Assembly (NCBI GenBank): GCA_030704615.1
Contig: CM060734.1
Coordinates: forward strand, 8,866,001-8,930,000
From: Takakia lepidozioides
Taxonomy: Eukaryota > Plantae > Bryophyta
Length of the DNA stretch: 64,000 bases
Direction of reading: 5' to 3'
The notes below the pieces were generated by a model, which saw nothing but the letters and a program-made list of their open reading frames with translations, was not told where the DNA came from and did no database searches. A program made the translations under genes and the position numbers. The stretch's first letter is position 1. Each line of letters opens with the position of its first letter. Of the stretch, positions 1 through 64,000 are shown piece by piece.

Positions 1-733
1 TTCGAGGACACTGCCCTTACACATAGTCCCCTCTAGTCCCCTCTACATAGTGCACAATAAAATTTAATAGTCTGGCGTCTGCACTATATAGAGCTTTCTA
101 CGCTGTGCCACCATAACATGGCCCATTTTCCAGCCAGACAGTTGACTTTTCGACTAGCCAGGCGGAGAATTTTCACTTTAGCCAATGGCCAGCTACATAC
201 ATAGTTACATAGACATAGTGAGATCCTATCTTCATAGCTCTCCCTGCACAACCTGGGTTGCTGGAAACTTCCTGATAGGGGGGCCACACATGACGGATGC
301 ATCCTCAAAACGCTGTTCCCCATAACGCTGGGCGTTGGCGCGCTGCGGTGTCAGGCCCTCCCCATACATCCGCCACCACGCTCCACGCAGTTCTTCGACG
401 TCCAAGAAATTGCGTTATGCAGATGGAGCGACGTCCCGTGGATGGTGCGGCCAATATTGGGCTGCCACGAGCACTCATGTGAGCGTCGAGAGCATGTTAT
501 GCTTGCCGTGAAACCATTTTCTACCCGCATCCATCTGGGCCGTCGATCCGGACCGCATCCATGCCGTTCAAACCGGGCCCCACCAGCAAACGTTGGGGCT
601 GGATGGGGCTGGTGTGGCCGCTCCACTCCCAACGTTGGCAACTGCGTCCTGCTAACACATTGGAGGCATGTGTGGCCTGGGTATCTGGAGAGTCCTGGAA
701 AACCGGAGCTATGGAGGGCCAATAAACAATGTT

Positions 734-1174
734 GAGCATCTCCAACAGTGCCCCACCAAGCTGCTCATGGCGTGGAGTTTGGTGTGGAGTTTGGCTCACG
801 GCGTGAAGTTTGGCGAAAGGACGTCCACCGGGGTCACGCTAAATCCAGCGCCAATGTGGGTTGGCTAGTCTGCGGAAGCCACGTGGTGGCTCCAGGCCGC
901 GCCACACCTGCTACTCCTATCCCAAAAGCAAGAGCGCGCGTTCTTCATAATTCTGCACAACGTGCACGCATTAGACTTGCTCCCAGTGCTTGGGCATGCA
1001 CATGCACGCTTGGCGGAGGTTTGGCGAGGTACGCCAAAGATGTAAAATATGGCATACCCCCTTCCCTGCCCTTGGCGTAGGTCCCTCCATGCCAAATATA
1101 GTGTTGGCTGGGTGCAGTGGGTCACGATCCGGAAACGTTGGAAATGGCATGGCGTACCTGTGTTGGGGGTGCTC
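734..1174. mobile_element. Possible Tourist/PIF-Harbinger-like MITE
   Basis: Imperfect TIRs GAGCATCTCCAACA (734) and TGTTGGGGGTGCTC (1161-1174), resembling the plant Tourist TIR. TTA follows the right end, but the left TSD is not clean. Confidence 0.3.
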
Positions 1175-1350
1175 TTAGACACCCAAGAGAACCTACCAAA
1201 GCCATCCCACTCGAAGTCAATTTCTCCCCACACCTTCAACTCTATATTTGACTGAAATTTCATATCTTCTTGGGAAAACCATCCAAAGCGTACACTTATC
1301 TTCTAATACGGGGTAGGCCTAATGCTAATAATGTAACACATGGTCACGAC

Positions 1351-2289
1351 CAGTGTTGTGTGGGTATATTGTTTTAGACATACCCTCGGGGTCCGCGTAA
1401 GAAGAAAATATATTTTGTCTTACCCTCCGGGTCCGGGTATACTATATTTTCAAATTATATTTACCCTCCAGGTACGGGTATAGTACTGCTGGTAGAATCT
1501 GAAGGGTATAAATAAATGTCGGGTATAGTTAAATAGGTATATTTCTATTGTTTATCCAGTTTATATATTCAAGATATATGAGTGATATATTCTATAATGC
1601 TTGCAATATGGATAAAATAATCGAGTGGTAACCTACGTACCAAGAAACAACTTTGTAGATTTGTAGGACATGGACAACCAAGTTGTAGCCCAGTGGTAAT
1701 GGGCACATACCACCTCGGAAGTGGTTGTGGGTTTAATCCACCAATTGGTGTCACAAAGGTGTCCACCTTGGAAGGCAGTAATCCTTCGGGGTGAAGAGAC
1801 ACCATAATTTACGCTTCCTTCGGGAGGCGTCAAATATTAAATATTAATTGTAGGACATGGGGGGAGCTACTTTGGAAGCGCTACAAGAGGGGTTGGTTTG
1901 TAAGTGTCACAGAAGATTGAATACGCTTTGGCAAGGGAGGGTGGAGAGCGGTGGGGCCATCCATTACCAAGTGAGGTGGTTGAGTGGATTACCTATAGCA
2001 GAGTTAGAGCAAGGCTCAAGTCAACTGGAGAAAAGGTTAGGGTGAGATAATGATTTACCCGCCAGGCATATACCCTCTGAGTTAGCCTTTACTGTCCTCC
2101 GGGGCAGGGTATATCCACACCCTAAGACTCCGGCTATGTATAGGGTACGGGTAATTATCTACTAATTACCCTCCGATTATATTCTAATGGGGTGTGAGTA
2201 AAACCGCCGGGTCCGGTTATAGTTAAATGGTTATATCCTGATATACCCGGTGGGTATACCTGGGTATATGATATACCCGCACAACACTG
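1351..2289. mobile_element. hAT-type non-autonomous element/MITE (contains a SINE)
   Basis: TIRs CAGTGTTGTGTGGGTATAT and ATATACCCGCACAACACTG. 8-bp TSD GTCACGAC at 1343-1350 and 2290-2297. Many subterminal TACCC/GGGTA motifs. Confidence 0.85.
1673..1847 (+). mobile_element. tRNA-derived SINE, copy 1
   Basis: Pol III A-box TAGCCCAGTGG and B-box GGTTTAATCC. 3' stem-loop ACGCTTCC-TTCG-GGAGGCGT, then an (AATATTA)n tail. 12-bp TSD TTGTAGGACATG (1661-1672, 1848-1859). Homologous to 15192-15374 and 16748-16928. Confidence 0.85.
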
Positions 2290-2450
2290 GTCACGACCCA
2301 AGGCCCACCTAATGAAATATTTAGTCATCCTACAGTTTTGTTAGGTTTTTGCCTATGTATTTTAGGGACAGTTCTCAGGCAGAACTTTGACTGTCTCACA
2401 TAAGAGGACTTCGCGTTGTGTAAACTCTACCAACGAGTTGATGTTAGAAC

Positions 2451-3129
2451 CAGTGTTGGTCTGGTATCTAGGTTTCGCTGGGTATCAACCCGGGCATCAA
2501 CCCGAGTCTCTCCTAACCTAACCTACTGTTCTTTATTCCCGTAAACATTTGTAGTACCCTACCAGAAGGTTCTCGAGTTCCCTGGCGGCCCCCCAAACCC
2601 TAACAGGCGGCGGTTAGGGTTCTCCTTTCCCCGCCCCCTACCAGAGCTCGGCTCGTCGCTGCAGGTCTGTTCGGGTATCATGTTAATATGCACATATAGA
2701 CACTATATCTTGATATCATTGATCTGCATTTGCGAGACACTATGGATGCAATTCTGATTCAGTGTATAATTGTATGGGGGTAGATATCCTATGAGATGAG
2801 CAGGTTTCCCTTGTGGTTTTCTTGAATATTCAAATGGCCATTTGAATAGTTCAGATGGCCATTTCAATATTGAATTTCAATTTGAATACTAGTACCATCT
2901 TTATTTTGTTATTTTTTTAATACCATATCCGAGTTCATATTTCTAGGTTATTGACATTCAGATACCATTGCTCATATCCGGATTGATTTTTTTTTAAACC
3001 TCTCTATGCATACCAGATTCATACTTGAAAAAATTAGGGGCTACATTATTGGAAAACCTACCTGCCTTACGAAAATTCAGCACTACATACCAGGACCCTT
3101 TTGGTATTCAAGATACCAGACCAACACTG
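2451..3129. mobile_element. hAT-type MITE
   Basis: Perfect 19-bp TIR CAGTGTTGGTCTGGTATCT / AGATACCAGACCAACACTG. 8-bp TSD GTTAGAAC at 2443-2450 and 3130-3137. Confidence 0.9.
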
Positions 3130-5039
3130 GTTAGAACTTCACCCTGGGGTAATGTGCCCCTCATCAGGCCTTACAGCGGGTGAGAGCCTTAAGAGCACTG
3201 AGGTCTCGGGTTCTCACGGCCTGTAAAAGACCACATGAGGGGTGCCTTACCCTGTACAAAAGGTAGTTTAGTGAAAGCAACTACCTTCTAGGCAAGAGGC
3301 ACTCATTTCCAGCTGGCTTCATGTGCATTATTATTTTTGGTGCCTCTTCTATTTTAAGGGAATGCAGCCCATGTTCTTTCGGATTGGAGACATTGGATAC
3401 ACACGGTTTACACTAGACATAGGATGGGAGTTGAATGCGTGTGTGAGAGCGGGGCCCCGCTCGTGGGAGCCCTGCGGCCTTCGACGCTGCCGCAGGCTCC
3501 CTGTCAAATCCCCACCCTGCCTGGGCCCGCCCCGATGCCGCTCCCGCCCCCGGGACCCGCCGGGCCCTGCCCGCCAGCCCCCCTCCCCTCCCGCCTGGCC
3601 CGCCCTCGACCCCCCATCGGCTCCCCGTTCTCTCTGCTCTCCTGCTCCCCCCTACTGCGCTCCCCGTGTGCCCGCGCCCCGCTCTCTCTGCTCCCCTGTT
3701 CCCGCTCCCCTGCTGAGGTCTCCCGTGTGCCCGCGCCCTGCTCCCTCTGCTTCTCTGTTTCTACTCCCCGAGTGCGCTTCCCCGTGTCCACGCGCCTCGC
3801 TCTCTACTCCCTTGTTCCCACTCCCCTGCTGCGCACCCCCGGGTAGATGCATGGTTGGGTGGCTCCGAAATGGGGAATGCTAGATCGTGAGCAGTGCTCA
3901 CGTGAGCGCTGGATGGCTCAGGGTTTTTGAGAAAATATACTGCACCTATTTCCGCGGGTGGCACCTATAGCCGATGGTCAAATCATCCGTCGCTCATATT
4001 CCAACGCTCATTTATCATCCATGGCAACTAGCCCTAGTGCCATGCAAACATACTATCTCCTCTCGTTGAACATCGCGAGTTTAGCCAGTAGCAATAGAAT
4101 GGTGAGCACGAGGGGTGTGTTATCCAAGGGTGTGTCGTGGTATGCGTCAACGCACACCACAACTATTTGCAGAGATAGGATGAGATGACATAGGGTGCAG
4201 GGTAGGAAGGAGAGTATGACCATGTTGCATCGTCAGGAATAGATGAGAGACGGTCTTGTTGGTGGTGTGGTGGTCTTGTTTTCGAGCTTCAGGGCGTTCC
4301 GACGGTGTTCAAGGAACTTGCTATTGGCCTGCTGTCAAACCAAAGACCTATTTGCAATGCTTATCGGCCTGATAACAGGTTGTGTTATCCTGCAGTTACG
4401 TCAGACCGACAAGCATTGCAAACTAGCATTTGTTTTGCACTCCACCTGTTTGTGGTGATGATTGGACTCATCAGCACACCAGCTTTTTCAAATGCTCAAG
4501 CCTCTTCTCACCACATGGGCAGCAGAGATTCTTGAGAAGCAAAAGCACACCATTTGGGAAAGTTCCGACAGTAGCAGGAGGAGTCTTAGCAAGAGGAGTC
4601 GTACGTTCTGTTTTTCACTAGGAAGTGGTGTGCGTTGCCACACACCGTCTAAAGCCCTGTCAGATAGAAAGGAAAACACATTACATGTGCCTTTTTTGAA
4701 ACCAATCCAAATCCATTTTTATATGGACTAATTACCTTAGGAATTGAGAGCTATGAATGTCAGAGGACGGGCGGTCGAAGTACGAGTACCTATTCCCAAT
4801 GGATCTATATCCGTGGGAATAGGCATGTACAATTTGAAGAAAGAAGACCCCATTATGAAAGAAGAGCCCATGGCTTCAATGAATAAGTAGAACTGTAGAC
4901 TGCCGACCTATGCTGCATATTGCAAACAAGCCGACAAAGAATCCAAGGCCCTGACAATATAATTATACAATGAATCCAATCAACGGATTGAGTTACATAC
5001 ACATAGAACATAGAACAAGCAAGAATCACCATCTTAAAG

Positions 5040-5810
5040 CTGGAATCCACTGCAACGCGTCGAAGCACACCGTTCCTGCCCTAATCAAAAAGGTTTTTTT
5101 GGAGGTCTCTTCACACAACAAAAGAAAACGTGGAGGGTCCTTCAAAGACATTCAAGACATTGCAGAAATGGTGTGCTTCAAAGCACACTGTTTTTGCCCA
5201 ACCCAAAAGGCTCTTTTGAGGTATTTTCATACAACAGCAAAAAACATGGAGGGTACTTGAAAGTGATTGTTGTGGAGCAGAAAATGGTGTGCTTCAAAGC
5301 ACACCGATTCTGCCCCACCCAAAAGGCTCTTTTGAGGTATCTTCAGACAACAACAGAAAGCATGGAGGGTATTTGAAAATGATTGCTGTGGAGCAGAAAA
5401 TGGTGTGCTTCGAAGCACACCGTTTTTGCCCCACCCAAGAGGCTCTTTTTGAGGTCTCTTCCGACAGCAACATAAAGCATGTAGGGTACTTGAAAGGGAT
5501 TGAATACAAAGCAAAAATAGTGCATGTCAAAGCACACCGTTTCTGCCCCCAACAAAAGGCCCGAATTCGCTTGCAAATTATACGAGAACACAAAGCATGA
5601 AGGATCCTTGAAATGGGTTGAATACAATGCATAAATGGTACCAGAAAACACTGTAGAGATGGTGTGCACCACCGCACACCGTCTCAGCTCCCTGTCAAGG
5701 TTCCTTTTTGTTTGAAACTTTGAGTGGAAGCAAAGGCAGTGATTAGAAATGAAAGAGATTCGGAATGATGCAGAAATGGTGTGCGTCACCGCACACCGAT
5801 TCTGCTGTCT
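5040..5810. repeat. Degenerate ~116-bp tandem repeat (about 6-7 units) with a palindromic core
   Basis: AAATGGTGTGC-type starts recur at about 5166, 5282, 5398, 5516, 5658 and 5774. Core GGTGTGCTTC(G/A)AAGCACACC. Confidence 0.85.
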
Positions 5811-6656
5811 CATTCGCTTCAGTTCCTTTGAATGCGCAGGCATGAAAAGCAGTTATGTGTGCTCTTCATGTGGAAATGGGGTCAGGTAGAATGGTGTGAG
5901 TTGACGTTCACCGTTTTTCCAACCGACCAAGGGGGGGGGGGGAAGAAAGAATTCTTTTTTCTTTTTTGTAGGTGGGGGAGGCTGTCGCCTGGCCCAAGGC
6001 ATGTACTACCTGGAGAATTGCATTCCCTGGTGCTTCCTCCAAACCTGTGTCCCATGCTACTGTGTCTAGGACCTACTATGAGAGTAATAATTCCAAATTG
6101 GAATTGTTGTCTTGCTGGGTGAACTGTTGCTGGCCCTGTGTCACCTGCACCACTTGCTGCTGCTGTGAGGCTATGGCTTCTACCTCCCTTGCTTGTTGTG
6201 CGATCTCTGCAGGTGTTGCCTGCTGAACCTCCGTGTTGGCAGGTGTAGTCTCCATCAGGGATGCTTCGTTGGCCTGCTGCTCGTTTATGTTATAAAATCT
6301 TCTGGTTGTTGATTCTCTCCTTCTCTTTGCAGTGTAGAATCGGCCGTGGAGGTGAACAGTTCTTCCGCCATTGCGCTCGTCGTACCATCGTCTATTCGGG
6401 CCCTCTTTGCAAGTCCGCATTCTTCCTGCAATGGCTGTTCTTCCTCTTCCTGCCCTGCGGCTGTCTCACTTCCATCTTCCTCCAATGTTTCTGCTCGTTG
6501 CATGATTCCCAAAGTGGTATGTTCTTCTGGTATCAAGTGCACCATATGTCGGATCATTTGCAGAAGTATGGGAGTCACCATGGTTACAGTCGACTTGTTC
6601 TTCTTCTTCGTCAGTCGGGTCAATTATTGGATCAGCCTCTTCAACAAGAAGCCTAC

Positions 6657-9600
6657 TGTCGCGCACCTCACTTCGGTAAGCTCCCCCTCAAGTCATAGTT
6701 ACTCGCTTTGATGCGCGCGTCTGACTCCCAACCTGGCCGCCGGGCCAACTTGGAGCTTCGGCTGCTCACCGGGGCATAACGGTCCCCCTTTGTTCTCCCA
6801 AAGAACCCTCCACCGATTTGGAACCAGCGGGAATTCCCTTTGGTAGTTGGCAGTCCGGAACAGCTCCCCACTCTTTGGTCGCTTTCCGGCTCGCTCGCTT
6901 ACTCACTAGTTTTTGGTCACCAACGGGCTTGCACCGTTCTCGAGGTGACTACTCCCTATACTTCTGTAGTTGTCCGCGGGGGTTTCACAACCAGCCATGC
7001 CATTTTATGGCGAACCACCACGAAAACCCTCGACTCCCGGTGATGAGTTGCGGTGAGTCTTGGCCCACTCACCACGGCCCCTATGGACCGTGATGAGTCC
7101 CAAGACTCCCCACGACTCCCACCACGAGGTCTCCGCCCCCATGGTGAGTCCTATGCCACCCCCACTAAGTCCCGCTAAGCTACCACCACCCCTTGTGGAG
7201 CCACCCCCACCGCAACCCGGTGTGCGGGGCTCCACCTAGTGAGCGCCTCCGCTTCCCTGAGTGCCTTGGGCTCAAGGGTGCTTCAGCCCCCCATACCTAT
7301 CGCTGCCGCTGCCCCCACCACAGGGGCAGCCCCTCATGTGTCCCGACCCCCTGCCCTCAAGGCAAAGGGCCTACCAACAGGGAGTCGATGTCCTCATCGA
7401 CTTGTCCATTTTGTAGAAACGAACATCCAAGTTGTGGCGTCCCACATCAAGGAGTTTGTTTCCGTACCATGGCGTCCCATGGCAAAGAACCAAACCCCAC
7501 ACTTGACTCTACTCTCCACTAGCTAGTTCGGCCGACTTCCTCCAAGTCCCGGCCAAGGGTGGAGCCTCTCAAGCTCCTCCCAGTGCACTCTTCTTGGCCT
7601 TCTTCAAGGTCAAGGAACGATCCTCCCGAGGATCGAATCGCCTTACTGCAACAACATTGCTTGCGACCGCTCATGATGCCGCTTTTGGCATCACCTTGAG
7701 CAAGGGTTCACCTGGAACCCTCTTTGACTAGGAAGATAACCTTAAACCAACTGTGCGCCCCAATCACTACAATTGGGTCCGCCTTGGAATGCTGGCCTGA
7801 GGTACGGGAACACGTCGAAGCCGCACTACGACTTCATCCCGAGGCTACACGATTATAGTACGTGAACGGAAGCACGTAGCTTCCGTGTTAGCCCGCACTA
7901 CAAGGCAACCCCCTCGGTAGCGCAGTTATAGTATGCGCACGCGCCAGGTGCGCACTAGCACGTGAACTCCCAAAGAAGGCGCAAGTTTCTATGCCCCTTG
8001 GATGGGGGTCACCCGATTTCGGCACTACGCAAACACACGATTAACCCAATTTACCTCTCCCACTTTTATAAGCTAGCATGCATTCTACACACTAGCCAAC
8101 CATACCATGCACCATTCCAAACAAAATAGGAAGCACAACAGTTGGAAGCCATTTCATTTATAGCACGTTTTGTACAATACAAGTTTTTGCAATCGGATTC
8201 CTAAGCTAGCTAAGCCGGGCTAAGCATGCATTTCCTCCCCCACGCTCCAAGGTTGATGTCCCCATCAACACTTCTTTCGCTTTTGAGGTCGCCCTTCGAA
8301 AGCTGCAACCGCCTCGGATGCATTTCCCATTTCTGAGGCACGCACCCAAGATGCCTCCACATGATGATAGCCCTTCCATTTGACGAGATACTCCGTTTCT
8401 CGGTTCTTGAACCTCCTCGACTTAAGTATTGCCTCCACCTCGTACTCAGGTTCATTTTCATGATCCAACAGCATAGGTGGCGGACGCAACACTTGATGCC
8501 GATTCGGACGCGCTTCATCTTTGAAGTAAGGCTTCAAAAGGGAGACATGGAATACCGGGTGCACCTTGCTGTTTGCCGGCAGCTCCAATTCGTACACATC
8601 CTCATTCATAACCTTCCGAATGTGAAAGGGTCCCGTATACGGAGGTACGAACTTCGGACTCACTTCCGGAGGTAGTCGGAAATTCTTGATGTTCAACCAG
8701 ACCTCCGTGCCTGCCTCAAACTTCACTTCCCTCCGCTTCCGATTCGCCTGTTTTTCATACCGTTTCCTAGCTTTGGCAATGTTGTACTTTGCGAGCTTCA
8801 ACAAATGCTCGCGTTCTTCTAGTACCGCCGTTACTGCCGGTTCCTCAACGTCTTGGGCGCCCAACTTGTCGGCACCAGAGGTGCTTTTCCATAGACCAAT
8901 ACGAAAGGGGAAACTCTCGTTGTGGAGTGTTCTGTGTTATTATAACAGAACTCTGTCGCGTCTAAGTGTTCCACCCAGTCTGTTTGGTCTGCCAACACGT
9001 AATTCCGCAAGATCTGCTTCACTACGGAATTCACTCTTTCTGTTTGGCCGTCGGTCGTAGGTCGGAAGGCGGTGCTCATCTTCAGCCTCGTCCCCATCTT
9101 CTTCCAAAGTGCCCTCCAAAATTTACTCGTAAACTTTGGATCGCGGTCCGAGACAATATCCCTCGGGACTCCATGATGCTTTAAGACGTGGGCGAAGTAA
9201 AGTCGCCCTGTTTCCTGCGCCGTAGCCGTCTCCTTGGTGGGGATGAAATGACCCATTTTACTGAACCTATCCACCACCACCATGATTGCATCGAATCCTT
9301 TTGACAGCGGCATAACAGTCATGAAATCCATCGAGACGCTTTCCCAAGTCCCCTCTGGAATCGGCAAGGGTTGTAACAGCCCGCTTGCTTTTTGTACTCG
9401 CTCCGGTTTTGTTGGCATGTGGTGCATGTCTTGACATACTCCTCTGCCTCCTCCCTCAGTTTGGGCCAGAAATACTCTTTCTTCAAGAGTGCCGCAGTGC
9501 GCTTGGCTCCGCCGTGGCCCGCAAGTGGGCTATCATGGCATTCTCTCAAGAGGCTATCTCTGATCCCTCCCTTCGGCATGTAGAGACGTTTTTGCTTATA

Positions 9601-12600
9601 CCGGAGCAGTCCATTTTGCAAGTGGAACTGCGATTTAACCCCCATCCTCAAGTCCTGCATCACGGACTTCACCAGCTCATTCCGGCAAGCCTTTGGATCT
9701 TCCTTTGGAGCGCCGTCTCGCCCTTGTACACCAACAAGAGCTGCTGCTTTCTACTTAAAGCATCGGCCACCACGTTGTCTCGTCCCGGTTGTACTGGATA
9801 TCCACGTCGAACACCGCCAAAGTATCTTGCCACCTAAGCTGTTTTGGGGACAACTTGGGCTGTGTGGCAAAATACTTCACCATGACATTGTCCGTGAACA
9901 CCTTCACTGGGTTGGAACCAACATAGTGGCGCCAAAGCTCAAGACAGTGCACCACCGCCTTCATCTCTTTCTCATGCGTCGGCCACCGTCGCTCCACTTC
10001 ATTCAGTTTCTTACTTTCGTAAGCCACTGGACGTCCATCTTGCATCAGTGTACCCCCAATTGCGAAGTCCGACGCATCTGTATGTATCTCGAACGAACGA
10101 TCGAACTCCGGGATTTTCAAGACTGGAGCTTCCGCCATCCGCTGCTTCAATTCAGCAAAAGCTTGGCCACAAAAGGTGTTCCATGCCCAGACTTTAGATT
10201 TACACAGAAGGTCTGACAGTGGACCCGCGATTTTGGCAAAATTTCTCACATACTTCCAGTAATAGGAGGCGAGTCCTAGGAAGGATCGCACTCCCGGGAC
10301 CGAAGTCGGAGGATCCCAGTCCAAAATTGCCCTCACCTTTCTGTCATCCATTTTGATCCCATCCTGTGTAATCACATGCCCCAAGAACTCCACTTTCGTG
10401 ACCCCGAATTTGCACTTTGAAGCTTTGGCGTACAACTTCCCTTCCCGCAACTTTTGGAACACCCTTTTGAGGTGATCCAGGTGCTCCTCCTTTGTTTTCG
10501 AGTACACCAAGATGTCGTCGATGTACACGATCACAAAAGTCATCCAACCACTCCTGAAAAAGGCTGTTCATCAGCGTGCTAAAGGTCGCAGGTGCATTGG
10601 TGAGCCCAAAAGGCATCACCAAGAACTCATATGAACCATACCTTGTCCTACACGTGGTCTTCTCCTCATCTCCTTCCGCCACCCGAATTTGATGATAGCC
10701 GGAGCGCAAGTCGATCCGGCTGAAATACTTCGTTCCTGCCAAACGGTCAAAAAGGTCGTCGATCCTTGGCAAAGGGTACCGGTTTTTAATAGTCACCTTA
10801 TTCAAAGCCCTGTAATCGACACACATCCGCAGCGTCCCATCCTTCTTGTCTGCGAATAGCACCGGGGCTCTGTAAGGTGACTTACTCGGCCGGATGTACC
10901 CCTTTGACATTAGATCCTTGAGCTAAGTCTTCAGCTCGACCAACTCCCTGTGGCTCAACCGGTAGGTTGCCTTGGCAGGCGGTTCCGATCCCGGTATCAT
11001 CTCAATCTTGTGGTCAACTCCTCTTCGCGGTGGCAAGCCGCTTGGTAAATCCTTCGGCATCACATCCTGGTATTTCTCCAAAATCCCCTTGATCCAATCT
11101 GGGCTCGGCTCCCCATCGCCTTCTCCTTTCACTTCTCTAATGTAAAGCAAAAACTGGGGCTCGTGTGCCTCCTCCACGGCCCACTCCCTTGCTGACAGAA
11201 GGTTTATTCGCCCTCCCACGGATTTGGGCGTTTCCGACACTCGTAAGACCTCGCCACCATTCCCACATGGCAGCGTGACTACTCTCTTGCGGCCATCTAT
11301 GACCACTCCGGATTTGCTCAAAAAGGTCATCCCCCAAAATGAGATCCACTCCATCGATCTCGCAGATGGTGAAGTTCTCACGTCCCTCCCAACTCCCCAG
11401 TTGAAGAGGAACATCAAACGCCAACCTTGTCGCCATCTGTGGTTCTCCTTTGGCAGAATGCACCTCAATAGAGGCCCCCACGTCACTTGTTGGGAGTCCC
11501 AACTTTCGCGCCGCCGCCGGCGTCATGAAGGAGTGCGACGCTCCTGTGTCCACCAACAACGACACGTTAGTTCCGGATATTATCCCATCCACGAACAATA
11601 ACTGACTCCCTTTACGCAGGGCGCCAATTTCCTGATACAACTCACAAGAATAGTTGCCTACCTTGCAAGTCCTGGCGACCACCGCTTCCACCAAGCGACT
11701 GATGGTATCTTCCGACAGCTCCGTGGTTGCCCGAGTCATGTTCAATTGTCGAGGTTTCGTGCACTTCTTGGCCATGTGCCCTCATCTTGTCTCGGGCAAG
11801 CTAGGACGCGTTGAGAGGCACAAACTGTCTCTTCATCAATTCCTTGAACCCACTCCAGTTCAAGGTTTCCGGGCTTGGACCTCGGTCATGAAGGCGTTTC
11901 TGCCACCATTGTTGAGCATAGCCCCTCAAATAGGTGGGAGCCACTTCCACCCGATCCTCGTCACTCAGCTTGGCCGCCCGGAAGTACTGCTCTAGCTCCA
12001 AGAGCCAGGAGTTGAGTGCCTTCCGATTTCGGACGCCCTCAAAGGTGCCGGGTTCCTTAGGCTTCACCTTAAACTTTGCCTTAGCGGAAGTGGCATTAGC
12101 CGCCTTCAACACGTCTTTCAACGTCCCGCCAAACTGCGCCAACAACCCTTCCCAAAAAGCTGCCGGCATGGGAGGCATCTGTTGGTCTGTCGGAGCTCTC
12201 AGGGATTCCTCGGGCTCCGACTCCTCTGATTCCTCCCGCTCTTGAGTGGCCTCGTTTTCAGAAAACCTGCGTCGCTTCCTCAAACGGCCGCTTCGGTGAC
12301 ACGTCGCCCCCATCGGGCTCACCGGGATCATCATCTTTTGGGCCATTCCGTTTTCGCTTTGGCTTGCCCGACCCCATGATGAGGCCAATCCCAAGGACGA
12401 TTGCGTACTGAACTCTAAGCTCTGATACCAAGTGTCGCGCACCTCACTTCGGTAAGCTCCCCTCAAGTCATAGTTACTCGCTTTGATGCGCGCGCCTGAC
12501 TCCCAACCTGGCCGCCGGCCAACTTGGAGCTTCGGCTGCTCACCGGGGCATAATGGTCCTCCTTTGTTCTCCCAAAGAACCCTCCACCGATTTGGAACCA

Positions 12601-13151
12601 GCGGGAATTCCCTTGGTAGTTGGCAGTCCGGAACAGCTCCCCACTCTTTGGTCGCTTTCCGGCTCGCTCGCTTACTCACTAGTTTTTGGTCACCAACGGG
12701 CTTGCACCGTTCTCGAGGTGACTACTCCCTATACTTCTGTAGTTGTCCGCGGGGGGTTTCACAACCAGCCATGCCATTTTATGGCGAACCACCACGAAAA
12801 CCCTCGACTCCCGGTGATGAGTTGCGGTGAGTCTTGGCCCACTCACCACGGCCCCTATGGACCGTGATGAGTCCCAAGACTCCCCACGACTCCCACCACG
12901 AGGTCTCCGCCCCCATGGTGAGTCCTATGCCACCCCCACTAAGTCCCGCTAAGCTACCACCACCCCTTGTGGAGCCACCCCACCGCAACCCGGTGTGCAG
13001 GGCTCCACCTAGTGAGCGCCTCCGCTTCCCTGAGTGCCTTGGGCACTCAAGGGTGCTTCAGCCCCCCATACCTATCGCTGCCGCTGCCCCCACCACAGGG
13101 GCAGCCCCTCATGTGTCCCGACCCCCTGCCCTCAAGGCAAAGGGCCGCGAC
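6657..13151 (-). mobile_element. Galadriel-like chromovirus LTR retrotransposon, copy E1
   Basis: LTRs 6657-~7370 and 12433-13151 (TGTCGCG...CGCGAC). PBS-Met TGGTATCAGAGC at 12430-12419. gag (KPKEPGTFEG..WLLELEQYF), protease LVDTGASH, RT YIDD, RNaseH HTDASDFAIGG, integrase SMDF/DRDPKF, chromodomain EYEVEAIL..EYLVKWKGY. About 440 bp of gag is deleted at ~11780, and the 3' LTR/PPT junction is deleted at ~7370. Confidence 0.95.
8265..12330 (-). pseudogene. gag-pol of E1 (frameshifted), C-terminal chromodomain
   Basis: ORF pieces 11801-12330, 11137-11775, 10344-10910, 9755-10543, 9319-9672, 8831-9427 and 8265-8864 run in gag-PR-RT-RH-IN-chromo order. Confidence 0.9.
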
Positions 13152-14123
13152 GTCGTACCATCGTCTATTCGGGCCCTCTTTGCAAGTCTGTCTTCTTCCT
13201 GCAATGGCTGTTCTTCCTCTTCCTGCCCTGCGGCTGTCTCACTTCCATCTTCCTCCAATGTTTCTGCTCGTTGCATGATTCCCAAAGTGGTATGTTCTTC
13301 TGGTATCAAGTGCACCATATGTCGGATCATTTGCAGAAGTAGGGGAGTCACCATGGTTACAGTCGACTTGTTCTTCTTCTTCGTCAGTCGGGTCAATTCT
13401 TGGATCAGCATCTTCAACAAGAAGCCTACCCAATTCACGATTTGCCCGTTTGAGGCAAATCAACACCTGCTCTATCAGCTCCTTGGTGCAATAGATGTGG
13501 TTTTGCCTAAGGCAAAGCAAAGTGCTAAGCACTGGGCATATCTTTTTAAAACCTGGATTTTTGCTACGGCTGCATGTGTAGCCCTGATCAGCTTGGTTGA
13601 GATTCTTGAACAGGTCCGTGATTACAAACCTTGGTGGTTTGCTATTATGTGCTGGGACGTCCTGACTGGGAAGATGAGACACCTCCGCCAAGTATTTCTC
13701 GGTCAGTAGGATTCGTGTGTCGCGGACGCTCGTGGATTGAGCGTTGGTGTTGTAGTTCTCCAAGAACTCCCTGCATAGATCGTCGTGCTTGAGGTTCCAA
13801 TCCAGGGTGTTGATGAAATACCGCAAGCCAAGACCGTCCAATGTCTCCTGCATTTCTGCGTCTTGCTCAATCTTCCTCAAAACTAGGCTGATTCTGAAAC
13901 CCACCTGCGCATAAGGACCTGGTGTCTTCCGCTTGGTGCCTGTCATTTCCCTTAGTCTTGTTGTTGCTGTAAGGAATTGGATAACTAATTCATGTATCAA
14001 CAGCAGTATGAAGCACACAGTTGGAAATTGTTTAAACAACAATTTCCAGTTCGTGGAAGAGGAAGTGTGGAGAGCCTTTCTAGGTTTAAGTAGGGGTTCT
14101 GCCCTTTGAGCTTCCACTTGCAC
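13152..14123 (-). pseudogene. Extra ORF downstream of pol (Athila ORF2/'putative plant transposon protein'-like); continues at 6656-6076 beyond E1
   Basis: LDGLGLRYFINTL..DDLCREFLENYN..VRDTRILLTE resembles the 'LVREFYAN..VRG..I' motif of Athila extra ORFs. The Q/E-rich tail lies at 6076-6623. Confidence 0.55.
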
Positions 14124-15191
14124 TTCTCTAGAAGTTCTCGTGGAGGTAATTCTGTTGTGCTATCCTTCTGGGTTTAAAGTGGAGTTAGCTTTAAATGTTG
14201 GGCCAGCGCTTACCATGAAGCACTTGGCTTCTAGTAACGGTTTTGGATGTAATTCATCCTTCTTCTGGACGCGATTGATTTTCTTTCGTCGGTGTTTTCT
14301 TCGTGGTTCATCTTGGATTTGGATGACAGTTGTTGATGATTGCCTTGGTGTGCTTGTTTTGCGTTCATCCATCTTGGATGAACTAGGGCTTGGAAAAATG
14401 TGGGAGCATCGAGGATGCAAAGGGAGTGTTGGACAATATGGCCGAACTCGCGGCGTGTGCGCAATACTCGCAGATCGGTTTAATGGTTTTGCCCTTATCT
14501 TCCGCCGTCTTTTGGCAATCCGTTGGATTGCGCCGTCGTTCTCGCTCCATCTTATGATCGATAGGTCGTGGTGCGCTGTCGCCACGGTCGGTTGGTGCAT
14601 CGTACATCTCAGACTTCAGCACGATGAGTGACTCATTGGCTGCTTCGTATTCGTTCACGGTTCTGTAGGGCATATGTGATGGCCATGGCTCTCCATACGG
14701 TATACGTGGCGGTAGTGCCGTAATCCAAATTCGTGGTGGTCGAAACGCGGCTGTGCCCTGAACTCGTATTGCCACTTTTTTCAATACTTGTTGATCCACC
14801 GTGGTATCGTGATGGATATAGTAAGCGCTGGAGGTTTCGCGTTCTTCATCTGCCGTTTGGTCTTCTTCGTTGGCATATAAATTATGGATGAGGGCTCTGT
14901 CGTGTATCCCTTTCTAGCCCTTTAACTTGTTGATATTCATTCATCCCACAAACTCTTGTTCCGAGGTCTGCAAATCAACAATTCCATTGGCATGTACCTT
15001 TTTTATTTGAAAAGGCCCCATCCATGGCATTTTCAATTTACCTCCCAGTTTAATCTTTTTGATTTTTGGTAGCCACAAAACGATTTCTCCATCCTGGAAA
15101 GATTTTACTTTCCCTTCTTATACTCTCTTCTTTTGTTGCTCTTGAATTCGTGCCATGTTATCCGCAGCATCTGCTTGGATTCTTCCACATG

Positions 15192-15374
15192 ACAAAAAAA
15201 AAACAAAAAAAACAAAAAATGATGCGTTGCCGAAGCAAGCGTAACTTGACCCCATAGGGCTACTGCCTTCCGGTGGGAAGGTGGACACCGTAATGACTTC
15301 CAACAGGTGGATTGAACCCACTACCACTCGTGAGAGGGTATGTGCCCTTACCACTAAGCTACATGCTGGTTGTC
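15192..15374 (-). mobile_element. tRNA-derived SINE, copy 2 (inserted in integrase)
   Basis: A-box TAGCTTAGTGG, B-box GGTTCAATCC, 3' TTGC-TTCG-GCAA hairpin and a T-rich tail. Imperfect TSD TTCCACATG / TTCCAGATG. Confidence 0.8.
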
Positions 15375-16747
15375 TTCCAGATGGAACAATTCATGTTCCC
15401 TGACTCGTAGAGACTCCTCCAGACCCCATTGCTCATGAGTCCAGGTTTGTAGTGTGGGTATCATGCATTCAACGGGTAATAGTACCTCCGCTCCATACAC
15501 CAGTTGGAATGGTGTATGTTTCGTGTCACCTTCTATGAGGTTCTGAATGCCCATAGTGTCGTGTTCATCTTGGTATCCCAATCTGTTTGATTGGCGTTCA
15601 CTATCTTAGTCAAGATAGTGCACAAGATCTTGTTGGTAGACTCTGCTTGGCCATTACCCTGAGGATAATAAGCAGTACTCTTGTGATGTACAATCATGAA
15701 TTCTTCTGTCAGGCATTTTATGGCATCATTCATAAAATGTGATCCTTGATCACTGACAAACTCCAGTGGACAACCAAATCGTGTGATGATGTTCTCGTAT
15801 AAGAACTTGGCTGTTGACTTGGCAGTGTTATCTCTTAGTGCCTTGGCCTCTACCCACTTGGTAGTGTAATCAGTGGCTATGAGGATGCATTGGTTCTGTG
15901 TATACTTAGCTGGAGGTTTAATGGGTCATACGAAGTCTAGCCCCCAATGCTGAAATGGCTCTGTTAGTAGTGTTGGGTGCATAGCTCCTTTTCCACTTCT
16001 TTCTACTGGTCCCATTCTTTGGCAGACATCACATTGCTGGCAATGTTCATAAGTGTGTCCGAAAATAGTAGGCCACCAATATCCTGCTAGTAATATCTTC
16101 TTTGCTGTCAGGTCTAAACTGAAGTGTCATCCTGCTATTCCTTCATGTAATTCTTGTATCACCATTTTGGCCTATCTCCTCATGATGGAATAATTCCTTG
16201 ATTGTAAGGAATTCCTCTGATCATCGTGTATGGTTTGCTTTTCATTGAAAGCTTTGTCCTGTCATCTTTCGTGTAATCTTCAGGAAATTTTCCTATGTTC
16301 AGATAGTATTTGATTGGCCACTGCCAATCATCTGGATCTTGATCTTGTGGTTCTTGTGGTTATTCCTTGGTAACTGCGTAAGCCCCAATGCTAATGTTGG
16401 TCAATCCTTGAGAGATTGGCTCCTCATTTTCCTTGTCATCGTCTTCTGGTTCCGAGTCTTCCTCATATATTGTTTCTCCTTCATCTGTGGATTTTGCATC
16501 TTCATCTGTCTCAAACAATTTAAGAGAATCTGGAAAATCATAATTCGCTTGAAACACTCCTAGAGCGTCCAAAGGGTCTATATCTTCTTCTTGTGCTTCT
16601 GGTTGAACAACAAATAGAAATGCATCGGGAAGCTGATCCTCTACTCTTTTGTTGGTTCTCCGGTGGTAAGTCTTGACAGATGATCTGTTGTAACATGTAA
16701 TCTTCTAGGTTTATGAACAACTTCAAAATCATATTCATGAAGAAATA

Positions 16748-16928
16748 GACAACCAACATGTAGCCCAGTGGAAATGGGCACATACCACATTGGATGTGGT
16801 TGTGGGTTCAAACCACGGTCGGGTGTGTCATGAAGGTGTCCAACTTTCAGCTGGAAGGCACTGGTAGCCCTTGTGGTGAAGAGACACCATAAGTTACGTT
16901 CCCTTTGGGAGGCGTCATACTTCTTTTT
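16748..16928 (+). mobile_element. tRNA-derived SINE, copy 3 (inserted in RNaseH)
   Basis: A-box TAGCCCAGTGG, B-box GGTTCAAACC and a T tail. 14-bp TSD TTCATGAAGAAATA (16734-16747, 16929-16942), which duplicates the host peptide LFLHE. Confidence 0.88.
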
Positions 16929-17779
16929 TTCATGAAGAAATAATATCCATCGAGCAACCCTGCCACTAGCTAGTGGTCGATTTGCCAAATGAACCAAAGC
17001 CTGATGATCAACAATAAATCTTAAAGCAGGTTCGCATGGGCTAGGGCAGCACAGGCTATCACAAGTATGGGGTATGACAGCTGTGACCCTCATTACTGAG
17101 TGGTCACAGCTCCACACAGCCTCACACAGGTCACAGGGTGCTGTTATCACAAGAAGGGAACATGAATGTGGTATGTCATCAATATAGGGAACAACAGTAC
17201 AGATCATGCTGACGTAACCGACGGTTAGAGTAGTAACAGTTAGTTAGACGGTTAGAACAGCTTGCAGGTAGAAAAGAGGGACTAGCTACGGAAGGCGGAT
17301 CATGACTTCTGGGGCGCATGGACTGGGAGTACACAGGGCGAGTATGCGGAGGAGGAGAGAGACGATGGAGGGAGCTTGATACTTGCAAGCTCTAGAGATG
17401 ATACTATAGAGTAGATTTAGATACACCATGGCTTTGGCCTGACGCTTGTTAGTTATAAATACAATACATACTTCATACTCACACTGTGTAGAGAGACCTG
17501 AGAGAAGCTGTGGAATGTGTACCTAAATATAAGATGGGACTTGGCAGATCATAGAAGCAATCTGATACATAACTCTAGGCTGTAAGGTATCTTAAATAAA
17601 CCATGAATGCAAGAAGGAATAGAAATATGAAAGCACCTCCATGATACGCTAGGTGTAGGTCATGACTGATTGTTCTGAGCGGGCTGAGTACTTAGAGATT
17701 TCTAACTCTTCTACCTTAGAGTTCCCACCCCGGATAGCTAAGGGATGGGTGAGTAAAAGCTGCTCAACAAAGACTTAAT

Positions 17780-18965
17780 GCTCATGCCGATCACATTTCC
17801 CGGTTGTCAGAGAAAACAGGAGACGAGCCTATTGACGATGATTTTCCGGATGCGTTCTTGTTCTCCATAGAGACATTTCCTCCATGGTATGAGCACATTG
17901 CTCAATATTTGAGCACACTAGAATTTCCCCCGGGGATGGATCGACACGCACGAAGAAGGCTTCGATTGCGCAGCATGAAGTATGCCCTGGTGGGAGGGCA
18001 GCTTTATAGAAGGGGATTGGATGGACTCTTAAGGCGATGCGTCACCCCAGAGGAGGCTCCCCAGATTTTAGAGTCGGCTCATGACAGTATATGCGGAGGG
18101 CACTTTGCAGGGCGGCTCACGGTGTAGAAAATTTTGAGGGCAGGATACTACTGGCCCTCCATGTTCAAGGATACGCACATGCATGTGCAAAAATGCGATT
18201 TGTGTCAAAGGTACGCAAAACGGGATAACAGGCTTGGAATGCCGTTAGTTCATACACTCCCTCTTGCTCCGTTTGAGAAGTGGGGGATCGACTATGTAGG
18301 GGGAGTGCACCATGCATCGAGTCAGCAAAATTGCTACATCATCGTAGCCACCAAGTATCTAACCAAGTGGGCAGAGGCCAAGGCGGTTAAGAAGGCCAAT
18401 CGATGCACAGGTGGAATGCGCCAATCAGACATTGTGCAACATCCTCTCCAAAACAATTCGGGAGCACAAACGGGATTGGGATACCAAGTTGATCTCGGCC
18501 TTGTGGGCGTTTCGCACGACCCATAAAGTAACTACTCGACACACCCCCTTTCCATTGGTTTATGGGGTGGAGTCCATCTTGCCGATCGAGACAAAAATTC
18601 CATCTTTACGACTGGCCATCACCGAAAGATTGGCAACATCCGAGTCATTGAAAGAGCGACTTGAGATGTTGGATGGATTGGATGAACTCCGGCAAGCGGC
18701 AGCTCAACACATAGAAGCGGTACAACGAAGGAGGAAAGCTCGCTTCGATCTTAAGCACAAAAAGAGGATTTTTGATCCAAGAGATCTGGTACTGTTATTC
18801 GACAGTCGGAACGAGGAGTTCAAGGCCAAGTTCGACTCATATTGGGTGGGACCATACTTAGTCAAGACAGTCTTTGACAATGAATCTTTACAATTGGAGA
18901 CACTATGAGGAGTGGAGTTACCCAACCTGGTAAACGGTGTCCGATGCAAGCACTACTACATGTGA
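17780..18965 (+). pseudogene. Integrase remnant of a second non-chromovirus Gypsy element
   Basis: ADHISRL..PWYEHIAQYL..LYRRGLDGLLRRCV..HDSICGGHF..AGYYWPSM..CDLCQR..FEKWGIDYVG..TKWAEA..ALWAFRTT..TPFPLVYG..WVGPY. Contains stops and an internal deletion. Confidence 0.85.
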
Positions 18966-19433
18966 GTTTTCCTTAACCAATGAAACCCCCCCGTCTTAAG
19001 GGAGAAATCTTTAGGATTTCGTCCTGGTTTTTTCGGAAGGAAATGTTGGTATTTCCTATCCATTGACTCATTGGTTATTGGAGTTCATAACGAGCTGGAG
19101 TGCGGGGAATTTAAATTGCAATAATCCAATGAAACTTCTCCACTGGGAAGCAGTCAGTAGGGCTCTTACCCAGGTAGGTTATTGAACACCCTTTCTTGGA
19201 GTTTCAAGAGTAGATCTTGGGATGCGTGGCAACGCAGTTGCATTAAAGAGGTGATTTGTTCCCCAGTGTGATTTTTGGGTAGTTATTAGAATCCACAATG
19301 ACATACCTTGGGATGCGGGGCACATAGAGTGCAGTAATCTAACCCACGTCGTAGAATAAAAACTTGTTTGATATGACATAAGCTATGAAAGCTATGACCA
19401 TCCAATTGCCAAGTAGAAGACTTCATACATCTT

Positions 19434-19621
19434 TGTCGTGCGCATACATATCGCTACACAACTACATCGCTGTCCAAAACCACACAACACATGTGCACGC
19501 CACACACTAGTATACCACTAGTCCACCACTAGTCCAGCCACTAGTCCAACCACTAGGCTACAACTAGTCAGTCACTAGGCTGCCACTATGCTGCCCACTA
19601 TGGTAGTCACTAGTCCACACA
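19434..19621 (-). repeat. Probable 3' LTR of M1 with ~10-bp CCACTAG tandem repeats
   Basis: Starts with TG immediately after the PPT. About 10 CCACTAG-like units at 19500-19615. The distal boundary is uncertain. Confidence 0.55.
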
Positions 19622-19880
19622 ATCGCCCCCCTAGCTGGTGCTTAGGTCCCTCTAAGTCCAGGTAGCCACAAGATGTGATAGTGACCATAGCCTCACTAAG
19701 TCCTCCACCACTGTCCCTACTACACTCAAACTCGATAGATCAAGAGGCCGGGTGCAAGAGTTGCCCCATCGTTAGTCGCCGTCTTGCAACCTATGAATTT
19801 GAGCCTGGGATTTCGTATTGATGACTATAGAGCTTGGCCTCCCATGTCTTGTTAGCTGCCTCTAGTCATGTCCACTGCCA

Positions 19881-20535
19881 CTATCCCAAGTAGTGTGGAC
19901 ATAACCAATCTCCATCAGGAACCCTCTCAAAGGTGGTGTCAAGCATCCCATATGCCAACCCTCTTGAGCATCGATCACACACCAGCATGGTGGCTGCCCC
20001 TTTGGCAGACCCACAGAGCATGCACCTCAAACCTGCAGGTACCACTGCCAAGTTTGGGTCAACTTTGCCATCGACATTGGGAAGGCGACATGGCGCACAA
20101 TTACGCATATGTTCTTTCCAAGTCATGCCATCCCGACCCTCCAAGATCAGGACTCCTGATGGCAACACCTCTCGAACACTCAGAATAACACGCCCTGTAG
20201 TGACATCCAGGGTCGTAGGAGCAGTCTGCTGCAAATAAACATAGTCACCAGGGCTAGACCTCCAAACCAGGACGATATCCTCCACCACGTATAGTGGCAT
20301 ACCTCAACGTATCACGGTGTTGTGCAATGGCAAGGTTCTCAAAAGCCATGGGCATGACTTTCTTGAACAACTCTGCACGCTGATCACATGCACGTACCCA
20401 CACGTCCGGATTGTCAAGGTTAAGGATTTGAGCATTGTCCCTACGAATGGCTGCAGGCAAATCCGGCTCTCGGCCAAAGAGAAGGAAATATGGTGAGAAA
20501 GAGGCAAGTGATGCTTGTTTGCTGAACCTGTAGTC
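19881..20535 (-). pseudogene. Integrase C-terminus plus PHD zinc finger of M1
   Basis: YRFSKQASLASFSPYFLLFGREP and PGDYVYLQ. Then CMLC..MLVCDRC..(WHMGC, recovered across a frameshift)..VPDGDWLCP, a C4HC3 PHD pattern whose final Cys position reads Tyr here. Confidence 0.85.
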
Positions 20536-21500
20536 CATGCTCCAATCCGTATGTAGCTGAAAGGGACGCCCCCTGATAGGTCGTCTCAGGATAGGCGCCG
20601 AGGTCAACCTCGCCTTGAGCTCTTGAAAAGCTCGTTCCTGATCTTCCCACTGCACTCCTGGTCCACCTTGGTCAGCTTGGTTAGAGCCTTTGCAATGGCA
20701 CTAAATCCCTTGACAAACCGTCTATAATAGTTTGTCAACCCCATGAAAGCTCGAACTCAACTCACATCCGTAGGGCGTGGAATTTGTGCAATGGCCTCTA
20801 TCTTTGTCTGCTGTACCCCCAATCCTCGAGGATATATCATGTGACCCAGATACTCAATCTGGTTGTGGAAAAACTTGCACTTCCCCGGATGCAACTTCAA
20901 TCCGGCGCTCTCAAGCGCTCCAATACCACCTGAAGGTGTCTCTCATGCTCCTTCACCGTAGCACTAAAGATGATGATGTCATCTATGTAGCACCGAGCAA
21001 AGTCTACCCCTGCTAGAATCTTATCCATGACTCTCTGAAATTCTGTAGGAGCATTCTTAAGCCCAAATGGTAAGAACCGCCACTGATATAGGCAATCTTT
21101 GCCGTGCTCATTGATCCCCCATAATGTCATCTTCTGCTTGTCCGCCTCCTTGATTGGCAACTGGTGATATCCGGATCGTAAATCTAAAGTGCTAAAGACC
21201 TTAGCATGCCCGATGGCATCAAAGATCTCCTCTGGTGTTGGCATGGCATACTTATTGGACTTGGTCTGACGATTTACAGGCCGGTAATCACCGCACATAC
21301 GTCTCTCCGTCCAATTGCCATAGACATCCTTCTTGGCTGGCATCACTGTGGCTGAAGCATACTCTCCACCAGAGAGCTCCACCAAACCTGCCTCCCAGAG
21401 ATCTTGAGTCCTCATCTAAATCAAAGACCTCTCCATGTCACTGTATCTATAGGATCTCCGAAAGATTGGCGTGTCAGTGGCCAACTCTTTATATCTCTTG
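20535..21500 (-). pseudogene. Reverse transcriptase and RNaseH start of M1
   Basis: [48 protein letters not shown]. Confidence 0.93.
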
Positions 21501-21989
21501 ACCCTTCAGTGCTCCCAAGTCCTTCAAACTGAAGGCAAAGCAATTCCTGTAAGCCCTCAGGAACCGCCGTATACGTCGTCTCTCTCCTCCGGTGACAATG
21601 GGTCCAATGTCAGGCTCCCAATTGTCCTCCGTAACTGCAACCTTAAGTCCAGTGGGCTTAGAGGTAGAGGACGCGTCCAATGGTTGCTATGTTGCAACCT
21701 CTTGAGCAGTACTCCCTACCTGCTCAGTCAATGACAAGGCCTCATCCTGCCCCATCATCTCATCCTCGAGGACTTCCTCAACCGAGAAAAATCCCCAACC
21801 TCATCCATCACGCCACCTTGGCTGCCAACTCCCTCTGAACCTCGAGCACCTCCCACGTGTGCCATGGATGCCTACACCCCGTGGTCCTCTCATGCTCGCC
21901 CCCACTCACTGCCTGTACCGTCTCGGTAGGCAGAGAGACCATCGAGGGAAGTGTACTTTGCACTCTGCGTTGCTCAGCCATAGCCAAGC

Positions 21990-22940
21990 TGATAATCCAG
22001 GTCAAGCAATTGAGATCCATTGCTTGCCCCAACACCTGACGACGTGATGCCTCAGAAAGAGACGCACCGCGTGGTACCAGTGGTAAAACCCATTGCCCGC
22101 TCACGCTCGTCAGCATTAGGCTCCACTAACTGCTGCAACTGAGCATCCCACAGGAGGCCAGGTCCACTATCCCGGAAAACATGCGATCCTGGGAAGCTGA
22201 GCAGTGTAGGTAATGCTGCTCGTGGTTGACCCACCTTGTTGACCACTGCCAAAGGCGAACGGTCATCGTGTCTCACACGCTGAGACTGCCTCCCTGTGTC
22301 CAAAATGCTATCCACTGTGAGGTGTGCTGGCCGCTGCACCCCATCAAATGCACGCTTGAGCAGTGCGGGTGGCATCAAGTTAGTCCACCATAGCCGTGGA
22401 CGATGAGCCCGTGACCCCACTGTAGCTGCATCTAGCAACACTGCTGACCCAAGCCACGACCGGACTTGATGCACACTGGCCATCACCCTGGCCCGAGAAT
22501 CGCCCATCAGTGGCACATTCTCCAAGATGTATGCTGGAGATACAGCTTGATGAAGCTGCAAGTGGCGCAAAACCCGCACCATCTCCCAAAACAGACCCGA
22601 CCTCGAGTCTCGCAATCCATTGCCATGCCCGGCTGATGAATGCCCTTGGCAGGGCCAACCTGCCACTACCAGATCAATGGAGCCAACCCGCTCCAAATCC
22701 TGCGCCCCCAGCAACGAAATGTCTGCTGGCAAGGCCTGCTGATATCCACGAACTGCAGACACCGGCAACAACTCAGGGTACTGCTGCACCAACTGAGCAA
22801 CATGGAAAGTGAAACGCGTCGTGCAGTCGTCCCTCTCCACATACAGGTAACGCCGAACTCGTACACCTGCTGTAACACAACAGCCAATCCGGTGCTGATC
22901 CCGCCAAACAAGTCCAGAAGACAAATGCCTTCATCCGGAT
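21990..22940 (-). pseudogene. C5 cytosine DNA methyltransferase domain (DNMT3-like) within pol of M1
   Basis: Motif I LLDLFGGISTGL, II RYLYVE, IV DLVVAGWPCQ, VI YILENV, VIII AHRPRLWWTNL, IX ERERAMGF, X RRQVLGQAMD. Canonical order, with frameshifts near 22875 and 22055. Confidence 0.92.
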
Positions 22941-23234
22941 ACTGCCACACAATAGGTGTGGTGTCCAATGGAGACAACTGAGGTGGTCCTGGTGCAATCC
23001 CCGCACTCTCCTCCTCTCCTGATGGTACAAAAGCCTCCACCCAGGCTTGTTGCACCCGTCGATCAGCAACCCGCTGCAAATCCTTGCTCGTGCCCCAATG
23101 GAGTCTGAGCAACCATGGCAGGCAACTCCGCCATACCATACATGTCATCCTGCTCTCCTGGAGGTGGTCATCCTCTGAATGAGCGTTGCCCTCAAGCAAC
23201 TCTCTAGGCCAACTCACTGCAGCTGTGAATGCTG

Positions 23235-23680
23235 CTAGTGTCGGCATCTTTTCGCTGGGCAACCGCAACTCCTCCTATGAACGTCACAGGAGCTGCACAC
23301 GCCGCCCTCCCCTGACTGCCATCCAGGCCTATAGGAAGCTGACTCCTCCCAAAAATCCAGGGTGAAGCCCATGGGGTACAACACTGCCCCACCAACCAGG
23401 ACATCGTATGAGACCGCGTCTGTCACAATGGCCTTGGCTCGCATCACTGAGCCATCTGTAGGGTGATCCGGCCGTAGTCTAGCCATGTCATGCCCCGAGC
23501 CTGCTCCGATCCTCCCAGAGACGTCTGTATCTGGAAAGGACAAGGCTCCATATCCGCCTCCGTGAGGCCCAAGCCTGCAATAGCAGCTCTGCCCAGCATC
23601 AATGGCTGAGCTCCCGAGTCCAACAAGACCCGCAGTGGCCGGTACCTCTTGCCTGCCGGTCCACTCAAACAGAAAATGCA
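23235..23680 (-). pseudogene. Aspartic protease of M1
   Basis: RPLRVLLDSGAQPLMLG ... YDVLVGGAVL. Confidence 0.85.
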
Positions 23681-24399
23681 TCCTGGTTGTCTAACATGAC
23701 AACTCCAGGTGTCACCATGGCGCGCTCAATGGCTGGCCTAGCTGGCAGCTCCATCAACCTGGCAGCTGCAGCTTGCCATGGGCGCCGCCGTGGCAGTCTT
23801 GACCCTCAAATCCGAGGATCCTCCGGCACTACACCTCCCACTATCTCCGCAGAAGATGAAGTAACCTCCCCACTCTCACAGAGTGTAGCTGCCAGCCTGA
23901 ACACCTCAGCTGGTCTTACCCCCGGCGTCGCAATCATGGTAGCCGAGAACAATGGAGCCTGGCACACAGATGTGGCCGCTCCTAGCAGCACACTAGCTGC
24001 CGTAGCCTTGGCAACACTAGGTAGTGGTGCTGCCCGTGTAGCTCTCCCCAATGGCATAGTAACCTCCGCCTCGGTAACAGTCGGGCGAGAACTAGGTGCC
24101 ATGGATGGCGTCGACACTGTCTCCGCCAATGTGAATGACTGAGGAAGCCTAGCCTGACGGCTTGCCTCCCACGCTGTGGATCCAACTCCACCTCTGCACC
24201 TCGTGGCTCAGGAACTCGTGCTGCTCCTCGAGTCACGCTGCAGCAGACTCCACCTGCACTAGTGGTAGTGCTGCTCCACACATGAATCCATGCCTCCCAT
24301 ATCTCCTCCCTCAGGAGCAGGAGGTGGACCATCCGGCCTTGGAGCCGGTACCACCCGAGCTGTAGCCATGGCAGCGAGCCTCTGCTCTAGCTGCTGAAG

Positions 24400-25814
24400 C
24401 CGGTTGGCCATGCCTTGGTCAACACCCTGACCTCCGCGTCCTTGGCCATGTTGAGCTTGCCCTTGGCCTGCACCTCGTGCCTGGCCCCTCGTCCTCTCTG
24501 GGCTGCTCCACCTCGCCCCCGGCCACCATTGTTCCCTTGGAACTGGCCTGGGCGCAACTCAGGATGCAAACCATAACACTGGGCCTCTCCATGCCCGTGC
24601 TTGCCACAATGCCCACACTGCAACTGTGCAGGCTGTGCATGTGCCGGCCCTTTGCCTCCCTCTGGGCAATCCTTCTTGACATGGGGTCCTCCACATGTCC
24701 AACACACCACCTCCGCCCGTTGTTGGCCTGCAAATGAAGGAGAGACCCCTGCATCTGAGGTCCTCTCTGCCCTTCCCTGAGCTTCACCTGGCCCCCTTGT
24801 TGCCTTGAGCACGTTGAGGTAGTGGTTGGCTAGGAGCACCACTACCCCGTGGTGTCTCCTTAGCAAATCCCACCATGACCACTCGTTCCTCCACCATTGA
24901 GCTCTATCCGCTCTGCCAGCAAAAACACATTTGCGGGTTGGGCCGCTTGTAGGAGAGTTGCATCCCGCACCCTTCTCCTCAGCTCCTTGTCCAATATCCC
25001 ATACCAGAATTGGACTGCCTGAGCTTCCGTAACCCCTTGGGTTACATTTATCAAGCGCCTCATGCGAGTGAAAGCCTCCCTCAAGCTCTCAGTAGGCTTC
25101 CGTTGGAACTCTTGCAAGCTCCGCAACTTCTCTGTCCTCACCCCTTGGTAGTTCCCTCTCAACTCTTCGAAGAACTCCACAACAGGGTTGAAGGCAGGCA
25201 CGGGTACTAGTGCTGGTGCGGTAGTGGCTTGGGTGGACGTCGTAGCTACTGTACCACCAGTCCCACTGCTGCTTGCTGAAGCTGTGCAGCGGCAGGTGTA
25301 GCCACTGCCCTCGTGGCTCTAGTGCCCCTAGTGATGGAGACATAGTCGGGTGACCAGTACATCCTCCACTCCTCGATCTCAACCTCATGCCCCCGCCTGA
25401 ACTCATGGTAATCATCCATAGGCGGCCCCTCAAGGTGCTGAAACAGCCCTTCCATGCCATGAAAGGCGTAAATAGTTGTGGATTGCGCATTTGCTGCAAA
25501 TCACACCAACTATCAAACTCTTGGATAAAATCATCCAACTCGATGGTGCCCACCGCCCCAGAGTACCTTCGTGGCCCCTTGGTAGCTCCATACATCTCCT
25601 CCATTGTGTCCCACAACAATGGCAAGGAAACAACTTGCACCGCCGGTGTGAGTCCTCCTGATTCACAATCCGAATCAGAACCTTCCGTAGAAGACACAGG
25701 AGGTGAAGGTGGCCTAAACCGCACACCTCGTCTCGTGTACCCACTAGTATCGCTAGTGCTCGAACCGGCACTGTCCCAGCAACTAGTGGCACCTCCGTGT
25801 TGACAAACTGTCAC
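24400..25814 (-). pseudogene. gag of M1 with two zinc knuckles
   Basis: RRYSG..LDDFIQEFDSW; LQEFQRKPTESLREAFTRM; CWTCGGPHVKKDC and CGHCGKHGHGEAQC. Confidence 0.8.
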
Positions 25815-26489
25815 TCAACCGGTCATGAACATGTCCCTAACCCCCTCTCCACAAGGTAACCGGGTAGAGAACCTGTTGCGGCTTATGGTTTGGATACTAG
25901 GTTCCTAACATAGCCTACACCTGCACCTGCATCCACCGCAAGCACTCCTATGGTTGGCTGGTCATCACCTCCAACCTCACCACAGGAGAAACAATGATGG
26001 TCTGACTGGTCATCACCCCAGCCTCACCATCGACAGCATGCTCTAGGACTGGCCGGTGATCAAATCCGGACCAATCACCTATAAAAACAAGCGCCCACAC
26101 AAAACTAACATGGCGCACAGTCAAGCATGCAGGTATGGAGGGGATCCAAACACAAGAAATCAGAACGACAACTCCCCCACACCAAAAACAACTCCACGGT
26201 GTTGCTCCTGCAAGGACACCCCAGCCCAAACCCGGACTGACTCTTGCCTCCACCTACGGAAAGGTCTTGGCCTAATGAGAGGGTGGAAAACTACGAGGAA
26301 GAGAAGCTAAAGCAATGCCTAACCCCAGCATGCCCTCATCCCAACACTCTTCCTCTCCTCTCTTCCCTCACTTGCATGACCATGGGAATATCATGAAGAT
26401 ACTCCTCAAACCGCCCTCCACGAGCTTCAAAATTCGGCCTTCAAGACCACATGCCAGTCCTTAGGCAGTCCACCAGTGCCTCCACGAGT

Positions 26490-26875
26490 CAGCACAGGCC
26501 GCACAGGTCAACACGGGCACCACAGACCAGCACAGGCCCACACACACTGGTCACAGCCATTGGCCACAGCACAGGTTCACAGCCCCAAAGGGTCACAGTC
26601 ACAGCCTGTCACAGCCCTACACAGGTCACAGTCACATTCCACAGGAGGCCACCACAGCCTGTCACAGTCACACAACACACAGTCACATGTCACACACAGG
26701 GTTTCACAGCCCGTCACAGGGCACAGTCACAGGGTTCACACATCACAGCCCCAAAGGCCACCACAGCCTGTTCACACAGCCTGTCACAGCCCCTCACAGC
26801 ACAGCCCGTCACAGCCCCCCACAGGCACAGCCTGGTCACAGCACACACCACATGGTCACAGTTTCACAGCCCCAT
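26490..26875. repeat. CACAG-based low-complexity tandem array in the M1 leader
   Basis: Dozens of (GT)CACAG units. A similar patch occurs at 17045-17145. Confidence 0.8.
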
Positions 26876-27319
26876 CCATGGCCACTCATGGCAGTTTAGC
26901 CATTTCTCCAAGGGGTTTAGCCACGCCAAGCTAGGGTTTGTGTCTCTTGGACTCTAGGCTTCTTTGCACCGAGCTATGGCGGCTGTGAGAAATCAGCAAG
27001 GTATTCTTGCTCTTTGGCCCCCACACACCACCAATAGTAGCCTAATTCCAAAGGAAGATGTTTGCAACAAACTAAGTGCACAAGCTTCTTTTAACTCCCA
27101 AACACGCCATTGCTATGGCGACTAACCAAACATGGCTGACTTCCAGCCCTTGTAGGCACTCATTCACTTGCCATAGCATGCCCTTCCTAATCCAGCCCCT
27201 GCACCTGCTGCTTCAAGAGTTGTGCTCCAGCTTGAAGTTGAAACCCCAACTCACATATGCCCTACAAGTGCTTTTATTTCACCCCAAGTGGAAACCAGCC
27301 CTAGCCCTTCCGTTCTAGC

Positions 27320-27700
27320 TCTCTAAAGCTTGAAAACAAGAGCCTCAATGGGCTGAAGGCATGCTCCACACATGCCCCACTCTCACCATAAGAGAATCAG
27401 CCTTTGCTTCATTTCTTGCACCCACAAACCTGAAAATACAAGCTTCAGCGGGCTGAAAGCATGCTCCACACATGCCTACAGGGAAACCAGCCCCTTCCTT
27501 TCTTTCTTGCACTCCCAAACCTGAAAGTACAAGCCTTCAACAGGCTGAAAGCATGCTCCACACATGCATTGCCCTCACATAAGGGAAGTCAGCCCTTCCT
27601 CTTCCTTGCTTGCCCTCCAAGCTTGAAGATGGAAGCTTCAATGAGCTGAATACATGCTCCACACATGCAACCTCTTCACACAAGAGTATCAGCCCCCTAT
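27320..27700. repeat. ~95-100-bp tandem repeat (4 units) in the M1 leader
   Basis: GCTGAAAGCATGCTCCACACATGC-like motif at about 27352, 27452, 27544 and 27644. Confidence 0.8.
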
Positions 27701-28726
27701 CTTGGCTCCTTGGCTCCTTGATGCTCTCTAAGACAAGACTAAGCACTCCACAGCCTTTGCCAAGCTCCTGAAACCCTAAGGCTTACATTTCCAGCCACAA
27801 GACACTCCTCTTGTGGTGCAAGAGCTCTTCTTCCAAGCTCTGAAACCCTAGGTGCACATTCCATGGCCTTGCCGCACCTCTTAGCTCCTGTTCCAGCCCT
27901 GCTCTTGCCATGACAAGAGCCCTCTCAATGCTGAAGCTCGAGATTGAAACCCAATCTCAACATACTCCACAAAGTGCACTGATTTGCCCCAAGCCAAATC
28001 AGCCCTTTCGCTTGGTCTTGCAATCCTTCACACAATGAAAGCTCGCATTCCCAAGTCCAGTTCTCAGCTTTGCCACCAAAGCCACTATAACCTGCTCTTG
28101 ACTGGTCCTCTTCCCAATCGTGCTTGCTCATGCATGTACACAATCTGAAACCATCAAGGTGCTCTGGAATTACCTGCAGCATGGTGCTTTCATCTCTGAA
28201 GCTGAAGATCGAATGCCAAGGTCTACCACCTCGTAACCCACATCGCCTCCGCTTCTAACAACAAGAGCTCCACGGTGCTCCTTGCATAACAACCTGGTTT
28301 CTCTCATTCTCAAGCAAAAACCACAAGTGCTACAACTAACTCGTATCTGGCACTCACAGATACGAGCTCATCTTTCTCGAGTGATAAAGAAGAAGAATAC
28401 AAGCACAAGCTCATGCGAACTCACAAAGCTGAAGCATAAACTCATGCATATATAAACTCATCACTCAAATACAAGTCAAGCCAAGTGCACCCCACGCCAT
28501 GGGGAATCCACACTACGGCGCCATAGCTAGGCGCGGTGAGGCTCAACTCGAGAAAGATGAGCCTCCTGCGCTTGCCGTGAAGATAACCACTCCAAGGCCT
28601 AAATCTGCCTTGACCCCTGGATTGACACTTGGGCCAATCCCAAATGTCAATATGTAAAAGCTAGCTATTTCCTAGCTAGTTTCACACTAGTGGTAAAATA
28701 ACTTAACATCTTCGTTACTAATCACG

Positions 28727-30927
28727 TGTTGTGAGTTTCTTTTATTTCTTCACCAAGTGAAGAACCACAGGTGCAGGAATGGGAACAATTGGATGGCTAA
28801 TATATGCACTCTTGTTCAATGCATATGTAGAATAATAGAAATTTTTGGTTAAGATTTAATTTTAGGACTATTTAGTGCATTTCCTACTCGATATACTCTG
28901 TGATACTATCGATATGGATTCGATATAGTAACATTGCTCGATATTTTATGACGGTCGTTAGTCTGACTTTAATCGATAATGAAGGAAATGGATGGATGAC
29001 TATTGTGGATGGATAGAAGAGGTTGAGTCGTTATAGAAGTTGTTGGAACAACTCTGCTATTTATTTCGTTCACGTGAAGTAGATGGTGTCAGATGAGCCG
29101 GAGAGCCGTGACCAGAGTAGAGAGTGTTTGTGTAGGAGCTGTAGAATTTAGGAGATAGAATAGTACATCAATGGTAGTGTAGATCTGCAATACTGTTCTG
29201 ATTATTGTTGGGAGAAGTAAAGGAGGGCATTCAATTGAGTATTTCCTGTGAATGATGGAATGATTTGTAACAGATGAATTGAATGTTTAACTTTTGTATG
29301 AGATGGTGAGAATGTGCACTATTGGAGGAGATAAGAATTATGTGCGTGAATTAACCCCAGGGTTACCAAGAGATGTATCGATTCTGATATTTAAGAGTCT
29401 ACCCTGTAATGATGCAGAATTAGTGCAACTAGAGAGTGTAAGTAAAGCTTGGCAAAAGGAGTTATCAGTTCTTTATAAACATTGCCATCTGCAACGTAAG
29501 TGGATTCAGATGTGGTGTTGTCCCCTAGATGGTTACCCATAATATATTAGGGAATTATCGACCCTTTATAAAGAAGACTAGTGGAGGAAAAATATAGCTG
29601 AGCAATGGTATTTAATTTCAGCCGATGGAGCAAAAGTTAATAGAAGATGGAGAGAATATTTATGAAACCGGAAGAATGATGATTGTGTTAGATGAAGATG
29701 ACTGGTGGTAAGAGTCGATTCAAGGAAGAGATAGAGAGAGATAGGATAGTCTAGCATCGTTATTTCATAATCGTATAGTGCTTTCCCTGCGAACGAACCT
29801 CGAAACTAATTGATCCTTTCCCTGGGGTTGATTCTAGTTTTTATTCTACATCTTTTTGGCGCCGCTGCCGGGGAAAGGCGATGCGGTTTGCGATAATGAT
29901 GCCTTAATAAACCTTCAAGATATTTACTTTTTAAGGTTGTTGAAAGAAGACGAGATGACAGGGGAAGTCATTCATATAGTAAGGTTCCACCACCTGGGTT
30001 AAAATTATGTCTTTTTTGCAATCCACGGAATCAGCACAAAAAGGCAGAAATTCCGGAATGTTTTTGAAGTCAGAGGAAGAAGGCTAAAACGATTGAACCT
30101 TCGGGATTTGAGCCTAAGGAAGACGACAATGTTAGCACTGGCGATAGTCAAGGAGGAGCCGATCTAGCTCCCACCTAAACAAGAGGACCAGGCAACGACA
30201 CTCGAATTGTCTGTTGCTAGAAATCAGGGAGATCGTCTTGTGTTCTCGATAAAGAAGACGGGGTATGGGGAACGAGGGAATCCCCCGTGAGAATGGAGCA
30301 TCAGGCTAAGGCAAGGGCTGATTGATTGGCCGTGCGGATAGCACGACGTGCATTATTAGCCGCACAGCTAGTTGCAGTATCGGCACCGCCTAATTTACCT
30401 CCTATTGCACCTCCTATCGTATCTATTGTACCGCCTATTGTACCAGCACCAATGGCTGCGGTACCGATTGGAGTTAACTTACAGTCGATTCCGGTGGTGG
30501 TGAACTTGGGAGGCCCCGACGATAGACCAATCAATGTATCGCCTATGCCACAGTTCACAGGACTACAGGGATCAGACCCCGATCGGCATTTGGCTCAGTT
30601 TATGATGGCTTGTATTGCCAACAATGCCAGGACAGAAGACTGGTGGTGGACGATGTTTCCCGCTATGTGAGCTACGTGAGCTGGCTTTTTAGTGGTAAGA
30701 TCGTCAACCTCATGGCATTTTTACTAATTGGAATGCCCTAAATACAACATTTTTTACACAATCAGGCCCTTGGGTTTTACCGATCGGTTGCATGAGCAAT
30801 TGACTAAGCTCCATATGGTAGAAGGAGAATCCGTTGGCTCCTTTGCAAGACGATTGGAAGATATCCTCCGGCGATGGAATAACCATAACATCCCTGACCA
30901 TATGCAGATGGGCCTTTTTGTGGAGGT
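28727..30927 (+). mobile_element. 5' part of an Athila-like Gypsy element: LTR, PBS-Asp, truncated gag
   Basis: LTR end ...CTACA at 29850. PBS TGGCGCCGCTGCCGGGGA at 29857-29874. gag MPQFTGLQGSDPDRHLAQF..LTKLHMVEGESVGSFARRL at 30326-30927. The LTR left boundary is approximate. Confidence 0.75.
29348..29625 (+). pseudogene. F-box (F-box/kelch-type) gene fragment inside the LTR region
   Basis: ELTPGLPRDVSILIFKSLP..LVQLESVSKAWQKEL matches the F-box consensus LIPGLPDD....LP.......VSK.W. The downstream RKNIAEQWYL resembles the post-F-box 'R...G..E.W' segment. Confidence 0.55.
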
Positions 30928-30936
30928 TAGCTATTT

Positions 30937-31490
30937 CATGAGCATGAGCGGCATGAGCGGCATGAGCGGAGTAGTAAGACAATCGGTTTTCATGAGCAGA
31001 AGTACAAATTTTGGAAATAAAAAACATTAAAAAACATTATTTTAATGGAATGTGTCAAAACAAAACTAATATAATATTCATTGTTTGAAGCTGAAATTGT
31101 AGTTTTGGGAGCCGTGCTCATGATATTTCCTCTTCCGCTCATGGAAATTCCGAGCGACATCTGCAAAAATGGCGCCGAATTTCATGGTAATAGGTTCCGC
31201 AACCGAAGAAAACTGCGACGTATTTCGCGGTAATATGTGCCTCCGGCGAAAAATGGTGCCGAATTTCGCGGCTATAGGTCCCAACATGGCAGGTGTGTTA
31301 GCCCAAAATTTGGAAATGTGGCGCCGAATTTCGGTAGATGGTGCCGGGGATTGCACAGATGTTGGGCACTTCTGGGCCATGTAACTGGAAATTCGGCGCC
31401 ATTTTTCCAGACATCGTTCCCGTACATGTTGGGACTTAGCCAGTTTTCGGCCCAAAATAGGGAAATTCGGCACCATTTTTCCAAAAATGG
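30937..31490. repeat. Subterminal-type repeats of a probable DNA transposon
   Basis: CATGAGCGG three times, with an inverted copy near 31136. TGG(C/T)GCCGAATTTC at about 31170, 31255 and 31319, inverted at about 31388 and 31463. Confidence 0.65.
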
Positions 31491-31757
31491 CCCCCACAAC
31501 TACTACTGTTCGAACTCAGTTTTCTGGAAGATCTGCAAATTTTTCCTGCCGCCATCTTATTATGGATTCTGTTTCGACATTGAATTGCCACTGGACGTCA
31601 ACGGATATCCAGAAGTCCATAGTGTTTAAAAGATATTACTTTAATATTGTCTGTCTCATCCTGGAGTTTTGGGGTGCATTTCATTACACTGCAAAACAAA
31701 GTTTAATGCATAAAAATGCAATTGCAAATATCCATGTGGTGGATTCCCTTTGTCCCA

Positions 31758-33497
31758 TCAATGATTTCTGGAATCCCGGCGGAGGAGTTTGTGCAGCTCG
31801 TTCACGCTCAACGCTGGTGCATGAACAAAGTCATCAATAGTTAGGTTCATCCTCAACCTCTTCAGGTAAATGTAATACAGATGCTTGCACGGATAATACT
31901 TTGTCCCCTTCTTTGCTTCCATCAACGAGAAGTCCGTACAATTGCAGGTCGGCTCCACTCCGATTGTAATTGTGTATACGTCGTCGCGTACAGCTGAGCC
32001 GGCCGTTGCCATCCGATAAACACGCCCAAGGCTGGGTGCGGGTACGTCCACGGAGCTCTGAATAGTGCAAGCCATCCCAAGAACATTGGCAATCCGAGTC
32101 TCATTCAACTTGTTGGGAGGGTATCGTCTCTTCACTCTTCTGAATTGCATTGTGGGATGTGCAGAATTGTCCAATCCGTCTCTACTGGACCGAGCAGTCT
32201 GCAATGGCTGGGTTTGAGGAACTGGAAATGGGTGGGCCGGGACGTCTGTGCGTTGCACCATTCGAAATCCTGCTGCAGAAAGAGCATCCGCCTCATTCTG
32301 AGAGAGGTTGCAACCCGGTGCAACATGCCAGACACCCGGAGGCTCCGGCATTCCTTGAATCCCGTACTTGGGCTTGCCAAATACACAAGTCATTATGTCG
32401 TGCCTACAGAACCAAAACGTCTGCGTTGTGGCGTGAGAAAATCTGGGAGTCAAAAATCTGTCGCTGAAACAAGGTGCAGGTACAGCACCGTGTTGGTTCT
32501 TCCGAATCATCTCACCACAGCGTGCTCTCGTATCCACCCGGATGGCGCAGCACTTCCCTCGAAATGCCGGCAATGTCCTTGCAACATCACGGGACCACGA
32601 GGGAGCGTGCAAATATTCTTGTCAGCTCACCATGAATCCTCTTCTCCGTCAGGTGCCTTGTCAAGTCTTCGTCTCACTGGATGGGTGTGAACATCTCCTT
32701 CCAAATGTTGGCCTCTTCGAAGCAATGGCGTGTCTTGAAGGCCCTCTCGCAAGGCTGCCGCCCACTTCCAAGGATTCTTTGATCTGGAGGCAGTCCGCAT
32801 CAGCATTTCCTGCCTGTCCGGCCCCAAGCCCCACTGTTTCCCTTTCAAGAACTCGTTGTACCTGCATTACTGCATAATTGACCTCGCAATGTCCTCCGTT
32901 GTGGCAGTGAGGATGTCCACCAGATGCGCCGCAGAGGAGGCACGCCAGGAAGAATGTACTGATTCGGCCATGTTTGTTGTCGGCATGTCGGTGTCGGAGT
33001 CCAGACACATTTCCTGCACATGCACATACTGCGGTTACAAGCTAGTTACAAATAATAACTAGCATAATATTTAACGGGACGCGAATTCGTCCAACTCACC
33101 TCCCGCATATAGTCGCCGAACTGGAGGAAACGATAATGTCACCATGCTAGCCAACTAACCATTGCTCCCTCGTCTGATTTCTTTACAGCACCTGACAACG
33201 ATCTGCCTCAGTCCCGTGTCCTGGACCTACTTCCATGAATGTAATCATATCCACATCGTCGCTTCACCTCCAGAATGGAGTGCATATCCGATTCTCTGTT
33301 TGCAGGAGACAATGTGGTTTCGGACATTTTGTGAACAGACGTGGGACACTGACTCCAGCAATGTCTCCATTTCCTTCTCATCGAGACGAACTCTGTCGGA
33401 GCCATCTTCCGACATAATTCTGGCTAATGTCATCTTATGGGCGGTCTGCAGCTGTATCTGTTTGGGTTTGGCACCAGGTCTCAACTTAACCTCCTCC
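31758..33497 (-). pseudogene. SWIM zinc-finger gene, probably intron-containing and transposon-borne, 5'-truncated by M2
   Basis: YTITIGVEPTCNCTDF...PCKHLYYIY is a SWIM CxC..CxH motif. Upstream coding-like segments at 32627-33008 and 33245-33484. Confidence 0.6.
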
Positions 33498-36300
33498 TGC
33501 CGGTTCGAGCACTAGCGATACTAGTGGGTACACGAAACGAGGTGTGCGGTTTAGGCCACCTTCACCTCTTGTGTCTTCTACGGAATGTGCTGATTCGGAT
33601 TGTGAATCAGGAGGACTCACACCAGCGGTGCAAGTTGTTTCCTTGCCATTGTTGTGGGACACAATAGAGAAGATGTATGGAGCTACCAAGGGGCCACGTA
33701 GGTACTCTGGGGCGGTGGGCTCCATCGAGTTGGATGACTTTATCCAAGAGTTTGATAGTTGGTGCGACTTGCAGCAAATGCGCAATCCACAACTGTTTAC
33801 GCCTTTTATGGCATGGAAGGGGCTGTTTCAGCACCTTGAGGGGCCGCCCATGGATGATTACCATGAGTTCAGGTGGAGGCATGAGGTTGAGATCGAGGAG
33901 TGGAGGATGTACTGGTCACCCGACTATGTCTCCATCACTAGGGGCACTAGATCCATGAGGGCAGTGACTACACCTGCAGCTGCATTAGCAGCTTCAACAA
34001 GCACCAGTGGGACTAGTGGTACCGTAGCTACGACGTCCACCCAAGCCACTGCCGCACCAGCACCAGTGCCCGTGCCTGGCTTCAACCCTGTTGTGGAGTT
34101 CCTCGAAGAGTTGAGAGGGAACTACCAAGGGGTGAGGACAGAGAAGTTGCGGAGCTTGCAAGAGTTCCAATGAAAGCCTACTGAGAGCTTGAGGGAGGCT
34201 TTCACTCGCATGAGGCGCTTGATTAATGTAACCCAAGGGGTTACGGAAGCTCAGGCAGTCCAATTCTGGTATGGGATATTGGACAAGGAGCTGAGGAGAA
34301 AGGTGCGAGATGCAACTCTCCTACAAGCGGCCCAACCCACCTTAGCAAATGTGTTTTGCTGGCCGGATAGAGCTCATACATGGTGGAGGAACGAGTGGTC
34401 ATGGTGGGATTTGCTAAGGAGACACCACGGGGTAGTGGTGCTCCTAGCCAACCACTACCTCAACATGCTCAAGGCAACAGGGAGCCTCAGGTGAAGCCCA
34501 AGGAAGGACAGAGACGACCTCAGAAGCAGGGGTCTCTCCCTTCATTTGCAGGCCAACAACGGGTGGATGTGGTGTGTTGGACATGTGGAGGACCCCATAT
34601 CAAGAAGGAATGCCCAGAGAACGGCAAAGGGTTGGCTCAGGTACAGCCTACACAGTTGCAGTGTGGGCATTGCGGCAAGTTTGGGCACGGAGAGGCCCAG
34701 TGTTATGACATGCATCCTGAGTTGTGGCCAGGCCAATTCCAACTGAACAATGGTGGCCGGGGCGAGGTGGAGCAGCTCAGAGAGGACGAGGTGGCCAGGC
34801 ACGAGGTGCAGGCCAAGGGCAAGCTCAGCATGACCAGGGACGAGGAGGTCAGGGTGCTGACCAAGGCATGGCCAACCGGCTTCAGCAGCTAGAGCAGCGG
34901 CTTGCTGCCATGGCCACAGCTCAGGTGGTACCAGCTCCAAGGCCTGAGGGTCCACCTCCTGCTCCTAAGGGAGGAGATATGGGAGGCATGGGATTCATGT
35001 GGGGAGGAACACTACCACTAGTGCAGGTGGAGTCTGCTGTAGCCGTGACTCGAGGAGCAGCACGAGTTCCTGAGCCACGAGGTGCGGAGGTGGAGTTGGA
35101 TCCACAGTGTGGGGAGCAAGCCATCAGGCTAGGCTGCTTCAATCATTCACATTGGCGGAGACAGTGTCGATGCCATCCATGGTACCTAGTTCTCGCCCGA
35201 CTGCTACCGAGGTGGAGATTACTGTGCCATTGGGGAGAGCCACACGGGCAGCACCACTACCTGCTGCCAAGGCTACGGCAGCTAGTGTACTACTGGGGGC
35301 GGCCACATCTGTATGTCAGGCTCCATTGTTCTCGGCTACCATGATTGCGACGCCAGGGGTGCGACCAGCTGCAGTGTTTAGACTGGCAGCTACACTCTGT
35401 GAGAGTGGGGAGGTCACTTCATCTTCTGCGGAGATAGTGGAAGATGTAGTGGCGGAGGGATCCTCAGAGTTGAGGGTCAAGACTGCCACGGCGGCGCCAT
35501 GACAAGCTGCAGCTGCCAGGTTGGCGGAGCTGCCATCTAGGCCAGCCATTGAGCGCGCCATGTTAAACAACCAGGATGACATTTTCTATTTGAGTGGACC
35601 GGCAGGCAAGAGATAATGGCCACTGCGAGTCTTGTTGGACTCAGGAGCTCAACCATTGATGCTGGGCAGAGCTGCTATTGCAGGCTTGGGCCTCACGGAG
35701 GCGGACATGGAGCCTTGTCCTTTCTAGATACAAACATCTTTGGGAGGATTGGAGCAGGCTCGGGGCATGACACGACGTGAGTTGGCTATCAGACTACAGC
35801 CGGATCATCCTGCAGATGGCTCAGTGATGCGAGCCAAGGCCATTGTGGTAGACGCGGGCTCGTACGATGTCCTTGTTGGTGGGGCAGTGTTGTACCCCAT
35901 GGGCTTCACCCTGGATTTTTGGGAGGAGTCAGCTTCCTATAGGCCTGGATGGCAGTCAGGGGAGGGTCGGCGTGTGCAGCTCCCTGTGACGTTCATAGGA
36001 GGAGTTGCGGTTGCCCAACAAGGCAAGATGCCGACACTAGCAGCATTCACAGCTGTAGTGACTTGGCTTGGAGAGTTGCTAAAGGGCAACGCTCATTCAG
36101 AGGATGACATACCTCCAGGAGAGCAGGATGACATGTATGGTATGGCGGAGTTGCCTGCCATGGTTGCTCAGACTCCATTGTGGGGCACGAGCAAGGATTT
36201 GTAGCGAGTGGTTGATCGATGGGTGCAACAAGCCTAGGTAGAGGCTTTTATACCATCAGGAGAGGAGGAGAGTGCGGGGATTTCACCAGGACCACCTCAG

Positions 36301-37102
36301 TTGTCTCCATTGGACACCACACCTATTGTGTGGCAGTATCCGGATGAAGGCATTTGCCTTCTGGACTTGTTTGGCGGGATCAGCACCGGATTGGCTGCTG
36401 TGCTACATGCAGGTGTACGAGGTTGGTGTTACTTGTATGTGGAGAGGGATGAGACTGCACGACGCGTCTCACTTTGCCATGTTGCTCAGTTGGTGCAGCA
36501 GTACACTGAGTTGTTGCCGGTGTCTGCGGTTCGTGGATATCAGCAGGCATTACTAGCAGACATTTCCTTGCTGGGGGTGCAAGATTTGGAGCGGGTTGGC
36601 TCCATCCACTTGGTAGTGGCAGGTTGGCCTTGCCAAGGGTATTCATCAGCTGGACATGATAATGGATTGCGAGACTCGAGGTCGGGTCTGTTTTGGGAGA
36701 TGGTGCGGGTTTTGCGCCACTTACAGCTTCATCAAGCTGTAACTCCAGCATATATCTTGGAGAATGTGCCACTGTTGGGCGATTCTCGGGCCAGGGTGAT
36801 GGCTAGTGTGCATCAAGTCGGGTCGTGGCTTGGGTCAGCAGTGTTGCTGGATGCAGCTGCAGTGGGGTCACAGGCTCATCGTCCACGGTTATGGTGGACC
36901 AACTTGATGCCACCACCACTACTCAAGCGTGCATATGATGGGGTGCAACGGCCAACACACCTGACAATGGACAACATCTTGGACACGGGGAGGCAGTCTC
37001 AGCGTGTGAGACATGATGACCGTTCGCCTTTGGCAGTGGTCAACAAGGTGGGTCAACCACGAGCAACACTACCGACACTGCTCAACTTCCCAGGATCGCA
37101 TG
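36301..37102 (+). pseudogene. C5 DNA methyltransferase domain of M2 (motifs I-VIII in one frame; IX-X lost)
   Basis: LLDLFGGISTGL, LVVAGWPCQGYS, YILENV and AHRPRLWWTNL lie in one uninterrupted ORF, cut by an LTR at 37103. Confidence 0.92.
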
Positions 37103-40100
37103 TGTCGCACACCTCAGTTCGGTAAACTCCCCTTCAAGTCATAGTTACTCGCTTTGATGCGCGCGCCTGACTCCCAACCTGGCCGCCGGGCCAACTTGGA
37201 GTTTCGGCTGCTCACCGGGACATAACGGTCCCCTTCGCTTCCCTCTAAACCCTCCACCTATTTGGGACTAGGAGAATTCCCTTTGGTAGATGGCAGTCCG
37301 GAACAGCTCCCCACTCTTTGGTCGCTTTCCGGCTCGCTCGCTTACTCACTAGTTTTTGGTCACCAACGGGCTTGCACCGTTCTCGGGGTTACTACTCCCT
37401 ATATACTTCTGTAGCTGTCCGCGGGGGTTTCAACCAGCCATGCCATTTTATGGCGAACCACCACGAAAACCCTCGACTCCCGGTGGTGAGTCGCGGTGAG
37501 TCTTGGCCCACACCGCGGCCCCAATGGACCGTGATGAGTCCCAAGACTCCCCACGACTCCCACCTCGAGGTCTCCACCCCATGGTGAGTCCTATGCCACC
37601 CCCACTAAGTCCCACTAAGCTACCACCACCCCTTGTGGAGCCACCCCACCGCAACCCGGTGTGCGGGGCTCCACCTAGTGAGCGCCTCCGCCTCCTTGAG
37701 TGCCTTGGGCACTCAAGGGTGCTTCAGCCCCCCATACCTATCGCTGCCGCTGCCCCCACCACAGGGCAGCCCCTCATGTGTCCCGACCCCCTGCCCTCAA
37801 GGCAAAGGGCCGCGACACACACCCCTACCAACAGGGAGTCGATGTCCTCATCGACTTGTCCATTTTGTAGAAACGAACATCCAAGTTGTGGCGTCCCACA
37901 TCAAGGAGTTTGTTTCCGTACCATGGCGTCCCATGGCAAAGAACCAAACCCCACACTTGACTCACTCTCCACTAGCTAGTTCGGCCGACTTCCTCCAAGT
38001 CCCGGCCAAGGGTGGAGCCTCTCCAGCTCCTCCCAGTGCACTCTTCTTGGCCTACTTCAAGGCCAAGGAACGATCCTCCCCGAGGATCGAATCGCCTTAC
38101 TGCAACAACATTGCTTGCGATCGCTCATGATGCCGCTTTTGGCATCACCTTGAGCAAGGGTTCACCTGGAACCCTCTTTGACTAGGAAGAGATAACCTTG
38201 AACCAACCGTGCGCCCCAATCACTACAATTGGGTCCGCCTTGGAATGCTGGCCTGAGGTACGGGAACACGCCGAAGCCGCACTACGACTTCGTCCCGAGG
38301 CTACACGATTATAGTACGTGAACGGAAGCACGTAGCTTCCGCGTTAGCCCGCACTACAAGGCAACCCCCTCGGTAGCGCAGTTTAGTACGCGCACGCGCC
38401 AGGTGCGCACTAGCACTTGAACTCCCAAATAAGGCGCAAGTTTCCTTGCCCCTTGGATGGGAGTCACCCGATTTCGGCACTGCGCAAACACACGATTAAC
38501 CCAATTTACCTCTCCCACTTTTGTAAGCTAGCATGCATTCTACACACCAGCCAACCACACCATGCATCACCATTCCAAACACAATAGGACGCACAATATT
38601 TGGAACCCATTTCCTTTATCACAAATTTTTGTACAATACAAGTTTTTGCAATCGGATTCCTGAGCTAGCTAAACCGGGCTAAGCATGCATTTCCTCCCCC
38701 ACGCTCCAAGGTTGATGTCCCCATCAACGCTTCTTCCGCTTTTGAGGTCGCCCTTCGAACGCTGCAACTGCCTCGGATGCGTTTCCCATTTCTGAGGCAC
38801 GCACCCAAGATGCCTCCACAGATGATAGCCCTTCCATTTGACGAGATACTCCGTTTCTCGGTTCTTGAACCTCCTCGACTTAAGTATTGCCTCCACCTCG
38901 TACTCGGGTTCATTTTCATGATCCAACAGCATAGGTGGCGGACGCAACACTTGCTGCCGATTCGGACGTGCTTCATCTTTGAAGTAAGGCTTCAAAAGGA
39001 GACATGGAATACTGGGTGCACCTTGCTGTTTGCTGGCAGCTCCAATTCATACACATCCTCATTCATAACCCTCCGAATGCGAAAGGGACCCGCATACGGA
39101 GGTACGAACTTCGGACTCACCGGAGGTAGTCGAAATTCTTGATGTTCAACCAGACCTCTGTGCCTGCCTCAAACTTCACTTCCCTCCGCTTCCGATTCGC
39201 CTGCCTTTCATACCGTTTCCTAGCTTTGGCAATGTTGTACTTTGCGAGCTTCAACAAACGCTCGCGTTCTTCCAGTACCGCCGCTACTGCCGGTTCCTCA
39301 ACGTCCTGGGCGGCCCAACTTGTCGGCACCAGAGGTGCTTTTCCATAGACCAACACAAAAGGGGAAACTCCCGTTGCGGAGTGTTCTGTGTTATTATAAC
39401 AGAACTCTGCCGCGTCTAAGTGTTCCATCCAGTCTGATTGGTCTGCCGACACGTAATTCCGCAAGAATTGCTTCACTACGGAATTCACTCTTTCCGTTTG
39501 GCCGTCCGTCGTAGGTCGGAAGGCGGTGCTCTTCAGCCTCGTCCCCATCTTCTTCCAAAGTGCTCTCCAGAATTTACTCGTAAACTTTGGATCGCGGTCC
39601 GAGACAATATCTTCGGGACTCCATGATGCTTTAAGACGTGGGCGAAGTAAAGTCGCCCTGTCTGCCGCGTTGCCGTCTCCTTGGTGGGGATGAAATGGCC
39701 ATTTTACTGAACCTATCTACCACCACCATGATTGCATCGAATCCTTTTGACAGCGGCATAGCAGTCATGAAATCCATCGAGACGCTTTCCCAAGTCCCCT
39801 CTGGAATCGGCAAGGGTTGTAACAGCCCCGCTTGCTTTTTGTACTCGCTCCGGTTTTGTTGGCATGTGGTGCATGTCTTTACATACTCCTCTGCCTCCTC
39901 CCTCAGTTTGGGCCAGAAATACTCTTTCTTCAAGAGTGCCGCAGTGCGCTTGGCTCCGTGGCCCGCAAGCGGGCTATCATGGCATTCTCTCAAGAGACTA
40001 TCCCTGATCCCTCCCTTTGGCACGTAGACGTTTTTGCTTATACCGGAGCAGTCCGTTTTGCAAGTGGAACTGCGATTTAACCCCCATTCTCAAGTCTGCA

Positions 40101-43100
40101 TCACGACTTTGCCAGCTCATCCTTCCGGCAAGCCTTCCGGATCTTCCTTTGGAGCGCCGTCTCGCCCTTGTACACCAACAAGAGCTGCTGCTTTCTACTT
40201 AAAGCATCGGCCACCACATTGTCCCGTCCCGGTTTGTACTGGATATCCACGTCGAACACTGCCAAAGTATCTTGCCACCTAAGTTGTTTTGGGGACAACT
40301 TGGGCTGCGTGGCAAAATACTTCACCGTGACATTGTCCGTGAACACCTTCACTGGGTTGGAACCAACATAGTGGCGCCAGAGCTCAAGGCAATGTACCAC
40401 CGCCTTCATCTCTTTTTCGTGCGTCGGCCACCGTCGCTCCACTTCATTCAGTTTCTTACTTTCGTAAGCCACTGGACGTCCATCTTGCATAAGTACACCC
40501 CCAATGCGAAGTCCGATGCATCTGTATGAATCAAACGGACGATCGAACTCCGGGATTTTTAAGACTGGAGCTTCCGTCATCGCTGCTTCAATTCAGCAAA
40601 AGCTTGGCCACAAAATGTGTTCCATACCCAGACTTTGGATTTACACAGAAGGTCCGACAGCGGCCCCCGCGATCTTGGCGAAATTTCTCACATACTTCCG
40701 GTAATAGGAGGCGAGTCCTAGGAAGGATCGCACTCCCGGGACCGAAGTCGGAGGCTCCCAGTCCAAGATCGCCCTCACCTTTCTGTCATCCATTTTGATC
40801 CCATCCTGTGTAATCACATGCCCCAAGAACTCCACTTTTGTGACCCCGAATTCGCACTTTGAAGCTTTGGCATACAGCTTCCCTTCTCGCAATTTTTGGA
40901 ACACCCTTTTGAGGTGCTCCAGGTGCTCCTCCTTTGTTTTCGAGTACACCAAGATGTCGTCGATGTACACGATCACAAAGTCATCCAACCACTCCTGGAA
41001 AAGGCTGTTCATCAGCGTGCTAAATGTCGCTGGTGCATTGGTGAGCCCAAAAGGCATCACCAAGAACTCATATGAACCATACCTTGTCCTGCACGCGGTC
41101 TTCTCCTCATCTCCTTCCGCCACCCGAATTTGGTGATAGCCGGAGCGCAAGTCGATCCGGCTGAAATACTTCGCTCCTGCCAACCGATCGAAGAGGTCGT
41201 CGATCCTTGGCAAAGGGTACCGGTTTTTGATAGTCACCTTATTCAGAGCCCTGTAATCGACACACATCCGCAGCGTCCCATCCTTCTTGTCTGCAAATAG
41301 CACCGGGGCTCCGTAAGGTGACTTACTCGGCCGGATGTACCCTTTGACATTAGATCTTGAGCTGAGTCTTCAGCTCGACCAACTCTCTGTGGCTCAACCG
41401 GTAGGGCGCCTTGGCAGGCGGTTCCGATCCCGGTATCACCTCAATTGTGGTCAACCTCTTCGCGGTGGCAAGCCGCTTGGTAAATCCTCCGGCATCACAT
41501 CCTGGTATTTCTCCAAAATCCCCTTGATCCAATCTGGGCTCGGCTCCCCATCGCCTTCTCCTTTCACTTCTCTAATGTAAAGCAAAAACTGGGCTCGTGT
41601 GTCTCCTCCACGGCCCACTCCTTTGCTGATAGAAGGTTTATTCGCCCTCCCACGGATTTGGGGCGTTTCCGACACTCGTAAAACCTCGCCACCATTCCCA
41701 CATGGCAGCGTGACTACTCTCTTGCGGCCATCTATGACCGCTCCGGATTTGCTCAAAAAGGTCATCCCCAAAATGAGATCCACTCCATCGATCTCGCAGA
41801 TAGTGAAGTTCTCACGTCCCTCCCAACTCCCCAGTTGAAGAGGAACATCAAACGCCAACCTTGTCGCCAACTGAGGTTCTCCTTTGGCAGACGCACCTCA
41901 ATAGAGGCCCCCACGTCACTTGTCGGGAGTCCCAACTTTTCGCGCCGCCGCCGGCGTCATGAAGGAGTGCGACGCTCCTGTGTCCACCAACAACGACACA
42001 TTAGTTCCGGATATTATCCCATCCACGAACAATAACTGACTCCCTTTTCGTAAGGCGCCAGTTTCCTGATACAACTCACAAGAAAATTTGCCTACCTTGC
42101 AAGTCCTGGCGACCACCGCTTCCACCAAGCGACTGATGGTATCTTCCGACAGCTCCGTGGTCGCCCGAGTCATGTTCAATTGCCGGGGCTTCGTGCACTT
42201 CTTGGCCATGTGCCCGGGCTCCCCGCAATTGAAACACACTCCATCAAAGGTCGCCTTCTGTCCGCCATAAGCCGCTCCACCCGCTTTTCCTTTCGAAGCA
42301 CCGGGTGCCGCCTTGACGTGTGAAGGCCTCCCTTCGATTTCCACGTGCCATTTTCGCCGCGTGGCCTATCCCACTTCTTTTCCGGTCGGGAGGAGTCACC
42401 TTCCCGCGGGTCTTCTTGTGGTTCAGCTCCGTACGGCCTTGTCTTCACCCCTAGGGACATCCGAGAAACATTCAGCCTCTCAATTGCCTCGTTCAAAGTC
42501 TTGGGTGGCTTCTCCTCCAACTTCCGCCTGGCCCATGGGGCCAGTCCGCCACAAAGTTGAAGACCATTTCTGGTTCTGCCATGTCCGCGACTTCGAGCAA
42601 CAGCACATTGAAAGCCTGGACATACCCCCGAATGTCATCTTTGCTTCAAATTCCTCATCTTGTCCCGGGCAAGCCAGGATGCGTTGAGGGGCACAAACTG
42701 TCTCTTCATCAATTCCTTGAACCACTCCAGTTCAAGGTTTCCGGGCTTGGGCCTCGGTCGTGAAGGCGTTTCTGCCACCATTGTTGAGCATAGCCCCTCA
42801 AATAGGTGGGAGCCACTTCCACCCGATCCTCGTCACTCAACTTGGCCGCCCGGAAGTACTGCTCTAGCTCCAGGAGCCAGGTGTTGAGTGCCTTCCGGTT
42901 TCGAACGCCCTCGAAGGTGCCGGGTTCCTTAGGCTTCACCTTAAACTTTGCCTTGTGGAAGTGGCATTAGCCGCCTTCAACACGTCTTTCAACGTCCGCC
43001 AAACTGCGCCAACAACCCTTCCCAAAAGGCTGCCGGCATGGGAGGCATCTCTTGTTTGTCGGAGCTCTCAAAGATTCCTCGGGCTCCGACTCCTCGGATT

Positions 43101-44011
43101 CCTCCCGCTCCTGAGCGGCCTCGTTTTCGGAAACATTAATCGCTTCCTCAAACGGCCGCCTCGGACACGTCGCCCCCATCGGGCTCATCATCTTTTGGGC
43201 CGTTCCGCTTTCGCTTCGGCTTGCCCGACCCCATGATGAGGCCAATCCCAAGGACGATCGCGTACTGAACTCTAAGCTCTGATACCAAGTGTCGCACACC
43301 TCCTTCGGTAAACTCCCCTTCAAGTCATAGTTACTCGCTTTGATGCGCGCGCCTGACTCCCAACTGGCCGCCGGGCCAACTTGGAGCTTCGGCTGCTCAC
43401 CGGGACATAACGGTCCCCTTCCGCTTCCCTCTAAACCCTCCACCTATTTGGGACTAGGAGAATTCCCTTTGGTAGATGGCAGTCCGGAACAGCTCCCCAC
43501 TCTTTGGTCGCTTTCCGGCTCGCTCGCTTACTCACTAGTTTTTGGTCACCAACGGGCTTGCACCGTTCTCGGGGTTACTACTCCCTATATATACTTCTGT
43601 AGCTGTCCGCGGGGGTTTCATAACCAGCCATGCCATTTTATGGCGAACCACCACGAAAACCCTCGACTCCCGGTGGTGAGTCGCGGTGAGTCTTGGCCCA
43701 CTCACCGCGGCCCCAATGGACCGTGATGAGTCCCCAAGACTCCCCACGACTCCCACCTCGAGGTCTCCACCCCATGGTGAGTCCTATGCCACCCCCACTA
43801 AGTCCCACTAAGCTACCACCACCCCTTGTGGAGCCACCTCCACCGCAACCCGGTGTGCGGGGCTCCACCTAGTGAGCGCCTCCGCCTCCTTGAGTGCCTT
43901 GGGCACTCAAGGGTGCTTCAGCCCCCATACCTATCGCTGCCGCTGCCCCCACCACAGGGGCAGCCCCTCATGTGTCCCGACCCCCTGCCCTCAAGGCAAA
44001 GGGCCGCGACA
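37103..44011 (-). mobile_element. Galadriel-like chromovirus E2 (full length)
   Basis: LTRs 37103-37817 and 43290-44011 (TG..CA). PBS-Met at 43287-43276, PPT next to 37818. gag-pol-chromo at ~43190-38724 with many 1-bp indels. No TSD (GCATG vs GCAAA). Confidence 0.95.
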
Positions 44012-44075
44012 GCAAAGATGGCGCCTCAATGGGCACTGTGGAGGTCCACCTCCTTTGGGCCCTAGGGCCCAACCC

Positions 44076-47000
44076 ACTTTGCCTTGAGGGAAGGGGGTTG
44101 AGGGGCTGCCCCTGTGGTGGGGGCAGCGCAGCGATAGGATGGGGGGCTGAAGCACCCTTGAGTGCCCAAGGCACTCAAGGAGGCGGAGGCGCTCACTAGG
44201 TGGAGCCCCGCACACCGGTTGCGGTGGGGGTGGCTCCACAAGGGGTGGTGGTAGCTTAGCGGGACTTAGTGGGGGTGGCATAGGACTCACCATGGGGGCG
44301 GAGACCTCGTGGTGGGAGTCGTGGGGAGTCTTGGGACTCATCACGGTCCATAGGGGCCGTGTGAGTGGGCCAAGACTCACCGCGACTCATCACCGGGAGT
44401 CGAGGGTTTTCGTGGTGGTTCGCCATAAAATGGCATGGCTGGTTGTGAACCCCGCGGACAGCTACAGAAGTATATATAGGGAGTAGTAACCCCGAGAACG
44501 GTGCAAGCCCGTTGGTGACCAAAAACTAGTGAGTAAGCGAGCGAGCCGGAAAGCGACCAAAGAGTGGGGAGCTGTTCCGGACTGCCATCTACCAAAGGGA
44601 ATTCCACTAGGCCCAAATAGGTGGAGGGTTAGTGGGGGAGCGAAGGGGGACCGTTATGTCCCGGTGAGCAGCCGAAGCTCCAAGTTGGCCCGGCGGCCAG
44701 GTTGGGAGTCAGGCGCGCGCATCAAAGCGAGTAACTATGACTTGAAGGGGAGCTTACCGAAGTGAGGTGCGCGACACTTGGTATCAGAGCTTAGAGTTCA
44801 GTACGCGATCGTCCTTGGGATTGGCCTCATCATGGGTCGGGCAAGCCAAAGCGAAAGCGGAACGGCCCAAAAGATGATGATCCTGGTGAGCCCGATGGGG
44901 GCGACGTGTCACCGAGGCGGCCGTTTGAGGAAGCGATGCATGTTTCCGAAAACGAGGCCGCTCAAGAGAGGAATCCTTGAGAGCTCCGACAAACCAAGAG
45001 ATGCCTCCCATGCCGGCAGCCTTTTGGGAAGGGTTGTTGGCGCAGTTTGGCGGGACGTTGAAAGACGTGTTGAAGGCGGCTAATGCCACTTCCACTAAGG
45101 CAAAGTTTAAGGTGAAGCCTAAGGAACCCGGCACCTTCGAGGGCGTCCGAAATCGGAAGGCACTCAACACCTGGCTCCTGGAGCTAGAGCAGTACTTCCG
45201 GCCAAGTTGAGTGACGAGGATCGGGTGGAAGTGGCTCCCACCTATTTGAGGGGCTATGCTCAACAATGGTGGCAGAAACGCCTTCACGACCGAGGTCCAA
45301 GCCCGGAAACCTTGAACTGGAGTGGGTTCAAGGAATTGATGAAGAGACAGTTTGTGCCCCTCAACGCGTCCTGGCTTGCCCGGGACAAGATGAGGAATTT
45401 GAAGCAAACAGATGACATTCGGGGATATGTCCAGGCTTTCAATGTGCTGTTGCTCGAAGTCGCGGACATGGCAGAACCAGAAATGGTCTTCAACTTTGTG
45501 GCGGGACTGCCCCATGGGCCAGGCGGAAGTTGGAGGAGAAGCCACCAAGACTTTGAACGAGGCAATTGAGAGGGCTGAATGTTTCTCAGATGTCCCTAGG
45601 GGTGAAAGACAAGGCCGTACGGAGCTGAACCACAAGAAGACCCGGCGGGAAGGTGACTCCTTCCGACCGGAAAAGAAGTGGGATAGGCCACGCGGCGACA
45701 AATGGCACGTGGAAAATCGAAGGGGGCCTTCACACGTCAAGGCGGCACCCGGTGCTTCGAAAGGAAAAGCGGGTGGAGCGGCTTATGGCGGACAGAAGGC
45801 GACCTTTGATGAGTGTGTTTCAATTGGGGAGCCCGGGCACATGGCCAAGAAGTGCACGAAGCCCGGCAATTGAACATGACTCGGGCGACCACGGAGCTGT
45901 CGGAAGATACCATCAGTCGCTTGGTGGAAGCGGTGGTCGCCAGGACTTGCAAGGTAGGCAAATTCTTGTGAGTTGTATCAGGAAACTGGCGCTTGCGTAA
46001 AGGGAGTCAGTTATTGTTCGTGGATGGGATAATATCCGGAACTAATGTGTCATTGTTGGTGGACACAGGAGCGTCGCACTCCTTCATGACACCGGCAACG
46101 GCACAAAAGCTGGGACTCCCGACAAGTGACGTGGGGCCTCTATTGAGGTGCGTTCTGCCAAAGGAGAACCGCAATTGGCGACGAGGTTGGCGTTGATGTT
46201 CCTCTTCAACTGGGGAGTTGGGAGGGACGTGAGAACTTCACCATCTGCGAGATCGATGGAGTGGATCTCATTTTGAGCAAATCGGAGCGGTCATAGATGG
46301 CCGCAAGAGAGTAGTCACGCTGCCATGTGGAATGGTGGCGAGGTCTTACGAGTTTCGGAAACGCCCAAATCCGTGGGAGGGCGAATAAACCTTCTGTCAG
46401 CAAGGGAGTGGGCCGTGGAGGAGGCACACGAGCCCAGTTTTGCTTACATTAGAGAAGTGAAGGGAGAAGGCGATGGGAGCCGAGCCCAGATTGGATCAAG
46501 GGGATTTTGGAGAAATACCAGGATGTGATGCCGGAGGATTTGCCAAGCGGCTTGCCACCGCGAAGAGGAGTTGACCACAAGATTGAGGTGATACCGGGAT
46601 CGGAACCGCCTGCCAAGGCGCCCTACCGGTTGAGCCACAGAGAGTTGGTCGAGCTGAAGACTCAGCTCAAGGATCTAATGTCAAAGGGGTACATCCGGCC
46701 GAGTAAGTCACCTTACGGAGCCCCGGTGCTATTGCAGACAAAAAGGATGGACGCTGCGGATGTGTGTCGATTACAGGGCTCTGAATAAGGTGACTATAAA
46801 AAACCGGTACCCTTTGCCAAGGATCGACGACCTTTTCGATCGGTTGGCAGGAGCGAAGTATTTCAGCCGGATCGACTTGCGCTCCGGCTATCATCAAATT
46901 CGGTGGCGGAAAGGAGATGAGGAGAAGACCGTGCAGGACAAGGTGGTTCATATGAGTTCTTGGTGATGCCTTTTGGGCTCACCAATGCACCAGCGACATT

Positions 47001-50000
47001 TAGCACGCTGATGAACAGCCTTTTCCAGGAGTGGTTGGATGACTTTGTGATCGTGTACATCGACGACATCTTGGTGTACTCGAAAACAAAGGAGGAGCAC
47101 CTGGAGCACCTCAAAAGGGTGTTCCAAAATTGCGGGAAGGGAAGCTGTATGCCAAAGCTTCAAAGTGCGAATTCGGGGTCACAAAAGTGGAGTTCCTGGG
47201 GCATGTGATTACACAGGATGGGATCAAAATGGATGACAGAAAGGTGAGGGCGATCTTGGACTGGGAGCCTCCGACTTCGGTCCCGGGAGTGCGATCCTTC
47301 CTAGGACTCGCCTCCTATTACCGGAAGTATGTGAGAAATTTCGCCAAGATCGCGGGGCCGCTGTCAGACCTTCTGTGTAAATTAAAGTCTGGGCATGGAA
47401 CCTTTTGTGGCCAAGCTTTTGCTGAATTGAAGCAGCGGATGGCGGAAGCTCCAGTCTTGAAAAATCCCGGAGTTCGATCGTCCGTTTGAGATACATACAG
47501 ATGCGTCGGACTTCGCGATTGGGGGTGTACTGATGCAAGATGGACGTCCAGTGGCTTACGAAAGTAAGAAACTGAATGAAGTGGAGCGACGGTGGCCGAC
47601 GCACGAGAAAGAGATGAAGGCGGTGGTGCACTGTCTTGAGCTTTGGCGCCACTATGTTGGTTCCAACCCAGTGAAGGTGTTCACGGAATGTCACGGTGAA
47701 GTATTTACCACGCAGCCCAAGTTGTCCCCAAAACAACTTAGGTGGCAAGATACTTTGGCGGTGTTCGACGTGGATATCCAGTACAAACCGGGGCGAGACA
47801 ACGTGGGGCCGATGCTTTAAGTAGAAAGCAGCAGCCTTGTTGGTGTATAAGGCGAGACGGCGCTCCAAAGGAAGATCCGGAAGGCTTGTCGGAAGGATGA
47901 GCTGGCAAAGCGTGATGCAGGACTTGAGGATGGGGGTTAAATCGCAGTTCCACTTGCAAAATGGACTGCTCCGGTATAAGCAAAAGCGTCTCTACGTGCC
48001 GAAGGGAGGTGTCGTGCACCTCACTTCGGTAAACTCCCCTTCAAGTCATAGTTACTCGCTTTGATGCGCGCGCCTGACTCCCAACCTGGCCCGGGCCAAC
48101 TTGGAGCTTCGGCTGCTCACCGGGACATAACGGTCCCCCTTCGCTTCCCTCTAAAACCCTCCACCTAATTGGGACTAGGAGAATTCCCTTTGGTAGATGG
48201 CAGTCCGGAACAGCTCCCCACTCTTTGGTCGCTTTCCGGCTCGCTCGCTTACTCACTAGTTTTTGGTCACCAACGGGCTTGCACCGTTCTCGGGGTTACT
48301 ACTCCCTATATATACTTCTGTAGCTGTCCGCGGGGGTTTCACAACCAGCCATGCCATTTTATGGCGAACCACCACGAAAACCCTCGACTCCCGGTGATGA
48401 GTCGCGGTGAGTCTTGGCCCGCTCACCACGGCCCCTATGGACCGTGATGAGTCCCAAGACTCCCCACGACTCCCACCACGAGGTCTCCGCCCCCATGCCA
48501 CCCCCACTAAGTCCGCTAAGCTACCACCACCCCTTGTGGAGCCACCCCCACCGCAACCCGGTGTGCGGGGCTCCACCTAGTGAGCGCCTCCGCCTCCTTG
48601 AGTGCCTTGGGCACAAGGGTGCTTCAGCCCCCCTACCTATCGCTGCGCTGGCCCCACCACAGGGGCAGCCCCTCATGTGTCCCGACCCCCTGCCCTCAAG
48701 GCAAAGGGCCGCGACGACACACACCCCTACCAACAGGGAGTCGATGTCCTCATCGACTTGTCCATTTTGTAGAAACGAACATCCAAGTTGTGGGCGTCCC
48801 ACATCAAGGAGTTTGTTTCCGTACCATGGCGTCCCATGGCAAAGAACCAAACCCCACACTTGACTCTACTCTCCACTAGCTAGTTCGGCCGACTTCCTCC
48901 AAGTCCCGGCCAAGGGTGGAGCCTCTCCAGCTCCTCCCAGTGCACTCTTCTTGGCCTACTTCAAGGCCAAGGAACGATCCTCCCCGAGGATCGAATCGCC
49001 TTACTGCAACAACATTGCTTGCGATCGCTCATGATGCCGCTTTTGGCATCACCTTGAGCAAGGGTTCACCTGGAACCCTCTTTGACTAGGAAGATAACCT
49101 TGAACCAACCGTGCGCCCCAATCACTACAATTGGGTCCGCCTTGGAATGCTGGCCTGAGGTACGGGAACACGCCGAAGCCGCACTACGACTTCGTCCCGA
49201 GGCTACACGATTATAGTACGTGAACGGAAGCACGTAGCTTCCGCGTTAGCCCGCACTACAAGGCAACCCCTCGGTAGCGCAGTTATAGTACGCGCACGCG
49301 CCAGGTGCGCACTAGCACGTGAACTCCCAAAGAAGGCGCAAGTTTCCTTGCCCCTTGGATGGGAGTCACCCGATTTCGGCACTGCGCAAACACACGATTA
49401 ACCCAATTTACCTCTCCCACTTTTGTAAGCTAGCATGCATTCTACACACTAGCCAACCACACCATGCATCACCATTCCAAACACAATAGGACGCACAACA
49501 TTTGGAACCCATTCCTTTATAACAAATTTTTGTACAATACAAGTTTTTGCAATCGGATTCCTGAGCTAGCTAAACCGGGCTAAGCATGCATTTCCTCCCC
49601 CACGCTCCAAGGTTGATGTCCCCATCAACGCTTCTTCCGCTTTTGAGGTCGCCCTTCGAAAGCTGGCCTCGGATGCGTTTCCCATTTCTGAGGCACGCAC
49701 CCAAGATGCCTCCACATGATGATAGCCCTTCCATTTGACGAGATACTCCGTTTCTCGGTTCCTGAACCTCCTCGACTTAAGTATTGCCTCCACCTCGTAC
49801 TCAGGTTCATTTTCATGATCCAACAGCATAGGTGGCGGACGCAACACTTGATGCCGATTCGGACGCGCTTCATTTTGAAGTAAGGTTTCAAAAGGGAGAC
49901 ATGGAATACTGGGTGCACCTTGCTGTTTGCCGGCAGCTCCAATTCATACACATCCTCATTCATAACCTTTCGAATGCGAAAGGGTCCCGCATACGGAGGT

Positions 50001-53000
50001 ACGAACTTCGGACTCACTTCCGGAGGTAGTCGGAAATTCTTGATGTTCAACCAGACCTCTGTGCCTCCTCAAACTTCACTTCCCTCCGCTTCGATTCGCC
50101 TGCCTTTCATACCGTTTCCTAGCTTTGGCAATATTGTACTTTGCGAGCTTCAACAAACGCTCGCGTTCTTCCAGTACCGCCGCTACTGCCGGTTCCTCAA
50201 CGTCCTGGGCGGCCCCCAACTTGTCGGCACCAGAGGTGCTTTTCCATAGACCAATACGAAAGGGGAAACTCCCGTTGCGGAGTGTTCTGTTATTATAACA
50301 AAACTCTGCGCGGTCTAAGTGTTCCATCCAGTCTGATTGGTCTGCCGACACGTAATTCCGCAAGATTGCTTCACTACGGAATTCACTCTTTCCGTTTGGC
50401 CGTCCGTCGTAGGTCGGAAGGCGGTGCTCATCTTCAGCCTCGTCCCCATCTTCTTCCAAAGTGCCTCCAAATTTACTCGTAAACTTTGGATCGCGGTCCG
50501 AGACAATATCCTTCGGGACTCCATGATGCTTTAAGACGTGGGCGAAAGTAAAGTCGCCTGTCTCCTGCGCCGTTGCCGTCTCCTTGGTGGGGATGAAATG
50601 GCCCATTTTACTGAACCTATCCACCACCACCATGATTGCATCGAATCCTTTTGACAGCGGCATAGCAGTCATGAAATCCATCGAGACGCTTTCCCAAGTC
50701 CCCTCTGGAATCGGCAAGGGTTGTAACAGCCCCGCTTGCTTTTTGTACTCGCTCGGTTTTTGTTGGCATGTGGTGCATGTCTTGACATACTCCTCTGCCT
50801 CCTCCCTCAGTTTGGGCCAGAAATACTCTTTCTTCAAGAGTGCCGCAGTGCGCTTGGCTCCGCCGGTGGCCCGCAAGCGGGCTATCATGGCATTCTCTCA
50901 AGAGGCTATCTCTGATCCCTCCCTTCGGCACGTAGAGACGTTTTGCTTATACCGGAGCAGTCCATTTGCAAGTGGAACTGCGATTAACCCCATCCTCAAG
51001 TCCTGCATCACGGACTTCGCCAGCTCATCCTTCCGGCAAGCCTTCCGGATCTTCCTTTGGAGCGCCGTCTCGCCCTTGTACACCAACAAGAGCTGCTGCT
51101 TTCTACTTAAAGCATCGGCCACCACGTTGTCCCGTCCCGGTTTGTACTGGATATCCACGTCGAACACCGCCAAAGTATCTTGCCACCTAAGTTGTTTTGG
51201 GGACAACTTGGGCTGCGTGGCAAAATACTTCACCGTGACATTGTCCCGTGAACACCTTCACTGGGTTGGAACCAACATAGTGGCGCCAAAGCTCAAGGCA
51301 ATGCACCACCGCCTTCATCTTTTTAGTGCGTCGGCCACCGTCGCTCCACTTTCATTCAGTCTTACTTTCGTAAGCCACTGGACGTCCATCTTGCATCAGT
51401 ACACCCCCCAATCGCGAAGTCCGACGCATCTGTATGATATCGAACGGACGATCGAACTCCGGGATTTTCAAGACTGGAGCTTCCGCCATCCGCTGCTTCA
51501 ATTCAGCAAAGCTTGGCCACAAAAGGTGTTCCATGCCCAGACTTTAGATTTACACAGAAGGTCCGACAGCGGCCCCCGCGATCTTGGCGAAATTTCTCAC
51601 ATACTTCCGGTAATAGGAGGCGAGTCCTAGGAAGGATCGCACTCTCGGGACCAAAGTCGGAGGCTCCCAGTCCAAGATCGCCCTCACCTTTTTTCTCCAT
51701 TTTGATCCCATCCTGTGTAATCACATGCCCCAGGAACTCCACTTTTGTGACCCCGAATTCGCACTTTGAAGCTTTGGCATACAGCTTCCCTTCCGCAAAT
51801 TTTTGGAACACCCTTTTGAGGTGCTCCAGGTGCTCCTCCTTTGTTTTCGAGTACACCAAGATGTCGTCGATGTACACGATCACAAAGTCATCCAACCACT
51901 CCTGGAAAAAAGCTGTTCATCAGCGTGCTAAATGTCGCTGGTGCATTGGTGAGCCAAAAGGCATCACCAAGAACTCATATGAACCATACCTTGTCCTGCA
52001 CGCGGCTTCTCCTCATCTCCTTCCGCCACCGAAATTGGTGATAGCCGGAGCGCAAGTCGATCCGGCTGAAAAATACTTCGCTCTGCCAACCGATCGAAGA
52101 GGTCGTCGATCCTTGGCAAAGGGTACCGGTTTGATAGTCACCTTATCAGAGCCCTGTAATCGACACACATCCGCACGTCCCATCCTTCTTGTCTGCAAAT
52201 AGCACCGGGGCTCCGTAAGGTGACTTACTCGGCCGGATGTACCCCTTGACATTAGATCCTTGAGCTGAGTCTTCAGCTCGACCAAACTCTCTGTGGCTCA
52301 ACCGGGTGCCCTTGGCAGGCGGTTCCGATCCCGGTATCACCTCAATCTTGTGGTCAACTCCTCTTCGCGGTGGCAAGCCGCTTGGTAAATCCTCCGGCAT
52401 CACATCCTGGTATTTCTCAAAATCCCCTTGATCCAATCTGGGCTCGGCTCCCCATGCCTTCTCCTTTTCTCTAATGTAAAGCAAAAACTGGGGCTCGTGT
52501 GCCTCCTCCACGGCCCACTCCTTGCTGACAGAAGGTTTATTCGCCCTCCACGGATTTGGGCGTTCCGACACTCGTAAAACCTCGCCACCATTCCCACAGG
52601 CAGCGTGACACTCTCTTGCGGCCATCTATGACCGCTCCGGATTTGCTCAAAAAGGTCATCCCCAAATGAGATCCACTCCATCGATCTCGCAGATGGTGAA
52701 GTTCTCACGTCCCTCCAACCCCCAGTTGAAGAGGAACATCAACGCCAACTTGTCGCCAACTGTGGTTCTCCTTTGGCAGAACGCACCTCAATAGAGGCCC
52801 CCACGTCACTTGCGGGAGTCCCAACTTTTGCGCCGCCGGTGTTGTCATGAAGGAGTGCGACGCCTCCTGTGTCAACCAACAACACATTAGTTCCGGATAT
52901 TATCCCATCCACGAACAATAAATGACGCCCTTTACGCAGGCGCCAGTTTCCTGATACAACTAACAAGAATATTTGCCTACCTTGCAAGTCCTGGCGACCA

Positions 53001-56000
53001 CCGCTTCCACCAAGCGACTGATGGTATCTTCCGACAGCTCCGTGGTGCGAGTCATGTTCAATTGTCGGGGTTTGTGCACTTCTTGGCCATGTGCCCAGGG
53101 CTCCCCGCAATTGAAACACACTCCTCAAAGGTCGCCTTCTGTCCGCCAAAGCCGCTCCACCCGCTTTTCCTTTCGAAGCACCGGGTGCCGCCTTGACGTG
53201 TGAAGGCCCTCCTTCGATTCCACGTGCCATGTCGCCGAGTGGCCTATCCCACTTCTTTTCGGTCGGAGGAGTCACCTTCCGCCGGGTCTTCTTGTGGTTT
53301 CAGCTCCGTACGGCCTTGTCTTCACCCCTAGGGACATCTGAGAACATTCAGCCCTCTCAATTGCCTCGTTCAAATTGGGTGGGCTCCTCCAACTTCCGCC
53401 CGGCCCATGTGGGCCCCCGATGAATCATCTGTTTGCTTCAAATTCCTCATCTTGTCCCGGGCAAGCCAGGACGCGTTGAGGGGCACAAACTGTTTCTTCA
53501 TCAATTCCTTGAACCCACTCCAGTTCAAGGTTTCCGGGCTTGGCCTCGGTCGTGAAGGCGTTTCTGCCACCATTGTTGAAGCATAGCCCCTCAAATAGGT
53601 GGGAGCCAATCCACCGATCCTGTCACTCAACTTGGCCGCCCGGAAGTACTGCTCTAGCTCCAAGAGCCAGGTGTTGAGTGCCTTTCCGATTTCGGACGCC
53701 CTCGAAGGTGCCGGGTTCCTTAGGCTTCACCTTAAACTTGCCTTAGGGAAGTGGGCATTAGCGCCTTCAACACGTATTTCAACGTCCCGCCAAACGCCAA
53801 CAACCCCCCCTTCCCCAAAAGGCTGCCGGTTATGGGAGGCATTCTTGTGTCGGAGCCTCTCAAGGATTATTCCTTGGGCTCCAACTCCTGGATTCCTCCC
53901 GCTCTTGGGCGGCCTCGTTTTCGGAAACATGCATCGCTTCCTCAAACGGCCGCCTCGGTGACACGCCGCCCCCATCGGGCTCACCGGGATCATCATCTTT
54001 TGGGCCGTTCCGCTTTTGCTTCGGCTTGCCCGACCCCATGATGAGGCCAATCCCAAGGACGATCGCGTACTGAACTCTAAGCTCTGATACCAAGTGTCGC
54101 GCACCTCACTTCGGTAAACTCCCCTTTAAGTCATAGTTACTCGCTTGATGCGCGCGCCTGACTCCCAACCTGGCCGCCGGGCCAACTTGGAGCTTCGGCT
54201 GCTCACCGGGACATAACGGTCCCCCTTCGCTTCCCTCTAAAACCCTCCACCTAATTGGGACTAGGAGAATTCCCTTTGGTAGATGGCAGTCCGGAACAGC
54301 TCCCCACTCTTTGGTCGCTTTCCGGCTCGCTCGCTTACTCACTAGTTTTTGGTCACCAACGGGCTTGCACCGTTCTCGGGGTACTACTCCCTATATATAC
54401 TTCTGTAACTGTCCGCGGGGGTTCCACAACCAGCCATGCCATTTTATGGCGAACCACCACGAAAACCCTCGACTCCCGGTGATGAGTCGCGGTGAGTCTT
54501 GGCCCGCTCACCACGGCCCCTATGGACCGTGATGAGTCCCAACTCCCCACGACTCCCCCACGAGTTCGTCCGCCCCCATGGTGAGTCCTATGCCACCCCC
54601 ACTAAGTCCCGCTAACTCCACCACCCCTTGTGGAGCCACCACCCCCCCGCAACCCGTGTTGGAGGCCCACCTATTGAGCGCCTCCGCCCCTTGAGTGGCC
54701 TTGGGCCACAAGGGTGCTTCAGCCCCCCCCTACCTATCGCTGCCGCGCTGCCCACACCATAGGGGCAACCCCTCATGTGGTCCCGACCCCCCCGCCGCCC
54801 TCAATCAAAGGGCCGCGACAGGAGGGATCAGAGATAGCCTCTTGAGAGAATGCCATGATAGCCCGCTTGCGGGCCACGGCGGAGCCAAGCGCACTGCGGC
54901 ACTCTTGAAGAAAGAGTATTTCTGGCCCAAACTGAGGGAGGAGGTAGAGGAGTATGTCAAGACATGCACCACATGCAACAAAACCGGAGCGAGTACAAAA
55001 AGCAAGCGGGGCTGTTACAACCTTTGCCGATTCCAGAGGGGACTTGAGAAAGCGTCTCGATGGATTTCATGACTGCTATGCCGCTGTCAAAATGATTCGA
55101 TGCAATCATGGTGGTGGTGGATAGGTTCAGTAAAATGGGCCATTTCATCCCCACCAAGGAGACGGCAACGGCGTAGGAGACAGGGCGACTTTACTTTGCC
55201 CACGTCTTAAAGCATCATGGAGTCCCGAAGGATATTGTCTCAGACCGCGATCCAAAGTTTACGAGTAAATTTTGGAGGGCACTTTGGAAGAAGATGGGGA
55301 CGAGGCTGAAGATGAGCACCGCCTTCCGACCTACGACGGACGGCCAAACAGAAAGAGTGAATTCCGTAGTGAAGCAAATCTTGCGGAATTACGTGTCGGC
55401 AGACCAAACAGACTGGGTGGAACACTTAGACGCGGCAGAGTTCTGTTATAATAACACAGAACACTCTGCAACGGGAGTTTCCCCTTTCGTATTGGTCTAT
55501 GGAAAAGCACCTCTGGTGCCGACAAGTTGGGCCGCCCAGGACGTTGAGGAACCGGCAATAGCGGCAGTACTGGAAGAACGCGAGCGTTTGTTGAAGCTCG
55601 AAAAGTACAACATTGCCGAAACGGTATGAAAGGCAGGCGAATCGGAAGCGGAGGGAAGTGAAGTTTGAGGCAGGCACAGAGGTCTGGTTGAACATCAAGA
55701 ATTTCCGACTACCTCCGGAAGTCAGTCCGAAGTTCGTACCTCCGTATGCGGGACCCTTTCGCATTCGGAAGGTCATGAATGAGGATGTGTATGAATTGGA
55801 GCTGCCGGCAAACAGCAAGGTGCACCCAGTATTCCATGTCTCCCTTTTGAAGCCTTACTTCAAAGATGAAGCGCGTCCGAATCGGCATCAAGTGTTGCGT
55901 CCGCCACCTATGCTGTTGGATCATGAAAATGAACCTGAGTACGAGGTGGAGGCAATACTTAAGTCGAGGAGGTTCAAGAACCGAGAAACGGAGTATCTCG

Positions 56001-57752
56001 TCAAATGGAAGGGCTATCATCAGGTGGAGGCATCTTGGGTGCGTGCCTCAGAAATGGGAAACGCATCCGAGGCGGTTGCAGTTTTCGAAGGGCGACCTCA
56101 AAAGCGGAAGAAGCGTTGATGGGGACATCAACCTTGGAGCGTGGGGGAGGAAATGCATGCTTAGCCCGGCTTAGCTAGCTTATGAATCCGATTGCAAAAA
56201 CTTGTATTGTACAAAACGTGCTATAAATGAAATGGCTTCCAAATGTTGTGCGTCCTATTTTGTTTGGAATGGTGATGCATGGTATGGTTGGCTAGTGTGT
56301 AGAATGCATGCTAGCTTATAAAAGTGGGAGAGGTAAATTGGGTTAACCGTGTGTTTGCGTAGTGCCGAAATCGGGTGACCCCCATCCAAGGGGCAAGGAA
56401 ACTTGTGCCTTCTTTGGGAGTTCACGTGCTAGTGCGCACCTGGCACGTGCGCGTACTATAACTGCGCTACCGAGAGGGTTGCCTTGTAGTGCGGGCTAAC
56501 GCGGAAGCTACGTGCTTCCGTTCACGTACTATAATCGTGTAGCCTCGGGACGAAGTCGTAGTGCGGCTTCGGCGTGTTCCCGTACCTCAGGCCAGCATTC
56601 CAAGGCGGACCCAATTGTAGTGATTGGGGCGCACGGTTGGTTCAAGGTTATCTTCCTAGTCAAAGAGGGTTCCAGGTGAATCCTTGCTCAAGGTGATGCC
56701 AAAAGCGGCATCATGAGTGGTCGCAAGCAATGTTGTTGCAGTAAGGCGATTCGATCCTCGGGGAGGATCGTTCCTTGGCCTTGAAGTAGGCCAAGAAGAG
56801 TGCACTGGGAGGAGCTTGAGAGGCTCCACCCTTGGCTGGGACTTGGAGGAAGTCGGCCGAACTAGCTAGTGGAGAGTAGAGTCAAGTGTGGGGTTTGGTT
56901 CTTTGCCATGGGACGCCATGGTACGGAAACAAACTCCTTGATGTGGGACGCCACAACTTGGATGTTCGTTTCTACAAAATGGACAAGTCGATGAGGACAT
57001 CGACTCCCTGTTGGTAGGGGTGTGTGTCGCGCCCCTTTGCCTTGAGGGCAGGGGGGGTCGGGACACGTGAGGGGCTGCCCCTGTGGTGGGGGCAGCGGCA
57101 GCGATAGGATGGGGGGGCTGAAGCACCCTTGAGTGCCCAAGGCACTCAAGGAGGCGGAGGCGCTCACTAGGTGGAGCCCCGCACACCGGGTTGCGGTGGG
57201 GGTGGCTCCACAAGGGGTGGTGGTAGCTTAGCGGGACTTAGTGGGGGTGGCATAGGACTCACCATGGGGGCGGAGACCTCGTGGTGGGAGTCGTGGGGAG
57301 TCTTGGGACTCATCACGGTCCATAGGGGCTGTGATGAGTGGGCCAAGACTCACCGCGACTCATCACCGGGAGTCGAGGGTTTTCGTGGTGGTTCGCCATA
57401 AAATGGCATGGCTGGTTGTGGAACCCCCGCGGACAGCTACAGAAGTATATATAGGGAGTAGTAACCCCGAGAACGGTGCAAGCCCGTTGGTGACCAAAAA
57501 CTAGTGAGTGAGCGAGCGAGCCGGAAAGCGACCAAAGAGTGGGGAGCTGTTCCGGACTGCCATCTACCAAAAGGAATTCCACTAGGCCCAAATAGGTGAA
57601 GGGTTTAGTGGGGGAGCGAAGGGGGACCGTTATGTCCCAGTGAGCAGTCGAAGCTCCAAGTTGGCCCGGCGGCCAGGTTGGGAGTCAGGCGCGCGCATTA
57701 AAGCGAGTAACTATGACTTGAAGGGGAGTTTACCGAAGTGAGGTGCGCGACA
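44076..57752 (+). mobile_element. Galadriel-like chromovirus E3 (contains E4)
   Basis: 5' LTR ~44076-44776 with an altered outer end. PBS TGGTATCAGAGC at 44779-44790. gag-pol at 44875-48009 and 54821-56119. PPT ~57014-57024, 3' LTR 57025-57752. Confidence 0.93.
48010..54820 (-). mobile_element. Galadriel-like chromovirus E4 nested in E3 pol
   Basis: LTRs 48010-~48719 and 54095-54820. PBS at 54092-54081. 5-bp TSD GGAGG at 48005-48009 and 54821-54825. Confidence 0.95.
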
Positions 57753-58649
57753 GAGTGGGGGCGAGCAGGTGAGGACCACGGGGTGCAGACATCCATGGTA
57801 CACGTGGGAGGTGCTCGAGGTTCAGAGGGAGTTGGCAGCCAAGGCGGCGGTGATGGATGAGGTTGGGGATTTTTCTCGGGTTGAGGAAGTCCTCGAGGAT
57901 GAGATGATGGGGCAGGCTGAGGCCTTGTCATTGACTGAGCAGGCATGGAGTACTGCCCAAGAGGTACTGGACGCGTCCTCTACCTCTAAGCCCACTAGAC
58001 TTTAAGGTTGCAGTTACGGAGGACAATTGGGAGCCTGACATTGGACCCATTGTCACCGGAGGAGAGAGACGACGTATACGGTGGTTCCTGAGGGCTTACA
58101 GGAATTGCTTTGCATTCAGTTTGAAGGACTTGGGAGCACTGAAGGGTCAAGAGATTCGTATTGAGTTGGCCATTGACACGCCAATCTTTCGGAGACCCTA
58201 TAGATACAGTGACATGGAGAGGTCTTTGATTCAGATGAGGACTCAAGATATCTGGGAGGCTGGTTTGGTGGAGCTCTCTGGTGGAGAGTATGCTTCAGCC
58301 ACAGTGATGCCAGCCAAGAAGGATGTCTATGGCAATTGGACGGAGAGACGTATGTGCGGTGATTACCGGTCTGTAAATCGTCAGACCAAGTCTGATAAGT
58401 ATGCCATGCCCACACCGGAGGAGATCTTTGATGCCATTGGGCATGCTAAGGTCTTTAGGATCGCATCACAGTGGCAACCACAGATGAAGGCTGGAATTCC
58501 ACTCTGAGGGATCCAGGGAAGAGTCCAGTCCACATATGGGGATCAGTACATCAGAGGTATTTAAGGTGCTTTATTCATTGAATGGAAAAAATGTGTGTTC
58601 TGGTGCTTTACAATATATATATTCTCACACAATTGGCCCCTCTGTGCAG

Positions 58650-59590
58650 TACGCCATGTACACTCTCATGGTCTTCGATATGTGGCTCAACGACATCCCT
58701 GTTGCATACATCATCTCTTCCAGAACCCAAGCTACTGATTTGACTCGTTGGATGTTTGCTCTTCGCCAAAGGATGGAGGCTACTCAAGCGGATTGGCGTC
58801 CTAATGCGTTCATCGTCAACGATGCGGATGCCGAGATCAATGCCATAGGGTCAGTCATGCTGCCCTTCCTTCCCATGACCTGTGCATGGTTCACCTGAGT
58901 CCTTCCCTGCATGCCACATTAGGGGGATGAGTTTGCAGGATCAGATTGGGGGATGAGTGAGGGGGATCTGTCACATGGATTGCCTCCTTACGGTGCTTTG
59001 TGGATGTCTCAACAGAGAAACCTTTATGGGTGTGCCCATTTTCCTGTGCCTTTGGCACGTTCAAAAAGCATGGTTGAAAAATGCCATAGAAAAAATCAAG
59101 GATGCCCAACTCTGGTCCGACGTCTCGCAAAGTATGGGGACATAATGTACAATAAAGGTGGTCCCATTGGGCAATCCTCCCAAGCATAAAATGTATTCCA
59201 ATTGTATGGGTAGAAAGTAGAGAGAGAGAAAAGACTCCGGCCAAAGCCGGCGTAACTAAGAGCCACTTTGCCTCACGGCTACTGCCCCCTTTCGAGGGTG
59301 GGCCCTATGTTAGAATGTAAATACCCTACAGCGGCATTGTTTTTCCACTACATTCACACATGGTGGATTCCTAAAGTAGGCATGTGGGTGGTTGGAGCTC
59401 GCAACATCCCACATGCTGGCCAAGATACAAATGCGGGGATTGAGGCCTAGCATTGCAACTTGAAGAGGCGATTGTCCCAAACCCGAGAGAAGATGGATGG
59501 ACGTCGGCTGGATTGGTTGGTGCACATACTCACAGGCAGACTCTTGACCCATTACTGGTACATTTCTAACCTCAAAGTTGAAGGCTTTCC
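58650..59590 (+). pseudogene. MULE/Mutator-type transposase remnant (intron-containing)
   Basis: YTLMVFD...IPVAYIIS; AFIVNDADAE; FLCLWHV; QDTNAGIEA*H.NLK; RRLDWLVHIL..HYWY. Contains in-frame stops. Confidence 0.75.
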
Positions 59591-60913
59591 GCTTGGGCTG
59601 GGGGGAGTCCTCTGGGATCGGCGGAGATGAGGCCATGTGGCGTGAGAGGGGACGGTGGGGATGGGGGTGGGGGGGATTTGACATGGGGTGCTCCCCCTTG
59701 GGGGGGGGGCTCGTCGGCTGTACCTCATGGGCCGTACCTGTCAGCTCACGCGTGCGCCATAAAATCAAGCCACATCAATATTGGGACCGCTGAAGTTCTG
59801 GACTTAGAGATGACCCGTCCACCCGGCAGCCCTCAAGCTCCCCACCAAACCCACCCTCTCGCATCTTCTTCCTACCCCCTGCATCTTTCTGTATTTTCTT
59901 CATGGCTCCTGACCATTACTGTCTTCTCACCTATCACCTTAAGATCTCTTTCTTCACATTCACTTCACAATTTTCTGGATTCGCCCTCACTATGCAGTTT
60001 GCTCTTGCAGTTTGCATGGTCATGGGGAGGTTTCCCTACTGTAAGCCTTCACGGCATTACTGGTGGTTTTCCACCTTCTGCAATGAATTTGTGAGCCTCT
60101 CACTTTAAAAAAAAAGAAAAAAAGAAAAAAAAAGCAACATGCACCCTTTCTTAGGAAAAGACACATCTACCAAAATGACAAAGTAGAATCAAAATTTGAG
60201 CTTGAAGGGCCTTTGGCCACTTCATTTTCCCAGTGAATTGCCTTGATTTTGCTCGTGTTGTGTGTAGTAGTAGTTTCCTCAGAAAGATGAGTTTCGGAAA
60301 ACAAACCTTAAGGGCCAAAAGAGGTGCAGTGAATCAGCCGGTGATACTGGAATGTAGGGTCAATGTCTTTTTTTTACACACAAATGGCAGATGTTCGACA
60401 CTATGTTTCCAGCTGACAAACATTACAGATTACTTATTGCTAGCATTCACACAAAGTCCTCCCACGAGGCAAAGACTCGACAATCCTACGTGAAAAGAAA
60501 AACATTGGTGTGACTGAGAGACTGAAAATGTCAGGGGGTCAAGACATGATTGAAGAAACAGCATCCAGCCTTGCTCACTAGCTGTGCCTGTAGATCCAAA
60601 CACAGGACACACCCTGCCTCAACAGCCAGACTCCCAGTACCAACAAATCCCTGCTCAGACGAAGAAGGGAAAAATTGGACAAGGAGAAAGGCTGTTATTT
60701 TTCCATCACAACAGATCTTGCTTCCCTCAGGTGGACTACCAACAACAAACAAAGTCAGGCGGAAGGTCGATTAGCTTTCATTGAGATGTGTAACAGACAA
60801 ATATTGAAACATTTGAACACAAACGCAATTGCCCTTGCTATGACATCGGCGCATGTATGACATTGGCGTGTGTGCCCGGGGTGCCCCAACTTCTAAAAAG
60901 CACGGGAAGCTGA

Positions 60914-63900
60914 CTAGTGCTGAGAAGGCAACTGTGGTCTTTTCTCCAGCATCTCGTAATGCAGCACAAAGTTCTCCTGAGGGCACCCACATCATGCCAA
61001 GTCACTACCCTCCCCGTATAATTCATTTTCACCCCTCAAACTTGATTTCTATACCTGGTAATGGACTGACATGCCCAGTACATCTGGAAGCTTCAGTTTT
61101 GAAATGCAGAACTTGAACGAGACAAGACAACAGAACTACATGGGCACCGTGAGACACCTCAATCTGACATATTGATGGAGAGGTGCAAATCAGCACAAAA
61201 TCAGTGACAAAAATGAAGCCACCACAATATCCAGACATTGATGGAAATCCAGAGGGTGCTGTGTACCCCCCCCCACAGTTGCTGCAGATAGCCCTCAGAG
61301 AACCTTGAAGTATGGCAGCAAAGGTGGGAGGGAAAAAGGTAGTTGATACACCATGAGTGAAAACCAGAGAAGTGTGAAAGCATAACAGGGAGCATACCTT
61401 GCGCCCTGATTCCCATGTACTGTGATCAAAAAAGTAGAAGGAGCCCCGCTCGTATGTGTTTGTCTTCACTGTTGGTTCCCCATTGGGAACACGAGTTAGC
61501 CACTGCTTGTGTTCTTTATGATAAAACCAGCCTCTGTTACACCTGCAGTGCACAACAAGGATACCATCTTGACCACCAACTTTCAAGAACTCATAACCCA
61601 CCCCTACATAGAATACAGATATATCGTAAGAGCACCCCCTCCACACACCCCCCCACCTTGCTGAATTGCAGTAAATGGATAATCATACACAGAACCTACA
61701 AAAGATTAGTTGGTGAGGGAGAGCACACTCTAGGAGAAACCCAGAAACTCGTCCATGGTGAGGGAAAGCAGCTGCTAAGAAATTCACAGAGAAAGGTTGC
61801 TACTTACAATTCATCAGCGGCATACAGTTGCGCCTCATCATTAGGCATGCTGCACGGAACCAGCAGCAGATGACAAACCCTTAGATAACCAACTGAGGTC
61901 TTATGTCAATGATCCCTCCCCTATTTTCCTCCCCTAAGGAAAAGAGTCTTTTGCAATGAGCCAGAAAGATTCCTGGCGGCCAAACTTACCCCTATAAATA
62001 TTCACAAACAAAAGATTGAATATCAAGACAAACCAAAGCAATTTTAGGTGTCCAGAGAATGATTATTCCCTGGTGAGCAGACCACTGCCACATCACGACG
62101 GAAAGACATTACTGTAATCTCCACCAAAAGACTGGGAACCAAAAATATTTGAAGCATAGAAGAATGCCGCTAGACTAAAAGCAGGCGATAAGGATCATAG
62201 TACCCAATTTGTACCTGTAGAAAATGTAGAACAGAGTATCTTGCTGAAACTTAGTGAAATAGCCAGGCTGTAGATACACCACACAAGAACCCCAATTAGA
62301 AGTGATACATTTTTGTGCCCAAAAACATCCTGAATTTAAGCTCAAAATAGAACATGCTTTAATGGACAAAGGAAAAAAACCATGAGTTTTTCGCGAAATG
62401 CAGAGAAACTACATAAGCAGCCTTTCGAAAAATCTGTCAGACGTTCTCATGTTGTACTTCCGTTTTCGACAGCAAAACTCCAAGCAGCCACTCCAACCGC
62501 AAACCGGTTTTTGTTTGATAAATCTTTGATTTACAATAACTCCGTAAGATCTCTCCAGGCTATGCTTTAAAGTCCCACTGTGCTTGCGTAACCAGTTCAA
62601 GTCCCAGGGGATACAATCACAGCACGATCTCTTCATTGCTTTGCAAGTTGATAGAGAACCTTACATGAATAAATAAAACCACTAAATGCTCAAAGATAAT
62701 CTACTTTATGCCAGGGCCACATTTCAAAAAGGTTGACTGATGAAGGGCATACCTGCAATCGGGGGGCTTGTTGGACATAGCACTGAGGTAGCGTGAACTC
62801 GGGCTCACCCCTGGTGGGGCCTTCAGCCCATGGCGATGCAAAGGTTTTGTACAAGTTTTCTCTTGAGTTGAGGTTAAGTCCTAAAGTGGTGAGATCAGTC
62901 CCCAAGGCTAGTGTTGTCAGGTCAGGGTCACTCATCCTTATTACACTTAACAAACCTAGCAATCCAAACCGGTCTGGTGATGCTGCCACCCCTCCCTGCT
63001 GCAGGGCCTTCAACGACTCTCTGGCAGACTGCCCCAGTTGCTGCTGCTCATGACCAGCCCCTCCTACTCTCAACTGTGCTCGATGGTAATGATGCACTAG
63101 GTCATATGATCCCAACCCTGCTGGCCCCGTAACCCCTCCACCTGATCGACGGACTTGTCCTCCCCCAGCCCCGGGTGGTCCTACTGTCTGTACCTGCCAT
63201 TCCATTTGCAACATGGAATTTAGGATTCTGATGAATATACCAATACACGACATGGATTGCAAATTCATAACCCCCATCTCACAAAGACGTGAAGTGACTT
63301 GAAAAGCACCAACACTAAGACGTACCATGCACGATATGGGCCATTGTTGACCAGACATCATTGAAGCTAATGACTAAAGATTAAAAAAAGAACCAAACAA
63401 AAAATGAGACCTGGCCCTGTTTGACCACCCCCTCTAAATGAACTCAAGAAGGGCACCAGAGTATTAGGAATATATGCTAATGTAACCACTCCTTTATCTG
63501 CACCAGAATAAGATTGCTTTTAGCTTTGTCACTAATATATATTGAGATGACTTGGCAGTAACCACAAAGAAAAGTGGCTCTTACTGAGGCTGGTTTCCGC
63601 CGGAGTATTTTGCTCAGGAACGAACCTCAAGCAGAACATTTTGGTTGGTCCAAGCTGGGATACCATAGAGCTTCTCAAGGTCTGCATTGACTGTGACAAA
63701 TTGATGTGTATGAATGTTTAATACATCAACACATAGTAGCTTTCTTACCTGAGAGTGGTAAGAAGCTGACAGGCCATGTGATGATGGGAAAGAGTCGGTG
63801 ACGCTGGCATGTAAGTGCTGCACGTCAGAGGCGTTCATGGAGGCCATCGATCCCGAGGCCACCATGCCCACCGACTGCGGGACCACCAATTGCCGGTGCA

Positions 63901-63943
63901 GCACATACGACCCTCCCAGCGAAAATCCAGCAGACCTCCCCAT
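60914..63943 (-). CDS. NOT2: CCR4-NOT subunit NOT2 (VIP2-like), 3' six exons: 63943-63749, 63193-62753, 62267-62215, 61849-61808, 61542-61398, 60976-60914
   Basis: GT-AG-bounded exons splice in frame to MGRSAGFSLGG...DRFGLLGLLSVIRMSDPDLTTLALGTDLTTLGLNLNS..FASPW..PGYFTKFQQDTLFYIFYSMPNDEAQLYAADELCNRGWFYHK..YERGSFYFFD..ENFVLHYEMLEKRPQLPSQH* (NOT box). The 5' exons lie beyond the window. Confidence 0.95.
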
Positions 63944-64000
63944 CTGCACTGAGTAGCTGACTGACTATACTTAAACAAAGCACTAGAAGAAGCAACGATT

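Follow-up and report, generated by a model that had tools for sequence, protein, structure and literature searches.

The closest described system to the locus reported here is KnitGypsy-Dnmt3 of Klebsormidium nitens (de Mendoza et al. 2018, PMC5890265), in agreement with a preliminary description of the same DNA that had pointed to charophyte Gypsy-DNMT3 elements. As published, it combines Ty3/Gypsy domains, terminal repeats laid out as A-coding-B-A-B and a DNMT3-like domain that is intronless, not permuted and under purifying selection. SymbioDIRS-Dnmt3 of Symbiodinium, described in the same paper, likewise is a retrotransposon with a DNMT3-like domain and split A-coding-B-A-B repeats, and the EpiLTRs of Cymbomonas and Euglena (bioRxiv 10.64898/2026.05.21.726589) are LTR elements with a cytosine methyltransferase (MTase) and a chromatin-reader domain. 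According to a 2019 opinion paper (PMC6338049), land plants such as tracheophytes lack transposons that encode a methylase. In the literature searched we found no land-plant report of DNMT-bearing retrotransposons, the printed descriptions there being algal only, and the available parts of PMC12344493, 10.1101/363937, PMC6453930, PMC9033089, PMC9985172 and PMC11982613 hold nothing on such elements in land plants.

Results and Discussion

A decayed Ty3/Gypsy copy with a methyltransferase between protease and RT

The window, which is the whole stretch of 64,000 nucleotides that was analysed, contains a broken and decayed Ty3/Gypsy copy (M1) on the minus strand. Contig joints at 19434 and 28708 and the termini of the element place it at 19434-28708, and the limits first given for it, 19434..25814, were thus too short. 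The features of M1, of a second copy (M2) and of the host gene used for placement are as follows.

19434..28708, minus strand: whole M1 element in the A-coding-B form, TG...CA ends, without an LTR pair (contig joints, termini, no end self-match)
28709..28712, no strand: 4-bp target site duplication TCTT, 5' side of M1 (termini)
19430..19433, no strand: 4-bp target site duplication TCTT, 3' side of M1 (termini)
28382..28708, minus strand: terminal repeat part A, 327 bp, TG...CA (contig joints, termini)
28340..28366, minus strand: hairpin just inward of A, at the usual primer-binding-site position
25815..28339, minus strand: 5' non-coding region, long, containing two tracts of tandem repeats
24546..25604, minus strand: gag, frameshifted, zinc knuckle CGHC at 24617 (PF03732, E 6.5e-4, below cut-off)
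23304..23701, minus strand: aspartic protease, LLDSGA at 23626
21973..22956, minus strand: DNMT3-like C5 cytosine MTase, motifs I-X, two frame breaks
21681..21689, minus strand: in-frame stop TAG, then CAA CCA, conserved, TMV-type readthrough context
20802..21620, minus strand: reverse transcriptase (RT; PF00078, E 8e-24), DLRSGYHQ at 21184, YIDD at 20989
20536..20801, minus strand: N-terminal part of RNase H, followed by a ~1.37-kb deletion
20091..20541, minus strand: integrase, C-terminal part
19893..20075, minus strand: PHD finger, end of Pol (PF00628, E 2e-4, below cut-off)
19623..19632, minus strand: polypurine tract
19434..19622, minus strand: terminal repeat part B, 189 bp, directly after the polypurine tract, ends CACGACA
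33498..37102, plus strand: M2, gag-protease-MTase motifs I-VIII, interrupted by a cluster of another Gypsy family
57753..58458, plus strand: M2 tail, end of the MTase linker and N-terminal part of RT, stop region deleted
62753..63205, minus strand: host NOT2 exon

The deletion near 20536 has taken most of RNase H as well as the integrase core (~450 aa as compared to the relative L016), and the MTase motifs are spread over three frames by breaks that may reflect either decay or assembly error. M2 is 92% identical to M1 over 3.6 kb and has motifs I-VIII in one frame; together with its RT part at 57753-58458, it bears out the earlier observation of a second diverged copy with the MTase between protease and RT. 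The NOT2 exon is closest to mosses, which agrees with the land-plant host that had been considered, and judged from this exon the host is likely a moss. Host contigs, 13,650 and 17,458 of them, lie over all 30 bins, and their summed depth is no measure of copy number. Two runs that we presume, as a guess, to be RNA covered M1 by scattered short pieces only.

The domain is DNMT3-like and has been maintained by selection

All C5-MTase motifs had been reported to lie on one strand between LLDSGA and the RT, and every named motif was found: I LDLFGG (22917), IV GWPCQ (22660), VI LENV, VIII HRPR, IX ERAMGF (22102) and X LGQAM (22032) follow in canonical order on the minus strand of M1. The profile search proposed earlier returned PF00145 at 50.3 bits (E 3e-13, cut-off 22), and the best PDB sequence match was DNMT3A (E 2e-6), followed by M.HhaI (E 3e-4). 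Fold comparison was done on the MTase domain of L041, an unbroken relative 47-49% identical to the window copies. The structure model of this domain (pLDDT 95.9) had DNMT3A/B as best Foldseek matches (E 5e-20), with Z 29.3 and rmsd 2.6 over 276 aligned residues, and M.MpeI (Z 25.6) and M.HhaI (Z 22.7) scored below this. Motif order, PDB matches and the L041 fold hence uphold the DNMT3-like, canonical rather than permuted DRM order that had been proposed. Plant DRM itself was rejected as a candidate, as the permuted order (VI-X then I-V) is absent and DRM2 aligns to residues 1-139 only.

Named bryophyte relatives, at 54-70%, were found in Marchantia polymorpha, Calypogeia fissa and Sphagnum, further ones in Closterium and Scenedesmus, and metagenome loci carry the full domain order gag-PR-MTase-RT-RH-IN-PHD. 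In the M1/M2 pair dN/dS was 0.25 for the MTase (230 codons) and 0.28 for RT, and the MTase of the 8 other pairs with a finite value gave 0.07-0.40, all values being biased downward by a filter that retains well-aligned codons. The dN/dS check suggested earlier thus places the MTase well under 1, as under purifying selection. Elements with the MTase before RT form one clade both in a quick DNMT tree of element domains only (SH-aLRT 98) and in a FastTree RT tree (SH-like 0.91), trees that were built without host DNMT3, DRM, Klebsormidium sequences or REXdb references.

The broken state of both M1 and M2 would suit an origin of the MTase as a host fragment that was captured and evolves neutrally, or as a nested insertion that happened once. 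However, it has the same position in dozens of loci, it is present from Closterium to mosses and liverworts, and no separate target duplication was found around it. Because of the selection and the congruent DNMT and RT trees we consider this explanation refuted and give it practically no credence, and the earlier view of the MTase as a family feature stands.

An rve (DDE) integrase is present in the relatives and, as in Ty3/Gypsy, the order is gag-PR-RT-RH-IN. The domain search gave no tyrosine recombinase match in the relatives and no chromodomain after the integrase in 26 proteins, where a PHD finger is present instead. A chromodomain at this place is a mark of the chromovirus clades of REXdb (Chlamyvir, Tcn1). 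Membership in DIRS/Ngaro was rejected on the integrase and the missing recombinase match. None of the protein matches to the family carried a Klebsormidium name. Taken together, this is an old streptophyte Ty3/Gypsy lineage, and we hold its family and DNMT3 identity to be almost certain.

A conserved stop codon separates the MTase from RT

In M1 the gag-protease-MTase frame is closed by an in-frame stop at 21689-21687, before RT. A single gag-PR-DNMT-RT-RH-IN-PHD frame with the MTase "in pol", as first proposed, is not supported in view of this conserved stop. Since the stop ends gag-protease-MTase, the MTase is likely made at the Gag level, and by its reading frame it is part of the Gag-protease product in this branch. 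The stop followed by CAR-YY-N was found in 38/43 distinct relatives (the stop being TAA in 9/43), and the context is kept in four lineages at saturated or near-saturated dS. In L041 the single stop in 7 kb of frame reads TAG CAG TTA, and in the largest (Sphagnum-type) group it is followed by CAA CCC, one base from the consensus CAR YYA, which is described as the TMV readthrough consensus with ~10% readthrough (PMC2754532). At least nine named or database proteins end past motif X, by 72-94 aa in the bryophyte type and ~110 aa in the L041 type, and in 30/37 loci the gap between MTase and RT is 291, 333, 348, 408 or 417 nt, each divisible by three. Other members of the branch, such as P0040 and P0070, encode MTase and RT in a single uninterrupted frame, and readthrough is therefore not universal in the branch.

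Splicing past a stop is known from Ogre, and Marchantia/Sphagnum gene models (P0008, P0010, P0016 and P0041) skip the stretch by introns, so that bypass by splicing, or else by reinitiation, has to be weighed against readthrough. The limits of these predicted introns differ, though, and are inconsistent among themselves, the MTase and RT frames are in register and the stop context matches CAR YYA, which makes such a bypass quite improbable. A +1 frameshift at CTT-TAA-G in M2 was also rejected, as M2 lacks the stop region and the shift is found in no relative. Readthrough of the conserved UAG is, on the strength of its conserved context, what we very much expect.

Terminal repeats are permuted

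The preliminary description did not contain the permuted terminal repeats. Insertions read either A-coding-B-A-B (L007, L015, L033 and L048) or, in the short form of M1, A-coding-B, with 4-bp target duplications in 6/6 loci (M1, L015, L025, L033, L039 and L047/L048). Two full direct LTRs, one per end, were absent, and the ends of M1 gave no self-match. Part A is likely the promoter-bearing part, with TATAAA in A of relatives, and the hairpin just inward of it is possibly a self-priming structure. The B/A joint is CA-GC-TG, CA-AT-TG or CA-GT-TG in 7 loci; the A/B joint is variable in 5 loci and in L025 holds 9 nt from just inside A1. Both joints were also present in the host's own contigs. B1 starts exactly at a conserved polypurine tract, and B2 begins on the same base. 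A symmetric two-repeat circle predicts A-B-A-coding-B insertions as well, none of which was seen among 14 distinct 5' ends (0/14), and the cut must therefore favour the left repeat.

The permutation suggests integration from a DNA circle, and the anatomy of the junctions suggests end-joined cDNA opened at a palindrome internal to the LTR. Another possible origin is a DIRS/Ngaro-like one, where an RNA running from A1 to B2 is turned into a circle by template switching between the A and the B pairs, the integrase opens a fresh B/A joint and the A/B joint is inherited. This would account for A-coding-B-A-B and A-coding-B as the sole forms, and the layout is that of the split-repeat DIRS elements as described (PMC5890265). 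It fits poorly with the polypurine tract at the B1 start and the start base shared by B2, and with a variable A/B joint that in L025 holds sequence from just inside A1, as end-joined cDNA would. We find the DIRS/Ngaro-like route rather unlikely and lean towards end-joining and an internal cut as a reasonably probable origin.

A possible role in methylation

CG observed/expected is 0.46-0.52 in M1/M2 vs. 0.81-0.85 in a neighbouring MTase-free Gypsy family, but it is lower still (0.38) in the host gene region and the depletion is thus unspecific. Transitions in M1/M2 are elevated both at CHG (0.12) and at CG (0.14), as expected from host silencing. Possibly, an abundant MTase acts in trans or by binding, its site of action being host chromatin near target sites, competing elements or the particle, where it would be a structural component, and not the cDNA of the element itself. 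The Gag-level frame position would imply far more enzyme than one cDNA needs, Pol ends in a chromatin reader (the PHD finger), and the Klebsormidium domain gave no DNA methylation in yeast, a result that its authors judged inconclusive (PMC5890265). On the other hand, the catalytic PC, ENV and the motif VIII arginines are conserved in the family MTase, and de novo methylation of CG is on record for the related DIRS-DNMT3 domains of dinoflagellates, as described for SymbioDIRS-Dnmt3 in yeast (PMC5890265). Self-methylation of cDNA has in our view slightly better than even chances, and action in trans or by binding is doubtful.

A model for the life cycle

We propose a joint model in which a Gag-level MTase, UAG readthrough, cDNA self-methylation and the opening of joined ends at an internal palindrome belong to one cycle, and give it a probability of roughly 0.55. 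It builds on what was observed directly: the order of the domains, a stop conserved together with its context, 4-bp duplications flanking permuted ends, and purifying selection. RT-RNase H-integrase-PHD would likely be made by occasional readthrough of the conserved UAG, and at the TMV value of about a tenth the MTase would be as abundant as Gag and far above RT; the protease may then free it. Plus strand would begin at the polypurine tract, where B starts, and minus strand just inward of A, and with these starts the linear cDNA would therefore be B-A-coding-B-A. Joining of its ends would give the variable A/B joint, after which the integrase would cut the palindrome CA-GC-TG at B/A of the left repeat and insert A-coding-B-A-B; the short form could derive from a circle with a single repeat or from recombination between B copies. 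Before or at insertion, likely in the particle, the MTase would add CG methylation to the cDNA, which would then arrive resembling host chromatin.

More tentatively, and with less confidence than in the joint model, this may be a lineage living in bryophytes whose integrase normally inserts circular cDNA via an intra-LTR palindrome, after a leaky-stop, Gag-level DNMT3 has methylated it. The permuted ends would make joined-end integration the main route of a DDE-integrase element. A leaky stop would fix the enzyme dose at capsid level, which earlier MTase-RT fusion models do not predict. As the family occurs in Marchantia polymorpha, a model species for genetics in which methylation mutants are available, it becomes possible to test why retrotransposons carry DNMTs. 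LTR finders that demand two matching LTRs (criteria in PMC6317226) miss permuted elements, which may therefore have been overlooked.

Comparison with known systems

As compared to the published description of KnitGypsy-Dnmt3 (PMC5890265), the family here lives in a land plant instead of an alga and adds the short A-coding-B form and 4-bp duplications. There the MTase lies in the ORF of RT and RNase H, whereas here the register is the same and a conserved stop lies between; for the ends, the main text as available gives no mechanism. SymbioDIRS-Dnmt3 uses a tyrosine recombinase (PMC5890265), in contrast to the DDE integrase, TG...CA ends and 4-bp duplications seen here. The EpiLTRs as described have a DNMT sister to DNMT4 together with DAM and a chromodomain, whereas our family has a DNMT3-like domain and a PHD finger, with no DAM seen. 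Troyka, an animal element with CG ends and 3-bp duplications as described (PMC12440569), was considered and found unrelated. The TMV-type UAG-CAR-YYA signal (PMC2754532) has the same stop and six-base context as M1 and three other lineages; unlike in the case described there, the predicted readthrough here divides gag-protease-MTase from RT. Finally, in HIV-1 (PMC4372172) and foamy virus (PMC1180852), as in our model, integrase opens a palindromic CA..TG circle joint and the circle then integrates. In these viruses it is described as a sideline that acts at the LTR-LTR joint and yields normal proviruses again, whereas in the family described here the palindrome is internal to the repeat and all insertions seen are permuted.

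A DNMT3-like methyltransferase in a bryophyte Gypsy branch

The methyltransferase (MTase) of M1, a Gypsy element on the minus strand, is genuine, DNMT3-like and under selection; the element belongs to a bryophyte branch of a type known from algae. Six-frame translation confirmed the motifs named in the preliminary description: all are on the minus strand, follow the canonical order and fall between LLDSGA of the protease (23626) and YIDD of the RT (20989). The M1 frame with motifs IV-IX matched PF00145 (E 3e-13). Profile searches also gave a PF00078 match for the RT and a weak match for a PHD finger at the end of Pol. The second copy that had been proposed, M2, was likewise found, with 92% identity to M1 over 3.6 kb and motifs I-VIII in one frame; it is interrupted by a cluster of another Gypsy family. 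M1 is a dead copy: relative to L016, a metagenome locus, its frame changes about 14 times and about 450 aa are deleted, taking with them the integrase core and the larger part of RNase H.

Features of M1 and of the window
19434-28708, minus strand: whole element M1, TG...CA ends, TCTT target duplication
327 bp: part A of the M1 terminal repeat, which starts the element, then a hairpin
189 bp: part B of the M1 terminal repeat, beginning directly after the polypurine tract
21689-21681, minus strand: M1 stop context, TAG CAA CCA
62753-63205: NOT2 exon

Pairwise dN/dS between M1 and M2 was 0.25 for the MTase and 0.28 for the RT, and the eight remaining pairs for which the MTase ratio was finite gave 0.07-0.40; 6 of the 15 pairs were saturated, and the filter applied is biased towards codons that align well. 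In the MTase tree (SH-aLRT 98, 40 rows, quick search) as in the RT tree (support 0.91, 38 rows), both built without host or bacterial MTases, the elements that carry the MTase ahead of the RT came together as a single clade; in both, the window copies grouped among bryophyte members with Closterium as sister group. The single clade in both trees therefore indicates that the capture was old and that MTase and RT travel together. The unbroken MTase domain of the metagenome relative L041 gave a predicted fold with pLDDT 95.9, and structure comparison of this model returned DNMT3A (Z 29.3) and DNMT3B (Z 27.7) as best matches, as compared to Z 25.6 for M.MpeI and Z 22.7 for M.HhaI. DRM2 aligned over residues 1-139 only, as its permuted motif order would predict.

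Relatives and surroundings

With the M2 MTase domain as query (cut-off E 1e-10) 52 proteins were retrieved. The best named matches, from Marchantia polymorpha, Calypogeia fissa and Sphagnum, were 54-70% identical across the greater part of the domain, and in Marchantia, P0003 and P0006 carry gag, protease and MTase without a break. Among cluster representatives, 526 matched at E 1e-10, with species names on 4 of the 20 inspected (Closterium 3, Scenedesmus 1). The metagenome scan yielded 68 loci, 53 once overlaps were merged; many have the order gag-PR-MTase-RT-RH-IN-PHD, and in one the integrase segment is identical to that of Sphagnum fallax P0041. In a large sister group (P0044, P0064, P0065 and others), one member of which is named Scenedesmus sp. 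PABB004, the MTase, of the same family, is placed between RNase H and integrase; the order RT-RH-DNMT-IN-PHD was seen in 29 of 201 proteins examined. Given this order, the MTase occupies two positions in related green-lineage elements. No report of a chlorophyte Gypsy-DNMT3 was found in the literature searched.

The NOT2 exon shares 70-75% identity with moss proteins (Physcomitrium, Ceratodon, Sphagnum), 64-70% with those of liverworts and about 50% with those of angiosperms, and the Klebsormidium match covers only 54% of the exon. Judged by these identities, the host is a bryophyte and probably a moss. An MTase-free Gypsy family has at least five nested or inverted copies in the window (6657-13151 and 37103-57752), 91-98% alike and with an LTR of about 715 bp. 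Its first copy sits inside a duplicated stretch of a host element (6378-6656 and 13151-13429), and where the cluster splits M2, 272 bp of M2 are lost. A further Gypsy integrase lies on the plus strand (17753-18966, PF17921 matches), with M1 beside or within its 3' part, and flanking M2 (58560-59600 and 31758-33450) are fragments with a possible resemblance to a MULE/SWIM-type transposase. The 5' non-coding region of M1 contains two tandem-repeat tracts (26380-26957 and 27290-27695); host contig joints show that repeat number in such tracts varies among other host copies.

A stop codon between MTase and RT

The single open frame previously suggested was not borne out by the relatives: about 80-115 codons past the MTase core, directly ahead of the RT, they carry an in-frame stop with a glutamine codon behind it. 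Of the 43 distinct insertions that span this position, 38 show the stop plus CAR-YY-N (29 TAG, 9 TAA); among the five that miss it, L051 has the signal slightly downstream. L041 runs from gag to PHD in a single frame with TAG CAG TTA as sole stop, about 1,360 aa ahead of it and 1,047 aa after. CAR YYA is described as the TMV readthrough consensus, with an efficiency of about 10% (PMC2754532), and the sequence context suggests that the stop is likely bypassed by readthrough. Against this, the Sphagnum-type group reads CAA CCC, and the branch members P0040 and P0070 have no stop. If readthrough is true, the MTase would be as abundant as Gag, the enzyme having been moved into the Gag product. Many Marchantia gene models (among P0003-P0022 and P0043) are element copies labelled hypothetical or DNA methyltransferase, and several skip the stop via apparent false introns.

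Permuted terminal repeats

Self-comparison of M1 found no repeat common to both ends, and host DNA-run contigs contain both B-to-A and A-to-B joins. Among relatives, the 3' end is B-A-B (L007, L015, L033, L048), B-A at the record end (L010, L041, L044), a rearranged A-B (L025) or the first B (L013, L016, L021, L039, L057). Duplications of 4 bp at the A start and the last B were observed in all six insertions with both ends covered (M1, L015, L025, L033, L039 and L047/L048, the latter two counted as one). At the B/A joint the palindrome is constant, with a spacer of two bases; the A/B joint is variable and in L025 contains nine bases that derive from immediately inside the first A. The palindrome, CAGCTG, also occurs as CAGTTG, CAACTG and CAATTG (L007, L010, L015, L033, L041, L044, L048 and host contigs at 28708/19434), the substitutions that deamination at methylated CWG sites would produce.

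The end anatomy of the relatives therefore indicates that B-A is the unit bounded by polypurine tract and primer position, with the integrase ends inside this unit. Integration from a plain symmetric circle is argued against by the 5' ends, as A-B-A was seen in none of 14 distinct ones, and a DIRS-like route to the permuted ends is possible. The simplest reading is that a linear cDNA, B-A-coding-B-A, would be end-joined and then cut at the left B/A joint; the end anatomy thus points to integration from joined ends.

Possible role of the MTase and comparison with known systems

Our best guess, by analogy with the dinoflagellate DIRS-DNMT3, is that the MTase methylates the element's own cDNA. 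According to PMC5890265 the dinoflagellate enzyme methylates CG in yeast, and the Klebsormidium MTase domain showed no activity there. CG depletion was stronger in M1 and M2 (observed/expected 0.46-0.52) than in the neighbouring MTase-free Gypsy (0.81-0.85). However, this is weak evidence for self-methylation, because the host gene region is lower still (0.38) and the substitution frequency at CHG in M1 and M2 is only slightly below that at CG.

A 2019 paper states that land plants such as tracheophytes lack methylase transposons (PMC6338049), and later papers still give Gypsy-DNMT3 for streptophytes, citing or echoing the work on KnitGypsy-Dnmt3 of Klebsormidium nitens (PMC12344493; 10.64898/2026.05.21.726589). 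In the openly accessible literature we found no report of a land-plant Gypsy-DNMT3, of readthrough in this family or of a mechanism for its permuted ends. Two features are without match in the literature examined, the likely readthrough stop and the end anatomy pointing to joined-end integration. The closest known system is KnitGypsy-Dnmt3, which has the same kind of MTase domain and, going by the figure legend, the same repeat layout (A-coding-B-A-B; PMC5890265).

Follow-up and report, generated by a model that had tools for sequence, protein, structure and literature searches.

The window, a 64,000-nucleotide stretch of the Takakia lepidozioides genome (contig CM060734.1, positions 8,866,001 to 8,930,000 of the forward strand), carries a decayed Ty3/gypsy element on its minus strand. 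Starting from about 25.8 kb, gag, protease (PR), a DNA methyltransferase (DNMT), reverse transcriptase (RT), a cut RNase H (RH), an integrase (IN) tail and a PHD finger follow one another (Table 1). This copy is dead: two frameshifts break the PHD finger, Tyr occupies its eighth zinc-ligand position and the integrase core is deleted. At the deletion junction 20539/20538, RNase H is cut short and the integrase zinc finger and core are almost entirely gone, and loose contig ends fall at 20539 in three of the four public sequencing runs shown. Loose contig ends also fall at 19434, the end of the window copy, which has a single B end only; neither an A-type 5' repeat nor a matching target-site duplication was found for it. 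A second copy on the plus strand is likewise dead, and a short deletion has removed the region corresponding to the in-frame stop discussed below.

Table 1. Features of the window copy, of a second copy in the window and of full-length copies in related loci
Feature	Position	Strand	Evidence or remark
End of the family 3' 'B' repeat (GACA end), which is the end of the copy	19434..19472	-	match to B units of L031 and L070
PHD finger, C4HC3 type, last integrase domain	19881..20030	-	intact in relatives
SH3-like integrase C-terminal domain, ending in NCAPC(H/R)LP	20079..20261	-	family HMM, alignment
Integrase core, last part, with long helix	20262..20538	-	rest of core and zinc finger deleted
RNase H, N-terminal part only	20539..20700	-	Pfam RT_RNaseH_2, E 1.5e-7
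Reverse transcriptase, frameshifted, YIDD at 20989-20978	20817..21415	-	Pfam RVT_1, E 7.9e-24
TAG CAA CCA, in frame, between DNMT and RT	21681..21689	-	UAG-CARYYA type I readthrough context
DNMT3-like C5 cytosine methyltransferase, frameshifted	21976..22911	-	Pfam DNA_methylase, E 3e-13
Aspartic protease region	23373..23647	-	family HMM; LLDSG just upstream in another frame
gag, two Cys/His knuckles	24390..25814	-	Pfam Retrotrans_gag, E 6.5e-4
Second copy, gag-PR-DNMT part, 92% identical	33498..37103	+	split by nested chromovirus insertions
Second copy, remainder, ending inside RT	57753..58458	+	without integrase or PHD
Full copies in related loci	L005 1679-10805; L031 2703-11908; L070 2539-11858		4-bp target-site duplications, exact in two of three

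The surroundings are rich in other mobile DNA. At least five nested chromodomain-bearing Ty3/gypsy copies, 90-95% identical and with LTRs of about 720 bp, occupy 6657-13151 and 37103-57752, and the one at 6657-13151 is flanked by a 279-bp direct repeat (6378-6656 and 13151-13429). Further decayed integrase-coding elements lie on both strands at 15500-19000 and 58600-59200, and a stretch beyond 58460 resembles a different transposase. Short tandem repeat arrays are found upstream of gag at 26380-27700, where they are GTGAC-rich and include units of about 100 bp at 27290-27695, and ACTAGT-rich repeats occur in the 3' region at 19480-19620.

The PHD finger begins on the minus strand with the C-x2-C motif CMLC at 20024, continues in the same frame with MLVCDRC (19988-19968), passes into a different frame for GWHMGC (19960-19943) and regains the first frame at VPDGDWLCPHY (19922-19890), before a stop codon at 19881-19883 closes the ORF. 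The two compensating frameshifts are thus placed near 19960 and near 19930, and seven of the eight Cys4-His-Cys3 ligands are kept across them, with Tyr instead of Cys at the eighth, as an earlier note on this DNA had read from the letters. PHD (PF00628) is the best Pfam family of the uncorrected ORF (E 2.2e-4), whose 21.6 bits fall under the Pfam cut-off of 24 bits, and it is present in 17 of 21 longer homologues. At both break places, contigs from the four public runs carry single-base indels relative to the window, so the frameshifts are not common to all copies. The finger follows the SH3-like integrase tail at the very end of the ORF, and the equivalent slot in a nearby chromovirus (8268-8936) holds Chromo directly after SH3_Tf2-1; the proposal that the PHD sits where chromoviruses keep their chromodomain therefore holds. 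We ruled out a host PHD gene that had landed beside the element, since relatives encode PHD and integrase in a single frame. A separate family-wide feature is the motif NCAPCHLP just before the PHD (20079-20102 in the window, minus strand), possibly an extra zinc site.

Searching with an alignment of integrase and PHD returned 261 long proteins, and domains were counted with family profiles on 120 of them: 118 had the PHD, 97 the DNMT and 95 both in one ORF. The query contained the PHD, so this set favours PHD bearers. A search with the DNMT alone avoids this preference; 11 of its 74 matches reach the integrase tail, nine of these carry the PHD, and the remaining two break off at or in the integrase tail or PHD. 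Pfam alone mostly misses the DNMTs of the family; the count of 97 comes from the family profile. We also examined 80 loci from metagenomes, many being near-copies. A trace of the PHD was seen in all 65 assessable loci, with eight ligands in frame in 32, and in L035 and L061 the finger is gone through a deletion that reaches into the SH3-like domain as well. All eight ligands are present in 71 of 201 family proteins, the others being mostly different parts of the element, and no Chromo match was found in the 41 family proteins scanned. The closest named relatives come from Marchantia polymorpha, Calypogeia fissa and Sphagnum, and liverwort, moss and green-algal proteins are among the named ones with an intact finger. 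The PHD is in frame with its eight ligands in intact relatives, and over this domain pN/pS was 0.10-0.55 in all eight pairs of diverged subfamilies. It was about 2 in all three very close pairs, as expected for decaying copies, and these pairs add no support. The PHD is a normal C-terminal integrase domain of a Ty3/gypsy family that carries a DNMT3-like domain. Many Marchantia gene models annotated as 'PHD-type domain protein' or 'DNA (cytosine-5)-methyltransferase' (P0037-P0042, P0007 and P0131-P0142) turn out to be fragments of this DNMT3/PHD retrotransposon.

A structural model of a natural relative is of low confidence (mean pLDDT 55.8, 62-77 over the PHD), and it places beta-strands in the SH3-like domain. 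With this weak model the best Foldseek rows were PHDs, superposed over about 48 columns with an rmsd of 1-2 A and none at E<=0.001, and the fold matches include MLL4 PHD2/3 with ASXL2. Among 78 PDB sequence matches to an intact relative, the best 60 include CHD4, PHF12, KMT2C/D, DPF, BHC80, KDM5-PHD1, ATXR5, UHRF1, BAZ2, ORC1b and AIRE, and no ING, BPTF or TAF3 name stands among these best 60. The finger had been described beforehand as of BAZ/CHD/KDM5-PHD1 style, and the sequence and fold matches do fall in the CHD/BAZ/KDM5-PHD1/BHC80 structural class. For the full-length relative P0185, the best PDB matches were Ty3 RT and foamy-virus integrase.

The methyltransferase shows the motifs LFGG, GWPCQ, ENV and RxR (at 22911, 22663, 22528 and 22411), and the top 21 of 34 PDB rows in its search were DNMT3A/B/C (E 7e-6 to 3e-4); by these motifs and matches it is classed as DNMT3-like. 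A DNMT3-like domain co-occurs with the PHD across the family and was present in all 25 loci showing both protease and integrase, which bears out the pairing with a methylation writer seen in the earlier note. In the window, the DNMT is placed ahead of RT and some 1,000 residues away from the PHD, and the in-frame UAG-CAA-CCA, a strict CARYYA context, separates Gag-PR-DNMT from RT-RH-IN-PHD. Among the loci, 23 of 29 DNMT ends carry TAR-CAR-YY at this position (17 TAG, 6 TAA), these stop-bearing loci (L003-L080) being mostly near-copies of one family; the strict form occurs in two of the 23 (L036 and L037), the last base being C or T in the others. At 20 of 26 junctions, DNMT and RT are in a common frame. 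Of 713 decay stops inside domains, only one precedes a strict CARYYA, a background that applies to the strict pattern only. Across the four runs (697, 4, 17 and 1 contigs), which sample other copies in the host, no variant at or above 5% was listed in the nine stop bases, and positions 21679, 21680 and 21692 beside them do vary. We considered whether the stop is a decay mutation and rejected this on the conserved context and the lack of variants in the four runs. In plant viruses, UAG-CARYYA is known as the type I readthrough motif (PMC5382211), and the conserved UAG-CAR-YY(A) is likely a readthrough stop; the DNMT would then be made in Gag-like amounts. The more distant proteins P0215, P0294, P0173 and P0180 of branch B, the branch that holds the window, have no stop there. 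No literature linking CARYYA readthrough to retrotransposons was found.

The family falls into two branches with different domain orders. Branch A, whose named members are from Haematococcus, Tetrabaena and Pleodorina, reads RT-RH-DNMT-IN-PHD-tail, with only the integrase between DNMT and PHD, whereas branch B, with Klebsormidium, bryophytes and the window, reads PR-DNMT-RT-RH-IN-PHD. The split has SH-aLRT 99 in an RT-RNase H tree of 49 rows subsampled from 126, a single chromovirus serving as outgroup; as its rooting is weak, we make no claim on which DNMT order came first. Two proteins (P0261 and P0267) cover the element from protease to PHD without a DNMT and are nested inside branch A (SH-aLRT 96), so that a DNMT-less, PHD-bearing clade sits within a DNMT-bearing branch (SH-aLRT 96 and 99). 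This lineage has likely lost the DNMT and retained the PHD. In branch B, full copies show direct repeats that are split, together with TGTC...GACA ends and 4-bp duplications, and the repeats are arranged as A1...B1-A2-B2 in the related loci L005, L031, L070 and L077. The combination of DIRS-like repeats with a DDE integrase in full copies implies an unusual mode of reverse transcription.

The branch A proteins extend beyond the PHD. Tails there contain a stretch that the alignment reads as Tudor/SH3-like in 82 of 103 cases, and 56 of the 59 tails of at least 230 aa contain an amino-methyltransferase-like domain (DPFAGSG, with SPPF or SPWF in some); P0312, P0264, P0231 and P0301 are tail-bearing examples. 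All 56 proteins with this domain also carry the DNMT. The nearest Atlas clusters to these tails are phage N6-methylase-like (0.94), and the tail type does not figure among the DAM-LTR types in the examined sections of a preprint (10.64898/2026.05.21.726589).

What the finger may read was judged from residues mapped on KDM5A numbering (10.1101/715474), with acidic-wall positions taken from PMC5415848. The K4me3 cage position, two residues before the His, is Gly in the window and in all 13 PHDs of its clade, and a cage Trp was found in none of 104 family PHDs; a K4me3 reader is thus unlikely in the window clade. The R2-binding Asp after Cys3 and the A1-pocket Pro and Trp, which correspond to KDM5A D312, P331 and W335 (10.1101/715474), are kept in 13 of 13, and the window-clade PHD likely binds the H3 N-terminus, to judge from these contacts. 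The K4 side of the pocket is different. The window has Ala at the positions equivalent to KDM5A D292/E305/D306 (K4 pocket and acidic wall), its clade lacks acids equivalent to D292/E305/D306/D315, and an acid at C3-6 or C3-5 occurs in 1 of 13 window-clade PHDs, 4 of 19 in the rest of branch B and 53 of 69 in branch A. Mean net PHD charge is +2.2 in the window clade versus -5.1 in branch A. BAZ1A-PHD, also without such acids, bound DNA and no histone peptide (PMC5636791), and the acidic wall is absent from many PHDs that do bind H3 (PMC5415848). Because the K4-pocket acids have been lost, K4me0 selectivity is likely weaker in the window clade than in the algal branch, and strict selectivity is not established there. 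The earlier idea of an H3K4me0 reader is therefore only partly supported: the missing K4me3 cage and the kept A1 and R2 contacts agree with it, and the loss of the K4-reading acids from all but one of the 13 clade members does not.

We consider an insertion-targeting role of the PHD a reasonable hypothesis, and the reading we lean towards, with somewhat more belief than doubt, is that the PHD is a nucleosome tether on the free H3 N-terminus that would bias insertion away from H3K4me3 and would do so apart from the DNMT. The integrase-borne finger would bind the H3 N-terminus (A1-R2) and so tether the integrase to nucleosomes, and insertion would be biased away from H3K4me3 chromatin in a manner analogous to the chromodomain of chromoviruses. 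Gag-PR-DNMT would be the abundant main product and RT-RH-IN-PHD a minor product of leaky readthrough at UAG-CAA-CCA, from which the protease would then free the IN-PHD part. Carried along in the particle, the DNMT would methylate cDNA of the element itself or the new insertion, presumably without an ADD-like allosteric link to the PHD. A precedent for targeting comes from Gypsy-7a_cRei, a PHD-bearing Gypsy with intergenic insertion 2.6 times above chance, a bias that may reflect selection according to its authors (PMC9940879). The joint presence of PHD and DNMT over a very deep tree could mean that the two cooperate, which would speak against separate action.

The main biochemical rival, by analogy with BAZ1A-PHD, is DNA binding: the window-clade PHD would have become a zinc module for DNA or the nucleosome surface that helps the integrase to hold target or donor DNA and has ceased to read H3. 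The net basic charge and the lost acidic wall (acid in 1 of 13) fit such a role, for which BAZ1A-PHD (PMC5636791) and the DNA-binding cross-brace finger of piggyBac (PMC5861402) are precedents. However, DNA binding would not explain why all 13 clade members keep the R2 Asp together with Pro and Trp of the A1 pocket, and a missing acidic wall is compatible with H3 binding in many PHDs (PMC5415848); we regard this rival as unlikely.

It also appears improbable that the reader and the writer are coupled, such that the DNMT3-like enzyme is recruited by the PHD to nucleosomes with H3K4me0 in the manner of an ADD domain, either in the unprocessed polyprotein or in the pre-integration complex. The two domains do share one ORF in 95 of 120 homologues, the DNMT accompanies protease and integrase in 25 of 25 loci, and the algal branch combines the order RH-DNMT-IN-PHD with a K4 or acidic-wall acid in 53 of 69; coupling of this kind is more plausible in branch A because the DNMT abuts the integrase there. 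Yet co-occurrence follows from shared descent and is no independent test, the DNMT takes two different positions while the PHD stays on the integrase, and in P0261 and P0267 the PHD has likely outlasted the DNMT. In the window clade, for which the earlier note had suggested that the reader-writer logic of DNMT3 may be rebuilt inside a polyprotein, the DNMT precedes RT, so that it and the PHD lie at opposite ends of Pol with the conserved stop between them. That proposal is further weakened by the nested lineage with a PHD and no DNMT, and by the commonness of PHDs in transposable elements with no reported DNMT.

A structural or protein-binding appendage for particle assembly or a host factor, with no part in site choice, has an analogue in PHDs that bind non-histone partners, such as MLL4 PHD2/3 with ASXL2, and the three target-site duplications seen share no common motif, a number too small to judge; since the finger occupies the slot of the chromodomain that directs chromovirus integration (cited in PMC6673714) and its H3-pocket residues are conserved, we give this little credence.

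PHD-bearing Gypsy polyproteins and Gypsy-DNMT3 elements are each already published, and what we describe is a real feature in a dead copy whose family is known and whose layout is a variant one. KnitGypsy-Dnmt3 of Klebsormidium nitens (de Mendoza et al. 2018, PMC5890265), like the window family, is a Gypsy Pol with a DNMT3-related domain, and the DIRS-like repeats given in a legend of that paper match the split repeats of branch B; 'Gypsy-DNMT3' of streptophytes also appears in the preprint 10.64898/2026.05.21.726589. The K. nitens protein KFL_009030040 (P0180) was a search match with the order PR-DNMT-RT-RH-IN and falls on the window's side of the RT-RNase H tree. It is one ORF, whereas the window clade has the conserved stop between DNMT and RT, and it is partial and ends before the PHD position, which its RT sister P0221 fills with a PHD. 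Beyond KnitGypsy-Dnmt3, named proteins place the family in liverworts and a moss. The term 'PHD' is absent from the text and three supplement files of PMC5890265, whose Fig. 4c may show one.

On the side of the reader, PHDs have been described in the Gypsy Gag-Pol from Gypsy-7a_cRei and further Chlamydomonas elements (PMC9940879) and in CR1 and Chlamys elements, and are called widespread in retrotransposons (PMC8557442, PMC6673714). Gypsy-7a_cRei resembles the window family in having the PHD inside Gypsy Gag-Pol, where it is proposed to limit harmful insertions, but the passages on these Chlamydomonas, CR1 and Chlamys elements mention no DNMT, unlike the window family. Since PHDs are known retrotransposon accessories, the PHD alone is unsurprising. 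Selgy was dropped as a further PHD-bearing element, as no paper joining Selgy and PHD was found and the text of the REXdb paper has no 'PHD'. The chromoviruses, of which the window holds Tcn1-like copies, likewise place a histone-reader-type domain after an SH3-like integrase tail, whereas the window family has a PHD instead of the chromodomain, split repeats instead of paired LTRs, and a DNMT. EpiLTRs also combine a reader and one or more DNA methyltransferases in one LTR-type element, but theirs are a chromodomain, a DAM and a DNMT sister to DNMT4 (10.64898/2026.05.21.726589), as opposed to a PHD and a DNMT3-like domain. The window clade is without a second methylase, but an amino-methyltransferase-like domain is present in 56 of the 59 long tails of branch A. 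The ADD-catalytic module of animal DNMT3A/3B shares with the window family a DNMT3-like catalytic domain and a cage-less PHD-type fold, whereas in the window family the reader is not beside the catalytic domain but separated from it by RT-RH-IN and an in-frame stop. The ADD has a GATA-like finger and autoinhibition, with no visible counterpart in the window family. We found no text on a PHD and DNMT3 pairing, nor on a readthrough-type stop or amino-methyltransferase tails in such elements, in literature that mostly did not extend to subscription papers, Repbase and figures.

A wider and doubtful reading would make the green-lineage family a self-contained chromatin toolkit. The PHD would tether the pre-integration complex and the DNMT to unmodified H3, so that new copies are placed and methylated as silent; the algal chain of DNMT3, integrase, PHD, Tudor-like stretch and phage-like amino-methyltransferase would be a third, DNMT3/PHD type of EpiLTR; and the leaky stop of the bryophyte branch would set the ratio of writer to reader.

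How plant retrotransposons choose their insertion sites, and why some carry methylases of their own, are open questions. The family described here provides a natural comparison, in which an integrase-PHD occurs with a DNMT adjoining it, far away behind a probably leaky stop, or lost, and which spans PHDs with the K4-reading acids kept and lost. As intact Marchantia PHDs are annotated as genes and chromatin maps exist, targeting can be tested without recourse to the dead copy. The same annotations carry a practical consequence: some bryophyte 'PHD-type' and 'DNA methyltransferase' gene models are parts of a transposon.
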